Virus record (IMG/VR): IMGVR_UViG_3300010259_000013
Coordinates: 1-18,662 of that record
Length of the DNA: 18,662 nucleotides
DNA from: a virus
Lineage: Duplodnaviria > Heunggongvirae > Uroviricota > Caudoviricetes
Direction: 5' to 3' (one strand)
In this document: positions 1 through 18,662 of the stretch, in pieces
Layout of the letters: the number at the start of each line of letters is the position of its first letter
How positions within the stretch are numbered: position 1 is the first letter of the stretch
Position numbers and translations under genes: made by a program
The notes under the pieces: model-generated
The model's input: the letters and a program-made list of their open reading frames with translations, nothing else
Databases searched by the model: none
Told to the model about the DNA's origin: nothing

Positions 1-33
1 AGCACGATGCCGTTACGTGAAAGGCATCGTGCT
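1..33. repeat. Perfect inverted repeat (arms AGCACGATGCC / GGCATCGTGCT, 11-nt loop) at the window edge; possibly a host-side stem-loop
   Basis: Seen directly in the sequence. No T-tract follows, and the upstream context is outside the window. Confidence 0.35.
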
Positions 34-96
34 ATGAAGGGAGATTCTATCGATGTGGTCAATGGAAGACGGTGACCAGGGATAGGGCTTATGCAT

Positions 97-123
97 AAAA
101 AATAAGCCCGTGTAAGGGAGATT
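97..123. other. Candidate P2-type attachment core at the int-proximal prophage-host junction
   Basis: AAAAAATAAGCCCGTGTAAGGGAGATT matches the 27-bp P2 att core as I recall it, and lies about 80 bp beyond the int stop. Recalled from memory, not searched. Confidence 0.55.
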
Positions 124-202
124 TAGGGTGTCACCAGTAGGGGCTTTCAACGGTACAATGCGGGTTTGAGCGGCATAAATTACCACTGAAAGCCCTTAAA
201 CG

Positions 203-1216
203 TTACTCTACTGTGGACACTGTGTGGACACTCTCGGCCTCAGTACCACCTCTTAGCGGATTAAGAGAAATGGCGTCCTGAAGGTACTCTGGCGCAAAAT
301 GAGCGTAAACCATAGTTTGCTCAATCCGCGTGTGGCCTAGTATCCGTTGTAGCGTGATAATACTTCCTCCATTAATCATGAAATGAGTGGCAAAGCTGTG
401 CCTTAGTGCATGTGTGGCTTGCCCCGTTGGCAAATCCGGTTTTATTGCTTTCATTGTTCGTCTGAAGCGAGGGTAATCAGCATCAGGGAATAAAAAACCT
501 CGTTTGTTATCCGCGATCATTTTGGCAACAGCCTCTGAGATCGGGACGGTGCGTGGTTTGTTTGTTTTCGTTTTAACAAACGTGACGCGGTTATGGATGA
601 TATTTTCTGCTTTCAAACGAGCTGCTTCTCCCCAACGTGCTCCAGTACTCAGGCAAAGAATCGCAATCTTTTTATTGTCGCCGTCAAGAGCAGCAAGCAG
701 TAAGGCAATTTCTTCCTGCGTGAGATAGCCTGTGTCTGGTTTTTCCTCCTTAAGCCTTTTTGTCCCTCTGATAGGGTGCTCACCAAAGAATAACTCCGCT
801 TCAATCAGGGCTGTAAACATGCCGCTAATACATGTTAAATCACGATTGATACTCGAAGGTTTAATACCCTGACTTCTTCGGGTGGCGCAGTACTGGCTGA
901 TAAGCGATTTCGTAATTTGAAATGCGCATGGGTCATTCGTTATTTTTGTGAAGATTTCAATTTTTCCAAGATTAGATTTCCCATGCTCTTCGTGTTTACC
1001 CTTTAAATCCCACCAGATCTGTGTCAGCTCCGACAGACGTCGCTTGTCTGTTGGTTTTGATAGCCATTCTTTATTGTGGTGGTTGTACAACGTGTATTTC
1101 TCGAAAGCGACAGCTTCGCTTTTCTTATCAAACTTCCTACGTATGCGTTTTCCATTACGTCCAGTAGGGCGGATGTCCACTTCATATCGACCATCATCGA
1201 GTTTTTTGATTGCCAT
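203..1216 (-). CDS. int: Tyrosine-recombinase integrase (P2 Int-like)
   Basis: 337-aa ORF with ATG at 1216-1214. Carries the C-terminal catalytic signature R...HxxR...Y (GARWGEAARL, HALRHSFATHF, HTRIEQTMVYAHF). Length and position next to att match P2 Int. Confidence 0.93.
   Translation of the reverse strand: MAIKKLDDGRYEVDIRPTGRNGKRIRRKFDKKSEAVAFEKYTLYNHHNKEWLSKPTDKRRLSELTQIWWDLKGKHEEHGKSNLGKIEIFTKITNDPCAFQITKSLISQYCATRRSQGIKPSSINRDLTCISGMFTALIEAELFFGEHPIRGTKRLKEEKPDTGYLTQEEIALLLAALDGDNKKIAILCLSTGARWGEAARLKAENIIHNRVTFVKTKTNKPRTVPISEAVAKMIADNKRGFLFPDADYPRFRRTMKAIKPDLPTGQATHALRHSFATHFMINGGSIITLQRILGHTRIEQTMVYAHFAPEYLQDAISLNPLRGGTEAESVHTVSTVE
213..231. promoter_or_regulatory. Two direct repeats TGTGGACA (213-220, 224-231); candidate Int arm-type binding sites
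   Basis: Direct repeat seen in sequence, overlapping the int 3' end next to the att core. P2 Int arm sites are direct repeats of this type, as I recall. Confidence 0.5.
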
Positions 1217-1331
1217 CAGAAAACCCTCCGAGTGGTGTGTTTTTTGGCGACTACTAATCGCTTTTTTCGTGGTGGCTGAAATTTAGCCACCAATAGTAGG
1301 CACTTGTGATGAATATATTCACGATGAATTG

Positions 1332-1631
1332 TTAACCAGTCTTTTGACCGGAGTGGGGCGACGTTGTTTCGTTTTGCCCAAAGTGTGCGAGAGCGGGCGC
1401 AATTTGCCCGGACTCAGGAGCGATCTGATTGGTCATGAACCATAAAGTGTATTTGGTGAATTGTGGGGTCTGCAGGATGTTCATCATGACATCTGTTGGA
1501 GGTGTTGAACGACCACTTTCATAGTAACTCAGCGTGCCATACGGAACCCCTGTTAAATCAGCAAGTTGTTGTCTGCTCAAATACTCTGATTTTCGCATTA
1601 AGACTATCTTCTCGCTTATCGTGTTTGACAT
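1332..1631 (-). CDS. C: Immunity repressor C (P2 C-like), helix-turn-helix
   Basis: 99-aa ORF, same length as P2 C. HTH-like segment QQLADLTGVPYGTLSYYE. Divergent from cox across an operator-bearing intergenic region. Confidence 0.9.
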   Translation of the reverse strand: MSNTISEKIVLMRKSEYLSRQQLADLTGVPYGTLSYYESGRSTPPTDVMMNILQTPQFTKYTLWFMTNQIAPESGQIAPALAHFGQNETTSPHSGQKTG

Positions 1632-1664
1632 GGTGTTTAGATCTCAATAGTATTTAGTTTAGAT
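1625..1664 (+). promoter_or_regulatory. Candidate early promoter Pe (-35 TTGACA 1625-1630, -10 TAGTAT 1648-1653) with two direct-repeat operator half-sites GTTTAGAT (1635-1642, 1657-1664)
   Basis: Hexamers have a 17-bp spacer. The two identical 8-mers are 22 bp centre-to-centre and flank the -10, which fits the P2 C-operator arrangement. Further (G/A)TTTAG copies sit at 1652 and 1672. Confidence 0.6.
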
Positions 1665-1698
1665 GTAGATTGTTTAGTGCTTGGATGTGGGCACTAAA

Positions 1699-1722
1699 AG
1701 GCATTATAAGGCATTAAACGCA
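1699..1722 (-). promoter_or_regulatory. Candidate Pc -10 (TATAAT on minus strand, complement of 1703-1708) and Cox-box-like TTAAACGCA (1714-1722)
   Basis: Perfect -10 hexamer in the right orientation for leftward transcription of C. No convincing -35. TTAAACGCA fits the Cox-box consensus TTAAA(G/C)NCA as I recall it. Confidence 0.4.
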
Positions 1723-1745
1723 ATTCATGAGGGCTGGAGGACGAC

Positions 1746-2021
1746 ATGAGCAAGCAAGTAACACTCATGACTGATGCGATTCCTTATCAGGAGTTCGCAA
1801 AACTAATAGGAAAATCGACAGGAGCGGTTCGTCGGATGATCGATAAAGGAAAGCTGCCTGTAATTGATATGACCGATCCACAATCAGCTTCAGGTCGTGC
1901 AGGTGAATATTGGGTATACCTTCCGGCATGGAATAACGGACTAAAACTGGCTTATGAAAGCCGCCCTAAAGAGATTCGTGACGGCTGGTTGATGTGGTTA
2001 GGTCTCGGTGAACCACGTTAA
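1746..2021 (+). CDS. cox: Cox (excisionase and Pc repressor), P2 Cox-like
   Basis: 91-aa ORF, same length as P2 Cox. ATG at 1746 preceded by GGAGGA. First gene of the early rightward operon opposite C. Confidence 0.9.
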   Translation: MSKQVTLMTDAIPYQEFAKLIGKSTGAVRRMIDKGKLPVIDMTDPQSASGRAGEYWVYLPAWNNGLKLAYESRPKEIRDGWLMWLGLGEPR

Positions 2022-2031
2022 GGAGAACCGT

Positions 2032-2202
2032 ATGAATGAGCCTCGTTGTATTGCTCAGTTACTGCGTAACGAAAGCTCCAGGGCGATTGACTTCACCATC
2101 ACCCACGGTAAGGGGCGTAAGGGAATCATTATCCGCACCAAAAAACAGAGTCCGTTAAAGAAGGCTCTGACCTTTCTGAAAAGCCGGAGGGTATGGAAAT
2201 GA
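2032..2202 (+). CDS. Small basic early protein of unknown function (P2 orf78 position)
   Basis: The ORF-track start at 2008 is GTG. The first ATG is 2032, with AAGGAG six nt upstream. Synteny between cox and B. Confidence 0.6.
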   Translation: MNEPRCIAQLLRNESSRAIDFTITHGKGRKGIIIRTKKQSPLKKALTFLKSRRVWK

Positions 2203-2699
2203 CAGTGATGACGCTCAATCTCGTTGAAAAACAGCCAGCAACTATGCGCCGGATAATTGGTAAGCATCTGGCTGTCCCTCGCTGGCAGGAGACATGCGAT
2301 TATTATAATCAGATGATGGAACGCGAACGGCTAACGGTTTGCTTTCATGCGCAGTTAAAACAGCGTCACGCAACGATGCGTTTTGAAGAAATGAACGACG
2401 TCGAACGTGAACGACTGGTATGTGCAATTGATGAATTGCGCGGGGCATTCTCAAAACGCCGTCAGGTTGGCGCAAGTGAGTATGCATATATTAGTTTTTT
2501 AACAGTCAGTCAGCGTCGCACTTTATTTATGCACGCACGACTGACAGAAAAAGAATTTAACCAGCCATACTGGCGAATTAATGAAGAGTCATGTTACTGG
2601 CGTGATGCTTTATTCCGTGCATTACGTGAATTATTCAGCCTGTTTGAGTATGCACCGACAATTCTGACGTCGGTAAAACCAGAGCAATATCTGCATTAA
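2199..2699 (+). CDS. B: Replication protein B (P2 B-like)
   Basis: ORF 2193-2699. Starting at the third Met (2199) gives 166 aa, equal to P2 B, with GGAGG eight nt upstream. Synteny. Confidence 0.85.
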   Translation: MTVMTLNLVEKQPATMRRIIGKHLAVPRWQETCDYYNQMMERERLTVCFHAQLKQRHATMRFEEMNDVERERLVCAIDELRGAFSKRRQVGASEYAYISFLTVSQRRTLFMHARLTEKEFNQPYWRINEESCYWRDALFRALRELFSLFEYAPTILTSVKPEQYLH

Positions 2700-2720
2700 G
2701 TAATTAACCAGAGTTTTTAA

Positions 2721-2748
2721 CGCACTTAATTGTGCGGGGCTTTTTTTT
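2721..2748 (+). terminator. Candidate intrinsic terminator or attenuator after B (stem CGCAC-TTAATT-GTGCG, then GGGC and a T8 run)
   Basis: Short hairpin followed by eight consecutive T at 2741-2748. The stem is weak; it may allow partial read-through into the downstream early genes. Confidence 0.45.
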
Positions 2749-2762
2749 GCCTGGAGAAAGTC

Positions 2763-2987
2763 ATGCATACAGTTTCTGAAAATCAGTGCGGTAAATACGC
2801 ATTACTGCTGCAACAGGCCAGAACCGAAGCACAGGCCGACGCGGCGACGCGCTTTTCTTCTCATCTTGACGCCATGATTCGCCACATCACAAAGGCGGAG
2901 TTATCCCGCGTGGAGATAGTCGAGCTGCTCAGTCAGGAGTCGGAAAAATTTCACAATATCGGATTGTCTCGCGGGGAGGTACTTTGA
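2763..2987 (+). CDS. Hypothetical early protein (P2 orf80-83 family position)
   Basis: The ORF-track start at 2730 is TTG. The first ATG is 2763, with GGAG six nt upstream. Its stop overlaps the next start (ATGA-type coupling). Confidence 0.6.
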
Positions 2988-3289
2988 TGTCCTGTTCTCA
3001 TTCAGTTGTATTACTGAATAACGCCTTAAAAATCGCCGTTATGAAAAATGGCGATTTGTCTCTTATTCAACTTTGTCTTGATAAAGAAAAACGCGACATA
3101 ACTGAATCTGTTATCGCGATTTATCAGAATGAATTAAACCTCCTGTCTGATGTGGTCAATTTACTTGTTAAACGCGCTGTATTCCACAAGCAAATTTCCT
3201 CAGTGGATGAACTGACACAATTAACGACAGAAATCGCCAGCTATTGCGCTGATGAATTTAAGAAACTGAACGACAAAAGGAGCTGGTAA
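2987..3289 (+). CDS. Hypothetical early protein
   Basis: ATG at 2987 overlaps the upstream TGA; the stop overlaps the next ATG (TAATG). Synteny with the P2 early operon. Confidence 0.6.
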   Translation: MSCSHSVVLLNNALKIAVMKNGDLSLIQLCLDKEKRDITESVIAIYQNELNLLSDVVNLLVKRAVFHKQISSVDELTQLTTEIASYCADEFKKLNDKRSW

Positions 3290-3513
3290 TGCCGGACAAC
3301 GTGGATTTTATTCAGGAACAACAGGCTGAATTACTGGAGCGCCAGATTAACGCGGCAAGGGTAAAACATTATGGTGCTTCTGCGCTGGTTTGCGAAGAGT
3401 GTGATGCGCCAATACCTGCTGCCCGTCGTGCGGCTTATCCGTCAGCCACGAGTTGTGTTTCCTGTCAGTCAGTCTTTGAAGCAAAAAACAAACATTACCG
3501 GAGAACGGCATGA
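3289..3513 (+). CDS. TraR/DksA-family C4 zinc-finger protein
   Basis: 74 aa with CEEC ... CVSC (CxxC-x16-CxxC). AAAGGAG lies upstream. Translationally coupled to its neighbours. Confidence 0.7.
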   Translation: MPDNVDFIQEQQAELLERQINAARVKHYGASALVCEECDAPIPAARRAAYPSATSCVSCQSVFEAKNKHYRRTA

Positions 3514-3785
3514 GTATTCGTATTGAAATTGGCGAACGTTATGTCGTTACCAGTGACAGCTTTCAGTTTATTCTCCACGAGAAAAAGAGAGCGGAAAGCG
3601 GTAAAAACGCCGGTCAGGAATGGCTGGCGGTGGTTGGTTATTACCCGAAATTAAGTCAGCTCGTTTCCGGCCTGATGCATCACGATATTCTGACCGGAAG
3701 CGCAAAATCTTTTGCCGATTTAAACGCGCAGGTTGAGCAACTCAGCAGGCGTTGTTCAGAGGCTTTTGGCTCATATGGCCGTTAA
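3510..3785 (+). CDS. Hypothetical early protein immediately upstream of A
   Basis: 91-aa ORF. Start overlaps the upstream stop (ATGA); the 3' end overlaps the A start. Confidence 0.6.
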   Translation: MSIRIEIGERYVVTSDSFQFILHEKKRAESGKNAGQEWLAVVGYYPKLSQLVSGLMHHDILTGSAKSFADLNAQVEQLSRRCSEAFGSYGR

Positions 3786-6060
3786 AGCCTCCGGGCGTTT
3801 TGTCCCTCCGTCAGCATTTGCTGCAGGCACCGGTAAGGCGTTTACCGGTGCTTATGCATGGAACGCGCCACGCGAGGCTGTCGGGCGCGAAAGACCCCTT
3901 ACACGTGACGAGATGCGTCAGGTGCAAGGTGTTTTATCCACGATTAACCGCCTGCCTTACTTTTTGCGCTCGCTGTTTACGTCACGCTATGACTACATCC
4001 GGCGCAATAAAAGCCCGGTGCACGGGTTTTATTTCCTCACATCCACTTTTCAGCGTCGTTTATGGCCGCGCATTGAGCGTGTGAATCAGCGCCATGAAAT
4101 GAACACCGACGCGTCGATGCTGTTTCTGGCTGAGCGTGACCACTATGCGCGCCTGCCGGGGATGAATGACAAGGAGCTGAAAAAGTTTGCCGCCCGTATC
4201 TCATCGCAGCTTTTCATGATGTATGAGGAACTCTGCGATGCATGGGTTGATGCACATGGCGAGAAAGAATCGCTGTTTACGGATGAGGCGCAGGCGCATC
4301 TGTATGGTCATGTTGCTGGCGCTGCACGTGCTTTCAATATTTCCCCGCTCTACTGGAAAAAATACCGTAAAGGACAGATGACCACGAGGCAGGCATATTC
4401 TGCCATTGCCCGTCTGTTTAACGATGAGTGGTGGACTCATCAGCTTAAAGGCCAGCGTATGCGCTGGCATGAGGCGTTACTGATTGCTGTCGGGGAGGTC
4501 AATAAAGACCGTTCTCCTTATGCCAGTAAACATGCCATTCGTGATGTGCGTGCACGCCGCCAGGCAAATCTGGAATTTCTTAAATCGTGTGACCTCGAAA
4601 ACAGGGAAACCGGCGAGCGCATCGACCTTATCAGTAAGGTGATGGGCAGTATTTCTAATCCTGAAATTCGCCGGATGGAGCTGATGAACACCATCGCCGG
4701 TATTGAGCGTTACGCCGCCGCAGAGGGTGATGTGGGGATGTTTATCACGCTGACCGCGCCGTCAAAGTATCACCCGACACGTCAGGTCGGAAAAGGCGAA
4801 AGTAAAACCGTCCAGCTAAATCACGGCTGGAATGATGAGGCATTTAATCCAAAGGATGCGCAGCGTTATCTCTGCCGTATCTGGAGCCTGATGCGCACGG
4901 CATTCAAGGATAATGATTTACAGGTCTACGGTTTGCGAGTCGTCGAGCCACACCACGACGGAACGCCGCACTGGCATATGATGCTTTTTTGTAATCCACG
5001 CCAGCGTAACCAGATTATCGAAATCATGCGTCGCTATGCGCTCAAAGAGGATGGTGACGAAAGAGGAGCCGCGCGAAACCGTTTTCAGGCAAAACACCTT
5101 AACCGGGGCGGTGCTGCGGGATATATCGCGAAATACATCTCAAAAAACATCGATGGCTATGCACTGGATGGTCAGCTCGATAACGATACCGGCAGGCCGC
5201 TGAAAGACACCGCAGCGGCTGTTACCGCATGGGCGTCAACGTGGCGCATCCCGCAATTTAAAACGGTTGGCCTGCCGACAATGGGGGCTTACCGTGAACT
5301 ACGCAAATTGCCTCGCGGCGTCAGCATTGCTGATGAGTTTGACGAGCGCGTCGAGGCTGCACGCGCCGCCGCAGACAGTGGTGATTTTGCGTTGTATATC
5401 AGCGCGCAGGGCGGGGCAAATGTCCCGCGCGATTGTCAGACTGTCAGGGTCGCCCGTAGCCCGTCGGATGAAGTTAACGAGTACGAGGAAGAAGTCGAGA
5501 GAGTGGTCGGCATTTACGCGCCGCATCTCGGCGCGCGTCATATTCATATCACCAGAACGACGGACTGGCGCATTGTGCCGAAAGTTCCGGTCGTTGAGCC
5601 TTTGACTTTAAAAAGCGGCATCGCCGCGCCTCGGAGTCCTGTCAATAACTGTGGAAAACTCACCGGTGGTGATACTTCGTTACCGGCTCCCACACCTTCA
5701 GAGCACGCCGCAGCAGTGCTTAATCTGGTTGATGACGGTGTTATCGAATGGAATGACCAGGAGGTCGTGAAGGCGCTAAGGGGCGCATTAAAACACGGAC
5801 TGAGAACACCAAATCGTCAGCAAAGAGCCGGAAGCCCGTTAAAACCGCATGAAATAGCGCCATCGGCCAGAATGACCCGGTCGGAACGAATGCAAATTAC
5901 CCGTATCCGCGTTGACCTTGCTCAGAACGGTATCAGGCCGCAGCGATGGGTGCTTGAGGCGCTGGCGCGTGGCGCGACCGTAAATTATGACGGGAAAAAA
6001 TTCACGTATCCGGTCGCTGATGAGTGGCCGGGATTCTCAACAGTAATGGAGTGGAAATGA
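3775..6060 (+). CDS. A: Replication initiation protein A, rolling-circle HUH endonuclease (P2 A-like)
   Basis: ORF 3733-6060. Starting at ATG 3775 (MAVKASGRF...) gives 761 aa, matching P2 A. HUH-type motif PHWHMMLF and paired tyrosines YIAKYISK. In P2 the ori lies inside this gene; I could not place it from sequence. Confidence 0.92.
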   Translation: MAVKASGRFVPPSAFAAGTGKAFTGAYAWNAPREAVGRERPLTRDEMRQVQGVLSTINRLPYFLRSLFTSRYDYIRRNKSPVHGFYFLTSTFQRRLWPRIERVNQRHEMNTDASMLFLAERDHYARLPGMNDKELKKFAARISSQLFMMYEELCDAWVDAHGEKESLFTDEAQAHLYGHVAGAARAFNISPLYWKKYRKGQMTTRQAYSAIARLFNDEWWTHQLKGQRMRWHEALLIAVGEVNKDRSPYASKHAIRDVRARRQANLEFLKSCDLENRETGERIDLISKVMGSISNPEIRRMELMNTIAGIERYAAAEGDVGMFITLTAPSKYHPTRQVGKGESKTVQLNHGWNDEAFNPKDAQRYLCRIWSLMRTAFKDNDLQVYGLRVVEPHHDGTPHWHMMLFCNPRQRNQIIEIMRRYALKEDGDERGAARNRFQAKHLNRGGAAGYIAKYISKNIDGYALDGQLDNDTGRPLKDTAAAVTAWASTWRIPQFKTVGLPTMGAYRELRKLPRGVSIADEFDERVEAARAAADSGDFALYISAQGGANVPRDCQTVRVARSPSDEVNEYEEEVERVVGIYAPHLGARHIHITRTTDWRIVPKVPVVEPLTLKSGIAAPRSPVNNCGKLTGGDTSLPAPTPSEHAAAVLNLVDDGVIEWNDQEVVKALRGALKHGLRTPNRQQRAGSPLKPHEIAPSARMTRSERMQITRIRVDLAQNGIRPQRWVLEALARGATVNYDGKKFTYPVADEWPGFSTVMEWK

Positions 6061-6512
6061 TGGCAAAAATTCACGAGGTAAAGCTGCACGCAAAATATTT
6101 TGACCTTGTGCTGGAAGGAAAGAAACGCGCAGAGTTTCGGAAAAATGACCGTAATTATGAGCGCGGGGACACGTTGATTTTGCATGAATGGGTGCAGGGT
6201 GTGTTTACGGGGCGAAAGGTTGAAGCCCGGATAACAGATGTTACTGACCTGTCAGACTGGCTGGAAGATTATGTCTTGCTAAGTATTGAGCTGCTTAATA
6301 CGGGCGCATATAAGATTGTGAACTGGAAAGAACTTAGTGAGCGTGGCCTGGTATTCAGAATTAATCATGAAATTATGCATCAGCTCGGCCTTGCTGTTAT
6401 GTATGAACCAGAGACGGGGATGTCTGGCGGGGCAATGGTTGCCACGGATGGAGTATGGATCTATTCAGATGAACAGATGGAGCGTGCACAGCAAAACGGG
6501 TGGCTCGGATAA
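6057..6512 (+). CDS. DUF3850/ASCH-like protein
   Basis: Tandem ATGs at 6057 and 6060 overlap the A stop. The N-terminal segment IHEVKLHAKYFDLVLEGKKRAEFRKNDRNYERGDTL resembles the DUF3850 signature. Confidence 0.65.
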   Translation: MMAKIHEVKLHAKYFDLVLEGKKRAEFRKNDRNYERGDTLILHEWVQGVFTGRKVEARITDVTDLSDWLEDYVLLSIELLNTGAYKIVNWKELSERGLVFRINHEIMHQLGLAVMYEPETGMSGGAMVATDGVWIYSDEQMERAQQNGWLG

Positions 6513-6566
6513 TGCACAGAATACCAGGCGAGATACCGCACCATAAAAACTAAAAATATCAAGCTG

Positions 6567-6725
6567 ATGGCCATTGTTCACCGTCTACAGCAGATTATGG
6601 TCAACGAAAATCTGACGCCCGATGAACTAGTCGGGTGTGCCGAAATAGTCCGGGATAATTACGGGCGACTTAACTATATCGGTATCGGTCAGTCCAGAGT
6701 TGCGCCACCACCACGCAGACGATAG
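6567..6725 (+). CDS. Possible small ORF (52 aa), weak
   Basis: ATG at 6567 to TAG at 6723-6725; the stop sits five bp before palindromic element copy 1. No clear Shine-Dalgarno. Below the ORF-track size cutoff. Confidence 0.2.
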   Translation: MAIVHRLQQIMVNENLTPDELVGCAEIVRDNYGRLNYIGIGQSRVAPPPRRR

Positions 6726-6729
6726 AGAA

Positions 6730-6796
6730 CGCCGCCAGTCGTGAAACTTGTTTTCAGGGCTGGCGGCGTTGAACAACGAGCGAAGCGAGGCGTTAG
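6730..6796. repeat. Palindromic element copy 1: ~17-bp imperfect hairpin (CGCCGCCAG...CTGGCGGCG) plus conserved 28-bp tail ending GAGGCGTTAG
   Basis: Seen in sequence. Stem 6730-6768 with inner arm TGAAAC/GTTTTCA. About 80% identical to copy 2 over ~67 bp. Confidence 0.8.
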
Positions 6797-6954
6797 TTGA
6801 CAGTCATATTTTTACTGCGTTGGTGCTGGTTTTTGACGGTTGAAAGGAGTTAGCCCGGAGAGCAAAAGCCAACAACTTACAAATATTCAAAAGTAAGCTT
6901 CCTGTTGCTAACATAAGGTCGATTTTTTATGTGGATGATGCAAAAAGGATAGCT

Positions 6955-7686
6955 ATGGATATTGTAATCGCTTTTCTATCACTCGCTTTTTTCGTTGCTT
7001 TTTTCATCGGGTTAATCAAGCCATCACTGGTGCGGATGCCAAACCGTAAACGTGCAAGTGCGGTTTATCTCGGAGGTAGTTTTGCATTGAGCATAATTGG
7101 TTCAATACTCTACCCAACAGAAAAAAGCCAGCCAGTTGCTAAAACTGAAACAGCAACCGTAGCAGAACACCAGGCTCAAAAAACATTCGAATATACTGAA
7201 AAAACACTCAAGGAATATCGGAACGAGCCAAAGAAGACTCGACACGATATTGTGAATAGTTACATTAACTTTAAGAAAGTGCCAGTCACCGCATCAGATG
7301 CATTTTATGCCTGCATGAGTGAGTATACATTTACCAAAGATGATGAGTTGAAACTCGGTGATGTTCTTGGGTGGTGCTTTAATGATTATGAAAATGACCC
7401 GAATTCATTAAACAATAAAATCAATCTTGATACATTTCAGAGTAATTTTAGTGGTTGGGATGGTTCTTATCGGCCATTGGAAAAATTAATTAAAGATAAT
7501 ATGAACGATGATTCATCTTATAAACATGTGTCAACGGTATATCATTTGGTTTTGAATAAAGACCCGCACGCCATTGTGAAAACCACGTTTCGCGGCACTA
7601 ATGCTTATGGTGGAGTGGTAAAGCAGACCGTAGCGGCGCGCGTCAACGTGCGAACGGGGGAGGTCGATTCGATACTCGACAATTAA
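6955..7686 (+). CDS. Membrane-anchored cargo protein 1 (two predicted N-terminal TM helices, ~180-aa soluble C-terminal domain), unknown function
   Basis: The ORF-track start at 6931 is GTG. The first ATG is 6955, with AAAGGA five nt upstream. Hydrophobic stretches IVIAFLSLAFFVAFFIGLI and AVYLGGSFALSIIGSILY. AT-rich codon usage unlike the backbone. Confidence 0.7.
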   Translation: MDIVIAFLSLAFFVAFFIGLIKPSLVRMPNRKRASAVYLGGSFALSIIGSILYPTEKSQPVAKTETATVAEHQAQKTFEYTEKTLKEYRNEPKKTRHDIVNSYINFKKVPVTASDAFYACMSEYTFTKDDELKLGDVLGWCFNDYENDPNSLNNKINLDTFQSNFSGWDGSYRPLEKLIKDNMNDDSSYKHVSTVYHLVLNKDPHAIVKTTFRGTNAYGGVVKQTVAARVNVRTGEVDSILDN

Positions 7687-7702
7687 ACAATATAGTGACA
7701 TA

Positions 7703-7769
7703 CCCCGCCAGTACTGAAACTTGTTTTCAGTGCTGGCGGGGTTAAACAAAGAGCATCGTGAGGCGTTAG
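7703..7769. repeat. Palindromic element copy 2: near-perfect 39-bp palindrome (CCCCGCCAGTACTGAAAC-ttg-GTTTTCAGTGCTGGCGGGG) plus conserved tail ending GAGGCGTTAG
   Basis: Seen in sequence. 17-bp stem with one G-T wobble. Sits 16 bp after the stop of cargo protein 1 and 25 bp before the start of cargo protein 2. Confidence 0.8.
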
Positions 7770-7794
7770 ATTAAAATCATTTGAGGCAGATAAA

Positions 7795-8457
7795 ATGCTT
7801 TGGAAAATAATTTCTTTTTTATTAGTTGGTATTTGTATGTTTGCTTTCGGTTTATGGTTAGGCTCTATTCAGGCTGAATGGGCGAAACCAGAGCATAAAG
7901 ATGCTGTTGCTTATTTAGCAATGATCGGAGGATGGGTCTCAGGAATTGCAACGTCAGTCGCAGTAATTATTTCATTGTATGCGACATACCAAGCATCACA
8001 GAATAATGTTGAAAAATTAAGTTTAACCTATAAGCCTTACTCTAGCGTAGACAAAGAAAATTATTGTGCCAATATTGAGGTTGTAAATTTGCGGAGCGTT
8101 CCGGTACATATACAAGAGTTTTGCTTAGAATTTAGTGGGATAAATAATCATTTCAACATAAACGAACTAAAAGCAAATGGGAAGGAGATCCCGTATTCTT
8201 TATACCAAGTAGGAGAGAAATGGGAGTTTGCCTTCTATCCTTTTGCAAAGCCGGGAAATATGAGGTTCTATAAAAGCTTAAGTGAGAATGGTAATCCAAG
8301 TTTTCGTAGTGGTTTCTTTGTGGTTAAAACATCAATGAAACAATACAAATTAAGGATGCCTAATGAGCTTTTGGAAATTATGAAAATTAGCTATGAAAAG
8401 CAAATGGAAATACGGAAGAATTATAAGGAAATGCATGGTAAAGAGATGGGCTTTTAA
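7795..8457 (+). CDS. Membrane-anchored cargo protein 2 (two predicted N-terminal TM helices, ~150-aa soluble C-terminal domain), unknown function
   Basis: ATG at 7795 with GAGG eight nt upstream. Hydrophobic stretches IISFLLVGICMFAFGLWLG and AVAYLAMIGGWVSGIATSVAVIISLYA. AT-rich. Confidence 0.7.
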   Translation: MLWKIISFLLVGICMFAFGLWLGSIQAEWAKPEHKDAVAYLAMIGGWVSGIATSVAVIISLYATYQASQNNVEKLSLTYKPYSSVDKENYCANIEVVNLRSVPVHIQEFCLEFSGINNHFNINELKANGKEIPYSLYQVGEKWEFAFYPFAKPGNMRFYKSLSENGNPSFRSGFFVVKTSMKQYKLRMPNELLEIMKISYEKQMEIRKNYKEMHGKEMGF

Positions 8458-8580
8458 AACGCATTAACAAGCATCAAATTGCATGCGCATCCCTCCCCTG
8501 TTGTGTTTGAGCGCTGCCAGTGATGGTGTGCCTCTGGCGTGTTCGTGCAACTGCATTAAAACCGCCCCATGAAGCGGGCG

Positions 8581-8599
8581 GGCGAGGCGGGGAAAGCAT
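8581..8599. other. cos cohesive-end site (P2/186 type)
   Basis: GGCGAGGCGGGGAAAGCAT matches the 19-nt P2/186 cohesive end as I recall it (the P2 last base may be C). It sits in a GC-rich, backbone-like block upstream of the Q/P packaging genes. Confidence 0.7.
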
Positions 8600-8676
8600 T
8601 GCGCTGGACCTAGAGGCTTTGCTATCTTATTTGATGTTATTGGTATTTATTCAATTGAATGACCGTAGAGGATGAA

Positions 8677-9273
8677 ATGTGTCACATTGAAATTTTTCGG
8701 GAAGCACTAACAGTAAAGGATCCTATATATATATACAGGAAGTATCTTTTAGGGCATGACGTGTGGTATTTTAGAAATAAATTGGGAAAATTAAATTATG
8801 CAGAGGTTTATGATGATCTTAAGATACTTATGTCAGAAAGATTAGGTGTTCACATTAATAATGTTGCTATTGTTGGAAGTGCGAAGTTAGGATTTAGCAT
8901 AACACCCACAGAAGATAAAGCCTTTAGAGAGTTTAACGAAGATAGTGATATTGATATTGTTGTCGTATCCCCTGAGCTTTTTAGAAAGTCTTGGGATGCA
9001 TATCTTGATGTGGCAAAAAGACAAAGAATACCTTATTACTATAAAATCACAAGCAATATATTTAGAAAGTTTGTATCCTTAAAGAATATTGATTATAATA
9101 ATGAATTCTTTCGAGATTGGAAAAACAAAATAGAACCTTGTCAAAAAGATTTGCAGGTTATATATGAAGTACCGAACGAGATTAACTATAGAATATATGA
9201 GTCTTGGGAGGATGTGGAACGCTATCATGTTCAAGGCTTAGAAAAACTTAAAAACTTAATGGGGCAAATTTAA
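8677..9273 (+). CDS. Putative minimal nucleotidyltransferase (Pol-beta-superfamily-like) cargo protein
   Basis: ORF 8659-9273. The better start is ATG 8677 (AGAGGA upstream), giving 198 aa. Candidate NTase motif hhGS...DxD: VAIVGSAKLG (8875-8892) and DSDIDIVVV (8941-8958), with a longer-than-usual insert between. AT-rich. Stop is one nt before the next ATG. Confidence 0.55.
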   Translation: MCHIEIFREALTVKDPIYIYRKYLLGHDVWYFRNKLGKLNYAEVYDDLKILMSERLGVHINNVAIVGSAKLGFSITPTEDKAFREFNEDSDIDIVVVSPELFRKSWDAYLDVAKRQRIPYYYKITSNIFRKFVSLKNIDYNNEFFRDWKNKIEPCQKDLQVIYEVPNEINYRIYESWEDVERYHVQGLEKLKNLMGQI

Positions 9274-9274
9274 A

Positions 9275-10336
9275 ATGAGTATTGTGAGAAACGTTAAAGT
9301 TGAAAGCAGAGATATAAAGTGGGTATCTGATAATTTTAAGTCAGGCGAGTTGGTTATTGATAATTCATTTCAAAGGCGATATGTTTGGGTTAAAAAAGAT
9401 AAAGTATCGTTAATTGAATCAATACTCCTCGGTTATCCTATTCCTGAAGTTTATCTGTGGCAAAATAAGACCGATCCTGAAACAGGGCAGAGAATTCATT
9501 CTATTGTTGATGGGCAGCAACGATTAGGTGCGGTTTTTGATTTTGTAACAGATAAGTTTGCATTAGAAAAACGTTATCTAGAATATAAGGATTCTGATTT
9601 TTCTGGAAAAAAATTTTCTGAATTAGATACAGAACAAAAAGCTGTTATCTGGGGATATGATTTTTCAATTCGATTTATTAATAATGATATAACTATTGAT
9701 GACATTAAAAATTTATTTCTTCGTCTTAATAGAACTAATATAACTCTTAACCCTCAAGAGTTAAGGAATGCGGAATTTAATGGTGAGTTTATTAAATTGG
9801 CGAGCTCTTTGTCGGAACATCAATTTTGGACAGAGTTCAAGGTGTTCAACTCATCTGACTTGAGACGAATGCTTGATATCCAGTTTATTAGTACTATGTT
9901 AATATTTATTAGAATGGGTATTGCTGAAGAAACATCCCAGGCGGCTATTAACAAAGTTTATGATCAATATAATGAAACGTATCCAGAGGCTGAACAAGAT
10001 AAAGAGTTGTTCATGGATTTGCTAAATCTGCTTGCTAATATGATAAGGGGTAAGCAATCTCTTGAATATATTGCAAAAAGAAAAACACACCTCTATACAT
10101 TATTTACATTGTCTTTTTACTTATTTAAAACTGGTATTGATTCTGATAGTGGGTACCAAAATGTAGCTGTAAAATTGGATGAGTGGTTTAATAATTATAT
10201 AAATGAGGTGGATTTTGATGATGAGATGGTTAACGTTTTATTAAATGAATATCGTACGCTTTCCCAAGAAGGCGTGCAGAAAAAGCAAAATAGGCAACGG
10301 AGACTGGATATTTTGAAGGGTTATATAACCATGTAA
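9275..10336 (+). CDS. DUF262 / ParB-like (GmrS-like NTPase fold) protein lacking a recognisable DUF1524/HNH nuclease domain
   Basis: 353 aa. N-terminal FQRRYVW and the hallmark DGQQR motif (9508-9522) of the DUF262 family. No His-Me/HNH motif seen in the C-terminal ~150 aa. Translationally coupled to the upstream NTase-like gene. Confidence 0.75.
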   Translation: MSIVRNVKVESRDIKWVSDNFKSGELVIDNSFQRRYVWVKKDKVSLIESILLGYPIPEVYLWQNKTDPETGQRIHSIVDGQQRLGAVFDFVTDKFALEKRYLEYKDSDFSGKKFSELDTEQKAVIWGYDFSIRFINNDITIDDIKNLFLRLNRTNITLNPQELRNAEFNGEFIKLASSLSEHQFWTEFKVFNSSDLRRMLDIQFISTMLIFIRMGIAEETSQAAINKVYDQYNETYPEAEQDKELFMDLLNLLANMIRGKQSLEYIAKRKTHLYTLFTLSFYLFKTGIDSDSGYQNVAVKLDEWFNNYINEVDFDDEMVNVLLNEYRTLSQEGVQKKQNRQRRLDILKGYITM

Positions 10337-10340
10337 TTAT

Positions 10341-10367
10341 CCCCCCCCCCTAGTATTTAGGAGGGGG
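10341..10367. repeat. C10 homopolymer (10341-10350) facing a GGAGGGGG run (10360-10367); potential C/G stem-loop just 3' of the DUF262 gene
   Basis: Seen in sequence, four bp after the DUF262 stop. Could form a GC stem with an A/T-rich loop. No T-tract follows. Confidence 0.5.
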
Positions 10368-10445
10368 CATGGCTTATTGGCTAAAGTTTTTCAGGTTTAT
10401 TTATTGAACTTGAGAATATACTTATAATTAAACAAGAGGATTATG

Positions 10446-10469
10446 AATAAAAAGCCGCCCGCAGGCGGC
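10446..10469 (-). terminator. Intrinsic terminator for the leftward Q-P late operon
   Basis: On the minus strand: stem GCCGCC-tgcg-GGCGGC (plus 10454-10469) followed by TTTTTATT (plus 10446-10453), five bp after the Q stop. Confidence 0.7.
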
Positions 10470-10474
10470 GATGT

Positions 10475-11509
10475 TCAGCCGTTGTCAGTGTCCAGTGAGT
10501 AGTTTTTAAATCGGATGACCTCCTGACCGAGCCAGCCGTTTATCTCGCGGATCCTGTCCTGTAACGGGATAAGCTCATTGCGGACAAAGACCTTTGCCAC
10601 TTTCTCAATATCACCCAGCGACCCGACGTTCTCCGGCTTGCCACCCATCAACTGAAAGGGGATGCGGTGTGCGTCCAGCAGGTCAGCGGCGCTGGCTTTT
10701 TTGATATTAAAAAAATCGTCCTTCGTTGCCACTTCACTGAGGGGGATAATTTTAATGCCGTCGGCTTTCCCCTGCGGGGCATAGAGAAACAGATTTTTAA
10801 AGTTATTGCGGCCTTTCGACTTAACCATGTTTTCGCGGAGCATTTCGATATCGTTGCGATCCTGCACGGCATCAGTGACGTACATGATATATCCGGCATG
10901 CGCGCCGTTTTCGTAATACTTGCGGCGGAACAGCGTGGCTGATTCATTCAGCCAGGCAGAGTTAAGGGCGCTGAGATATTCCGGCAGACCGTACAGCTCC
11001 TGATTAATATCCGGCTCCAGCAGGTGAAACACGGAGCCGGGCGCGAAAGGTGTCGGCTCGTTGAAGGACGGCACCCACCAGTAAACATCCTCCTCCACGC
11101 CACGGCGGGTATATTTTGCCGGTGAGGTTTCCAGTCTGATGACCTTACCGGTGGTGCTGTAACGCTTTTCCAGAAACGCATTACCGAATACCAGAAAATC
11201 CAGCACAAAGCGGCTGAAATCCTGCTGAGAAAGCCACGGGTGTGGGATAAACGTTGAGGCCAGAATATTACGTTTGACGTAAATCGGTGAGCTGTGATGC
11301 ACGGCAGCACGCAGGCTTTTTGCCAGACCGGTAAAGCTGACCGGTGGCTCATACCATCTGCCGTTACTGATGCACTCGACGTAATCCAGAATGTCACGGC
11401 GGTCGAGTACCGGCACCGGCTCACCAAAGGTGAATGCCTCCATTTTCGGGGCGCTGGCGGTCATTTTTTTTGCCGCAGGTTGCGGTGTTTTCCCTTTTTT
11501 CTTGCTCAT
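10475..11509 (-). CDS. Q: Portal protein (P2 Q-like)
   Basis: 344-aa ORF, same length as P2 Q. Its ATG overlaps the P stop (ATGA). Synteny Q-P divergent from O-N-M-L. Confidence 0.92.
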   Translation of the reverse strand: MSKKKGKTPQPAAKKMTASAPKMEAFTFGEPVPVLDRRDILDYVECISNGRWYEPPVSFTGLAKSLRAAVHHSSPIYVKRNILASTFIPHPWLSQQDFSRFVLDFLVFGNAFLEKRYSTTGKVIRLETSPAKYTRRGVEEDVYWWVPSFNEPTPFAPGSVFHLLEPDINQELYGLPEYLSALNSAWLNESATLFRRKYYENGAHAGYIMYVTDAVQDRNDIEMLRENMVKSKGRNNFKNLFLYAPQGKADGIKIIPLSEVATKDDFFNIKKASAADLLDAHRIPFQLMGGKPENVGSLGDIEKVAKVFVRNELIPLQDRIREINGWLGQEVIRFKNYSLDTDNG

Positions 11510-13281
11510 CAGTAAAACTCCAGAATGGTGGATGTCAGCGGGGTGCTGATACCGGCGGTGAGTGGCTCATTTAACAGGGCGTGCATGGTCGCCCAGGCGA
11601 GGTCGGCGTGGCTGGCTTCCTCGCTACGGCTGGCCTCATAGGTGGCGCTGCGTCCGCTGCTGGTCATGGTCTTGCGGATAGCCATAAACGAGCTGGTGAT
11701 GTCGGTGGCGCTGACGTCATATTCCAGACAGCCACGGCGGATGACGTCTTTTGCCTTGAGCACCATTGCGGTTTTCATTTCCGGCGTGTAGCGGATATCG
11801 CGCGCGGCGGGATAGAACGAGCGCACGAGCTGGAACACGCCGACACCGAGGCCGGTGGCATCAATTCCGATGTATTCGACGTTGTATTTTTCGGTGAGTT
11901 TGCGGATGGATTCCGCCTGAGTGGCAAAGTCCATGCCTTTCCACTGGTGACGCTCAAGTATTCTGAATTTACCTCCGGCCACCACCGGCGGTGCCAGCAC
12001 CACGCATCCGGCGCTGTCGCCACGGTGTGACGGGTCGTAACCAATCCATACCGGGCGGGAGCCGAACGGATTGGCGGCAAACGGCGCATAGTCTTCCCAT
12101 TCTTCCAGCGTGTCGACCATGCAGCGTTGCAGCTCCTCGAACGGGAACACCGACGCCTTGTCGTCAACAAATTCACACATGAACAGGTTTTTAAAATCGT
12201 CGGCGCTGTTTTCACGTTTGAGCTGCTCAATGTCGAACAGCGTGCAGCCACCTTTCAGGGCGTCCTCAATGGTGACAATCTGCCGCCACTGGCCGTCCGC
12301 ACAGAGAAGCCCCCCGGCAAGGGCGTTATGACTGACGTCGATTTCCACGCGTTCGGCGGCGCTGGCGCGTCCCCGGTTGAACAGTTCACCCGACCAGAAT
12401 GGGTAGGCGTCGTGCGCCAGCGTGGACGGGGTGGAGAAATAGGTCGAGCGCAGGTGGCTCTGTGAGGCCATACCTGATGCCACCTTACGCAGTACCTGAA
12501 AATTCGGGATCCAGAAAATCTCGTCGACGTACAGGTCGCCGTTATGGCTCTGTGCGGTGTTGGAGTTGGTGCCGAGAAAAATCAGTTTTGCGCCGTTATT
12601 GCCCAGGACAATCGGGTCACCGGTCAGGTCAACGTCAACCAGCCGGGCAAAGGCGATGATGTATTCGCGGAACACATACGCCTGCGTTTTACTGGCCGAC
12701 AGAAAAATCTGGTTATGACCGGTTTTCAGGGCGCGCAGCAGCGCCTCGCGGGAAAAATAAAACGTCGCGCCAATCTGGCGGGATTTCAGGATATCGCGGA
12801 TGCGGTGCTCAAGCCCGGCGCGATACCAGTGCAACTGATAGTCGAAAGACTGCTCAAAGAAAATCTGCTCCAGCTTTTCGATGGCCTCGTCACTGAAAAA
12901 ATTCTTTTTCGGTTTGCGCCGCCCGCCTTTGTTGCGGTTAGCGACGTTCGGATTAAGGTCTGCCTCGTTGCCGGTCTGGCTGTAGCGGTTGACCCGTGCC
13001 AGTCGTTCAATCTGGCGTCCCAGCAGGTCAATTTCCTTGAAGTCACTGCCGGTTTTCTGCGGTTTGATGATGAGCTGGGTCAGCCGCGCTTCCAGGCTCA
13101 TTTCCACACGGCTGATGGGGGCAACACTGTCCCAGCCGTCGCGCTGTTTCCAGCTCTGCACCGTCGGGCGTTTCATCTGCAACATGGCGGCAATCTGCGG
13201 CACGGAAAACCCCTGCCAGTACAGCAGCGCCGCCTGACGACGCGGGTCGTGTAAAAGAGTGGTGTCTGTGGTGATGGTCAT
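11509..13281 (-). CDS. P: Terminase large (ATPase) subunit (P2 P-like)
   Basis: The ORF-track start at 13311 is TTG. The first ATG is 13281 (MTITTDTTLL...), giving 590 aa, matching P2 P. Confidence 0.92.
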   Translation of the reverse strand: MTITTDTTLLHDPRRQAALLYWQGFSVPQIAAMLQMKRPTVQSWKQRDGWDSVAPISRVEMSLEARLTQLIIKPQKTGSDFKEIDLLGRQIERLARVNRYSQTGNEADLNPNVANRNKGGRRKPKKNFFSDEAIEKLEQIFFEQSFDYQLHWYRAGLEHRIRDILKSRQIGATFYFSREALLRALKTGHNQIFLSASKTQAYVFREYIIAFARLVDVDLTGDPIVLGNNGAKLIFLGTNSNTAQSHNGDLYVDEIFWIPNFQVLRKVASGMASQSHLRSTYFSTPSTLAHDAYPFWSGELFNRGRASAAERVEIDVSHNALAGGLLCADGQWRQIVTIEDALKGGCTLFDIEQLKRENSADDFKNLFMCEFVDDKASVFPFEELQRCMVDTLEEWEDYAPFAANPFGSRPVWIGYDPSHRGDSAGCVVLAPPVVAGGKFRILERHQWKGMDFATQAESIRKLTEKYNVEYIGIDATGLGVGVFQLVRSFYPAARDIRYTPEMKTAMVLKAKDVIRRGCLEYDVSATDITSSFMAIRKTMTSSGRSATYEASRSEEASHADLAWATMHALLNEPLTAGISTPLTSTILEFY

Positions 13282-13454
13282 GAATACCTCGCCGTGATGA
13301 ATACACGGCAAGGCTACTGAGTCGCGCCCCGCGATTCGCTAAGGTGCTGTTGTGTCAGTGATAAGCCATCCGGGACTGATGGCGGAGGATGCGCATCGTC
13401 GGGAAACTGATGCCGACATGTGACTCCTCTAATCACTATTCAGGACTCCTGACA
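13282..13454. promoter_or_regulatory. Divergent late-promoter region (PP leftward, PO rightward), presumably Ogr-activated
   Basis: 173-bp intergenic region between divergent P and O. One partial Ogr-like TGT-N12-CCA element at 13351-13368. Hexamers could not be assigned confidently. Confidence 0.45.
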
Positions 13455-14309
13455 ATGGCAAAAAAAGTCTCAAAATTCTTTCGTATCGGCGTTGAGGGTG
13501 ACACCTGTGACGGGCGTGTCATCAGTGCGCAGGATATTCAGGAAATGGCCGAAACCTTTGACCCGCGAGTCTATGGTTGCCGCATTAACCTGGAACATCT
13601 ACGCGGCATTTTGCCTGACGGTATTTTTAAGCGTTATGGCGATGTGGCCGAACTGAAGGCCGAAAAGATTGACGATGATTCGGCGCTGAAAGGCAAATGG
13701 GCGCTGTTTGCGAAAATCACCCCGACCGATGACCTTATCGCGATGAACAAGGCCGCGCAGAAGGTCTACACCTCAATGGAAATTCAGCCGAACTTTGCCA
13801 ATACCGGCAAATGTTATCTGGTGGGGCTGGCCGTCACCGATGACCCGGCAAGCCTCGGCACGGAATACCTGGAATTCTGCCGCACGGCAAAACACAACCC
13901 CCTGAACCGCTTCAAATTAAGCCCTGAAAACCTGATTTCAGTGGCAACGCCTGTTGAGCTGGAATTTGAAGACCTGCCTGAAACCGTGTTCACCGCCCTG
14001 ACCGAAAAGGTGAAATCCATTTTTGGCCGCAAACAGGCCAGCGATGACGCCCGTCTGAATGATGTGCATGAAGCGGTGACCGCTGTTGCTGAACATGTGC
14101 AGGAAAAACTGAGCGCCACTGAGCAGCGCCTCGCTGAGATGGAAACCGCCTTTTCCGCACTTAAGCAGGATGTGACTGACAGGGCGGATGAAACCAGCCA
14201 GGCATTCACCCGCCTGAAAAACAGTCTTGACCACACCGAAAGTCTGACCCAGCAGCGCCGCAGCAAGGCCACCGGTGGTGGCGGTGACGCCCTGATGACG
14301 AACTGCTGA
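13455..14309 (+). CDS. O: Capsid scaffolding protein (P2 O-like)
   Basis: ORF 13389-14309. ATG at 13455 (MAKKVSKFF...) gives 284 aa, matching P2 O. Confidence 0.9.
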   Translation: MAKKVSKFFRIGVEGDTCDGRVISAQDIQEMAETFDPRVYGCRINLEHLRGILPDGIFKRYGDVAELKAEKIDDDSALKGKWALFAKITPTDDLIAMNKAAQKVYTSMEIQPNFANTGKCYLVGLAVTDDPASLGTEYLEFCRTAKHNPLNRFKLSPENLISVATPVELEFEDLPETVFTALTEKVKSIFGRKQASDDARLNDVHEAVTAVAEHVQEKLSATEQRLAEMETAFSALKQDVTDRADETSQAFTRLKNSLDHTESLTQQRRSKATGGGGDALMTNC

Positions 14310-14367
14310 CCGGCGTCAGTCAGTCCGGGAAAACCTTCACGATTAACCCTTAATTTCAGGAAAAACT

Positions 14368-15441
14368 ATGCGCCAGGAAACCCGCTTTAAATTTAATGCC
14401 TACCTGTCCCGTGTTGCCGAACTGAACGGCATCGACGCCGGTGATGTGTCGAAAAAATTCACCGTTGAACCGTCGGTCACCCAGACCCTGATGAACACCA
14501 TGCAGGAGTCCTCTGACTTTCTGACCCGCATCAACATTGTGCCGGTCAGCGAAATGAAAGGGGAAAAAATTGGCATCGGTGTCACCGGCTCCATTGCCAG
14601 CACCACCGACACCGCCGGTGGCACCGAGCGTCAGCCGAAGGACTTCTCGAAGCTGGCGTCAAACAAGTACGAATGCGACCAGATTAACTTCGATTTTTAT
14701 ATCCGCTACAAAACGCTTGACCTGTGGGCGCGTTATCAGGATTTCCAGCTCCGTGTCCGTAACGCCATTATCAAACGCCAGTCCCTTGATTTCATCATGG
14801 CCGGTTTTAACGGCGTGAAGCGTGCCGAAACCTCTGACCGCAGCAGCAATCCGATGCTGCAGGATGTGGCGGTCGGCTGGCTGCAGAAATACCGCAATGA
14901 AGCCCCGGCGCGCGTGATGAGTAAGGTCACTGACGAGGAAGGCCGCACCACCTCTGAGGTTATCCGCGTGGGTAAGGGCGGTGATTATGCCAGCCTTGAT
15001 GCACTGGTGATGGATGCGACCAACAACCTGATTGAGCCGTGGTATCAGGAAGACCCTGACCTTGTGGTGATTGTGGGGCGTCAGTTACTGGCGGACAAGT
15101 ATTTCCCCATCGTTAACAAGGAGCAGGACAACAGCGAAATGCTGGCCGCTGACGTCATCATCAGCCAGAAACGCATCGGTAACCTGCCGGCGGTACGCGT
15201 CCCGTACTTCCCGGCGGATGCGATGCTCATCACGAAGCTGGAAAACCTGTCCATCTACTACATGGATGACAGCCATCGCCGAGTGATTGTGGAAAACCCG
15301 AAACTCGACCGCGTGGAGAACTACGAGTCAATGAACATTGATTACGTGGTGGAAGACTACGCCGCCGGTTGTCTGGTGGAAAAAATTAAGGTCGGTGATT
15401 TCTCCACACCGGCTAAAGCGACCGCAGAGCCGGGAGCGTAA
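14368..15441 (+). CDS. N: Major capsid protein (P2 N-like)
   Basis: 357-aa ORF, same length as P2 N. Synteny O-N-M-L. Confidence 0.92.
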   Translation: MRQETRFKFNAYLSRVAELNGIDAGDVSKKFTVEPSVTQTLMNTMQESSDFLTRINIVPVSEMKGEKIGIGVTGSIASTTDTAGGTERQPKDFSKLASNKYECDQINFDFYIRYKTLDLWARYQDFQLRVRNAIIKRQSLDFIMAGFNGVKRAETSDRSSNPMLQDVAVGWLQKYRNEAPARVMSKVTDEEGRTTSEVIRVGKGGDYASLDALVMDATNNLIEPWYQEDPDLVVIVGRQLLADKYFPIVNKEQDNSEMLAADVIISQKRIGNLPAVRVPYFPADAMLITKLENLSIYYMDDSHRRVIVENPKLDRVENYESMNIDYVVEDYAAGCLVEKIKVGDFSTPAKATAEPGA

Positions 15442-15444
15442 CCG

Positions 15445-16188
15445 ATGACGAGTCCCGCACAGCGCCACATGATGCGGGTCTCGGCAGCGATAACCGCGCA
15501 GCGGGAAGCCGCCCCGCTGCGACATGCAACTGTCTATGAGCAGATGCTGGTTAAGCTCGCCGCAGACCAGCGCACACTGAAAGCGATTTATTCAAAAGAG
15601 CTGAAGGCCGCGAAAAAACGCGAACTGCTGCCGTTCTGGTTGCCGTGGGTGAACGGCGTGCTGGAGCAGGGCAAAGGTGCACAGGATGACATTCTGATGA
15701 CGGTCATGCTGTGGCGTCTGGATACCGGCGATATTGCCGGTGCGCTGGAGATTGCCCGTTATGCCCTGAAGTACGGTCTGACCATGCCGGGTAAACACTG
15801 CCGCACCCCGCCGTACATGTTCACCGAGGAAGTGGCGCTTGCGGCCATGCGCGCTCACGCTGCCGGTGAGTCTGTGGATCCCCGCCTGCTGATGGACACC
15901 CTCGAACTGACCGCCACGGCTGACATGCCTGATGAAGTGCGCGCAAAGCTGCACAAAATCACCGGTCTGTTTCTGCGTGACGCTGGTAATGCCGCAGGGG
16001 CGCTGGCACACCTGCAACGTGCGACACAGCTCGACTGTCAGGCAGGCGTCAAAAAAGAGATTGAACGACTGGAGCGGGAGCTGAAACCGAAGCCGGAGCC
16101 GCAGCCCAAAGCGGCCACCCGCGCCCCGCGTAAGACCCGGAGCGTGACACCGGCAAAACGTGGACGCCCGAAAAAGAAAGCCAGTTAA
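15445..16188 (+). CDS. M: Terminase small/endonuclease subunit (P2 M-like)
   Basis: 247-aa ORF, same length as P2 M. Synteny. Confidence 0.9.
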   Translation: MTSPAQRHMMRVSAAITAQREAAPLRHATVYEQMLVKLAADQRTLKAIYSKELKAAKKRELLPFWLPWVNGVLEQGKGAQDDILMTVMLWRLDTGDIAGALEIARYALKYGLTMPGKHCRTPPYMFTEEVALAAMRAHAAGESVDPRLLMDTLELTATADMPDEVRAKLHKITGLFLRDAGNAAGALAHLQRATQLDCQAGVKKEIERLERELKPKPEPQPKAATRAPRKTRSVTPAKRGRPKKKAS

Positions 16189-16287
16189 CAACCGAATGCG
16201 CCCCGCGCCAGGGCGGCACGCCGGTCAGTGAGGGTGAATCACCTGACACTGCACCGGCGTCCACCGCCCGACTTTTCAGAGGTAGTC

Positions 16288-16797
16288 ATGATGACGCTGA
16301 TTATTCCGCGAAAGGAGGCTCCCGTGTCCGGTGAGGGTACGGTGGTCATCCCGCAACCGGCAGGCGACGAGCCGGTGATTAAAAACACGTTCTTTTTTCC
16401 CGATATCGACCCGAAGCGCGTCCGGGAACGTATGCGCCTTGAGCAGACCGTCGCCCCCGCCCGTCTGCGTGAGGCCATCAAGTCAGGCATGGCAGAGACG
16501 AATGCGGAGCTGTACGAGTACCGCGAACAGAAAATTGCCGCCGGTTTTACGCGTCTGGCGGACGTCCCGGCGGACGACATCGACGGTGAAAGCATCAAGG
16601 TTTTTTACTACGAGCGCGCCGTGTGTGCGATGGCGACCGCGTCGCTTTATGAGCGTTACCGCGGCGTGGATGCCAGTGCGAAAGGCGACAAGAAGGCCGA
16701 CAGCATTGACAGCACCATTGATGAGCTGTGGCGGGATATGCGCTGGGCGGTGGCGCGTATCCAGGACAAGCCGCGCTGCATCGTGAGTCAAATCTGA
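16288..16797 (+). CDS. L: Head completion/stabilisation protein (P2 L-like)
   Basis: ORF 16228-16797. ATG at 16288 (GAGG upstream) gives 169 aa, matching P2 L. Confidence 0.88.
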   Translation: MMTLIIPRKEAPVSGEGTVVIPQPAGDEPVIKNTFFFPDIDPKRVRERMRLEQTVAPARLREAIKSGMAETNAELYEYREQKIAAGFTRLADVPADDIDGESIKVFYYERAVCAMATASLYERYRGVDASAKGDKKADSIDSTIDELWRDMRWAVARIQDKPRCIVSQI

Positions 16798-17000
16798 TGA
16801 AGACCTTTGCGCTACAGGGCGACACGCTCGACGCCATCTGTGTCCGGTATTACGGGCGCACTGAGGGCGTGGTCGAAGCCGTGCTCGCCGCAAATCCGGG
16901 ACTGGCTGAACTGGGTGCGGTGCTGCCACACGGCACCGCCGTCGAACTGCCCGACGTTCAGACCGCGCCCGTGGCTGAAACTGTCAATCTGTGGGAGTAA
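16797..17000 (+). CDS. X: Tail protein X (P2 X-like)
   Basis: ATG at 16797 overlaps the L stop, giving 67 aa (MKTFALQGDTLDAICVRYYG...), matching P2 X. Confidence 0.85.
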   Translation: MKTFALQGDTLDAICVRYYGRTEGVVEAVLAANPGLAELGAVLPHGTAVELPDVQTAPVAETVNLWE

Positions 17001-17003
17001 CGC

Positions 17004-17285
17004 ATGACAGCAGAAGAAAAAAGCGTCCTGTCGCTTTTCATGATTGGGGTGCTGATTGTTGTCGGCAAGGTGCTTGCCGGTGGTGAACCCATCACCCCGC
17101 GTCTGTTTATCGGGCGCATGTTGCTCGGTGGTTTTGTCTCGATGGTTGCCGGTGTTGTTCTGGTGCAGTTCCCTGACCTGTCACTGCCTGCGGTGTGCGG
17201 CATCGGCTCCATGCTGGGTATCGCCGGTTATCAGGTGATTGAGATTGCCATTCAGCGCCGTTTTAAGGGCAGGGGGAAACCGTAA
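17004..17285 (+). CDS. Y: Holin (P2 Y-like)
   Basis: 93 aa, same length as P2 Y. Hydrophobic helices with a charged C-terminus (RRFKGRGKP). First gene of the lysis cassette. Confidence 0.9.
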   Translation: MTAEEKSVLSLFMIGVLIVVGKVLAGGEPITPRLFIGRMLLGGFVSMVAGVVLVQFPDLSLPAVCGIGSMLGIAGYQVIEIAIQRRFKGRGKP

Positions 17286-17782
17286 TGCCGGTAATTAACA
17301 CGCATCAGAATATCGCCGCCTTTCTCGACATGCTGGCCGTGTCCGAAGGGACGGCGAATCATCCGCTGACGAAAAACCGGGGCTATGACGTGATAGTCAC
17401 CGGACTGGACGGGAAGCCGGAAATTTTCACCGACTACAGTGACCACCCGTTCGCGCATGGCCGACCGGCGAAGGTGTTTAACCGTCGCGGTGAAAAATCC
17501 ACGGCCTCCGGTCGCTATCAGCAGCTTTACCTGTTCTGGCCGCACTACCGCAAACAGCTTGCCCTGCCTGATTTCAGTCCGTTGTCACAGGACAGACTCG
17601 CCATTCAGTTGATCCGCGAACGCGGTGCACTGGATGACATCCGGGCGGGACGCATTGAGCGCGCCATTTCACGCTGTCGCAATATCTGGGCGTCCCTGCC
17701 GGGTGCCGGTTACGGTCAGCGTGAGCATTCACTGGAAAAACTGGTCACCGTCTGGCGTACCGCTGGCGGCGTACCGGCTTAA
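17285..17782 (+). CDS. K: Endolysin (P2 K-like)
   Basis: 165 aa, same length as P2 K. ATG overlaps the Y stop (TAATG). Confidence 0.9.
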   Translation: MPVINTHQNIAAFLDMLAVSEGTANHPLTKNRGYDVIVTGLDGKPEIFTDYSDHPFAHGRPAKVFNRRGEKSTASGRYQQLYLFWPHYRKQLALPDFSPLSQDRLAIQLIRERGALDDIRAGRIERAISRCRNIWASLPGAGYGQREHSLEKLVTVWRTAGGVPA

Positions 17783-17796
17783 ACGGAGTAAACACC

Positions 17797-18222
17797 ATGA
17801 AGAAATTATCCCTTTCACTGATGCTGAACGTGTCGCTGGCGCTGATGCTGGCACTGTCACTGATTTACCCGCAGAGCGTGGCCGTCAATTTTGTCGCTGC
17901 CTGGGCGATTCTGGCGACGGTTATCTGTGTGGTTTCCGGTGGTGTCGGCGTGTATGCCACTGAGTATGTACTGGAACGCTACGGGCGGGAGCTGCCGCCG
18001 GAATCGCTGGCCGTGAAGATTGTCACGTCGCTGTTTTTGCAGCCGGTGCCGTGGCGCAGACGGGCGGCGGTTCTGGTAGTGGTGGTGGCGACGTTTAGCT
18101 CGCTGGTCGCTACCGGGTGGATTTTTACCGCGCTGATTTATCTCGTGGCATCGGTGTTCTTCCGGCTGATACGTACGGCCTGCCGTCAGCGTTTTGAGGG
18201 GCGGGAACCATGTCAAAGCTGA
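17797..18222 (+). CDS. lysA: Lysis-timing membrane protein LysA
   Basis: 141 aa, same length as P2 LysA. Multiple hydrophobic helices. Confidence 0.85.
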   Translation: MKKLSLSLMLNVSLALMLALSLIYPQSVAVNFVAAWAILATVICVVSGGVGVYATEYVLERYGRELPPESLAVKIVTSLFLQPVPWRRRAAVLVVVVATFSSLVATGWIFTALIYLVASVFFRLIRTACRQRFEGREPCQS

Positions 18223-18635
18223 TGATTGTGCTGGTTGTGTTGTTATCACTGGCGGTGGCGGGTCTGTTTCTGGTGAAACACAAAAATGCCAGCCTGCGCG
18301 CTTCGCTGGACAGGGCAAACAACGTCGCCAGTGAACAGCAGGCGACCATCACCATGCTGAAAAATCAGCTTCATGTTGCACTCACCAGGGCAGACAAAAA
18401 CGAGCTGGCGCAGGTGGCACTGCGTCAGGAACTGGAAAACGCCGCGAAGCGTGAAGCACAGCGCGAGAAAACCATCACGAGGTTACTGAATGAAAACGAA
18501 GATTTTCGCCGCTGGTACGGTGCTGACCTGCCTGATGCTGTGCGCCGGTTGCACCAGCGCCCCGCCTGCACCGACGCCAGTGATTGTCCACAACGCCTGC
18601 CCGAAAGTGAGCCTTTGCCCGATGCCGGGCAGTGA
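18210..18635 (+). CDS. lysB: Rz-like inner-membrane spanin LysB
   Basis: 141 aa, same length as P2 LysB. N-terminal TM helix followed by a charged coiled-coil-like region. Confidence 0.85.
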   Translation: MSKLMIVLVVLLSLAVAGLFLVKHKNASLRASLDRANNVASEQQATITMLKNQLHVALTRADKNELAQVALRQELENAAKREAQREKTITRLLNENEDFRRWYGADLPDAVRRLHQRPACTDASDCPQRLPESEPLPDAGQ

Positions 18636-18662
18636 CCCGCAGACGAACGGCGATTTAAGTGC
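18490..18662 (+). CDS. lysC: Rz1-like outer-membrane lipoprotein spanin LysC, embedded in lysB in the +1 frame; 3' end beyond the window
   Basis: ATG at 18490 inside lysB in a different frame. Signal peptide with a lipobox-like LCAGC, then a proline-rich segment (APPAPTP). Runs off the window end. Confidence 0.8.
   Translation, partial: MKTKIFAAGTVLTCLMLCAGCTSAPPAPTPVIVHNACPKVSLCPMPGSDPQTNGDLS

Follow-up and report, generated by a model that had tools for sequence, protein, structure and literature searches.

REP/BIME sequences and stabilising hairpins of the malE-malF type are GC-rich imperfect palindromes, lacking a U-tract and lying near stop codons, which are transcribed in 3'-UTRs or between cistrons, are structured in the sense-strand RNA and may serve as recombination substrates. 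The RNase III sites of T7 and the sib site of lambda are conserved phage elements of ~60-70 nt, situated between genes or behind them, which RNA polymerase reads through and whose hairpin decides the fate of the upstream mRNA. In integrons a gene is followed by a structured 3' site, attC, which folds in a strand-specific manner, begins ...AAC, ends GTT..., has sharp boundaries and belongs to a locus with rapid gene turnover. The boundary or linker sequences of lambdoid phages are short conserved stretches between exchangeable modules, at which homology starts and stops. The element described here resembles each of these systems in the properties listed, an influence on upstream mRNA being proposed for it likewise, and differs from each of them in others.

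The element lies between gpA and the portal gene of P2-like phages, a region which is among the best documented anti-phage defence hotspots and for which 1,650 gene arrangements have been reported in E. coli (Rousset et al., 2022; PMC9122126). Both that study and a survey from 2026 covering thousands of P2/P4 elements (PMC13586616) describe the way in which genes are exchanged there as unknown, and neither mentions a hairpin, repeat or terminator. Full-text searches for the sequence of the element returned nothing relevant, older P2-phage papers may note a stem-loop, and the element carries no annotation in phage 186 and the other GenBank records. Canonical P2 has no copy, and its absence from this model phage may explain why the element escaped attention.

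The window analysed here is a stretch of 18,662 nt from a P2-like prophage, as had been proposed previously: replication gene A, encoding the rolling-circle nickase, is located at 3733-6060 (plus strand; Phage_GPA, E = 3e-124), the portal gene at 10475-11509 and the cos cohesive-end sequence GGCGAGGCGGGGAAAGCAT at 8581-8599 (plus strand; 1 mismatch to P2 cosR). The only ORF of integrase size near the window end is at 203-1216 (minus strand). The longest direct repeat in the window is formed by 6729-6807 and 7702-7780, which are 81% identical over 79 nt at a spacing of 973, confirming the two copies of a ~67-bp element, 973 bp apart and ~80% identical, that the first-pass annotation had described. 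Comparison with other phages refined the limits to 69 nt each, 6728-6796 (E1) and 7701-7769 (E2), both on the plus strand. E1 ends ...GAGGCGTTAG, a sequence with exactly two occurrences in the window, at 6787-6796 and 7760-7769.

In E1 the inverted-repeat arms, 6728-6746 and 6752-6770, are 19 nt long, 89% complementary and separated by a 5-nt loop (CTTGT, 6747-6751); in E2 the arms, 7702-7719 and 7725-7742, are 18 nt long and 94% complementary, with the loop at 7720-7724. The GC-rich stem reported earlier is therefore present, at 18-19 bp rather than ~17 bp, and is termed H1. The sequence that follows had been regarded as a conserved tail; it is conserved, but is more than a tail and forms a second, irregular hairpin (H2), located in E1 at 6772-6794 with outer AAC/GTT, inner CGAGC/GCGAG and a GAA loop (6782-6784), and weaker in the equivalent region of E2 (7745-7767; AGAGC/GTGAG). 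RNA folding of the two copies, which had been suggested as a check, yielded stable sense-strand structures of -38.8 kcal/mol for E1 (z = -5.6) and -35.8 kcal/mol for E2 (z = -5.9), with 0/200 shuffles as good. A covariance model scored E1 at 95 bits on the plus strand against 34.6 bits on the minus strand, and E2 at 92.3 bits against 33.5 bits.

Each copy lies just 3' of an ORF stop, as first described: E1 begins 2 nt beyond the stop at 6725 and E2 14-15 nt beyond the stop at 7686. The ORF directly upstream of E1 (6512-6725, plus strand) is a homologue of PSP3 orf37 and Wphi gp92 (phrog_11386); in the window the A run at 6545-6549 has a fifth residue that shifts its frame and leaves a 52-aa ORF from an internal ATG at 6567. 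Between E1 and E2 is a homologue of phage 186 Orf97 (6955-7686, plus strand; phrog_3403, E = 5e-145), a membrane protein of 243 aa when its start is taken as ATG 6955, the ORF listing placing it at GTG 6931. According to the phage 186 record, plasmid-expressed Orf97 blocks 186 infection. The first truly variable cargo ORF (7795-8457, plus strand; 220 aa, phrog_16957) has its ATG 25 nt past E2 and is probably co-transcribed through it. The earlier view that the copies punctuate the cargo genes was not upheld; they rather follow semi-conserved accessory genes (the orf37-like gene and the Orf97 homologue). The variable cargo begins past E2 and is split by cos, with which the segment starting after E2 is bordered on its right.

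The structure of the element was assessed in a comparative alignment of more than 100 copies. The 69 nt comprise the 19-bp H1, one unpaired base (G49) and the small irregular H2, and the boundaries of the element are defined to the single nucleotide. Within H1, 92% of cells are paired and both sides have changed in 9/19 pairs; the observed covariation was matched by 0/500 shuffles on all five measures, and the same hairpin was predicted independently by RNAalifold. From the alignment, H1 is judged to be maintained through compensatory changes. Its stem contains 145 G·T (G·U-type) cells compared with 7 A·C cells, an imbalance indicating that the sense strand only folds. The sense hairpin was more stable than the antisense in 64/64 unique copies, scores of the covariance model over the copies were 75-102 bits for the sense and no more than 38 bits for the antisense, and the phage 186 copy folded as RNA gave z = -4.2 and +0.1 respectively. 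Folding of the sense strand alone points to an element that acts as RNA or as displaced single-stranded DNA, not as a double-stranded protein site. In H2, three hypervariable columns (1.6-1.8 bits) are flanked by conserved arms. Positions 56-57 are GA in 54 copies and UC in 10, with mixed forms absent, and opposite GCGAG these would form either a tandem G·A or Watson-Crick pairs. In all 64 + 56 aligned copies the sequence directly behind the stem is GUUGAACAAC or GUUAAACAAA. These comparative data provide good support for a new structured RNA (or single-stranded DNA) motif.

The first-pass annotation had allowed that the element might be found only here, or always with the same gene; it is widespread and flanks different genes. 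It is carried by ~70 sequenced P2/186-like phage records, and 138 full copies were collected from 124 loci, nearly all of them IMG/VR contigs. Among complete E. coli genomes 507/5,426 (~9%) contain the element, at 530 places in total (median 1 and maximum 2 per genome), and relatives were found in Citrobacter, Kluyvera, Erwinia, Scandinavium and Symbiopectobacterium. Independent occurrence on plasmids was rejected, as the 82 plasmid matches proved to be P2-like prophages, for example inside IncC plasmids; every inspected copy, the IncC cases included, sits in a P2-like prophage. Scans of IMG/VR with IUPAC non-consensus patterns for loop and tail variants returned almost none, and two matches (L134 and L135) were unrelated coding sequence.

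The position of the element is highly uniform. All 147 of 147 copies lie downstream of gpA and on the gpA strand, 121/121 are on the strand opposite to portal gene Q, and, among the 134 copies preceded by an ORF, 124 begin 1-13 nt past a co-oriented stop codon. The genes around it are diverse: no fewer than 8 unrelated families precede it and no fewer than 26 unrelated sequence clusters come after it, in mixed combinations. The orf37-like family (phrog_11386) is the commonest upstream gene (61/138 copies), followed by the orf97 family (44 copies). The element is not found in canonical P2, and in P24A7b, which has orf97, a second copy was not detected; it is therefore dispensable.

Homology between the window and other phages stops at the element. 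Wphi, a P2 variant and YpM_46 are homologous to the window as far as 6796-6798. The homology to phage 186 and its relatives extends over 6923-7769, stopping at the last base of E2; it starts 126 nt past E1 and not at its end. Over the copies, sequence shared after GTTAG is near random expectation, the last base of the element is where column entropy leaps, from 0.0 bits to 1.6, and 26 unrelated downstream sequences begin at GTTAG or within ~9 nt of it. Tail sequence and downstream context co-vary (identity 0.93 vs 0.86). The suggestion that the copies are homology blocks for cassette exchange thus gained good comparative support, inter-phage homology ending at the last base of the element. The element would be the only sequence common to otherwise unrelated modules, and homologous exchange within it would then join upstream modules to different downstream cargo. 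The comparisons support its placement at the left edge of the defence hotspot next to cos. Homologous exchange by itself does not fully account for a 3' boundary this sharp with so many independent kinds of cargo. It is a concrete candidate for a second site at this hotspot, its last base being the point at which genomes diverge, and a 69-nt block conserved across unrelated modules makes the question of exchange testable.

The absence of a U-tract had suggested that the copies are not classical intrinsic terminators, and this was borne out. Both have the GC-rich hairpin of an intrinsic terminator (18-19 bp, -36 to -39 kcal/mol) but lack the U-tract, the stems in the window being followed by GTTGAACAAC and GTTAAACAAA, and a terminator scan gave no match at E1 or E2. 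In the phage 186 record the terminator of the p95 transcript, t95b, is annotated 23 nt past the element, which occupies 30344-30412 in that phage. The place past tum that the element holds in PSP3 and others is filled in phage 186 by a partial intrinsic terminator (t95a); this may be taken as a positional analogy.

The reading we favour, to which we give about an even chance, is that the element is a cis-acting structured module which works in single-stranded sense form, most likely as RNA, and which also provides homology for exchange. On this reading it is a read-through intercistronic or 3'-UTR RNA module, probably one for mRNA stabilisation or processing. Transcription would place the element in the 3'-UTRs or between the cistrons of accessory genes of the early/SOS operon (tum, the orf37-like gene, orf97 and now and then others), and RNA polymerase would pass through it. 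H1 would then stop 3'-to-5' exonucleases, while the conserved H2 and tail may be recognised or cut by a nuclease, or by some other protein, that sets the mature 3' end, with the result that the upstream mRNA would be stabilised or processed alike whatever the downstream sequence. A role as a 3'-end stabiliser, one of those first suggested, fits the strong sense-strand asymmetry. An exonuclease barrier alone leaves the near-invariant tail sequence (GUUGAACAAC...GGCGUUAG) unexplained, and in phage 186 a canonical terminator within 23 nt would make a protective hairpin partly redundant.

Several other readings were weighed against this RNA module. We take the polarity of rolling-circle strand displacement, as set by the strand that gpA nicks, to be the same as that of early transcription, and sequence does not separate RNA from displaced single-stranded DNA here. 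The element may thus fold as the displaced sense strand during gpA rolling-circle replication and serve in lagging-strand priming or as a site of breakage or recombination, although we consider this unlikely. With DNA energy parameters the phage 186 copy gives z = -3.25 for the sense strand vs -0.5 for the antisense, with G·T tolerated, and the element is invariably downstream of ori/gpA on the same strand. E1 also contains GCGAAGC, an unusually stable DNA mini-hairpin, which was counted towards this reading. However, P2 replicates well lacking the element, the occurrence of 0, 1 or 2 copies after different genes is odd for a priming site, and three out of four consecutive stem positions are G·T pairs in the commonest variant, which suits RNA better. 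As a recombination site the folded DNA would resemble attC or the hairpin end of an HUH-type transposon. A more specific proposal, that the element is a structure-specific recombination signal at which breaks or template switches at the foot of H2 (...GTTAG|) fix the joining of cargo, appears distinctly doubtful. If it were true, P2/186-type phages would own an attC-like cassette-capture site that works without an integron integrase, and joining at GTTAG| would account for the speed at which the anti-phage defence hotspot near cos turns over. In favour of action as single-stranded DNA in general are also the sharpness of the 3' boundary, which is not expected from random illegitimate joining, the truncated remnants of the element (L036 11356-11409, L046 678-731 and L150 2242-2295) and the GA-to-TC double change in H2, which resembles hairpin-templated (quasi-palindrome) correction. 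Against it, the element is not accompanied by a dedicated recombinase, the gpA ori nick site (GCGCC/TCGGAG) is unlike the end of the element, and the orf97 unit, whose homology starts at 6923, is not flanked by two sites as an integron cassette would be.

We regard it as improbable that the element is an unconventional attenuator or terminator, Rho- or Nus-assisted or a pause site, which limits how far transcription of the early/SOS operon runs on into cargo and cos. A stable GC-rich hairpin directly after stop codons would agree with such a role, as would the partial terminator t95a at the equivalent post-tum position of phage 186 and the lack of a canonical terminator within 300 nt in most downstream contexts. 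However, a U-tract is present in no copy, the 186 record sets the end of the p95 transcript at t95b, beyond the element, and the tail is purine-rich and structured, unlike a C-rich unstructured rut-like tract. Furthermore, the cargo ORF 25 nt past E2 has its own Shine-Dalgarno sequence, and there is no room for a promoter between them. That the element is dispensable and absent from P2, and that its position at module junctions is its most secure property, would agree with a functionless leftover or 'boundary sequence', persisting since recombinants that use it as homology are those that get seen. This is very unlikely, as H1 is intact via compensatory changes even in diverged copies (L151, L138 and L027 1826-1906), the preponderance of G·T over A·C (145:7) requires selection on one strand, and the loop of H2 varies freely while its arms are fixed. 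The protein-binding site offered by the first-pass annotation, in the form of a double-stranded palindromic operator bound by a dimeric phage or host protein, is the reading to which we attach almost no weight. The 18-19 bp inverted repeat and the good folding of both strands of the window copies are what it would predict, but the half-sites of the commonest (186-type) variant differ at 3 or more positions, the antisense strand of this type folds no better than shuffled sequence, and variation keeps the pairing and not the half-site sequence.

Against the described systems, the differences are as follows. REP/BIME sequences exist as hundreds of copies scattered over intergenic regions of the chromosome, whereas the element occupies one locus of P2/186-type prophages with no more than 2 copies per E. 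coli genome; it also has a length of 69 nt, a second hairpin, a near-invariant tail and strict polarity to the phage backbone, and its sequence appears unrelated to the REP consensus. T7-type RNase III sites are intercistronic hairpins of about two helical turns that are read through; in the element the helix has 19 bp, E2 lies between cistrons and the 186 copy is read through. There is no sequence similarity to these sites or to lambda sib and no Rfam match; searches of Rfam 15 gave best matches of 8-20 bits against gathering scores of 38-93, all to implausible families. H1, a helix of 19 bp with hardly an interruption, also appears to differ from the T7 sites with their typical internal loop. 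Unlike attC, the whole element is not one hairpin, H1 being confined to the 5' 43 nt, and covariation contradicts an outer pairing of AACGCC with GGCGTT (columns 6-11 with 67-72). Phage 186 has orf97 and the element with no upstream site, no RRY pattern is seen after GTTAG, and no IntI-like gene is annotated in the inspected right ends (~3-7 kb) of 186, PSP3 and P2. In contrast to the lambdoid boundary sequences, the element is itself structured, covarying and strand-specific, which argues for a function beyond supplying homology. The put RNA of HK022, with two stem-loops, one unpaired base and ~70 nt, is superficially similar to the 69-nt element, to which it is unrelated in sequence. The 3' ends of ORFs, and not the stretch just past a promoter, are where the element lies, and while put suppresses downstream terminators, the copy in 186 has directly behind it a terminator that is annotated as functional.

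Alternative folds of the element were also considered. A three-way junction closed by 5' AACGCC and 3' GGCGTT is the minimum-energy fold of 186-type copies; it was rejected, as the partner with which column 9 co-varies is column 45, not 69, and a third helix needs the hypervariable triplet to be CCC. A pseudoknot between loop and tail (CUCGC/CUUGU with GCGAG) has 97% of cells paired in A1 and three compensating cases, but is broken in diverged copies in which the tail is still conserved (GTACC in L141, the loop deleted in L149 and two mismatches in L129). It also competes with H2, which is better supported by its hypervariable loop, and is a weak possibility.

Further identities were rejected on inspection of individual motifs. 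For the hairpin end of an HUH nuclease, gpA is the sole HUH protein, and its ori nick region, GCGCCTCGGAGTCCTGTC, is unlike ...GAGGCGTTAG and has no similarity to the element. The right arm contains GCTGGCGG, which differs from Chi at one position, but a conserved Chi-like site is discounted because column 39 changes together with the base it pairs with. A LexA box was discounted, the CTG-N11-CAG spacing being one base too long for the LexA consensus. Matches to promoters in or at the element were weak, and the TATAGT just upstream of E2 is not kept in 186. No conserved ORF extends across the element, where variation is paired and not three-periodic. The element and the cohesive end (cos) have the 8-mer GCGAGGCG in common. 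The cos of phage 186 presumably has GCGTGGCG while the 186 element retains GCGAGGCG, and the sharing of the 8-mer is probably due to chance.

The window is P2-like prophage DNA, marked by a Phage_GPA replication protein (3733-6060), a portal protein on the minus strand (10475-11509) and a cos sequence (8581-8599). The first-pass annotation had described a repeated palindrome among the cargo genes, and the longest direct repeat of the window was indeed located at 6729-6807 and 7702-7780, the two units lying 973 nt apart and sharing 81% identity over 79 nt. Both copies (E1 and E2 respectively) contained an 18-19-nt inverted repeat around a 5-nt loop and folded as sense-strand RNA (E1, -38.8 kcal/mol, z = -5.6; E2, -35.8 kcal/mol, z = -5.9). 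As described, both followed ORF stops, with stop codons at 6725 before E1 and 7686 before E2; neither was followed by a U-tract and a terminator scan was negative at both sites. The two-copy observation is genuine and its earlier description correct.

The element was not confined to the window, as BLASTN with either copy matched 63-70 phage records. These included Wphi, 186, PSP3, a 'P2' variant and phages of Yersinia, Klebsiella, Salmonella and Erwinia, and in most of the phage records listed the matched stretch had no annotated feature. A pattern scan of IMG/VR followed by a profile search yielded lower bounds of at least 138 full-length copies in at least 124 loci; among the matches listed, 77 distinct sequences were represented in the 138 copies and 14 of the 124 loci held two copies. 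In E. coli the element was present in 507 of 5,426 complete genomes, at no more than two places per genome, and among species-representative genomes the strict pattern was found in Citrobacter, Kluyvera, Erwinia, Scandinavium, Symbiopectobacterium and one Escherichia sp. The plasmid matches inspected were P2-like prophages within IncC plasmids. Where the locus included gpA (147 copies), the element lay without exception downstream of gpA on the same strand, and where it included a portal gene (121 copies) the element was always opposite to it. Canonical P2 (NC_001895), in which orf91 directly abuts tin, yielded no copy by profile search or covariance model. E. coli SCAID URN1-2021, a genome with two element places, contained a copy 100% identical to E1 (NZ_CP082824.1, 3280643-3280714) and probably harbours the window prophage or one very closely related to it.

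When 64 distinct copies were aligned without gaps, conservation ran from column 6 to column 74. Entropy fell from 1.2 bits at column 5 to 0.3 at column 6 and rose from 0.0 at column 74 to 1.6 bits at column 75; these edges therefore define an element of 69 nt (E1, 6728-6796; E2, 7701-7769). In the alignment, the long 5' hairpin (H1) was formed by columns 6-24 with 30-48, with 92.8% of cells paired, and when diverged copies found downstream of Orf97 homologues in metagenomes were added, both sides had changed in 9 of the 19 pairs. For each of five measures, all 500 shuffles fell short of the observed value, and the H1 helix was independently predicted by RNAalifold. The tail, initially taken as a simple conserved end, proved instead to form a second, small irregular hairpin (H2). 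Columns 60-62, set between the near-fixed arms CGAGC and GCGAG, varied as much as the flanking sequence (1.6-1.8 bits), and positions 56-57 were GA in 54 sequences, TC in 10 and mixed in none, so the arms of H2 pair through either tandem G·A or two Watson-Crick pairs; outer AAC/GUU pairing closes the hairpin. The overall architecture is one of two hairpins, arranged as H1-G-H2-AG. At the level of primary sequence, the tail (GUUGAACAAC...GGCGUUAG) was kept even where the arms of H1 had been rewritten with compensation (loci L151, L138 and L027). Within the second hairpin, E1 contains GCGAAGC (6780-6786), the sequence of an unusually stable DNA mini-hairpin reported close to origins of single-stranded phages; conservation of the loop, GAA, does not extend to the other copies. 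In related phages, additional copies that are truncated or highly diverged (L036, 11356-11409; L046, 678-731; L150, 2242-2295; L010, 1034-1114; L027, 1826-1906) precede a full copy by a few hundred bases and resemble remnants, now decaying, of former junctions.

Folding was markedly strand-specific. In H1, 145 cells held G·T, which pairs in the sense strand only, against seven with A·C, which pairs in the antisense strand only, and every one of the 64 sequences gave a more stable hairpin on the sense strand, with mean energies of -28.7 (sense) and -18.9 kcal/mol (antisense). The phage 186 copy gave z-scores of -4.2 (sense) and +0.1 (antisense) as RNA and of -3.25 and -0.5 as DNA, and a covariance model scored sense copies at 75-102 bits and antisense images at no more than 38 bits. 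This asymmetry rules out a symmetric double-stranded operator or a cruciform as the selected form, and the comparisons point to a single-stranded sense molecule.

The view that the element is not a classical intrinsic terminator was upheld: no copy had a U-tract, and the transcript end in phage 186 is annotated beyond the element; the 186 copy (30344-30412), itself unannotated, lies between the orf97 stop and terminator t95b (30436-30463). Only 25 nt separate the end of E2 from the start codon (ATG, 7795) of the following ORF, which is preceded by a Shine-Dalgarno sequence of its own but leaves no space for a promoter, and most downstream contexts were without a canonical terminator within 300 nt. 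Taken together, the element appears to behave as a read-through, intercistronic or 3'-UTR unit.

The contexts flanked were diverse, with upstream ORFs of at least eight unrelated families and downstream sequences of at least 26 unrelated clusters. Among the matches listed, the upstream families were orf37-like (69-80 aa, 61 copies), Orf97-like (243 aa, 44 copies), Tum/DinI-like (19 copies), a 66-aa protein (4 copies), reverse transcriptase (3 copies) and singletons of one copy each, gpA itself among them; the two-copy loci were of two types, orf37-like-E-orf97-E with a spacing of ~970 nt (as in the window) and tum-E-orf37-like-E with a spacing of ~405 nt (as in PSP3). Upstream families and downstream clusters occurred in mixed combinations, and the 186-type t95b/cos block followed the element behind four different upstream families. 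The length shared between downstream clusters after GTTAG was close to random expectation, reaching 6-9 nt in a few cases. By megablast of window 5800-8700, homology with Wphi, a P2 variant and YpM_46 ended at 6796-6798 and homology with phage 186 and relatives covered 6923-7769, both blocks terminating at the last base of an element copy. Tail identity was 0.93 between copies with the same downstream and different upstream context, compared with 0.86 for the reverse; the tail thus tracks downstream context, a pattern suggesting that crossovers occur inside the element or on its 5' side. Gene mixing, the sharp boundary, the homology ends, tail tracking and the remnants identify the element as the junction where modules reassort, and it bounds the variable cargo on the left. 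The earlier proposal of homology blocks for cassette exchange is well supported as to junction position, by the mixed contexts and by homology stopping at the last base. Reverse-transcriptase cargo was found upstream of the element in L123 (4514-5464, co-oriented, 73 nt before the element at 5539-5607) and downstream in L132 (3628-5172, convergent, ending 66 nt after the element at 3482-3562), so cargo can be inserted on either side.

The evolutionary role is clear from sequence comparison, while the molecular role is an unproven proposal. H1 would be a barrier to 3'-exonucleases, H2 and the tail would be a recognition or processing site setting the mRNA end regardless of the variable downstream DNA, and exchange at the element would proceed by homologous recombination. 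RNA seems favoured over single-stranded DNA as the acting molecule because, among the matches listed, 124 of 134 copies with an upstream ORF lay 1-13 nt after a co-oriented stop codon, the element abounds in G·U pairs, with three of them across four consecutive stem positions in the commonest variant, the phage 186 copy falls inside the mapped p95 transcript, and the post-tum site is occupied by the partial intrinsic terminator t95a in phage 186 and by the element, at exactly the same place, in PSP3 and others. The main weaknesses of the proposal are that canonical P2 is without the element, that in phage 186 a canonical terminator follows after a further 23 nt, and that homologous exchange by itself would predict a less sharp 3' boundary. 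The sharpness of this boundary keeps alive a structure-specific joining site acting on single-stranded DNA; gpA presumably nicks the sense strand, and the displaced strand would therefore match mRNA polarity.

The ORF after gene A (6024-6512) is a homologue of P2 Orf91 with DUF3850/ASCH and DUF7415 domains, and matches phrog_986, annotated in PHROG as an RNA-binding protein. An RNA-binding or -modifying protein encoded two genes upstream of an RNA-like element may be relevant, but phage 186 contains the element and no orf91-type gene, and in P2 the reverse holds.

In its proposed mode of action the element is closest to REP-type and to T7- or lambda-type mRNA hairpins, and its evolutionary role recalls that of boundary sequences in mosaic phages; it is not readily placed in any of these classes, and unlike REP it is not dispersed. 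An attC site was rejected, as there is no whole-site hairpin and the cassettes are not site-bounded on both sides, as was a gpA nick site, which the element does not resemble in sequence; HK022 put differs in location. No Rfam family matched. The element is not mentioned in two recent studies of the hotspot (PMC9122126, PMC13586616), which analyse the region at gene level. It is real, well defined, conserved and structured, and was previously uncatalogued, barring mention of a stem-loop in older region-sequencing papers (Nilsson 2004, Odegrip 2006).

The tail 8-mer GCGAGGCG (6785-6792, 7758-7765) also occurs in the cos cohesive end at 8582-8589 (G-GCGAGGCG-GGGAAAGCAT), probably by chance. The phage 186 element retains GCGAGGCG, and the 186 cos carries GCGTGGCG. 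The right arm of H1 (6759-6766, 7732-7739) is GCTGGCGG, one mismatch from Chi (GCTGGTGG), in the orientation that would be met by an enzyme entering from cosR; a conserved Chi-like site was rejected, as variation at one position of the eight follows that of the base paired with it.

The orf37-like gene upstream of E1 is frameshifted relative to its relatives at an A-run (6545-6549, within 6512-6553), with cataaaaac in the window where the P2 variant (L002) and others have cataaaac. The frameshift leads to a stop at 6551-6553 and leaves a 52-aa ORF from an internal ATG at 6567; it could reflect a pseudogene, a homopolymer sequencing error or a slippery run. The position of cos (8581-8599) in the middle of the cargo region divides it into two variable blocks, with one ORF to the left (7795-8457) and two genes to the right: one (8659-9273) encodes a nucleotidyltransferase-like product that matches PF01909 weakly, the other (9275-10336) a DUF262/GmrSD_N protein with a PADLOC NsnA match (E = 3e-40). 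The two-gene right-hand block (8659-10336) is a candidate defence system. Ten consecutive C residues (10341-10350) come immediately after the stop of the DUF262 gene, and GGAGGGGG (10360-10367), further on, is able to pair with them; this homopolymer could be prone to slippage or error, or could contribute to a terminator-like hairpin.

What the first reader, a model, noticed from the sequence alone, without database searches (positions are those of the whole stretch)
6800..10450. Sharp compositional discontinuity: AT-rich cargo island split by a GC-rich cos block
By eye the four cargo genes are far more AT-rich than the flanking P2 backbone, with the transition within tens of bp of the conserved genes. 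The backbone-like cos block (~8470-8620) divides the island into two independently acquired modules.
Basis: seen in the sequence. Interest (0 to 1): 0.45.

Follow-up and report, generated by a model that had tools for sequence, protein, structure and literature searches.

The report
P2 prophage defence hotspot straddling cos
The AT-rich stretch is real and is the well-known accessory-gene (anti-phage) hotspot that flanks the DNA-packaging site of P2-like prophages; its one unusual part is an uncharacterised two-gene cassette that replaced backbone DNA on the portal side of the packaging site and whose closest relatives sit next to the same site in P4-like satellites.

Summary
GC falls from 0.52–0.57 to 0.36 between about 6870 and 10453 (changepoint LLR 80 and 151; shuffle maximum 9.9), and a 144-bp GC-rich block (8461–8604, GC 0.58) carrying the P2-type cos 19-mer (8581–8599) interrupts the low-GC stretch. 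This is the described gpA–gpQ cos-proximal hotspot of P2-like phages ("moron position 1").

The two sides are independent. A 96–98% identical E. coli prophage (L001) has the same left genes but an empty cos→Q gap.

- **Left side.** It is itself composite: a P2 orf91-like DUF3850 gene, an Orf97-family membrane protein (80% identical to phage 186 Orf97) bracketed by a 79-nt hairpin repeat, and a second, rare membrane protein.
- **Right side (8605–10447).** It replaced about 135 bp of backbone. It encodes a conserved operon: a Pol-β-type nucleotidyltransferase-like protein plus an NsnA-like ParB-DUF262 protein that lacks a nuclease domain.

This pair matches no catalogued defence system. Its nearest relatives lie directly after cos in P4-like satellites and in other P2/186-like phages. 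Portal-side cargo is rare in this lineage (1 of 79 loci) but common in other P2/186 clades. The cassette stays AT-rich across diverged copies, so AT-richness does not date its acquisition.

The parts
3775..6060 (+). gpA replication endonuclease (backbone; left edge of the hotspot)
   Evidence: Pfam Phage_GPA E 3e-124. Conserved in about 70 of 84 loci up to about 6036. The start follows the gene calls of identical loci.
6057..6512 (+). DUF3850/ASCH + DUF7415 gene (P2 orf91-like), a semi-variable first cassette with GC 0.47
   Evidence: Pfam DUF3850 1e-17, DUF7415 2e-14. Shared by only 13-18 of 84 loci. P2 orf91 is annotated as DUF3850 at the same position.
6729..6807 (.). 79-nt junction element, copy 1 (hairpin 6728-6770); the left GC step follows it
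   Evidence: Direct repeat D1 and inverted repeat I1. Fold energy -38.8 kcal/mol, z -5.1. Present once in about 30 other hotspots, about 700 bp after the gpA end.
6955..7686 (+). g1: Orf97-family protein, 243 aa, two N-terminal hydrophobic helices; GC 0.40
   Evidence: 80% aa identity over the full length to phage 186 Orf97, which is annotated 'expression from plasmid blocks 186 infection'. phrog_3403 E 5e-145. Sequence.
7702..7780 (.). 79-nt junction element, copy 2 (81% identical to copy 1)
   Evidence: fold energy -36 kcal/mol, z -5.2. The same element lies just downstream of orf97 in phage 186 (L008, about 4379).
7795..8457 (+). g2: 220-aa protein with two N-terminal hydrophobic helices, function unknown; GC 0.35
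   Evidence: phrog_16957 E 6.5e-70. No Pfam, PADLOC or NCBIfam hit. Present in 4 of 5,426 complete E. coli genomes. Sequence.
8461..8604 (.). GC-rich cos block (GC 0.58): universal core 8543-8604, cohesive-end 19-mer 8581-8599
   Evidence: 19-mer GGCGAGGCGGGGAAAGCAT, 1 mismatch to P2. Core shared by 81 of 84 loci and by P4. Fisher p=6e-8 against the rest of the island.
8605..10447 (+). Right module: 1.84-kb AT-rich segment (GC 0.32) that replaces the roughly 135-bp cos-to-tQ backbone spacer
   Evidence: Junctions mapped against L001. Shared by 0 of 84 loci. No match in 5,426 E. coli complete genomes by megablast or in 50,697 phage records by blastn.
8677..9273 (+). g3: 198-aa nucleotidyltransferase-like protein (Pol-beta superfamily motifs G67-S68 and D91-x-D93)
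9275..10336 (+). g4: 353-aa NsnA-like protein with an N-terminal ParB/DUF262 NTPase domain (QR 33-34, DGQQR 79-83, FxxxN 148-152) and an all-helical C-terminal domain; no nuclease domain
10454..10469 (-). tQ terminator hairpin; the backbone resumes here
   Evidence: Terminator scan. P2 annotates tQ at the same place. Homology resumes at about 10448.
10475..11509 (-). gpQ portal (backbone; right edge of the hotspot)
   Evidence: Pfam Phage_portal. 80 IMG/VR loci are 99% or more identical.

Best explanation
The window holds a P2-like (Peduovirus) prophage of E. coli. Positions 6060-10450 are its gpA-gpQ, cos-proximal accessory-gene hotspot, the locus that carries tin and old in P2 and many anti-phage systems in its relatives. 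Cargo lies on both sides of the packaging site because only about 62 bp around the cohesive-end sequence must be kept, so that core survives as a GC-rich backbone island between AT-rich cassettes.

Shown: the two sides were assembled separately.

The left side grew by cassette swapping. An orf91-like gene is followed by an Orf97-family membrane protein bracketed by two copies of a 79-nt hairpin element, and then by a second membrane protein. I infer that these act as superinfection-exclusion-type prophage functions, resting on the 186 Orf97 annotation and on membrane topology.

The right side arose by a replacement recombination. Its left junction is 5-8 bp past the cos 19-mer and its right junction is at the tQ terminator. 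It brought in a tightly coupled two-gene operon: a small Pol-beta-type nucleotidyltransferase-like protein and an NsnA-like ParB-DUF262 protein.

Inferred mechanism: the DUF262 protein senses or binds foreign DNA in an NTP-dependent way, and works with or controls the nucleotidyltransferase as the effector (nucleotidylylation of a cellular or phage target that halts infection). That would protect the lysogen, and so the prophage, from competing phages.

Wherever the cassette occurs in cos-bearing elements it lies downstream of a cos copy. [quoted passage not shown]
For: - Identity of the locus: gpA, Cox, C-type repressor, portal, terminase and capsid genes in P2 order, next to yegR. The gpA-gpQ hotspot is described by Rousset 2022 (PMC9122126), Vassallo 2022 (PMC9519451), Wiles 2013 as 'moron position 1' (PMC3573123) and Moura de Sousa 2026 (PMC13586616). 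P2 tin and old have GC 0.33-0.35.
- Variability: gpA->cos is 1264-5670 bp with GC 0.32-0.41 in 72 loci whose portals are 99% or more identical.
- Independence of the two sides: L001.
- Replacement junctions. L052 carries different cargo with nearly the same cos-proximal junction.
- The minimal cos core is shared with P4, which lacks the spacer.
- Operon conservation: a g3 homologue lies directly upstream of the g4 homologue in 56 of 85 loci from many phyla. The two genes are separated by 1 nt.
- Domains.
- Contexts: P4-like satellites, between cos and int; other P2/186-like phages, between cos and Q; decayed satellites; lambdoid prophages.
- Distance from the start of the cos 19-mer to the g3 start is 96-258 bp in all clear cases.
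Against: - No experiment shows that any of the four genes defends against phage. g1, g2 and g3 have no PADLOC hit.
- The nucleotidyltransferase call for g3 rests on motifs plus sub-threshold Pfam and fold matches.
- The window cassette is only 73% identical in nucleotide sequence to the satellite copies, and the cos-to-g3 spacers are not homologous between phages and satellites. No recent transfer is shown and its direction is unknown.
- The pair also occurs in lambdoid prophages and in 76 loci with no cos, so cos linkage is not obligatory.
- Moura de Sousa 2026 found almost no P2-P4 exchange of defence genes.
- Whether this prophage still packages normally without the cos-tQ spacer was not tested.
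Confidence: 0.8

Rival explanations
1. The right module was acquired directly from a co-resident P4-like satellite. One crossover occurred in the roughly 60-bp cos homology shared by helper and satellite, and an illegitimate join occurred at the tQ terminator.
For: The nearest non-identical relatives of g4 (77% aa) and g3 lie in Klebsiella and Edwardsiella P4-like satellites, between cos and int. P4's own hotspot starts at the same point after cos (YGCGCGC) and in the same orientation. Those satellites carry two cos copies, and the second is linked to the cassette by a spacer that is also conserved in decayed Cronobacter satellites.
Against: An equally close copy (77% aa) lies in a 186-like prophage between cos and Q (L179), and a 65% copy in a Serratia 186-like prophage. 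Exchange among P2/186-like phages using cos and Q as flanking homology is therefore at least as likely. Nucleotide identity to the satellites is only 73%, and the cos-to-g3 spacers are unrelated. A published survey found only one close P2-P4 pair.
Confidence: 0.2
2. g3-g4 is not an anti-phage system. It would instead be a toxin-antitoxin or addiction module, or a phage-beneficial function (for example counter-defence, or modification of the phage's own DNA or RNA) that happens to occupy the hotspot.
Against: g4 aligns over its full length to the Menshen sensor NsnA (2.8e-40) and to PD-T4-2_A, both from validated defence systems. The locus is strongly enriched for defence genes. g4 has no HEPN motif.
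Confidence: 0.25
3. The low GC does not reflect horizontally acquired cargo. It would instead come from local functional or mutational constraints on ancestral backbone genes.
For: AT-richness is stable across diverged copies of the cassette (GC 0.32-0.34 at 27-35% nt divergence). Orf97-family genes are widespread in 186-like phages.
Against: Presence/absence polymorphism among prophages with portals 99% or more identical. L001 has an empty site. The right module is absent from 5,426 complete E. coli genomes. The same cassette occurs in unrelated elements.
Confidence: 0.03

Closest known systems
P2-family gpA-gpQ cos-proximal defence hotspot (tin/old locus; 'moron position 1'; Rousset et al. 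2022, Vassallo et al. 2022, Wiles et al. 2013)
   Same: Same position between the replication gene A and the portal gene Q, and adjacent to cos. AT-rich cargo (P2 tin/old GC 0.33-0.35). Extreme variability among otherwise near-identical prophages.
   Different: In P2 itself, and in 78 of 79 close relatives sampled, all cargo is on the gpA side of cos. Here there is also cargo on the portal side, made by replacing the cos-tQ spacer. That arrangement is common in other P2/186 clades (69 of 72 and 15 of 70 loci).
P4-satellite hotspot between cos and int (Rousset et al. 2022)
   Same: Cargo starts a few bases after the shared cos core (YGCGC) and reads away from cos. The closest relatives of g3-g4 occupy exactly this slot in Klebsiella and Edwardsiella satellites.
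   Different: The element here is the helper phage, not a satellite. The distal flank is the portal terminator, not the integrase.
Menshen (NsnABC) defence system
   Same: g4 matches NsnA over nearly its whole length. It has the same ParB-DUF262 plus helical C-terminal domain architecture and no DUF1524.
   Different: There is no NsnB ABC ATPase and no NsnC effector. The only conserved partner is an upstream 200-aa nucleotidyltransferase-like protein.
GmrSD / BrxU / SspE (DUF262 + DUF1524 enzymes)
   Different: g4 lacks the C-terminal His-Me (DUF1524) nuclease. Its C-terminal half is all-helical.
PD-T4-2 (DUF262 + HEPN) and HEPN-MNT toxin-antitoxin pairs
   Same: A DUF262 component (PD-T4-2_A, 6e-18). 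A minimal-NTase-like component comparable to MNT.
   Different: No HEPN domain or Rx4-6H motif in either protein. g3 does not match PD-T4-2_B. The pairing NTase + DUF262 is not catalogued in PADLOC 2.0 or in the reviews read.
Phage 186 Orf97
   Same: g1 is 80% identical over all 243 residues and sits at the same position, downstream of gpA and before cos.
   Different: In 186 it follows tum in the LexA-controlled p95 operon. Here there is no tum/DinI gene and no convincing LexA box upstream.

Membership tests
P2-family gpA-gpQ cos-proximal hotspot | Lies between the replication gene A and the portal gene Q of a P2-like prophage | tested here: met
   gpA 3775-6060 and Q 10475-11509, with P2 gene order on both sides
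P2-family gpA-gpQ cos-proximal hotspot | Contains or adjoins the cos site | tested here: met
   19-mer at 8581-8599; core shared with P2, 186 and P4
P2-family gpA-gpQ cos-proximal hotspot | Gene content varies among phages with near-identical core genes | tested here: met
   79 loci with portals 99% or more identical: gpA->cos is 1264-5670 bp; g1 occurs in 4, g2 in 1 and the right module in 0 of 84 loci
P2-family gpA-gpQ cos-proximal hotspot | Cargo has anti-phage activity | not testable with these tools
   Indirect evidence only: g4 PADLOC hits and the annotation note on 186 Orf97
Menshen (NsnABC) | NsnA: ParB-DUF262 plus a helical DNA-binding C-terminal domain | tested here: met
   PADLOC NsnA E 2.8e-40 covering residues 7-343; domain layout in the AF2 model
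Menshen (NsnABC) | Adjacent NsnB ABC ATPase (with DUF3696) | tested here: not met
   There is no further ORF between g4 and Q. No ATPase partner was seen in the gene tables of the relatives examined; the recurrent partner, in 56 of 85 loci, is g3
Menshen (NsnABC) | NsnC effector gene downstream | tested here: not met
   Absent
GmrSD-family type IV restriction enzymes | DUF262 with the DGQQR NTP-binding motif | tested here: met
   Pfam GmrSD_N 3.5e-22; DGQQR 79-83 invariant
GmrSD-family type IV restriction enzymes | C-terminal DUF1524 His-Me finger nuclease | tested here: not met
   No Pfam hit on residues 191-353 even at E up to 10; C-terminal half is all helices; only one invariant His
PD-T4-2 | DUF262 protein plus a HEPN partner | tested here: not met
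   The A component matches (6e-18), but g3 has no PADLOC hit and g4 has no Rx4-6H motif; neither protein gave a HEPN family hit
Pol-beta superfamily minimal nucleotidyltransferase (MNT-like) | G-[GS] ... D-x-[DE] catalytic motifs on the NTase fold | tested here: inconclusive
Phage 186 Orf97 family | Full-length sequence homology and the same genomic position | tested here: met
   80% identity over 243/243 residues, E 2e-155; phrog_3403

The most novel reading that the evidence does not exclude
The nucleotidyltransferase-like + NsnA-like DUF262 pair is a new, widespread two-gene anti-phage system. In enterobacteria it travels as a cos-linked cassette between P2/186-like helper phages and their P4-like satellites, with the shared packaging site acting as a portable recombination anchor. 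That would be an exception to the reported near-absence of helper-satellite defence exchange, and would give a mechanism for why both hotspots abut cos.
Probability: 0.25. Interest if true: 0.6.

Novelty: new member of a known kind. Interest (0 to 1): 0.38.

Why it matters
The compositional island itself is textbook for P2-like prophages and needs no new explanation. Three things add value.

1. The locus gives a clean natural pair, the window lineage and L001, that differ essentially by one cassette. That suits a test of what the cassette does to the lysogen.
2. The cassette is a conserved, uncatalogued pairing of an NsnA-type DNA-sensing DUF262 protein with a small nucleotidyltransferase. It is found across several phyla, so it is a candidate defence system and a possible handle on how nuclease-less DUF262 sensors signal.
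3. Its recurrent placement just after cos in helpers and satellites, together with duplicated cos sites in the satellites, gives a testable model for how hotspot cargo moves. The 2026 survey of P2/P4 defence repertoires left that question open.

Tried and rejected
- **Rarity of portal-side cargo.** I first concluded that cargo on the portal side of cos is rare in general (1 of 79 loci). A wider sample overturned this: 69 of 72 and 15 of 70 loci in two other portal clades are occupied. The rarity is specific to this lineage.
- **WonAB.** This V. cholerae system was checked as a possible match and rejected. It is an ABC ATPase plus a PD-(D/E)xK nuclease.
- **HEPN in g4.** No Rx4-6H motif and no Pfam hit on the C-terminal half.
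- **LexA control of g1, as in 186 p95.** CTGT-N8-ACAG matches are not above chance (8 found, 5.1 expected) and none lies upstream of g1.
- **186 t95a/t95b terminators.** They are not homologous to the 79-nt element.
- **Rfam.** Nothing in 5900-10700 at E up to 0.1.
- **PDB sequence searches.** g3 found nothing meaningful; g4 found only BrxU, weakly.
- **Foldseek of g3 against PDB.** Not significant. The AFDB library was unavailable.
- **Papers not held.** Odegrip 2006 and the 2026 H-NS preprint could not be read.
- **Rousset supplementary tables.** I did not establish whether this exact arrangement is listed there; only DUF262-containing entries were seen.


Full report
**1. Observation**

A 200-nt sliding profile and segment counts show GC 0.485 for 1-6800, 0.381 for 6801-8460, 0.533 for 8461-8640, 0.321 for 8641-10450 and 0.569 for 10451-18662. 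Maximum-likelihood segmentation places changepoints at 6870 (LLR 80.5) and 10453 (LLR 151.1). The best changepoint in 200 shuffles never exceeded 9.9. Fisher tests give p=5.5e-22 for the left module against the left backbone, p=1.7e-82 for the right module against the right backbone, and p=6e-8 for the 144-bp block 8461-8604 (GC 0.576) against the rest of the island (0.348). Third-position GC of the four ORFs is 0.27-0.37, against 0.55-0.72 for gpA, portal, terminase and capsid genes.

**2. What the element is**

Pfam hits and gene order identify a P2-like prophage integrated next to yegR: integrase, C-type repressor, Cox, gpA, then portal, terminase, scaffold, capsid and so on. The P2 cohesive-end 19-mer occurs once, at 8581-8599, with one mismatch. 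The exact cargo proteins are on record in about 100 E. coli contigs, so the arrangement is not an assembly artefact.

The region between gpA and gpQ around cos is a described hotspot:
- Rousset et al. 2022 counted 1,650 arrangements in 18,150 loci (PMC9122126).
- Vassallo et al. 2022 found four of their new defence systems at this position (PMC9519451).
- Wiles et al. 2013 called it "moron position 1" and discussed AT-rich morons in P2-like phages (PMC3573123).
- P2's own cargo here, tin and old, has GC 0.33-0.35.

**3. Boundaries from comparison**

I fetched 80 IMG/VR loci whose portal is 99% or more identical to the window's and built a per-base conservation profile against 84 related loci.
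- gpA is shared up to about 6036.
- The DUF3850/ASCH gene and the sequence up to about 6800 are shared by 13-18 loci.
- g1 (6955-7686) is shared by 4 loci.
- g2 (7795-8457) is shared by 1 locus.
- A 62-bp cos core (8543-8604) is shared by 81 loci.
- 8605-10447 is shared by none.
- The backbone resumes at about 10448, at the tQ terminator hairpin just before the Q stop codon.

So the right GC step coincides with the homology boundary within a few bases. The left GC step (6870) comes just after a semi-variable block of intermediate GC. The hotspot proper begins at the gpA stop.

**4. Independence of the two sides**

E. coli SCAID URN1-2021 (L001) carries the same DUF3850 gene, g1 and g2 (96-98% nt identity). 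Between cos and Q it has only the canonical 171-bp spacer. Base-by-base comparison shows that homology ends 5-8 bp after the 19-mer (window 8604-8607) and resumes at 10451. The window's 1.84-kb right module therefore replaces about 135 bp of backbone and is not a simple insertion.

One other locus, L052, carries unrelated cargo: a 333-aa protein with a hydrophobic C-terminal region. Its junction on the cos side is almost the same, but its distal junction differs.

Satellite P4, which is packaged by the P2 terminase, shares with P2 only about 45 bp on the gpA side, the 19-mer and YGCGCGC. It then diverges into its own hotspot (gop, beta, cII). I infer that the cos-tQ spacer is not required for recognition by the terminase, which would explain why it can be replaced.

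**5. How unusual is portal-side cargo?**

Among loci with window-type portals it is rare. Of 79 loci, 78 have 82-176 bp between cos and Q, while gpA->cos is always filled (1264-5670 bp, median 2964). My first inference, that this is rare in general, was wrong. In 152 loci with more divergent portals, the interval is 300 bp or longer in 69 of 72 Serratia-type loci and in 15 of 70 L179-type loci. The 58 inserts of 1 kb or more average GC 0.373, against 0.553 for Q. Both flanks of cos are therefore cargo slots across the family, with lineage-specific preference.

**6. The left side is composite**

- **g1.** It is 80% identical over all 243 residues to phage 186 Orf97, whose record says "expression from plasmid blocks 186 infection".
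- **Membrane topology.** g1 and g2 each begin with two hydrophobic helices. Neither has Pfam, PADLOC or NCBIfam hits.
- **Junction element.** A 79-nt direct repeat (81% identity), each copy holding an 18-19-bp hairpin (-36 to -39 kcal/mol, z about -5), brackets g1 at 6729-6807 and 7702-7780. The element occurs once in about 30 other hotspots, typically about 700 bp after gpA. It also occurs just downstream of orf97 in phage 186. It is not homologous to the 186 t95 terminators. This fits insertion of an orf97 cassette by recombination at the element; that step is inferred.

**7. The right module**

g3 (8677-9273) and g4 (9275-10336) are separated by one base.
- **The pair is conserved.** In 56 of 85 loci from Proteobacteria, Bacteroidota, Bacillota and others, a g3 homologue sits directly upstream of the g4 homologue.
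- **It is not a catalogued system.** Menshen requires NsnB and NsnC (PMC12065111). GmrSD, BrxU and SspE require DUF1524. PD-T4-2 pairs DUF262 with HEPN (PMC10952713). None of these is met, so the pair is an uncatalogued DUF262 arrangement, as far as PADLOC 2.0 and the papers I read show.

**8. Where the cassette lives**

The window's version has no DNA match in 5,426 complete E. coli genomes (megablast) or in 50,697 phage records (blastn). The nearest protein relatives are 77% identical. Contexts found:
- Klebsiella and Edwardsiella P4-like satellites: primase ... sid-delta-psu, cos, cos, g3, g4, int.
- A 186-like prophage from a metagenome: gpA, cos, g3, g4, portal.
- A Serratia 186-like prophage with the same layout, at 65% identity.
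- Decayed Cronobacter satellites.
- Two lambdoid prophages.

In these P2-like, 186-like and P4-like elements a cos 19-mer lies 96-258 bp upstream of g3. L100 is the uncertain exception: its nearest candidate is a chance-level 4-mismatch 19-mer 466 bp upstream. The satellites carry two cos copies about 319 bp apart. The distal copy is joined to the cassette by a spacer that is also conserved in the Cronobacter remnants.

This pattern suggests cos-anchored movement, but it does not prove it. Nucleotide identity between the window and the satellites is only 73%, the cos-g3 spacers of phages and satellites are unrelated, and Moura de Sousa et al. 2026 report that P2 and P4 almost never exchange defence genes.

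**9. AT-richness**

The cassette has GC 0.32-0.34 in every enterobacterial element, although the copies differ by 27-35% in nucleotide sequence. It is also more AT-rich than its surroundings in all nine distant hosts checked. Low GC is therefore a persistent property of this cargo and not a clock for recent arrival. That is compatible with xenogeneic silencing of AT-rich immunity genes by H-NS, but I know that work only from an abstract and did not test it.

**10. Verdict**

The phenomenon is already known for P2-like phages. The new element is a specific, uncharacterised NTase-like/DUF262 cassette with a suggestive link to cos. Interest is moderate-low overall.

Noticed in passing
L093 6830 and 7149; L097 6830 and 7148 (also L094-L096): P4-like satellites that carry the g3-g4 relatives have two cos 19-mers in direct orientation about 319 bp apart, between psu and g3. 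The sequence just after the first copy resembles the P2 cos-tQ spacer (..CCTGAGCGCGTCG..). The second copy is linked to the cassette by a spacer that is also conserved in the Cronobacter loci L177/L178.
   Followed up: partly
window 6729-6807 and 7702-7780: A 79-nt direct repeat (81% identity) with a very stable hairpin brackets the orf97-like gene. The differences between the two copies in the stem are complementary (GCCGCC..GGCGGC vs CCCGCC..GGCGGG). It recurs once in about 30 other P2/186-like hotspots and after orf97 in phage 186. It has no T-run, so it is not a canonical intrinsic terminator. Its function is unknown; it may be a cassette recombination site or an RNA element.
   Followed up: partly
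window ~6512-6725: The 68-codon ORF annotated after the DUF3850 gene in L001 is frameshifted in the window by a 1-nt insertion in an A-run near 6546. A 51-codon remnant starting at about 6568 could still be translated.
   Followed up: partly
window 8723-8738: CTATATATATATACAG, a near-LexA-box palindrome (1 mismatch to CTGT-N8-ACAG), lies 46 nt inside the g3 coding region. Such matches are not more frequent than chance in the window.
   Followed up: no
L052 (stored coordinates 11032-12493): This is the only close relative with other portal-side cargo: a single 333-aa protein with a hydrophobic C-terminal region, inserted about 8 bp after the cos 19-mer while keeping most of the backbone spacer.
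   Followed up: partly
L181 5153-6871 (minus strand): The Serratia 186-like prophage carries an mSLOG/DUF4326 - DUF488 - DuOB three-gene cluster on the gpA side of cos, in addition to g3-g4 on the portal side. This shows both slots filled with different putative defence cargo.
   Followed up: no
L100 6341-11065: Enterobacter sp. ECC-219 has g3-g4 (51% aa) just beyond a truncated P2-like terminase gene. A degenerate cos-like 19-mer (4 mismatches) lies 466 bp upstream of g3. It may be a rearranged prophage/satellite junction, but a chance match cannot be excluded.
   Followed up: no
window 10337-10447: The tail of the right module contains a C10 ... G5 hairpin (ATCCCCCCCCCCTAGTATTTAGGAGGGGG) directly after the g4 stop codon, then 80 bp of very AT-rich DNA with no homologue in any fetched locus. 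Several draft assemblies list g3 or g4 as partial proteins on contigs under 1 kb.
   Followed up: no

Follow-up and report, generated by a model that had tools for sequence, protein, structure and literature searches.

Locus and gene content

In P2-like phages, the interval between gpA and cos is an established reservoir of anti-phage genes, and a considerable part of what it carries lacks annotation. The locus described here raises the question of what two adjoining genes in this interval, ORF1 and ORF2, encode and whether they could exclude other phages. The window, meaning the whole 18,662-nt stretch of DNA that was analysed, is a P2-like (Peduovirus) prophage in which the replication module and cos enclose an accessory slot (Table 1). 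The gene order was gpA, DUF3850/ASCH, ORF1, ORF2 and cos, and the cos sequence could be aligned with the annotated P2 cosR at 18/19 positions. An earlier note, made from the sequence alone, had placed two unrelated, AT-rich genes at these positions, in the accessory hotspot where P2 carries tin and old. This description held in each respect: the G+C content was 40% for ORF1 and 35% for ORF2 against 53–58% for gpA, Q and P, similarity between the two proteins was not detectable, and the slot was bordered by gpA and the DUF3850 gene on the left and by cos on the right. The P2 tin/old genes are likewise AT-rich cargo between gpA/Orf91 (DUF3850) and cos, but transcription runs leftward through them and rightward through ORF1 and ORF2. 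A 52-aa ORF sits between the DUF3850 gene and ORF1, with the first junction copy directly after it.

Table 1. Positions in the window of the accessory slot, its cargo and the neighbouring genes
Feature	Position	Strand	Remarks
gpA	3733–6060		
DUF3850/ASCH gene	6024–6512		
Junction element copy 1	6729–6807	+	Direct repeat D1, inverted repeat I1
ORF1	6955–7686	+	243 aa; orthologue of phage 186 orf97 by sequence comparison
ORF1 membrane anchor (TM1, loop, TM2)	6958–7113	+	Hydropathy, AlphaFold2 helices, alignment
ORF1 C-terminal domain, aa 81–243	7195–7683	+	Predicted periplasmic
Junction element copy 2	7702–7780	+	Between ORF1 and ORF2
ORF2	7795–8457	+	220 aa; phrog_16957 member
ORF2 TM hairpin, aa 2–27 and 37–64	7798–7986	+	Hydropathy, AlphaFold2, alignments
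ORF2 C-terminal beta-sandwich and terminal amphipathic helix, aa 71–220	8005–8454	+	Predicted cytoplasmic
cos	8581–8599	+	19-nt cohesive-end sequence GGCGAGGCGGGGAAAGCAT; right border of the ORF1/ORF2 slot
ORF3/ORF4	8659–10336		AT-rich cargo past cos
Portal gene Q	10475–11509	-	

The mechanical ORF for ORF1 opens at a GTG (6931); the ATG at 6955, with AGGA 9 nt upstream, is the start used by 186 Orf97 and by the RefSeq annotation. ORF2 has GAGG upstream of its start. The dN/dS ratio was 0.06–0.07 for ORF1 and 0.26–0.33 for ORF2, so that both are genuine genes under purifying selection. A sigma-70 scan upstream of ORF1 and ORF2 revealed no convincing promoter; by eye, a TTCAAA-N17-TAACAT arrangement could be seen at 6887–6915 upstream of ORF1, which is too weak to rely on. 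The Rfam scan of positions 6400–10500 gave no credible match.

Pfam and NCBIfam scans of both proteins returned no usable match, in agreement with the earlier remark that neither carries a recognisable motif, and the PHROGs matches of both were to families of unknown function only. A check against defence systems had been suggested in the earlier note; with the PADLOC-DB v2 defence HMMs, neither protein matched at E values up to 0.1. The absence of P2 old was borne out, as OLD-family AAA-type ATPase/Toprim domains had no Pfam or PADLOC match in ORF1 to ORF4. The possibility that one of the genes is a Tin homologue was abandoned. BLASTP against P2 Tin (NP_046797) gave E = 1.3 for ORF1 and 0.023 for ORF2, over trivial segments of 14–20 residues only, and Tin identity was therefore rejected for both. 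Neither P2 Tin nor P2 Old resembles the small two-helix membrane proteins encoded here.

The gpA–gpQ region has been validated as a hotspot of defence genes (PMC9122126; PMC9519451), and the AC1 '2TM + 1TM + TIR' system (PMC9122126) illustrates that its membrane proteins can take part in defence; unlike that system, ORF1 and ORF2 have neither a TIR partner nor a PADLOC match. Not all cargo of the hotspot serves defence, partition systems and toxins being examples, and additional candidates from it were active in only 3/8 cases in the study of Rousset et al. (PMC9122126). Both proteins lie in a prophage and are predicted two-helix membrane proteins, as fits prophage-encoded envelope proteins, and they form a plausible candidate pair of phage-exclusion genes. 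The explanation favoured here is that the slot holds two independent single-gene cassettes, each acting at the membrane by the mechanisms proposed below; taken whole, it stands at about an even chance of being right.

ORF1 and Orf97 of phage 186

ORF1 could be aligned with Orf97 of phage 186 (AAC34191 / NP_052294; PHROG 3403) at 80% amino acid identity over 243/243 residues without gaps (E = 2e-155), and it matched phrog_3403 over residues 1–243 of 243 (E = 4e-145). By this comparison, ORF1 is the orthologue of 186 orf97 and hence an already known gene of a known family, which the earlier note had missed. The two proteins share their length of 243 aa, two helices, a basic loop and a cysteine pair, and their genes share the slot between the replication gene and cos with a hairpin element downstream. 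A total of 161 ORF1 homologue clusters were spread across Enterobacterales, orf97 was present in 88/5426 E. coli genomes, and the position of ORF1 between replication gene A and cos was shared by its relatives. A close relative of ORF1 is P2-hotspot system #12 in Table S5B of Rousset 2022, listed as '2 TM' with 210 loci and a blank function; this system was not found among those cloned in that study. The 12th most common 'system' of that catalogue is now tied to orf97 of phage 186, for which GenBank annotates a block of infection.

According to the 186 GenBank record U32222, plasmid-borne expression of orf97 blocks infection by 186. This one-line annotation on the orthologue is the sole phenotype behind ORF1, and it fits exclusion, toxicity and interference with a later stage of infection alike. 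No study on what Orf97 does came up in full-text literature searches, which did not extend to the primary orf97 paper (Brumby et al. 1996, Virology).

In phage 186, orf97 follows tum as the second gene of the p95 SOS operon, which is under LexA control. ORF1, unlike 186 orf97, is preceded by the DUF3850 gene and the 52-aa ORF; the 147 bp upstream of it differ, and a copy of the junction element lies on either side. A DinI/Tum gene was absent from the window and no LexA-box match occurred within 450 nt upstream of ORF1, on which ground SOS control of ORF1 was rejected. Because the window has neither tum nor a LexA box, ORF1 is kept without the induction circuit, and it has here been separated from the LexA-controlled tum-orf97 operon that holds orf97 in 186. 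Membership of a LexA-repressed operon is a feature of the 186 locus and not necessarily of the protein family.

Predicted structure and topology of ORF1

The earlier note had assigned two N-terminal TM helices to each protein, and both methods used here agreed for both proteins. In ORF1, Kyte-Doolittle analysis revealed hydrophobic segments at about aa 2–22 and 34–53, with AlphaFold2 helices at 2–21 and 31–52. The loop between the helices, KPSLVRMPNRKR, is basic and conserved, with a mean of 3.7 K/R and 0.02 D/E across 48 homologues, and P23, V26, M28, P29 and R31 were invariant in the alignment. C120 and C141 were likewise invariant in the 48 homologues. After a disordered linker (aa 56–73), the C-terminal domain was modelled as a helical subdomain and a 4-stranded sheet. 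The best fold matches were all to periplasmic proteins, namely HdeA, HdeB, YmgD, Rap1a and Tai4; these closest folds belong to all-helical proteins, and the HdeA-like match is weak. The ORF1 profile had no match among PDB sequences.

The basic loop, the invariant cysteine pair and the weak HdeA-like fold match together led us to predict a periplasmic C-terminal domain. ORF1 would sit in the inner membrane with the N terminus outside, the short, conserved basic loop in the cytoplasm and the folded domain, stabilised by a disulfide bond, in the periplasm; topology, disulfide and mechanism are all putative. These predictions provide orf97 with a topology and a fold that are open to testing. The likeliest role of ORF1 is the exclusion of superinfecting phage at the envelope; taken jointly with the effector role proposed for ORF2 below, this reading has about an even chance. 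The protein would exclude superinfecting P2/186-type phages without killing the cell, and the block would fall once the phage has adsorbed, either before its DNA enters or while it does so.

The ORF2 family

ORF2 matched phrog_16957 in a full-length alignment (E = 6.5e-70). Its family formed 22 clusters at 90% identity and, in a set of 1.84 billion proteins, had 48 representatives at 50% identity; all relatives were labelled hypothetical, and on these searches the family is without any named relative. An ORF2-family member lay directly before the portal gene and cos of a P2/186-like genome in 21/23 IMG/VR loci, and distant members with 29–31% identity (Serratia and another enterobacterium) occupied the same place. 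Judged from these sequences, the family is small, highly polymorphic and almost confined to the slot directly before cos in P2/186-like prophages. BLASTn detected close relatives of ORF2 in 4/5426 E. coli genomes, a count that covers close relatives only because BLASTn misses divergent alleles; a reading of ORF2 as very rare was dropped when protein-level searches revealed many such alleles.

The hydrophobic segments of ORF2 were located at about aa 2–27 and 37–64 by Kyte-Doolittle analysis and were helices in the AlphaFold2 model. TM2 forms the conserved core of the family (M.GGWVSG.AT..AV.VSL), and G45, W47 and A56 were invariant in members down to 18% identity. The dN/dS ratio was 0.04–0.2 in the TM hairpin and 0.23–0.35 in the C-terminal domain. 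The N terminus is basic and the loop net-acidic, and distant members have a basic stretch behind TM2; from these small charge differences the C-terminal domain is predicted to be cytoplasmic. The topologies of the two proteins are probably opposite, with the ORF1 domain in the periplasm and the ORF2 domain in the cytoplasm. Foldseek against BFVD gave only low-TM matches for ORF2, all to uncharacterised proteins, and the profile search against PDB sequences gave only chance-level matches.

The conserved, small-residue-rich TM2 suggests an oligomerising membrane core, and the faster evolution of the cytoplasmic beta-sandwich suggests a recognition module. ORF2 would be an inner-membrane protein in the last cargo position before cos, acting at the membrane as an exclusion or abortive-infection effector. 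The earlier note had proposed a superinfection-exclusion or abortive-infection role for both genes. For ORF1 this gained support from the 186 orf97 annotation; for ORF2 it did not, and position and architecture are what point to it. An effector role of this kind is most likely for ORF2 as well, within the same even judgement that covers ORF1, and what bears on the abortive-infection variant is the architecture, with a conserved, small-residue-rich TM2 and a variable, predicted cytoplasmic domain. The family is newly defined as hotspot-restricted, polymorphic membrane proteins, and ORF2 is a well-defined candidate for a cheap phage challenge.

Alternative roles

The alternative that survives best, although rather unlikely, is that one or both genes serve the phage cycle or host physiology and not defence. 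Such a gene could be, for example, an SOS-linked induction helper, a periplasmic chaperone-like factor, a lysis-timing modulator or a neutral moron. Co-transcription of 186 orf97 with the antirepressor gene tum under LexA speaks for such a role, and one paper loosely groups tum and orf97 as an induction system (PMC5322425), but orf97 stands here without tum or a LexA box. HdeA, to which the ORF1 domain has its best, if weak, fold match, is an acid-stress chaperone, and for orf97 a dN/dS of 0.06 with conservation across Enterobacterales is more in keeping with a fixed target in the cell or virion than with an arms race; the non-defence cargo of the hotspot points the same way. Against this, the annotated orf97 phenotype is a block of infection, and the adjoining accessory ORFs of 186 are annotated as non-essential. 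ORF2, moreover, is distant from the lysis cassette and has a fast-evolving C-terminal domain.

The small phage-encoded inner-membrane or periplasmic exclusion proteins T4 Imm and Sp, P22 SieA, P1 Sim and HK97 gp15 stop an infection between adsorption and the entry of DNA. A further alternative is that ORF2 acts like T4 Imm or P22 SieA, blocking DNA entry while the cell survives, in which case it would be no abortive-infection pore and its C-terminal domain no sensor. ORF2 is a small, two-helix, predicted inner-membrane prophage protein beside another candidate exclusion gene, and its membrane part is its most conserved part, as would be expected for contact with a conserved host or injection component. 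However, HMM, profile and fold searches detected no sequence or fold relationship of ORF1 or ORF2 to known superinfection-exclusion proteins, most of ORF2 is predicted to be cytoplasmic, and the variable C-terminal domain suggests recognition of a variable partner. We consider this alternative improbable.

Junction element and separability of the two genes

The junction element consists of a hairpin with a 19-bp stem followed by GAGGCGTTAG. Its two copies in the window were 81% identical, it also occurs 3' of orf97 in phage 186, and in at least 119 viral contigs it bordered the variable region. This conserved hairpin element marks cassette borders, and ORF1 and ORF2 are separable cassettes. 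Phage 186 and approximately 75% of orf97 loci carry orf97 without ORF2, and ORF2 relatives occur without orf97 in loci L008, L011, L012, L141, L143, L144 and L152. Against the same loci, dS was 1.7–2.0 for ORF1 and 0.55–0.84 for ORF2, and because synonymous divergence differs, the two genes have different histories. The border hairpin is a concrete handle on cassette exchange in P2/186-like phages.

These observations bear on a two-component membrane module, in which a periplasmic Orf97 would work with a hypervariable, cytoplasm-facing partner of the ORF2 type. An ORF2-family gene lay directly 3' of orf97 in 16/21 IMG/VR loci, and all four complete E. coli genomes with a close ORF2 relative (4/4) have an adjoining orf97, against 88/5426 for orf97 overall; the pairing was seen on both P2-like and 186-like backbones, and the predicted topologies are complementary. 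However, these counts are inflated by shared ancestry of the loci, and adjacency is expected if, in a short locus, the first slot is favoured by orf97 and the last by ORF2. Moreover, the phenotype reported for 186 came from orf97 alone, the next slot holds other cargo or nothing in the approximately 75% of orf97 loci noted above, and the separate occurrence and synonymous divergence of ORF2 also argue against a fixed pair, so that we regard the module as doubtful. It is just as doubtful that the ORF2 family is a hypervariable membrane specificity gene at one fixed P2/186-like slot, acting with or alongside Orf97 in a two-layer envelope exclusion module, with alleles perhaps exchanged by recombination between the hairpin to the left and cos to the right. 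Members of the family were 24–99% identical to ORF2 while the flanking orf97 stayed at 80–100%.

In other phages, different cargo follows orf97, an RT-Abi-P2-like gene being one example, and many different genes, known defence genes included, occupy the final position before cos in relatives. Past cos, further AT-rich cargo (ORF3/ORF4), which the earlier note had also overlooked, could be seen in the window; ORF4 matched PADLOC NsnA and PD-T4-2_A, the sole PADLOC match near ORF1 and ORF2.

Genomic organization and location of ORF1 and ORF2

The analyzed DNA is a segment of a P2-like (Peduovirus) prophage, the core genes of which showed approximately 97% identity to sequenced P2-like phages of Escherichia, Yersinia, and Salmonella. 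The product of the gene following gpA carries DUF3850/ASCH and DUF7415 and is the counterpart of P2 Orf91 with an extra C-terminal domain; its mechanically predicted ORF shares 37 nt with the 3' end of gpA. The position of cos revealed that ORF1 and ORF2 fill the exact tin/old interval of reference P2, as the earlier note had proposed. This gpA–gpQ region was defined as a defence hotspot by Rousset et al. 2022 (PMC9122126), and the hotspot is already known (PMC9122126; PMC9519451). Another mechanical ORF (8520–8675), which spans cos, was rejected as almost certainly not a gene.

Features of the prophage segment in genomic order
Feature	Position	Strand	Remarks
Integrase	203–1216	-	
C repressor	1332–1631	-	
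cox, then B			Between C repressor and gpA
gpA	3733–6060		Phage_GPA, E = 3e-124
DUF3850/ASCH gene	6024–6512		Next after gpA
52-aa ORF	6567–6725		Conserved; phrog_11386; 3' end abuts junction element copy 1
Junction element copy 1	6729–6807		Direct repeat with copy 2, 81% identical; the copies flank ORF1
ORF1	6955–7686	+	243 aa
Junction element copy 2	7702–7780		
ORF2	7795–8457	+	220 aa
cos	8581–8599		GGCGAGGCGGGGAAAGCAT; 18/19 positions align with annotated P2 cosR
ORF3	8659–9273		204 aa; AT-rich; sub-threshold nucleotidyltransferase (NTP_transf_2, 20.1 bits against a cut-off of 21)
ORF4	9275–10336		353 aa; AT-rich; ParB/DUF262; GmrSD_N 3.5e-22; PADLOC NsnA 2.8e-40; PD-T4-2_A 6e-18
Portal Q	10475–11509	-	Followed by terminase P and capsid genes

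Both ORF1 and ORF2 are genuine membrane-anchored proteins: each has two N-terminal hydrophobic stretches, which form a helical hairpin in the AlphaFold2 models. No similarity between the two could be detected, so that the description of them as unrelated was borne out. Their AT-richness was likewise evident, with a G+C content of 40% for ORF1 and 35% for ORF2 against 53–58% for the core genes. Scans of both with Pfam, NCBIfam, and PADLOC, the last of which had been suggested as a check, returned no match. The earlier note had left open whether the first gene is a Tin homologue; neither protein resembles Tin, and that identity was rejected. The absence of old was also correctly noted, as the window contains no OLD-type protein. 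Compared with diverged relatives, dN/dS was 0.06–0.07 for ORF1 and 0.26–0.33 for ORF2. The finding on the two genes is correct, yet unsurprising to a specialist; it provides two inexpensive candidates for experiments.

Identity and distribution of ORF1

A nucleotide search identified orf97 of phage 186. With 195 of 243 residues identical to the 186 Orf97 protein and no gaps, ORF1 is, with near certainty from this comparison, the orthologue of orf97. In the 186 record (U32222), orf97 follows tum in an operon under LexA repression, the p95 "SOS operon", and the phenotype is taken from the annotation given there, "expression from plasmid blocks 186 infection". Whereas orf97 is second in the LexA-repressed tum operon of 186, neither tum in the window nor a LexA box upstream of ORF1 was found, and the orf97 of the window has been uncoupled from the SOS circuit.

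The Orf97 family consisted of 161 clusters at 90% identity spread over Enterobacterales, all named "hypothetical" except the 186 entry, and orf97 was present in 88 of 5426 complete E. coli genomes. System #12 in Table S5B of Rousset et al. 2022 (210 loci, comment "2 TM") is near-identical to ORF1 and is listed without a function (PMC9122126). Because its N-terminal peptide is missing from the cloned-systems table of that study (PMC9122126), system #12 was apparently never assayed there. The ORF1 family is already named and catalogued, while its mechanism is unstudied.

Predicted topology and action of ORF1

Among 48 homologues, the highly conserved inter-helix loop KPSLVRMPNRKR contained a mean of 3.7 K/R and 0.02 D/E residues, with P23, V26, M28, P29, and R31 invariant, and the N-terminus was free of charge. 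By the positive-inside rule, we infer that this basic loop would be cytoplasmic and that the N-terminus and the C-terminal domain would be periplasmic. The AlphaFold2 model was confident for residues 81–243 (pLDDT > 90), with a disordered linker (56–73). The invariant C120 and C141 lie in neighbouring helices of the C-terminal domain, which fits a periplasmic disulfide. Fold-match scores of the modeled domain indicate resemblance rather than homology, and the family profile had no match among PDB sequences.

When the 186 phenotype is also considered, these features are most simply explained if ORF1 is an inner-membrane protein that faces the periplasm and stops an envelope step of infection by P2/186-type phages. 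It would thus act by superinfection exclusion, either in the periplasm or at the inner membrane, a view towards which we lean slightly. Because ORF1 is conserved and under strong purifying selection, its target may be conserved as well, whether in the host envelope or among the ejection proteins of the virion.

Characterization of the ORF2 family

The sole match of ORF2 was phrog_16957, a family of unknown function. A word-indexed search retrieved 22 clusters. Scanning 1.84 billion representatives with a full HMM search yielded 48 relatives, all approximately 180–230 aa long and none named. In all readable contexts, the gene belonged to a P2/186-like prophage and immediately preceded cos and the portal gene, a position that holds even at 29–31% identity in Serratia proteamaculans and another enterobacterium. 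The arrangement was also seen in 21 of 23 IMG/VR loci. ORF2 represents a new family, as yet unstudied, within the familiar class of small membrane proteins encoded at prophage defence hotspots, and is largely restricted to the P2 hotspot.

The conserved core of the family is the small-residue-rich TM2 (M.GGWVSG.AT..AV.VSL; G45, W47, and A56 invariant), and the C-terminal region is far more variable. K4 is invariant, the loop is acidic overall and includes the invariant residues E28 and E33, and distant members have basic residues immediately past TM2. These charges point, with moderate confidence at best, to an N-in/C-in topology with the beta-sandwich in the cytoplasm. Judged by its architecture and its position in a validated defence hotspot, ORF2 could tentatively be regarded as an anti-phage membrane effector that acts in exclusion or abortive infection, with its transmembrane core oligomerising and its variable cytoplasmic domain serving in recognition.

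Linkage between ORF1 and ORF2

The two genes are best read as separable cassettes that are frequently linked. An ORF2-family gene directly follows orf97 in 16 of 21 IMG/VR loci and in all four complete E. coli genomes with a close ORF2 relative, which would suit functional partners. Such a partnership is nevertheless unlikely, since orf97 occurs without ORF2 in phage 186 and in 58 of 77 IMG/VR orf97 loci (the ORF2 family being present in 17–19; L157–L236), and ORF2 relatives occur without orf97 in seven loci (L008, L011, L012, L141, L143, L144, and L152). Moreover, dS against the same loci (L002, L004) was 1.7–2.0 for ORF1 and 0.55–0.84 for ORF2, so their histories differ, which points to a later exchange of the ORF2 cassette than of orf97. 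Identity to the window in IMG/VR loci was 24–99% for ORF2 and 80–100% for the adjoining orf97.

When ORF2 was absent, the interval between orf97 and cos was empty (approximately 500 bp) in 11 loci and otherwise held one other gene. This cargo included a second recurrent family (126–266 aa, 17 loci), several soluble proteins of 311–429 aa, and an RT-Abi-P2-like reverse transcriptase. Signs of locus decay and rearrangement could also be observed: in one relative (L009, 3699–3887) only the last ~59 codons of orf97 remain between tum and the ORF2 relative, and E. coli strain bR_120_Kylling (NZ_CP182374.1) carries an IS3-family transposase inside the interval matching ORF1 and ORF2.

Junction element flanking ORF1

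In the conserved junction element (~70 nt), a 19-bp stem and a 5-nt loop form a hairpin, which is followed by GAGGCGTTAG. Further copies were located 3' of orf97 in 186 and at ~4773–4840 of locus L003. In total, 63 phage records contained the element, as did at least 119 IMG/VR contigs (L015 onward); most of these loci showed Peduoviridae markers within the sequence stretch examined. In P2/186-like phages it immediately follows the 52-aa ORF (orf52), orf97, or tum, and similarity between loci stops abruptly past GAGGCGTTAG. The element marks the left edge of the variable region.

The stem was 93.5% paired and showed four compensatory pairs; three of its positions had G.U wobbles that are compatible with pairing in plus-strand RNA only. 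A typical intrinsic terminator was rejected because no U-tract is present at the element. It may serve as an RNA 3' structure and/or a left recombination anchor for cassette exchange. No description of it was found in a 2026 NAR study of these hotspots.

Cargo beyond cos

ORF3 and ORF4 (~32% G+C) lie across cos from ORF2, before the portal gene, and are likely a separate defence candidate. Neither an NsnB nor an NsnC partner is present. A megablast search of 5426 complete E. coli genomes found no match to the pair, which was likewise absent from the 119 junction-element IMG/VR loci checked. The 5' part of ORF3 (8721–8740) contains a near-perfect palindrome, TCCTATATATATATACAGGA, one mismatch from the LexA-box core CTGT-N8-ACAG. 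It could be a chance occurrence in AT-rich DNA or an operator; in the latter case, ORF3 would have to start further downstream.

Follow-up and report, generated by a model that had tools for sequence, protein, structure and literature searches.

A P2-type cos site that appears to separate two cargo bays in a P2-like Escherichia coli prophage, with an NTase-like/DUF262 gene pair in place of the cos-to-Q spacer

The DNA analyzed here (hereafter the window: all 18,662 nt of IMG/VR virus record IMGVR_UViG_3300010259_000013, positions 1 to 18,662) is half of a P2-like E. coli prophage, and we hold with high confidence that it carries a genuine P2-type cos site in the middle of its accessory region, that this site splits the region into two cargo bays, and that the right bay represents a replaced spacer. 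The identity of the cos site, the replacement junctions, the foreign composition of the replacing DNA and the recurrence of the site in other prophages are established by sequence. The architecture itself is not new, as it is a known feature of P2-like phages in which an insertion site beside cos has been described since the 1990s, and the current understanding of P2 packaging and defence hotspots is left standing. What is specific to the window is the cargo itself, a gene for a nucleotidyltransferase (NTase)-like protein followed by a DUF262 gene, and a junction that sits very close against the margin of the cos core.

The cos site and its genomic setting

The genes for the repressor, cox and the replication endonuclease (A) follow one another in the window in that order, and the capsid genes come after terminase gene P (Table 1). 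The arrangement A, cos, Q, P is that of a P2-type cos, positioned between the replication/accessory end and the portal and terminase genes, and the Q protein is 100% identical to one in a Peduovirus P2 record. This gene order fits what a preliminary description of the sequence had proposed, namely that cos lies inside the cargo region and that the modules on its two sides differ. The GC content is ~0.55 in the backbone (0.54-0.56) and drops to 0.30-0.40 over positions 6750-10250. The homologue of orf91 looks like a backbone gene rather than cargo; such a homologue is kept beside A in most E. coli P2-like prophages.

Table 1. Coordinates of features in the window, in order of position.
Feature	Position	Strand	Basis or remark
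int	203-1216	-	
Repressor	1332-1631	-	
A, replication endonuclease gene (backbone)	3733-6060	+	Pfam Phage_GPA, 3.3e-124; left limit of the gpA-gpQ hotspot
orf91 homologue	6024-6512		DUF3850/ASCH and DUF7415 domain; overlaps the end of gene A
Left-bay cargo gene 1, hypothetical protein	6931-7686	+	PHROG 3403
Left-bay cargo gene 2, hypothetical protein	7795-8457	+	PHROG 16957; ends 123 nt before cos
55-bp cos core common to P2 and P4	8552-8606	+	GC hairpin, 19 nt, YGCGCGC
GC-rich hairpin abutting cos on the left	8562-8581	-	Terminator scan; followed by TTTT on the minus strand
cos cleavage region, 19-nt P2-type cohesive-end sequence	8581-8599	+	GGCGAGGCGGGGAAAGCAT
Foreign segment replacing the cos-tQ spacer	8605-10447	+	Homology ends at 8604 and resumes at ~10448; GC 0.32
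NTase-like gene, 198 aa	8677-9273	+	Probable ATG at 8677; longest ORF from 8659
DUF262 (ParB-like NTPase) gene, 353 aa	9275-10336	+	Pfam GmrSD_N, 3.5e-22
tQ, intrinsic terminator of the P-Q operon	10454-10469	-	Terminator scan; right anchor of the bay
Q, portal protein gene (backbone)	10475-11509	-	Pfam Phage_portal
Terminase P	11509-13311	-	

At a P2-type cos the gpM/gpP terminase cuts the DNA to leave 19-nt 5' overhangs in the virion. The 19-nt sequence of the window, GGCGAGGCGGGGAAAGCAT, shows 18/19 identity with the cosL/cosR annotated in P2, GGCGAGGCGGGGAAAGCAC, and the sole mismatch, T19, is a base that is also native to the cohesive end of phage 186, GGCGTGGCGGGGAAAGCAT. A search of the whole 18.7-kb window that allowed up to three mismatches returned exactly one site, the expectation from shuffled sequences being 0.01. 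The site lies within the 55-bp core, for which the identities were 51/55 between the window and P2, 48/55 between the window and P4 and 52/55 between P2 and P4. The preliminary description had placed a P2-type cos at exactly these 19 nucleotides and had pointed to an alignment with the cos region of P2 as the check; that alignment, over both the 19 nt and the core, upholds the assignment. The same 55-bp block is the "55-bp core sequence" for terminase recognition that one article (PMC5694545) credits to Ziermann & Calendar 1990, and Rousset et al. refer to the P2/P4 block as the shared core packaging signal (PMC9122126).

Consistent with the identification of cos, the 120 nt that precede it have matches in many P2-like phage records, at their right ends, and these matches end at cos. 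Among the matched right ends is a feature annotated as cosR in fiAA91-ss, and the phage records S164 and P22H4, which have the same left-hand genes, terminate at, or within ~10 nt of, cos. The core of the window differs from that of P2 at four of the 55 positions. One of the changes is a loop base that is also altered in a close relative, L001 (E. coli NZ_CP082824.1), and the differences include the last two bases (GC to TG), such that the window core ends in TGCGCTG whereas P2, P4, 186, L001 and other loaded bays keep TGCGCGC. The hairpin that abuts cos has a stem that is kept in P2, P4 and the window and loops that differ, and it may double as a terminase recognition element and a stop for leftward transcription. 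The window cos is also a hybrid in that it has the P2-type A5 together with the 186-type T19. C19 is present in L001 (4574-4592), which is the closest empty-site relative, and loci with homologues of the cassette (cf. L111, 5900-5918, and L110, 5881-5899) read ...GCAT then TGCGCGC at cos. The hybrid may be the scar of a crossover inside cos or just a point mutation.

The left bay, which is the classical tin/old position, holds two membrane-protein genes, the products of which have two N-terminal hydrophobic segments each, and the first of these genes was also found at the right end of the phage records S164, 9W and P22H4. Carriers of the arrangement appeared at one point to have distinct left-bay variants (243 versus 251 aa and 206 versus 220 aa); these reflect start-codon calls only, and the variant reading was dropped because the block from 6061 to 10448 is ~100% identical at the nucleotide level. 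In one relative (L002, E. coli NZ_CP182374.1) a gene for an IS3-family transposase (3005-4233) is inserted in the left bay, upstream of the same membrane-protein genes.

Replacement of the cos-to-Q spacer and recurrence of the site

The right bay was delimited by comparison with P2 and with L001, which is otherwise near-identical and shares A, orf91 and both left-bay genes with the window (95-98% identity), as well as the flank to the left of cos. The interval between the end of cos and the Q stop codon measures 1875 nt in the window, in agreement with the earlier estimate of roughly 1.9 kb, and 168 nt in L001, where the spacer is of the P2 type and homologous to the P2 spacer along its whole length. 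In the alignment to L001 and P2, homology covers cos and the adjoining TGCGC, stops at 8604, which is 5 nt past cos, and returns with the tQ hairpin, AAAAAGCCGCCCGCAGGCGGC, at ~10448, where 27 nt remain to the stop codon of Q. The window tQ has annotated homologues in P2 (tQ) and 186 (tW). Approximately 136 nt of P2-type spacer were exchanged for 1.84 kb of foreign DNA with a GC content of 0.32, and the foreign DNA already begins in the final two bases of the 55-bp core. In P2 itself, the right genome end carries tin and old, to the left of cos, and the left end carries Q, with just 140 nt between cosL and tQ. The preliminary description had interpreted the pair as an insertion at a second site, not at the classical tin/old position. 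A site distinct from tin/old is borne out, the L001 spacer being bare, but the event is a replacement of the spacer and not a simple insertion, and the hotspot had already been documented. Just 3' of the DUF262 stop codon there is also a hairpin, made up of a run of ten C residues (10341-10350) and a G-run (10363-10367) with no T-tract after it; it may act as a weak terminator or may be a homopolymer prone to slippage.

The frequency with which this bay is filled was determined in a survey that used the Q protein as the query and took one P2-like prophage from each of 80 species; cos was located in 76 of these prophages. The distance from cos to Q was 150-250 nt in 45 prophages (median 173), 251-500 nt in two and >500 nt in 29 (38%); 23 of the last group exceeded 1 kb and the maximum was 3963 nt. 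Cargo was present on both sides of cos in 18 of the 76, and the ORFs in the right bay were read in the cos-to-Q direction in 43 cases versus 16 in the opposite one. Most loaded bays resemble the window in that they lose homology to bare spacers shortly after cos (5-32 nt), and five loaded bays retain the whole spacer, with the cargo adjoining Q; these survey-wide junction figures refer to left anchors only, the right junction having been set manually and for the window only. The ORFs in loaded bays matched models for Lamassu, Olokun, Avs5, PDC-M03, PDC-M11, AbiC-like, SIR2, KAP NTPase and HicB proteins. Across P2-like phages, the interval between cos and Q takes one of two forms, ~170 nt or variable cargo, and backbone genes were found in it in none of the surveyed prophages, which accords with the earlier reading of the pair as cargo. 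The window has the traits of the cos-to-Q hotspot, that is, foreign DNA, relatives with a short spacer and unrelated cargo elsewhere.

For annotation, the value of these results is that the gpA-gpQ hotspot can be treated as two bays parted by cos, of which the right one is filled in ~38% of the surveyed species-level prophages, and hotspot catalogues that are split at cos would part co-resident systems more cleanly. Within complete E. coli genomes the bare spacer dominates, with 1,587 having a contiguous match to cos, spacer and Q. About three of 60 evenly sampled entries matched Q alone, and two of those three were inspected and had ParA or retron Ec48 between cos and Q. In locus L115 (E. coli NZ_CM135961.1, 1944-5933) a reverse-transcriptase gene is located to the left of cos and retron Ec48 (reverse transcriptase and effector) between cos and Q, and in locus L114 (NZ_CP109953.1, 2830-5903) an ImmA/IrrE gene and a hypothetical gene are on the left and ParA is on the right.

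The arrangement of the window was seen in many E. coli assemblies (206 collection blocks), for example GCA_033617075.1 and GCA_046486625.1, and on two immunity types, while a search of 5,426 complete RefSeq E. coli genomes did not find the cassette. The block from orf91 to the cassette is ~100% identical in 15 sampled carriers. When the carriers L007 and L017-L026 were compared with positions 203-15441 of the window, the C repressor and cox fell into two types (100% versus 85-91% partial identity) and Q, P, O and N differed by no more than 2.6%. All called backbone genes in the long carrier contigs were intact. The presence of a nearly identical block on two immunity types and beside late genes that differ suggests recent recombination among phages, by which the cargo block would have spread.

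The NTase-like/DUF262 pair and transcription across cos

The protein encoded by the first gene of the cassette, of which the 198-aa form is the one called in most assemblies, has the minimal nucleotidyltransferase signature GS...DxD, with G67, S68, D91 and D93 invariant in 40 homologues. This signature weakly suggests a divergent nucleotidyltransferase, and the protein had no match to any PADLOC model. The Pfam match of the second protein is to GmrSD_N only (residues 27-168), and it matched PADLOC NsnA at 2.8e-40 over residues 7-343 of 353. It carries the QRxxxW, DGxQR and FxxxN motifs, as these were defined in PMC12065111. No nuclease domain and no DUF1524 were identified in it by Pfam, and neither an NsnB ABC-ATPase nor an NsnC effector is beside its gene, which has the NTase-like gene upstream and Q downstream. 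Because there is no DUF1524 nuclease and there are no NsnB/NsnC neighbours, the DUF262 protein was classified as neither GmrSD nor Menshen, and the pair matched no complete catalogued defence system.

The two genes co-occur in every locus found, and the pair recurs in P2-like prophages, in a lambdoid prophage and in genomic islands. P2-like prophages of Serratia and Yersinia have it beside Q, the proteins being 61-66% identical to those of the window, and in the Serratia locus cos is located just upstream of it. The pair is also present in a lambdoid prophage of E. coli, in an integrase island of Vibrio and, with a cos core still attached, beside an EcoRII restriction-modification system in Enterobacter. 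In the last of these (L110, Enterobacter asburiae GCA_048772855.1, 5843-7802) the cos core (87% over 62 nt) is linked to a module of 74% nucleotide identity that is flanked by EcoRII, a Dcm methylase gene and an HNH gene, and no Q or A homologue was found within 6 kb of it; candidate readings of the locus are a satellite, a remnant and an island that carries cos. In a Yersinia enterocolitica P2-like prophage (L112) a divergent cos-like site, GGCGTGGCGGGGATACGAT, falls at ~4838-4890 inside a gene call annotated as HicB, and so either the gene call is too long or a HicB-type gene shares the cos-to-Q bay with the pair. Our best guess from this context is that a DNA-sensing DUF262 protein acts with an NTase effector or regulator in phage defence. 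The pair may be an uncatalogued defence module and could reasonably be put forward as a new defence system of small size.

The four cargo genes of the two bays are all on the plus strand. A terminator scan found no plus-strand terminator-like site between 8457 and 8677, and the 77 nt between cos and the NTase-like gene contain no consensus promoter. A promoter of the cassette's own was considered, but no promoter pair with at least 8 of 12 consensus matches was found within the 200 nt upstream of 8677, which is weak negative evidence. Since there is no plus-strand terminator in this interval and no promoter-like pair by the consensus scan, read-through across cos from the left-bay genes into the pair is plausible, and is perhaps necessary, and to that extent the sequence agrees with the earlier proposal that the modules are co-oriented and that read-through is possible. 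The left-bay genes of the Serratia homologue are in the opposite orientation, and there could therefore be no read-through from them into the pair. Both terminator-like hairpins of the region, tQ and the one abutting cos, are on the minus strand, and they would block the leftward P-Q transcript from entering either bay in antisense. A bolder combination, in which a promoterless anti-phage pair is transcribed across cos and the hybrid A5/T19 cos marks the crossover that brought the cassette in, is in our estimation decidedly improbable. If it were true, expression of the pair would need circular or integrated DNA, a terminase cut at cos would sever the transcription unit, and cassettes in the cos-to-Q bay would be topologically gated.

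It is likely that the layout is tolerated for the following reason. Terminase would need only the ~55-bp core that P2 shares with its satellite P4, and hence the spacer to the right of the core would be dispensable. Two conserved anchors, the cos core on one side and tQ with the end of Q on the other, would bound this dispensable spacer, and cassettes could be swapped between them by recombination without harm to packaging or late-gene expression. Were the window cos cleaved in vivo, as we infer from its similarity to that of P2, the left virion end would carry the NTase-like/DUF262 pair within its first 1.8 kb, and at the right virion end the membrane-protein genes would stop 123 nt short of the terminus. 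The two bays would lie side by side again once the injected DNA had joined its ends, and likewise in the prophage. In P2 virions the right DNA end is the one located at the tail, a point on which none of the present argument depends.

Alternative readings and comparison with known systems

Three other explanations of the layout were weighed. In the first, a P4-like satellite or some other element with a cos was the donor of the cassette, by recombination or by cohesive-end joining in the cos core, and the hybrid cos is the scar. The hotspot of P4, which is on the same side of cos and in the same orientation, is in keeping with such an origin, as are the C19 of the closest empty-site relative, the cos sequence of the cassette-homologue loci and the Enterobacter locus, where the module is accompanied by a cos core but not by a Q or A gene. 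However, exchange of defences between P2 and P4 is reported not to occur in a large-scale study (PMC13586616), the search for a donor turned up nothing above 75% protein identity, and the single C-to-T change is equally explicable as a point mutation. On account of that study, exchange between P2 and P4 through cos was set aside as the main reading and is retained as a rival that we regard as unlikely.

The second explanation is that the prophage is defective for packaging, the loss of the spacer and the core changes (C19T and GC to TG) having inactivated cos, so that the layout is a scar of decay. The altered end of the core and the absence of the cassette from all complete RefSeq E. coli genomes would be in line with decay, but T19 is native to a functional phage, 186, P4 is packaged by the P2 terminase despite sharing only the 55-bp core (PMC9122126), and a P2-type spacer is missing in 38% of the surveyed prophages and in the isolates phiCTX and RSY1. 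In addition, the near-identity of the cassette block on two immunity types, with late genes that differ by up to 2.6%, suggests recent spread, and the called backbone genes of the long carrier contigs are intact. We therefore consider a defective prophage very unlikely. The third, that the pair is ancestral backbone and the short-spacer relatives arose by deletion, can draw on the age of the association with the bay implied by 61-66% protein identity in Serratia and Yersinia, but it is scarcely credible given that the short spacer of L001 is homologous to the P2 spacer throughout and is conserved sequence, not a deletion scar, that the GC content is 0.32 in the cassette versus 0.55 in the backbone, that the pair is also found in a lambdoid prophage, a Vibrio island and an Enterobacter restriction-modification island, and that unrelated cargo occupies the cos-to-Q position in other species.

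The preferred reading, two cargo bays around a P2-type cos with a replaced spacer on the right, has several precedents. The position between cosL and Q is described as a suggested hotspot in PMC5694545, with citation of Dodd & Egan 1996 and Nakayama 1999. The former paper (Virology 219:115; cited in PMC5694545 and PMC6868368) concerns retrons Ec67 and Ec86 in 186-related prophages, and according to its title foreign defence DNA there replaces the DNA between cos and a transcription terminator in a P2/186-type prophage, which is the same anatomy as in the window; the likeness is taken from the title and not from junction coordinates, and the cargo is a retron whereas that of the window is the NTase-like/DUF262 pair. 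In the Pseudomonas P2-like phage phiCTX (AB008550; Nakayama 1999), the GenBank record of which annotates cosL (1-21), the cytotoxin gene ctx (362-1222) lies between cosL and the Q homologue (1417-2469) and is read away from cos towards Q, like the pair in the window. It differs in that ctx is a toxin gene with its own annotated promoter and terminators, whereas the window has a putative defence module with no consensus promoter seen. The phage isolate RSY1 (phiRSY1) has five ORFs, ORF1-5, between cos and Q.

With respect to locus and type of cargo, the window corresponds to the gpA-gpQ defence hotspot (Rousset 2022, Vassallo 2022), which is described as "adjacent to the cos site" and often contains more than one system (PMC9122126, PMC9519451, PMC13586616). 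Those papers treat A to Q as one interval, unsplit at cos, whereas the window has cargo on both sides of it. P4 has its own cargo (gop/beta/cII), which resembles that of the window in starting close to the cos core, on its right, and in being transcribed outwards from the core, but is bounded by the integrase gene and not by the portal gene, and only the 55-bp core is common to P4 and P2. At the level of the proteins, the DUF262 protein matches the NsnA sensor of Menshen (NsnABC) over its full length, but Menshen also includes NsnB and NsnC, which are absent here, and the type IV enzyme GmrSD has DUF262 fused to a C-terminal DUF1524 His-Me nuclease, which the window protein is without. The DUF262-based systems (GmrSD, SspE, Menshen, PD-T4-2 and GrwAB/TgvAB) share the DUF262 motifs with the window protein, the partner of which is a small NTase-like protein.

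Follow-up and report, generated by a model that had tools for sequence, protein, structure and literature searches.

A conserved nucleotidyltransferase–DUF262 gene pair as a candidate DNA-modification-linked immune module in P2-like prophage cargo

The cassette between cos and gpQ

The window, i.e., the whole stretch of DNA that was analysed, comprises 18,662 nucleotides of a tailed virus (Caudoviricetes; IMG/VR record IMGVR_UViG_3300010259_000013). In its P2 gpA–gpQ cos-proximal hotspot lie two genes, here called A and B, both on the plus strand and enclosed by a P2-type cos sequence that forms the left edge of the cassette and by the gpQ terminator that forms the right one. The features of the locus are the following:

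8581-8598 (8581..8599 in the feature table), no strand: P2-type cos (cohesive-end) sequence GGCGAGGCGGGGAAAGCA, read directly
8605..10448, plus strand: AT-rich cargo cassette of 1.84 kb between cos and the gpQ terminator
8677..9273, plus strand: gene A, encoding a 198-aa minimal-nucleotidyltransferase-like protein (Pol-beta superfamily)
8875..8886, plus strand: nucleotidyltransferase (NTase) motif G67-S68-A-K70 of A
8944..8955, plus strand: metal-binding motif S90-D91-I-D93 of A
9271..9277, plus strand: coupling junction, read directly as TAA (9271-9273), one base, and ATG (9275)
9275..10336, plus strand: gene B, encoding an NsnA-like protein of 353 aa that combines a ParB-DUF262 NTPase with a helical ParBDB domain
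9371..9388, plus strand: DUF262 motif I of B (Q33 R34 ... W38), in FQRRYVW, invariant in 74 homologues
9509..9523, plus strand: DUF262 motif II of B, DGQQR, the NTP-binding loop, with D79, G80, Q82 and R83 invariant
10454..10469, minus strand: gpQ terminator, a GC-rich hairpin with a T-run, found by a terminator scan

An initial annotation had described two AT-rich, translationally coupled genes inserted between cos and Q, and this description holds. The GC content is 31-34% in the two genes and 50-58% in the phage genes on either side, and the stop of A is separated from the start of B by a single base. In a megablast search, the only stretch on the cos side that matched P2-like phages and approximately 1,590 E. 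coli prophages was 8461-8604; the P2-like homology ends at ~8604 and restarts at 10448/10449, which corresponds to nt 161 of P2 (AF063097), and it is this break that shows the 1.84-kb cassette to have taken the place of ~140 bp separating cos from the gpQ terminator. There is no third gene between 8605 and 10448 and no rival open reading frame longer than 51 aa at A or B on either strand, and B is followed by gpQ, which is encoded on the opposite strand. The P2 record AF063097 annotates a "terminator" under the stretch homologous to 10454..10469, and this gpQ terminator may double as a bidirectional stop for the A–B genes.

Translation of gene A likely begins at the ATG at 8677, which has a GAGGA Shine–Dalgarno sequence 4 nt upstream and is the start that public records use, and a start at 8659 is less likely. 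The protein is listed publicly as a "hypothetical protein" and falls into no curated family. It carries the active-site signature VGSAK...SDIDIVVV, in which S90, D91 and D93 are placed on a predicted strand (92-97), and among 74 homologues from about ten phyla the residues G67, S68, K70, S74, S90, D91 and D93 are conserved at ≥99%, with no third conserved carboxylate found in this set. The Pfam matches of A are to NTase families only and its nearest structural neighbours are the MNT antitoxins HI0073, 8xeh MNT and 5yep MntA; a profile of A against PDB sequences gave nothing meaningful, and a Foldseek search against the PDB nothing significant. Of the earlier proposal of an NTase-like partner, the active-site signature stands, while the assignment of the fold is a weak one, made from lines of evidence that agree with one another. 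Additional helices are predicted at the N- and C-termini. There was no PADLOC match at E ≤ 1, and A thus fits none of the PADLOC cyclase models. Distant A-like NTases of a longer subfamily occur without B (L070, L075, L078-80, L086, L091, L095) and in other contexts, e.g., beside a DUF499 ATPase, and shed no light on the pair. As a separate observation, the first position of an MNT-like gene and the similarity of its product to MNTs are also compatible with an antitoxin role for A.

The DUF262 signature that had been noticed in B (FQRRYVW, DGQQR) was recovered by Pfam as PF03235 (E 3.5e-22), with nothing beyond it at E ≤ 1, and neither B nor A matched DUF1524/HNH at E ≤ 1, in agreement with the earlier remark that B lacks this nuclease domain. 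The description of B as a standalone DUF262 protein had to be amended, as the PADLOC model of NsnA covers residues 7-343 of its 353 aa (E 2.8e-40), and because this alignment is full-length, B includes the helical ParBDB domain as well. The match to PD-T4-2_A is much weaker (E 5.9e-18), and a PADLOC model of a Type II REase weakly matched the DUF262 part (~1e-7 to 1e-9). Foldseek searches with an AF2 model of B (pLDDT 83) returned BrxU (E 4e-4), ParB/Noc and SspE (E 6e-3) at the top, with KorB also among the matches. A third motif, F..N, is invariant in the 74 homologues in the same way as the first two, and the function of DGQQR is assigned from GmrSD, BrxU and SspE (PMC10952713, PMC12065111). 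The active-site motifs of A, like those of B, are intact and under purifying selection. No recognisable nuclease fold was detected in A or B by Pfam or structural comparison, and Pfam revealed no known signal-binding domain in B. A search for a HepT-like acceptor in B yielded the candidate K270-x-H272-x-Y274, which was rejected, being kept by close homologues and not by the 74 diverse ones.

A conserved operon and its methylase-linked sister clade

The two genes form a real, conserved operon. In 70 of the 79 species-level loci that were compared, from about ten phyla (Proteobacteria, Bacteroidota, Bacillota, Actinomycetota, Planctomycetota, Nitrospirota and others), A is immediately followed by B in the same orientation, the open reading frame of B starting within a few nucleotides of the A stop or overlapping it, and the same A-to-B arrangement was present in all eight matches from IMG/VR. 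The pairwise identities of the A and B proteins co-vary (rho 0.93). When clustered at 50% identity, the family as a whole falls into approximately 1,600 groups of sequences in about ten phyla, and it is common in gut Clostridia. The homologous loci were recovered mostly on large chromosomal contigs; in viruses and plasmids the pair is rare (8 of 2.9 million IMG/VR contigs, and two plasmids), and it was found in none of 50,697 deposited phages by megablast or tblastn. A is broken and B intact in three loci (L021, L041, L060), where A is frameshifted or truncated, possibly through homopolymer sequencing errors, and the reverse occurs in one locus, an asymmetry that, as regards toxicity, lends weak support to the immune module proposed below. 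An apparent in-frame fusion of A and B (L106) was examined as a Rosetta-stone case and dismissed; two homopolymer indels set it apart from L105, and it is either a singleton or an artefact, with no further fusion among the 120 best of its 845 homologues and no clear one in the top 150 representatives.

Several of the genomic contexts are those in which defence genes are found. The gpA–gpQ hotspot that holds the window copy is known to harbour anti-phage systems, and the table of P2 hotspot contents includes "DUF262 + DNA_methylase + HEPN" cassettes, a parallel architecture (Rousset et al. 2022). A pair that is 50% identical lies in a lambdoid prophage between the genes for the DnaB helicase and the antiterminator Q, and another copy adjoins an integrase and type I M/S genes. 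The initial annotation had recognised no named system in this pairing, and indeed the combination of an NTase with DUF262 has no entry in PADLOC 2.0, NCBIfam or Pfam and no description in the literature that could be searched, Table S5A of Rousset et al. aside. Searches of the two proteins with DUF262, NTase and SMODS profiles and with PADLOC had been suggested at the time; they found PF03235 in B, only NTase families in A and no SMODS, and the pair matched no listed system, with B alone matching NsnA. The pair, though widely conserved, has no name.

The strongest clue to the function of the pair is a new finding that was not part of the initial annotation, namely its link to a DNA methylase. 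In 22 loci a C5 methylase gene (PF00145) lies directly upstream of A and often overlaps it. All of these methylases are orthologues of one another and share a conserved target-recognition (TRD) block, and their divergence follows that of A (rho 0.83) and of B (rho 0.85). A vsr gene is found near the pair in 11 loci, and controller-like HTH_26 genes lie immediately upstream of the methylase in two (L044, L045), so that the operon of this clade reads (HTH)-m5C methylase-A-B-(Vsr), and its genes overlap. Methylase and Vsr were the only recurrent families among the 128 immediate neighbours in the 79 loci. In Lactococcus (L012) and in others such as L039 and L043-45, the operons are self-contained and have no room for an additional restriction gene. 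Ordinary restriction genes do occur near some of the methylase-linked loci (EcoRII-like in L048, EcoO109I-like in L059 and L061), and because of these neighbours the methylase there need not serve A–B. With a methylase upstream, often a Vsr, sometimes an HTH gene and no recognisable nuclease, the pair occupies the restriction slot of an operon resembling a restriction-modification (R-M) system. This linkage suggests a system akin to restriction in which the modification of DNA is read, rather than a plain toxin–antitoxin pair.

Roughly two thirds of the loci, the window among them, lack the methylase, and defence-gene neighbours are sparse outside the methylase clade. The window and the near-identical E. 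coli loci have no cognate methylase. Host Dcm was considered as its replacement in E. coli and found unsupported, since the operon methylases match only the catalytic N-terminal half of Dcm (25-31% identity) and leave the target-recognition region unaligned.

The proposed sensor and its partner, and competing interpretations

The explanation that we favour, with a probability of about one half, is that A–B is one conserved unit that acts as a DNA-modification-linked immune module and is carried as prophage cargo. B would probably be the sensor of the DNA state and A its NTase partner and probable effector; anti-phage activity, these two roles and the target of nucleotidylation are what we infer, as is the mechanism itself. 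By analogy with GmrSD, BrxU and SspE, and with what is proposed for NsnA in Menshen, B may be an NTP-gated sensor that inspects DNA, and A would be a minimal nucleotidyltransferase in the slot that HNH, HEPN or NsnC effectors occupy in other DUF262 systems. Foreign or wrongly marked DNA would be bound by B, whose NTP-dependent switch would license A to nucleotidylate a nucleic-acid or protein target, e.g., tRNA or 3′ ends as the MenT/AbiEii toxins do, and phage replication would be halted or the infected cell arrested. In the sister clade, the marking of self DNA would fall to the m5C methylase of the operon, which is accompanied by Vsr and at times by a C-protein-like HTH protein; this makes the arrangement an R-M-like operon whose "R" is A plus B. 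The window copy lacks this methylase and so would read a host or phage mark or respond to another trigger.

A bolder form of this explanation, which is put forward tentatively and which we hold to be possible rather than probable, is a nuclease-free restriction-like system, in which B reads the methylation state and licenses A, and nucleotidyl transfer, not DNA cleavage, stops the phage. The mark would be the dedicated m5C in the one clade and, in the prophage copies that have no methylase, a different one of host or phage origin, and the transfer could be onto DNA ends, tRNA or a replication protein. We know of no precedent for an NTase as the executioner of an R-M-like system, and if this proposal is true, it would be the first R-M-type operon with an NTase as "R".

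Nucleotidylation of the partner in the manner of MntA-HepT, which had been suggested from the outset, leads to a different picture, i.e., a type VII-like toxin–antitoxin or abortive-infection pair. Here A, as an MNT, would constitutively nucleotidylate B and so keep it inactive; B would be toxic as a ParB/Srx-fold DNase or an NTP-gated DNA clamp, and the modification would be lifted on infection or when the prophage is lost. Such a neutralisation of B by A is possible, and the closest structures to A are indeed MNT antitoxins, its S-D-x-D signature is typical of MNTs, and the invariant order, with the MNT-like gene first and coupled or overlapping stops and starts, is the usual antitoxin–toxin layout. 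In addition, the ParB-like domain of DndB is fused to a HEPN domain (Makarova et al. 2013), and the C-terminal domain of DndB is related to the ParBDB domain found in B (Li et al.). Nevertheless, we regard the toxin–antitoxin scheme as rather unlikely, for B has no Pfam HEPN match at E ≤ 1, its sole H-x-Y candidate (H272/Y274) is not conserved family-wide, and its architecture is that of NsnA, a presumed sensor. Were A an essential antitoxin, its disruption beside an intact B in three loci should be lethal, unless homopolymer sequencing errors are the cause, and the co-evolving methylase, the Vsr and the C-protein-like gene would be left unexplained. The same link to a methylase could be taken to mean that A–B is an accessory of DNA modification with no part in immunity, acting with or downstream of the methylase like DndB and DpdB, both ParB-like ATPases that serve DNA-modification machinery; in the prophage it would alter the DNA to evade host restriction or regulate packaging near cos, which the window copy adjoins. 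One B homologue has a faint DpdB match (E 0.0026), and the operon coupling to the methylase is tight in the 22 loci. This is improbable, however, as most loci have neither a methylase nor another modification gene, no conserved restriction partner that could read such a mark is found nearby, and the C-M-(A-B)-Vsr layout places A–B at the position of the restriction gene; the absence of the pair from the deposited phage genomes would also be odd for an anti-restriction function.

The synthesis of a nucleotide signal, the other mechanism considered at the beginning, is disfavoured. It would make of the pair a CBASS-like system in which A produces a second messenger once B has sensed phage DNA, and the intact NTase motifs of A are compatible with it. 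Nonetheless, neither A nor 44 of its homologues matched a SMODS/CD-NTase family, A has the size (198 aa) and fold of a minimal NTase, no conserved third gene lies at −1 or +2 in the 79 loci that could encode a signal-binding effector, and B has no known domain to receive such a signal; we therefore consider it highly improbable. Even less credence is given to a role in prophage maintenance or partition with B as a ParB-type centromere-binding protein. B does have a ParB/Srx fold with Foldseek matches to ParB, Noc and KorB, and about one quarter of P2-like hotspots contain plasmid-partition genes, but B belongs to the DUF262 branch (PF03235, NsnA-like) and not to ParB proteins with an HTH. No ParA partner is present at the window locus, the genes conserved alongside B encode an NTase and a DNA methylase, and the mostly chromosomal location of the homologous loci also speaks against it.

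Relation to known systems

The pair belongs to none of the Menshen, PD-T4-2, GmrSD, CBASS or AbiE systems. [quoted passage not shown] The ABC ATPase NsnB (AAA_15 + DUF3696) is absent after B, and no ATPase follows B in the 79 loci; the effector NsnC, with its inPIN domain and nuclease, is likewise absent, and the partner is instead the upstream NTase, a protein not mentioned in the Menshen survey. In the window, neither NsnB nor NsnC is present, B being followed by the oppositely oriented gpQ. The small PD-T4-2 and AbiU-type systems resemble A–B in that a nuclease-less DUF262 protein is combined with a small enzymatic partner, in their occurrence in E. coli prophage hotspots and in the optional DNA methylase. 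Their partner is a HEPN RNase, whereas here it is a Pol-beta-type NTase whose gene comes first, and A matched neither PD-T4-2_B, PF18735 nor other HEPN families in Pfam and PADLOC.

With GmrSD, BrxU and SspE, enzymes of type IV restriction and PT sensing, B has the DUF262 NTPase and its DGQQR in common, the last two being the best structural matches to B. The logic, by analogy, may also be the same, i.e., DUF262 reads the state of DNA modification and then turns on an effector; SspE is coupled genetically to its own modification genes, as B is to the methylase in one clade. The C-terminal DUF1524 His-Me/HNH domain of these proteins is missing in B, which has 353 aa compared to 560-770 aa in the solved members of the family, and the candidate effector is a separate NTase. 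The MNT-HEPN modules (MntA-HepT, type VII) are likewise bicistronic with the NTase gene first, and they have the GS...SDxD signature and are the nearest folds to A, but MNTs are about half as large as A, the GS-to-DxD spacer of A is 22 residues where MNTs, with GSx(9-13)DxD, have ~10, and B has no detectable Rx4-6H HEPN motif. CBASS differs by its SMODS/CD-NTase and by a conserved effector neighbour, neither of which was found here.

Pol-beta-fold NTases serve as growth-arresting effectors of phage-defence and toxin–antitoxin modules, with AbiEii and MenT nucleotidylating tRNA; A is smaller than these, has another partner and matched neither AbiEii, AbiGii nor DUF1814 in Pfam or PADLOC. Type II R-M systems with a C-M-R order and Vsr have their counterpart in the overlapping and co-diverging genes of the 22 methylase-linked loci, and differ in the nuclease, a fold recognisable in neither A nor B, and in the cognate methylase, which the window and most copies do without. 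The module is at present invisible to PADLOC, and its E. coli P2 copy of 1.8 kb could easily be cloned and tested.

DUF262/ParB-like NTPases are emerging as a common sensor of the DNA state, in GmrSD, BrxU, SspE, Menshen, PD-T4-2 and Dazbog, and in every such system described to our knowledge the output is a nuclease or an RNase. A–B, a good candidate for nuclease-free anti-phage immunity, would offer a tractable case of discrimination between self and non-self by methylation without cleavage of the DNA, and would add to these systems a chemically different output, namely a sensor wired to a nucleotidyltransferase and accompanied, in one clade, by a co-evolving m5C methylase.

Position and anatomy of the cassette

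The window is a P2-like prophage, and near-identical E. coli loci have the following gene order: integrase, C, Cox, the replication protein gpA, a DUF3850/ASCH gene, two membrane proteins of no known function, cos, the gene pair studied here (a small nucleotidyltransferase-like gene, A, and a DUF262/NsnA-like gene, B), then gpQ (portal) and gpP (terminase), both on the opposite strand, and the capsid and lysis genes.

Features of the window around the cassette
6024-6512, + strand: DUF3850/ASCH-type protein gene directly after gpA; phrog_1812, RNA-binding PHROG relatives
6931-7686, + strand: AT-rich cargo gene, gpA-cos half of the hotspot; 251 aa, N-terminal hydrophobic segment
7795-8457, + strand: AT-rich cargo gene, gpA-cos half of the hotspot; 220 aa, N-terminal hydrophobic segment
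8581-8598: P2 cohesive-end sequence GGCGAGGCGGGGAAAGCA, read from the window sequence
8677-9273, + strand: gene A, 198 aa
9275-10336, + strand: gene B, 353 aa

In megablast, the match to P2-like phages and about 1,590 E. coli prophages breaks off at ~8604 and restarts at 10448/10449, corresponding to P2 reference nt 161, where the gpQ terminator is annotated. A 1.84-kb stretch therefore takes the place of some 140 bp between cos and the gpQ end. Its GC content is 31–34% versus 50–58% in the flanks, and an ORF scan found no sizeable gene in it beyond the two on the + strand. The start of A at 8677 (ATG with a GAGGA ribosome-binding site) is the form found in public records, an ATG at 8659 being a possible alternative, and its TAA (9271-9273) is followed by one base and the ATG of B. 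The initial annotation, which had described two AT-rich, translationally coupled genes inserted between cos and Q, was correct in all material points. Right after the B stop, 10337-10375 reads about ten C in a row followed by TAGTATTTAGGA and GGGGG, possibly an imperfect hairpin or a slippage-prone homopolymer.

The gpA–gpQ cos-proximal region of P2-like phages was shown experimentally to be a hotspot of anti-phage systems (Rousset et al. 2022). The hotspot table of that study includes “DUF262 + DNA_methylase + HEPN” cassettes, which have the same design with an RNase where the A-B cassette has a nucleotidyltransferase (NTase), and its supplementary tables give the same DUF3850/ASCH-type domain to one gene in P2's old-tin locus. 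For the 251-aa and 220-aa cargo proteins, which may form a separate candidate defence or exclusion system, the only family matches are two PHROGs of unknown function (phrog_3403, phrog_16957); Pfam, PADLOC and NCBIfam gave none.

The exact pair was found only in E. coli P2-like prophages at the same site, on about 100 draft contigs and in none of 5,426 complete RefSeq genomes. A 50%-identical pair, present in three of these complete genomes, was located in lambdoid prophages of E. coli, with the DnaB helicase gene on one side and the antiterminator Q gene on the other; in some strains it is flanked by IS elements, which suggests IS-mediated mobility of the cassette, and the bracketing genes encode DDE_Tnp_1 and IS3-type (rve) transposases (E. 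coli CP057738, locus L008 6001-10987). The Enterobacter copy lies inside a degraded P2 prophage, and the Flavobacterium copy adjoins an integrase and type I M/S genes.

A sensor-like protein and its conserved partner

Protein B, publicly annotated as “DUF262 domain-containing protein”, has a single Pfam match with E<=1, to PF03235 (GmrSD_N/DUF262; E 3.5e-22), as the initial annotation had expected. Residues 7-343 align almost end to end with the PADLOC model of the Menshen component NsnA (E 2.8e-40), PD-T4-2_A being a weaker match. NsnA combines a ParB-DUF262 NTPase domain with a helical “ParBDB” DNA-binding domain common to DndB, GmrSD and SspE (Li et al. 2025), and the best solved relatives of the AF2 model of B (pLDDT 83) are BrxU, ParB/Noc and SspE. 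B therefore has the full sensor architecture; the earlier description of a standalone DUF262 protein holds for the missing DUF1524/HNH domain (Pfam, E<=1), but not for a bare domain.

Protein A, a “hypothetical protein” in public records, belongs to a family for which Pfam, PADLOC 2.0 and NCBIfam hold no model; it gave no hit in the latter two, and its sole PHROG match, phrog_32008, is of unknown function. Its match to Pfam NTP_transf_2 (E 8e-4) reaches 20.1 bits, below the cut-off of 21, and among 44 homologues 17 match this family weakly and seven match Polbeta. The GS...DxD motif noticed at the outset was recovered as hhhhGSAK...(22 residues)...SDhDhhhh, its parts falling where the strand-helix-strand elements are expected. 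These weak but concordant lines suggest that A is a member of the Pol-beta NTase superfamily. In length A is roughly double a minimal nucleotidyltransferase (MNT), and a conserved third carboxylate was not seen in it.

In a library clustered at 50% identity, 1,576 representative clusters belong to the A family (E<=1e-3), nearly all of them being stand-alone proteins 190-225 aa long. Scanning a single genome for each GTDB species gave 79 loci, which were searched for B with HMMs built from our own alignments: in 70, a B-family ORF overlaps the A stop or starts within a few nt on the same strand, and one more is interrupted by a contig end. The loci come from Gamma-, Alpha- and Betaproteobacteria, Bacteroidota, Bacillota, Actinomycetota, Planctomycetota, Nitrospirota, Acidobacteriota, Synergistota and further groups. 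In 74 diverse pairs, G67, S68, K70, S74, F86, S90, D91 and D93 of A are kept at >=99%; in B the conserved motifs and residues are QR..W, DGQQR, F..R.N, E162, R198-M-x-D201 and R340/R343. Purifying selection therefore acts on both putative active sites, and the genes are inherited as a unit, their pairwise identities being correlated (rho 0.93).

In one IMG/VR contig (L106 5863-7749), A and B are fused in frame into a 628-aa ORF. Two homopolymers at the junction have each lost one A relative to a second contig (L105 5863-6896), and since the best 120 of 845 homologues include no other fusion, this one is a singleton or else an artefact of sequencing. T9 and T8 runs carry frameshifts of A in Pseudomonas neustonica and Massilia sp. 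H-1 (L021 ~7416-7450, L041 ~7470-7480), and only the last 61 codons of A are left in a genome from Desulfobacterales (L060 3448-3666), with B intact each time; these changes could reflect phase variation, decay or sequencing error. A distant, longer A-like NTase subfamily (257-294 aa) occurs without B; in two genomes (L080 6797-10359, L091 6812-10425) its gene overlaps and directly precedes a gene for a ~920-aa DUF499 ATPase that comes after two very large genes, an arrangement that suggests a BREX-related cluster.

Methylase-linked operons

A link that the initial annotation did not contain is that to a C5 cytosine DNA methylase (M; PF00145, E 1e-50 to 1e-64), the one additional family to recur when neighbours of the pair were clustered. 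Its gene lies directly upstream of A on the same strand, frequently overlapping it, in 22 loci, mostly from Bacillota but also from Bacteroidales and Sphingobacterium. All belong to a single orthologous group that shares a conserved target-recognition block, and their divergence follows that of A (rho 0.83) and B (rho 0.85). Vsr is encoded within a few genes in 11 loci, a Cro/C1-type HTH gene resembling an R-M controller protein directly precedes the methylase in L044 and L045, and in Lactococcus the overlapping M-A-B trio stands alone between housekeeping genes. Pfam and PADLOC scans of 128 immediate neighbours showed just two recurrent families, the methylase (25) and Vsr (6), while further defence genes were sporadic. 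By this layout, A-B thus holds the “R” position of an R-M-like operon, and neither protein has a recognisable nuclease fold.

Three points qualify this reading. Some of these operons are stacked on ordinary R-M genes as small R-M islands, preceded directly by genes for an EcoRII-like REase and Vsr (L048 4234-8775) or with a second methylase and EcoO109I-like REase alongside (L059, L061 3937-8777). The methylase never occurs in the window's own clade (Proteobacteria and Bacteroidota, at least 40% identity); substitution by the host Dcm was not supported. Gut metagenomes are rich in the methylase-linked form of B (homologues in gut Clostridia, e.g., P0552, P0483, P0520), each cluster numbering hundreds of contigs in Clostridium sp. 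CAG:149 and Enterocloster clostridioformis; the three-gene system may therefore be a common one in the guts of humans and animals.

Proposed mechanism and comparison with known systems

By analogy with every characterised DUF262 system, B would be an NTP-gated sensor of DNA state. A is favoured as an effector NTase licensed by B because the partner slot in such systems normally holds the effector, i.e., HNH in GmrSD, BrxU and SspE, HEPN in PD-T4-2 and NsnC in Menshen. MenT/AbiEii toxins transfer nucleotidyl groups to tRNA or other 3′ ends, and toxicity of A could arise in the same way. In the methylase-linked clade, the methylase would mark self DNA. That A is disrupted with B intact in three genomes and the reverse holds in one, counts to which homopolymer sequencing errors may contribute, hints at the same role for A. 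The genomic context suggests a putative anti-phage activity, and to a restriction-type system with a nucleotidyltransferase instead of a nuclease as executioner we would give a chance of roughly one in four. The main alternative, that A is an MNT-type antitoxin nucleotidylating B, fits the gene order and the MNT similarity, but would find no HEPN-like motif to act on and leaves the methylase unexplained. Less likely than either are roles of the pair in signal synthesis, DNA modification or partition.

The early impression that the pairing matches no named system was borne out, A having no model in the family collections searched. The full-text literature searched holds no description of an NTase paired with DUF262, one in papers outside that search being possible, and the pairing is absent from the Menshen survey of DUF262 neighbourhoods and from the DefensePredictor paper with its supplements. 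Each named family compared has a defining feature that A-B lacks: NsnB and NsnC of Menshen, the HEPN partner of PD-T4-2 and of MNT-HEPN, the DUF1524 domain of GmrSD, BrxU and SspE, the DUF1814 domain of AbiE/MenT, and both the SMODS domain, for which the proposed profile check was negative, and the effector of CBASS. By analogy, A-B would work most like the DUF262 sensor-plus-effector systems, and its methylase-linked sister clade most like a type II R-M operon.

Follow-up and report, generated by a model that had tools for sequence, protein, structure and literature searches.

In toxin–antitoxin and defence systems, nucleotidyltransferases (NTases) of the Pol-beta type, such as MenT/AbiEii, CD-NTases and HalB, serve as effectors or signal makers, and the MNT proteins of HEPN-MNT modules act on their partner protein by AMPylating it. 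In the DUF262 systems characterized or surveyed so far (PMC12065111, PMC10952713, bioRxiv 10.1101/2022.08.27.505566), those compared here being GmrSD, BrxU, SspE, Menshen, PD-T4-2 and Dazbog, the DUF262 module is a sensor or switch: it detects the modification state of DNA and, by turning over NTP, governs an effector distinct from itself. The DUF262 nucleotide-binding pocket carries a DGQQR motif, and the NsnA-type architecture was read by Li et al. as a ParB-like NTPase sensor with a DNA-binding domain; no NTase partner is mentioned in this Menshen survey (PMC12065111). PD-T4-2 is composed of a DUF262 protein and a HEPN protein, PD-T4-2_B (PMC10952713), and Dazbog, which responds to cytosine methylation of DNA, acts by abortive infection (bioRxiv 10.1101/2022.08.27.505566).

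The locus described here is apparently an undescribed candidate anti-phage cassette of this DUF262-sensor kind, with a new type of partner. The window, that is, the whole stretch of 18 662 nucleotides analysed, is a P2-like prophage in which replication gene A, an ASCH/DUF3850 gene and two hypothetical genes are followed by a pair of genes coding for an NTase-like and a DUF262 protein, beyond which lie portal, terminase, scaffold and capsid genes, with the portal gene on the opposite strand. No DUF262-plus-NTase system was found described in the openly accessible literature, including the Menshen, P2-hotspot, WASA Vibrio and restriction-modification (R-M) review papers, and PADLOC 2.0 does not call the pair as a system.

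The first gene of the pair is a genuine gene on the plus strand, coding for 198 aa, and the extent that the first-pass annotation had given it, 8677–9273, was borne out by the list of open reading frames (ORFs), by the evidence on its start and by an identical 198-aa database protein (P0001). Two candidate starts exist for the ORF ending at 9273, namely ATG 8659 (204 aa) and ATG 8677 (198 aa). The second is favoured because a Shine–Dalgarno-like AGAGGA, read from the sequence, stands at 8667–8672 (plus strand), 4 nt before it, and because the N-termini of homologues and P0001 agree with it; no comparable site was seen upstream of ATG 8659. A promoter scan upstream of the gene returned no site above background.

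Two short motifs had led to the protein being called NTase-like in the first place. G67-S68 (8875–8880, plus strand), placed by script, would form the NTP-binding turn after strand 1, and D91-I-D93 (8947–8955, plus strand), at the start of strand 2, is the putative metal-binding acidic pair, its placement drawing on conservation, the AlphaFold2 (AF2) model and hhalign. The spacer between them, which the first-pass annotation had estimated at about 22 residues, is exactly 22 when counted by script, and its string, AKLGFSITPTEDKAFREFNEDS (8881–8946, plus strand), is the one quoted there. When 318 non-identical members of the family are compared, conservation reaches 100% for G67, S90, D91 and D93, 99% for S68 and S74, and 97% for W106 and Y183. 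Such strict conservation of GS and DxD means that the GS...DxD pattern is not due to chance. Conservation extends into the spacer itself (K70 92%, G72 93%, P77 94%, F86 96% of the 318), the length of which ranges from 20 to 31 residues in a 36-member alignment and from 18 to 35 across 79 species-level loci, none of them falling between 9 and 13. As the long spacer is kept family-wide, it is a family-defining insertion, conserved in sequence, rather than a quirk of the window copy. A further signature is the strand-and-turn motif NYRIYESW (N170–W177; 9184–9207, plus strand; R172 94%, Y174 92%, W177 86% of the 318 members), which has no counterpart in canonical NTases.

Measured against the NTase pattern, the protein presents a mixed picture: hG[GS] follows strand 1 (IVGS, residues 64–68) and [DE]h[DE]h lies on strand 2 (D91-I-D93-I), whereas the distance between G[GS] and the acidic pair, expected to be 9–13 residues, is 22. 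In the AF2 model (pLDDT 95.8), strand 63–66 is followed by a short helix, 68–71, beginning at S68; the DxD lies at the start of strand 92–97, and NYRIY on strand 169–174. A second model (pLDDT 94.1), for a member that belongs to another clade and is 35% identical, agrees with the first in the succession of its elements. A long helix leads to strand 1, after which come GS, a short helix, an extended loop and strand 2, which carries the DxD; two helices, strand 3, a further helix, strand 4 (NYRIY) and a last helix follow. Up to strand 3, this predicted order matches that of a minimal NTase.

The idea of an inserted loop was tested by deleting residues 74–87 from the window protein. In its native form, the protein scores 20.1–20.2 bits (E 8e-4) against Pfam NTP_transf_2, short of the cutoff of 21, with an alignment that covers only the DxD region onward. 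Once the loop is excised, the score rises to 25.3 bits (E 2e-5), above the cutoff, and the alignment spans profile positions 10–79, GS and DxD both included; of eight members from which the loop was excised, three exceed the Pfam cutoff. Weak matches to NTP_transf_2 were obtained for 15 of 36 members and to Polbeta for 6 of 36, any other Pfam family being matched by at most four of the 36.

Structural and remote-homology comparisons gave no significant match. Among the checks proposed by the first-pass annotation were a structure prediction followed by a Foldseek search and a search for the third catalytic acidic residue. In the PDB, the 15 best Foldseek matches without exception belong to Pol-beta NTases, which speaks for the assignment, yet every E-value is 0.15 or worse, and no third acidic residue is conserved among the 318 members. 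Asp and Glu together reach at most 32% at each of residues 132–137 (strand 3 and the next three residues) and 0–1% on strand 169–174, the best candidate elsewhere being E178, acidic in 75%. Sequence searches of the PDB with the family profile, loop kept or removed, gave only noise. As no canonical MNT gene was found within 100 fetched loci for an independent profile, the MNT comparison set was made of three MNT segments rebuilt from PDB alignments. With these, hhalign gave the family a probability of 30%, over the SDIDIVVV strand, and the loop-excised family a probability of 15%, with GS aligned to GS and DxD to DxD.

The first-pass annotation had left two possibilities, namely that the protein is a divergent NTase into which a loop has been inserted or that the assignment is false. 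The Pfam result after loop excision and the motifs favour the first, while the scores, all of them marginal, fall short of proof. Homology to the minimal NTase fold of the Pol-beta/MNT type, in a very divergent form, is therefore rated as likely, mainly because the two invariant motifs sit in the right structural elements and because of the loop-excision result. An unlikely alternative is that the domain is a generic alpha/beta one in which the NTase-like signals are fortuitous, with GS and DxD serving another role, such as metal-dependent hydrolysis, partner binding or DNA binding. We describe the protein as NTase-like rather than as a member of the NTases, since its spacing and third acidic residue depart from the pattern and its Pfam score lies just under threshold. 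With its spacer insertion and no conserved third carboxylate, the window protein may hold an atypical, catalytically competent two-carboxylate site. For NTase enzymology, the family would show that a conserved insertion of 10–20 residues between GS and DxD, together with loss of the third carboxylate, need not disturb the remaining active-site residues, which stay strictly conserved.

The family to which the protein belongs is large and unannotated. A word-indexed search brought up 186 homologues, from Gammaproteobacteria, Bacteroidota and Bacilli, which are about 200 aa long and all lack a precomputed Pfam domain, and an exhaustive profile search of protein clusters at 50% identity retrieved 1570 cluster representatives at E ≤ 1e-3, 908 of them at E ≤ 1e-10. 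With one genome scanned per species, a member was found in at least 139 genomes from many phyla. PADLOC 2.0 has no match for the NTase-like protein at E ≤ 1, NCBIfam has no label for it, and tblastn against 50 697 phage records returned no match.

The most informative feature of the locus, absent from the first-pass annotation, is a near-obligate linkage to a DUF262 gene. In the window, this gene (9275–10336, plus strand; 353 aa; DUF262, ParB-like NTPase, by Pfam and PADLOC) starts 1 nt past the stop codon of the NTase-like gene. Its product matches Pfam GmrSD_N (3.5e-22) and, in PADLOC, NsnA (2.8e-40, residues 7–343) and PD-T4-2_A (5.9e-18), and the QRxxxW, DGQQR and FxxxN motifs are intact in its translation (QRRYVW, DGQQR and FLRLN). 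Neither this protein nor the NTase-like protein has a nuclease domain recognized by Pfam, PADLOC or NCBIfam, and a HEPN domain was not matched in the DUF262 partner. Among the 74 species loci with enough downstream sequence, 71 have an adjoining downstream DUF262 ORF with an exact DGQQR (319–504 aa, most 343–430 aa); in the three others, the partner lies 3 kb off, both genes are fused by an in-frame deletion, or the copy is solitary. The order NTase-like then DUF262, with overlaps or gaps of a few nucleotides, is found in all lineages looked up singly: E. coli P2-like and lambdoid prophages, the tail region of an Enterobacter P2-like element, Flavobacterium and Brevibacillus (beside Type I R-M genes), Lactococcus and gut Firmicutes. 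To judge from these sequence comparisons, the two genes make up a conserved cassette, of which the NTase-like protein is to be regarded as the first subunit.

Two irregular copies were also seen. In a deltaproteobacterial MAG (L025, 4983–5594), the NTase-like ORF runs, from NYRIY, in frame into the last approximately 30 residues of the partner (…SQEGVQKKANRQRRFDILKEYILL); since the deletion took almost the whole DUF262 partner, we regard this ORF as a decayed copy. Its neighbour is a gene resembling a Type I specificity subunit, as judged by eye. A protein of 392 aa (P0232) joins the N-terminal approximately 150 residues of the NTase-like family, with GS and DxD, to a DUF262 with DGQQR, and the C-terminal NTase-like half is absent, through either a natural fusion/deletion or an assembly artefact.

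None of the DUF262 systems compared here accounts for this arrangement. The DUF262 partner resembles Menshen NsnA over its full length (ParB-DUF262 and the ParBDB DNA-binding domain), but Menshen (NsnABC) was rejected, as neither an NsnB ABC ATPase nor an NsnC nuclease comes next and an NTase-like gene precedes; the ATPase gene is likewise absent from the other loci inspected singly. With PD-T4-2 and Dazbog, the pair has in common a nuclease-less DUF262 protein and one other protein, encoded by two genes. PD-T4-2 was nevertheless set aside, the second component here being NTase-like and not HEPN, with no PD-T4-2_B match in PADLOC, and so was Dazbog, in which the DUF262 gene comes first and not second, with no Dazbog match in PADLOC. 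GmrSD, BrxU and SspE have in common with the DUF262 partner the DUF262 NTPase sensor and a helical DNA-binding middle domain, and with the pair a defence-island setting, but a Type IV restriction system of the GmrSD type was excluded, only GmrSD_N being present and the DUF1524 His-Me nuclease being found in neither protein. WonAB and GrwAB are unrelated to the cassette.

Since DUF262 proteins sense in other systems and no other conserved component is present here, we propose the NTase-like protein as the output enzyme. The DUF262 protein would read the modification state of DNA and, on meeting non-self DNA, would license the NTase-like subunit through NTP binding and hydrolysis. The Mg-NTP site formed by GS and DxD, with its two carboxylates aided by K70 and R172, would then nucleotidylate a nucleic-acid or protein target, which would block the invader or arrest the infected cell. 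This direction from sensor to effector, and this chemistry, are put forward tentatively, with somewhat less than even confidence. Were they true, a widespread effector type would be added to a DUF262 toolkit that so far holds His-Me nuclease, HEPN and BECR RNase, and the E. coli P2 hotspot would offer a compact two-gene model for signalling from a ParB-like NTPase sensor to a separate enzyme.

The main rival to this proposal would be control in the reverse direction, which the nearest structural analogues favour. Here, the NTase-like protein would be a regulator that AMPylates or sequesters its DUF262 partner and keeps it inactive. Toxicity or restriction would then come from the DUF262 protein, by way of a ParB-like NTPase activity, the depletion of NTP/dNTP or a cryptic nuclease. 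In structure and sequence, the closest analogues are indeed MNT antitoxins; the gene order, with a small NTase gene first, a larger partner second and translational coupling, is like that of an antitoxin–toxin operon; and the DUF262 protein has a weak match to the PADLOC model ‘Type II restriction enzyme’ (9.6e-8 and 2.7e-9). However, the DUF262 proteins of reviewed systems are a sensor or NTPase switch and not a killing activity, the partner has no recognizable nuclease and is not a HEPN protein, and no conserved acceptor residue was identified. We consider reverse control unlikely on balance.

The likeness to antitoxins is itself incomplete. In the MNT proteins of HEPN-MNT modules (PDB 1no5 HI0073, 1wot, 2rff and 5yep MntA), the spacer is about 10 residues long, against 18–35 residues with conserved residues of their own in the NTase-like family, which also differs by an additional segment of three helices at the N-terminus and long helices at the C-terminus that double its size (about 200 aa), by having no conserved third carboxylate and by a sequence similarity of marginal significance. 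A HEPN-MNT module was rejected as an identification of the pair, as the adjoining gene is DUF262/GmrSD_N, with no HEPN match.

A signalling role for the NTase-like protein, in which it would make a nucleotide signal or polymer, as CD-NTases, mCpol and Hailong HalB do, for the DUF262 pocket to read, has little support and appears very improbable. DUF262 does possess a nucleotide-binding DGQQR pocket, and the minimal-MNT profile also reaches HalB in the PDB, so that small NTases are used as signal makers in defence. For the NTase-like protein, no sequence or structural match to MenT/AbiEii, CD-NTase or HalB was detected.

Returning to the proposal of a DUF262 sensor with an NTase-like output enzyme, the setting of the pair in the prophage bears on its role. 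The P2-type cos core GGCGAGGCGGGGAAAGCA at 8581–8598 (plus strand), which we take to be the cohesive-end sequence of P2, is the single exact match in the window, with 0 expected in 200 shuffles, and marks the left edge of a cargo cassette with both genes (8605–10447, plus strand; 1843 bp). The limits of this cassette were set by blastn against the closest complete P2-like prophage from E. coli (NZ_CP082824.1), to which the window aligns over 3112–8604 and 10448–14311 only, and by GC content, which is 31–39% in the cassette against 51–62% in the phage backbone. In the NZ_CP082824.1 prophage, 135 bp stand in the place of 8605–10447, between cos and the portal terminator. The right edge is marked by a terminator-like hairpin 3′ of the portal gene Q, found by a terminator scan at 10454–10469 (minus strand). 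The gpA–gpQ region of P2-like phages is an anti-phage hotspot according to Rousset et al. (PMC9122126), and the cassette, being located between cos and gpQ, therefore lies inside it. A megablast search with 6900–10450 matched 1592 of 5426 complete E. coli genomes; in the best 15 of these 1592, the matches are confined to 6900–8604 and the pair is not matched.

The pair behaves as a mobile cargo module. A 49–52% identical pair was found at other prophage positions (L018/L019/L024 5001–6637; L007–L009 5001–6646), those encountered being the interval that separates tail genes S and V in an Enterobacter P2-like element and a site near the replication genes of an apparently lambdoid E. coli prophage, where IS elements flank the pair. 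The copies located beside Type I R-M genes or at other prophage positions were counted in favour of defence, a role that the cassette probably has. Taken as a whole, the best explanation is that of a divergent NTase-fold subunit and a DUF262 sensor in a P2-hotspot defence cassette, to which we give about an even chance of being right.

Other features of the region were noted in passing. The two hypothetical genes, 6931–7686 (plus strand; phrog_3403, 4.6e-145) and 7795–8457 (plus strand; phrog_16957, 6.5e-70), the product of the latter having hydrophobic N-terminal stretches that resemble transmembrane helices, are separated from the cassette by cos and occupy the old/tin position of P2, and may represent separate hotspot cargo. 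The ASCH/DUF3850-domain gene (6024–6512, plus strand; Pfam) overlaps the end of replication gene A and is conserved in related prophages. Directly after the DUF262 stop, within the cassette, 10340–10351 includes 11 consecutive C residues, possibly a slippage-prone tract or a recombination scar.

A third gene is associated with part of the family. In 26 of 80 species loci, a Dcm-type cytosine-5 methyltransferase is coupled upstream of the pair, the hosts being for the most part Bacillota and other anaerobes of the gut or rumen, and the methyltransferase gene ends −8 to +9 nt from the NTase-like start; TIGR00675 (2.9e-45), PADLOC MTase_II (8e-140) and Pfam DNA_methylase matches were recorded. 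The methyltransferase was not found in the window cassette, nor at the other Proteobacteria and Flavobacteria loci examined. On the evidence of sequence matches, methyltransferase and pair appear as an R-M-like three-gene operon without a recognizable nuclease. The coupling is like that of Type II R-M operons, from which the arrangement differs in that the ‘R’ side has no recognizable nuclease fold and in that the window cassette has no methyltransferase. Where present, the methyltransferase would mark and protect the host's own DNA. These loci lend themselves to a more specific reading, possible although rather doubtful, in which the pair would be the restricting half of a nuclease-free, R-M-like immunity: the ParB-like DUF262 sensor would recognize unmarked DNA or, in versions without a methyltransferase such as the window cassette, DNA that is foreign in some other way, and the atypical two-carboxylate NTase would be switched on, to nucleotidylate DNA ends, tRNA or protein with no cutting of DNA. 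If true, the methyltransferase-coupled clade would be an R-M-like system without a recognizable nuclease, a point relevant to the question of how many R-M loci of gut anaerobes, regarded as ‘orphan’ or incomplete, are really complete systems of a different kind.

All 25 short coupled methyltransferases (L048, L052–L076, L080, L097) have GGPPCPDFS where catalytic motif IV usually reads PCQ, and they match the PADLOC DruM/DruM2 model (3.6e-131); they form one coherent lineage travelling with the cassette. A larger version was seen in Flammeovirga (L093, 2736–7081), in which a 737-aa PCQ-type methyltransferase accompanies an NTase-like gene with a 35-residue spacer, and the DUF262 protein reaches 504 aa, with an extra C-terminal region.

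Follow-up and report, generated by a model that had tools for sequence, protein, structure and literature searches.

A length-variable C tract in a probable operon-end stem-loop of a cos-adjacent two-gene cassette from an Escherichia coli P2-like prophage

[quoted passage not shown] The locus described here has the layout of this hotspot, in that low-GC variable genes lie between gpA and gpQ beside cos and the same type of cassette is found beside cos in P4-like satellites. It differs in that the cassette occupies the Q side of cos, whereas P2 old/tin lie on the A side. It also departs from the published picture in which closely related defence genes are almost never common to P2 and P4 (Moura de Sousa et al. 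2026, PMC13586616), as the gene pair in this cassette is found in both at 65-77% amino acid identity.

Menshen (NsnABC; PMC12065111) offers a second point of comparison. An NsnA-like ParB-DUF262 protein is present here, but NsnB (ABC ATPase/DUF3696) and NsnC (inPIN plus nuclease) are not; the pair is flanked by cos and Q, and the sole partner is a nucleotidyltransferase-fold protein of 198-204 aa.

The cassette ends in a hairpin that contains ten consecutive C residues, and this feature can be compared with two known classes of element. Like intrinsic terminators and 3' stabilising stem-loops, it is a GC-rich stem-loop a few nucleotides after the last stop codon, in the same place as the terminators of related satellite cassettes. 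Unlike them, it has no U-tract, fails a consensus scan and has one arm that is a pure homopolymer. With the contingency loci of Neisseria, Haemophilus, Bordetella and Campylobacter it shares a G/C run of at least nine bases, length polymorphism from strain to strain and invariant flanks. The tract here, however, lies outside any ORF or promoter spacer and has no predicted structural effect, which is the behaviour of a neutral microsatellite.

The window (the whole stretch of 18,662 nucleotides that was analysed) is an E. coli P2-like prophage, with the integrase at 203-1216, replication gene A at 3733-6060 and terminase P at 11509-13311. Its left flank is found in 5405 of 5426 complete E. coli genomes, and public sources name its proteins as E. 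coli. The features in and around the cassette are as follows.

8581-8599, plus strand: cos cohesive-end sequence of the P2-like prophage (GGCGAGGCGGGGAAAGCAT), with one mismatch to P2 cosL/cosR
8607-10448, plus strand: two-gene cassette, 32% GC, between cos and Q, recognised by the gap in P2 homology and by composition
8659-9273, plus strand: nucleotidyltransferase-fold gene, 204 aa (198 aa from 8677 in other assemblies), with a weak match to Pfam NTP_transf_2 (E 8e-4)
9275-10336, plus strand: ParB/DUF262 (GmrSD_N) gene, NsnA-like, with no nuclease domain (Pfam PF03235, E 3.5e-22)
10454-10469, minus strand: tQ, the intrinsic terminator of the late P-Q operon and the first P2 backbone right of the cassette (terminator scan, homology)
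10475-11509, minus strand: portal gene Q

The cos flank 'gcattaaaaccgcccc.tgaagcgggc' likewise agrees with the right end of P2. Homology to P2 stops after 8606 and resumes at 10449 with tQ (P2 position 161; annotated in P2 at 160-181), and the 1.84-kb cassette replaces P2 nucleotides ~27-160. None of the 5426 complete RefSeq E. coli genomes carries the cassette, although 1640 of them have the Q segment. The exact cassette protein has entries in 206 blocks of the contig index of the collection.

On the A side of cos, the hotspot cargo at 6024-8457 comprises three ORFs. That at 6024-6512 encodes an ASCH/DUF3850+DUF7415 protein, and those at 6931-7686 and 7795-8457 have no Pfam or PADLOC match. 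A 79-nt direct repeat (6729-6807 and 7702-7780, 81% identity) is also found on this side, each copy following one of two successive cargo ORFs and forming a hairpin with 18-19-nt arms that show compensatory changes. A tail similar to this repeat occurs in L031, one of the related loci (GGGGTTAAACAA...GAGGCGTAAG). It is possible that the repeat marks cassette boundaries or serves as a terminator in the hotspot. In some E. coli assemblies (L039-L041, 2702-3420), the same cassette and hairpin adjoin a portal gene cut to 136 aa, and this truncated portal abuts tail genes (TAC_7, gpE, tape measure) directly. These are presumably deleted, defective prophages that still keep the cassette.

The DUF262 protein matches PADLOC NsnA over nearly its full length (2.8e-40, residues 7-343), and its motif residues QR, DGQQR and FxxxN are invariant in A1. 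The nucleotidyltransferase-fold partner has no PADLOC match. Both genes are kept in nearly all of ~70 distinct related loci from many bacteria, with the nucleotidyltransferase-fold homologue directly upstream of the DUF262 gene, and judged from these comparisons the two look like an undescribed candidate defence pair. The only PADLOC matches to the DUF262 protein were NsnA/PD-T4-2_A. The pair (~200 aa plus ~353 aa) lies immediately right of cos in the window, in P2/186-like phages and in P4-like satellites (L015-L026, L031-L035).

The closest relatives of the DUF262 protein, at 76-77% amino acid identity, are encoded by P4-like satellites of Klebsiella, Edwardsiella and Cronobacter, where the cassette lies between psu/cos and int. 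Others, at 65-77%, come from P2/186-like phages with the same order of cos, cassette and Q. Species-representative genomes contain relatives of at most 46% identity only, and these are without the C/G hairpin. Two of the P4-like loci from Klebsiella and Edwardsiella (L015 and L020) carry two cos-like sites ~400 bp apart at ~2800-3200 (GGCGAGGCGGGGAAAGCAC/T and GGCGAGGCGGGGAAAACAC / GGCGAGGCGGGGAAAGCAC), each with an upstream 'GCATGA/TAAAACCGxCCCAxGAAGCGxGC' context.

The DUF262 gene ends in TAA at 10334-10336, followed by TTAT and then the C10 tract, which thus begins 4 nt past the stop codon; the stem begins ~7-10 nt past it. The nine nucleotides between the tract and the G-rich arm read TAGTATTTA (10351-10359). 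The elements of this region are listed below.

10341-10350, plus strand: C10 homopolymer, the 5' arm of the hairpin, length-polymorphic (C9-C12), from sequence reading and assembly comparison
10343-10367, plus strand: stem-loop of the C-run and UA paired with UAGG and GGGGG, with A10362 bulged and a 5-nt loop, from the RNA fold
10360-10367, plus strand: GGAGGGGG, the 3' arm of the hairpin, also Shine-Dalgarno-like and 1 nt before ATG 10369
10320-10381, plus strand: possible extended stem AACCAUG / CAUGG-CUU around the C/G hairpin, followed by UAAAGUUUUUC, from prediction only
10388-10416, plus strand: A/U-rich 12-bp hairpin in the 3' spacer, from the RNA fold

The first-pass annotation had described a strong stem-loop without a U-tract, and this is borne out by the sequence and by the fold of RNA 10334-10375, in which a 9-bp stem (7 G-C and 2 A-U, with one bulged A and the 5-nt loop) reaches a minimum free energy of -15.7 kcal/mol. 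The minus-strand RNA of the hairpin is more stable, at -20.0 kcal/mol. Against dinucleotide-preserving shuffles the hairpin is unremarkable (z -0.4, no better than the shuffles), because its stability comes from the C and G runs themselves. The extended 81-nt fold (-22.2 kcal/mol) gives z -0.65, and the fold of 10337-10475 (-47.6 kcal/mol) gives z -3.67. C10 is the sole C/G homopolymer of at least 7 bases in the 18.7-kb window, where no homopolymer of any other base is as long. Runs of at least 10 C or G are expected 0.03 times per whole window and 1.7e-4 times per cassette of 32% GC, and a run of 10 was reached in 47 of 2000 window shuffles. The tract, rather than the fold, is what exceeds chance.

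With a GC-rich stem of this length soon after a stop codon, the hairpin has one element of an intrinsic terminator. The U-tract expected directly 3' of the stem is absent (the flank reads CAUGGCUUAUUGG), and a consensus terminator scan of the plus strand from the DUF262 gene to Q (10337-10475) returned no site. A U5 run does occur further on, 20 nt past the GGAGGGGG arm and 5 nt beyond the predicted extended stem. Several other roles for this segment were considered and rejected. The base composition of the spacer does not point to a Rho-utilisation site, as C (17) is outnumbered by G (22) and nothing but the run itself favours C over G. A dispersed palindromic repeat of the REP/BIME type is excluded by the lack of copies elsewhere, as blastn with 10325-10450 left the hairpin part unmatched both in the 5426 complete E. 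coli genomes and in the phage collection; no further copies of the exact 3' spacer were found in IMG/VR and JGI metagenomes. The covariance models of Rfam 15 gave no match in 10300-10480, and the sole match in 8450-10520 was P9 at cos, at chance level (E 0.88).

The position of the hairpin gains meaning from what follows the related cassettes. In three P4-like lineages a canonical terminator stands 5-6 nt after the orthologous gene, with arms (GCCTCCC/GGGCGGC, GCCACCC/GGGTGGC and CCCTGCCC/GGGCAGGG) that show compensatory changes. In the P2/186-like relatives, where 39-57 nt separate the gene from Q, this gap holds unrelated GC hairpins, and at many more distant loci a hairpin also follows soon after the stop codon. 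Compared in this way, the C/G hairpin is the positional equivalent of the 3' hairpins of its relatives, minus the U-tract. The suggestion that the cargo operon has its RNA 3'-end structure here is therefore plausible by position.

The length of the tract differs between isolates, as had been anticipated. Among 13 E. coli assemblies with the cassette, C9 occurs in three, C10 in two (the window included), C11 in six and C12 in two, while the 3' spacer is otherwise identical in all 13. Eight sequences compared over window 6275-11188 differ at three SNP columns and at a single indel site, which is the tract; over 2.8 kb the tract is likewise the only internal indel among all 13 sequences. All other homopolymers of 6-8 bases keep a constant length among the sequences compared. 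When the assemblies are grouped by haplotype, the lengths are distributed as follows.

Group I, the window's own haplotype, identical at all SNP sites: 10, 10, 11, 11, 12
Group II, the 9171-G lineage: 9, 9, 9
Group III, the P0122 lineage: 11, 11, 11, 11, 12

Pure sequencing noise is disfavoured, because the lengths partly follow haplotype. Within what assemblies alone can tell, heritable slippage far faster than substitution fits these lengths better than random read error does, with some error possible. The length has no bearing on the predicted structure: the minimum free energy stays between -15.5 and -16.4 kcal/mol across C7-C14, because only ~7 C can pair with GGAGGGGG plus UA/UA.

Taken together, these observations are best explained, with a probability of roughly 60% for the joint reading, by the operon-end stem-loop of an acquired two-gene cassette, carrying a slippage-prone tract of neutral length. 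The C-run and the G-rich run would be the two arms of a stable stem-loop marking the 3' end of a horizontally acquired cassette, which lies in the cos-adjacent hotspot, with cos on one side and the convergent late gene Q on the other. The hairpin stands where related cassettes have an intrinsic terminator. As it is without a U-tract, we infer that it would most likely act as a 3'-end stabiliser or as a weak, partial terminator/insulator for the cassette mRNA. The homopolymer would have grown beyond the threshold of instability and would now drift between 9 and 12 C among isolates; the shorter runs in related copies of the motif (described below) keep a constant length, as such a dependence on length predicts. 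This variation is probably selectively neutral and no switch, because no ORF, promoter or predicted fold changes with it. In this view the C/G structure is most likely nothing more than the ordinary hairpin of an operon end, with a neutral, hypermutable homopolymer in it. The missing U-tract and the unremarkable z-score of the fold count against this explanation, as does an inverted motif upstream of the closest relatives (described below), which a generic 3'-end hairpin leaves unexplained.

The best surviving alternative, although we consider it rather unlikely, is that the length differences are mainly sequencing or assembly errors at a real G/C homopolymer and not biological slippage. Short-read chemistry is error-prone at long G/C runs. 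One 571-kb contig (L042) ends 10 nt before the C tract, at the equivalent of window 10330, and several database proteins of the cassette's cluster are 'partial', cut at contig ends, which suggests that the tract breaks some short-read assemblies. The proneness to assembly error noted in the first-pass annotation is hinted at by that contig end. The haplotype-linked lengths speak against pure noise. Random error would not yield 9 in all three members of the 9171-G lineage against 11 or 12 throughout the P0122 lineage, and independent samples agree. Moreover, real slippage is expected in E. coli at G/C runs of at least nine bases.

A different possibility is raised by the P4-like satellites. There, the same motif of 17-23 nt as in the hairpin, C-run-T(A/G)GT(A)TTTAGGAGG, is present in all 12 copies of the cassette from three lineages, inverted relative to the genes in each. 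It lies ~90 nt upstream of the start of the nucleotidyltransferase-fold gene and 16 nt from a TTGACT -35 element. An exact-pattern scan of all IMG/VR returned only three unrelated matches, and no copy with up to two substitutions was found in 834 kb of other related loci; because of this rarity, the match is very unlikely to be due to chance. In both settings the neighbouring late operon (sid-delta-psu for the satellites, P-Q for the window) is on the strand that reads 5'-CCUCC...GGGGGG-3'. The motif could therefore be a functional cis element, either a protein-binding site or an insulator against late read-through, inherited with a cassette that moves between P4-like satellites and P2-like phages.

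We regard such a role as unlikely. The shared polarity has a prior of 50%, and the similarity ends at ~20-23 nt. Local alignment of the 3' spacer with the satellite upstream region is marginal against shuffles (L023 scores 34 against a shuffle maximum of 27, L015 28 against 33), and extended homology between the two was rejected, as just the ~20-nt motif aligns. Structural conservation was rejected as well: the satellite copies fold weakly or have lost the hairpin altogether (-2 to -9 kcal/mol), and no compensatory changes accompany this. P4 itself and the P2/186-like relatives L031, L033 and L035 lack the motif, neither it nor a long G/C run stands beside the more distant cassettes among 168 loci, and no Rfam match was obtained in the region of the satellite copies. 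The runs in these copies are shorter and invariant (C6 in five loci, C7 in three, CCCCGCCCC in four). From these sequences we read the motif as a short stretch passed on by inheritance, in which the C and G runs would have lengthened in the E. coli lineage to the point where the C-run lost its stability. A stronger version, in which the motif is a dedicated travelling cis element that always keeps the same polarity to the late operon and insulates the cassette from late read-through, with C/G expansion in the E. coli lineage making this insulation heritably tunable, is more doubtful still.

Less probable again is that the tract serves as a phase-variation (contingency) switch for the cassette, an antisense RNA or a 12-codon ORF. 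In its favour, a long G/C homopolymer that is length-polymorphic among closely related isolates is what such loci display, and the C-run would sequester the GGAGG that shortly precedes ATG 10369. The tract, however, lies past the stop codon, rather than inside an ORF or at promoter elements. A coding role was rejected, as no ORF of at least 20 aa crosses it on either strand and the ORF opened by GGAGG and ATG 10369 has just 12 codons (10369-10407) with no counterpart in the satellite motif copies. A promoter-spacer role was rejected too, as inspection by scan and by eye of both strands over 10337-10475 found no -35/-10 pair bracketing the tract. The length-independent fold energy also speaks against a switch, and contingency loci are, to our knowledge, not typical of E. 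coli. Lastly, we give very little credence to the earlier proposal of a recombination scar at the cargo/backbone junction: a short spacer separates the cargo gene from the phage backbone and the hairpin does sit in it, and protein-level homology to related cassettes ends at the stop codon just before the tract, but P2 homology resumes only 81 bp further right, which places the hairpin inside the cargo, the left junction (8606/8607) lies beside cos, and the motif has homologues elsewhere and was therefore not made de novo at a junction.

The reading of the hairpin as an operon-end structure implies that a cassette that settles between cos and Q either comes with a 3' hairpin of its own or evolves one, at the place where it meets the convergent late operon. 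The tract is a hypervariable marker, and equally a trap for assembly and variant calling, in a widespread E. coli prophage lineage, and indels called at it should not be over-interpreted. The context of the cassette is of more interest than the tract itself, as it bears on the question of whether helper phages and their satellites trade cargo by way of the only sequence that they share.
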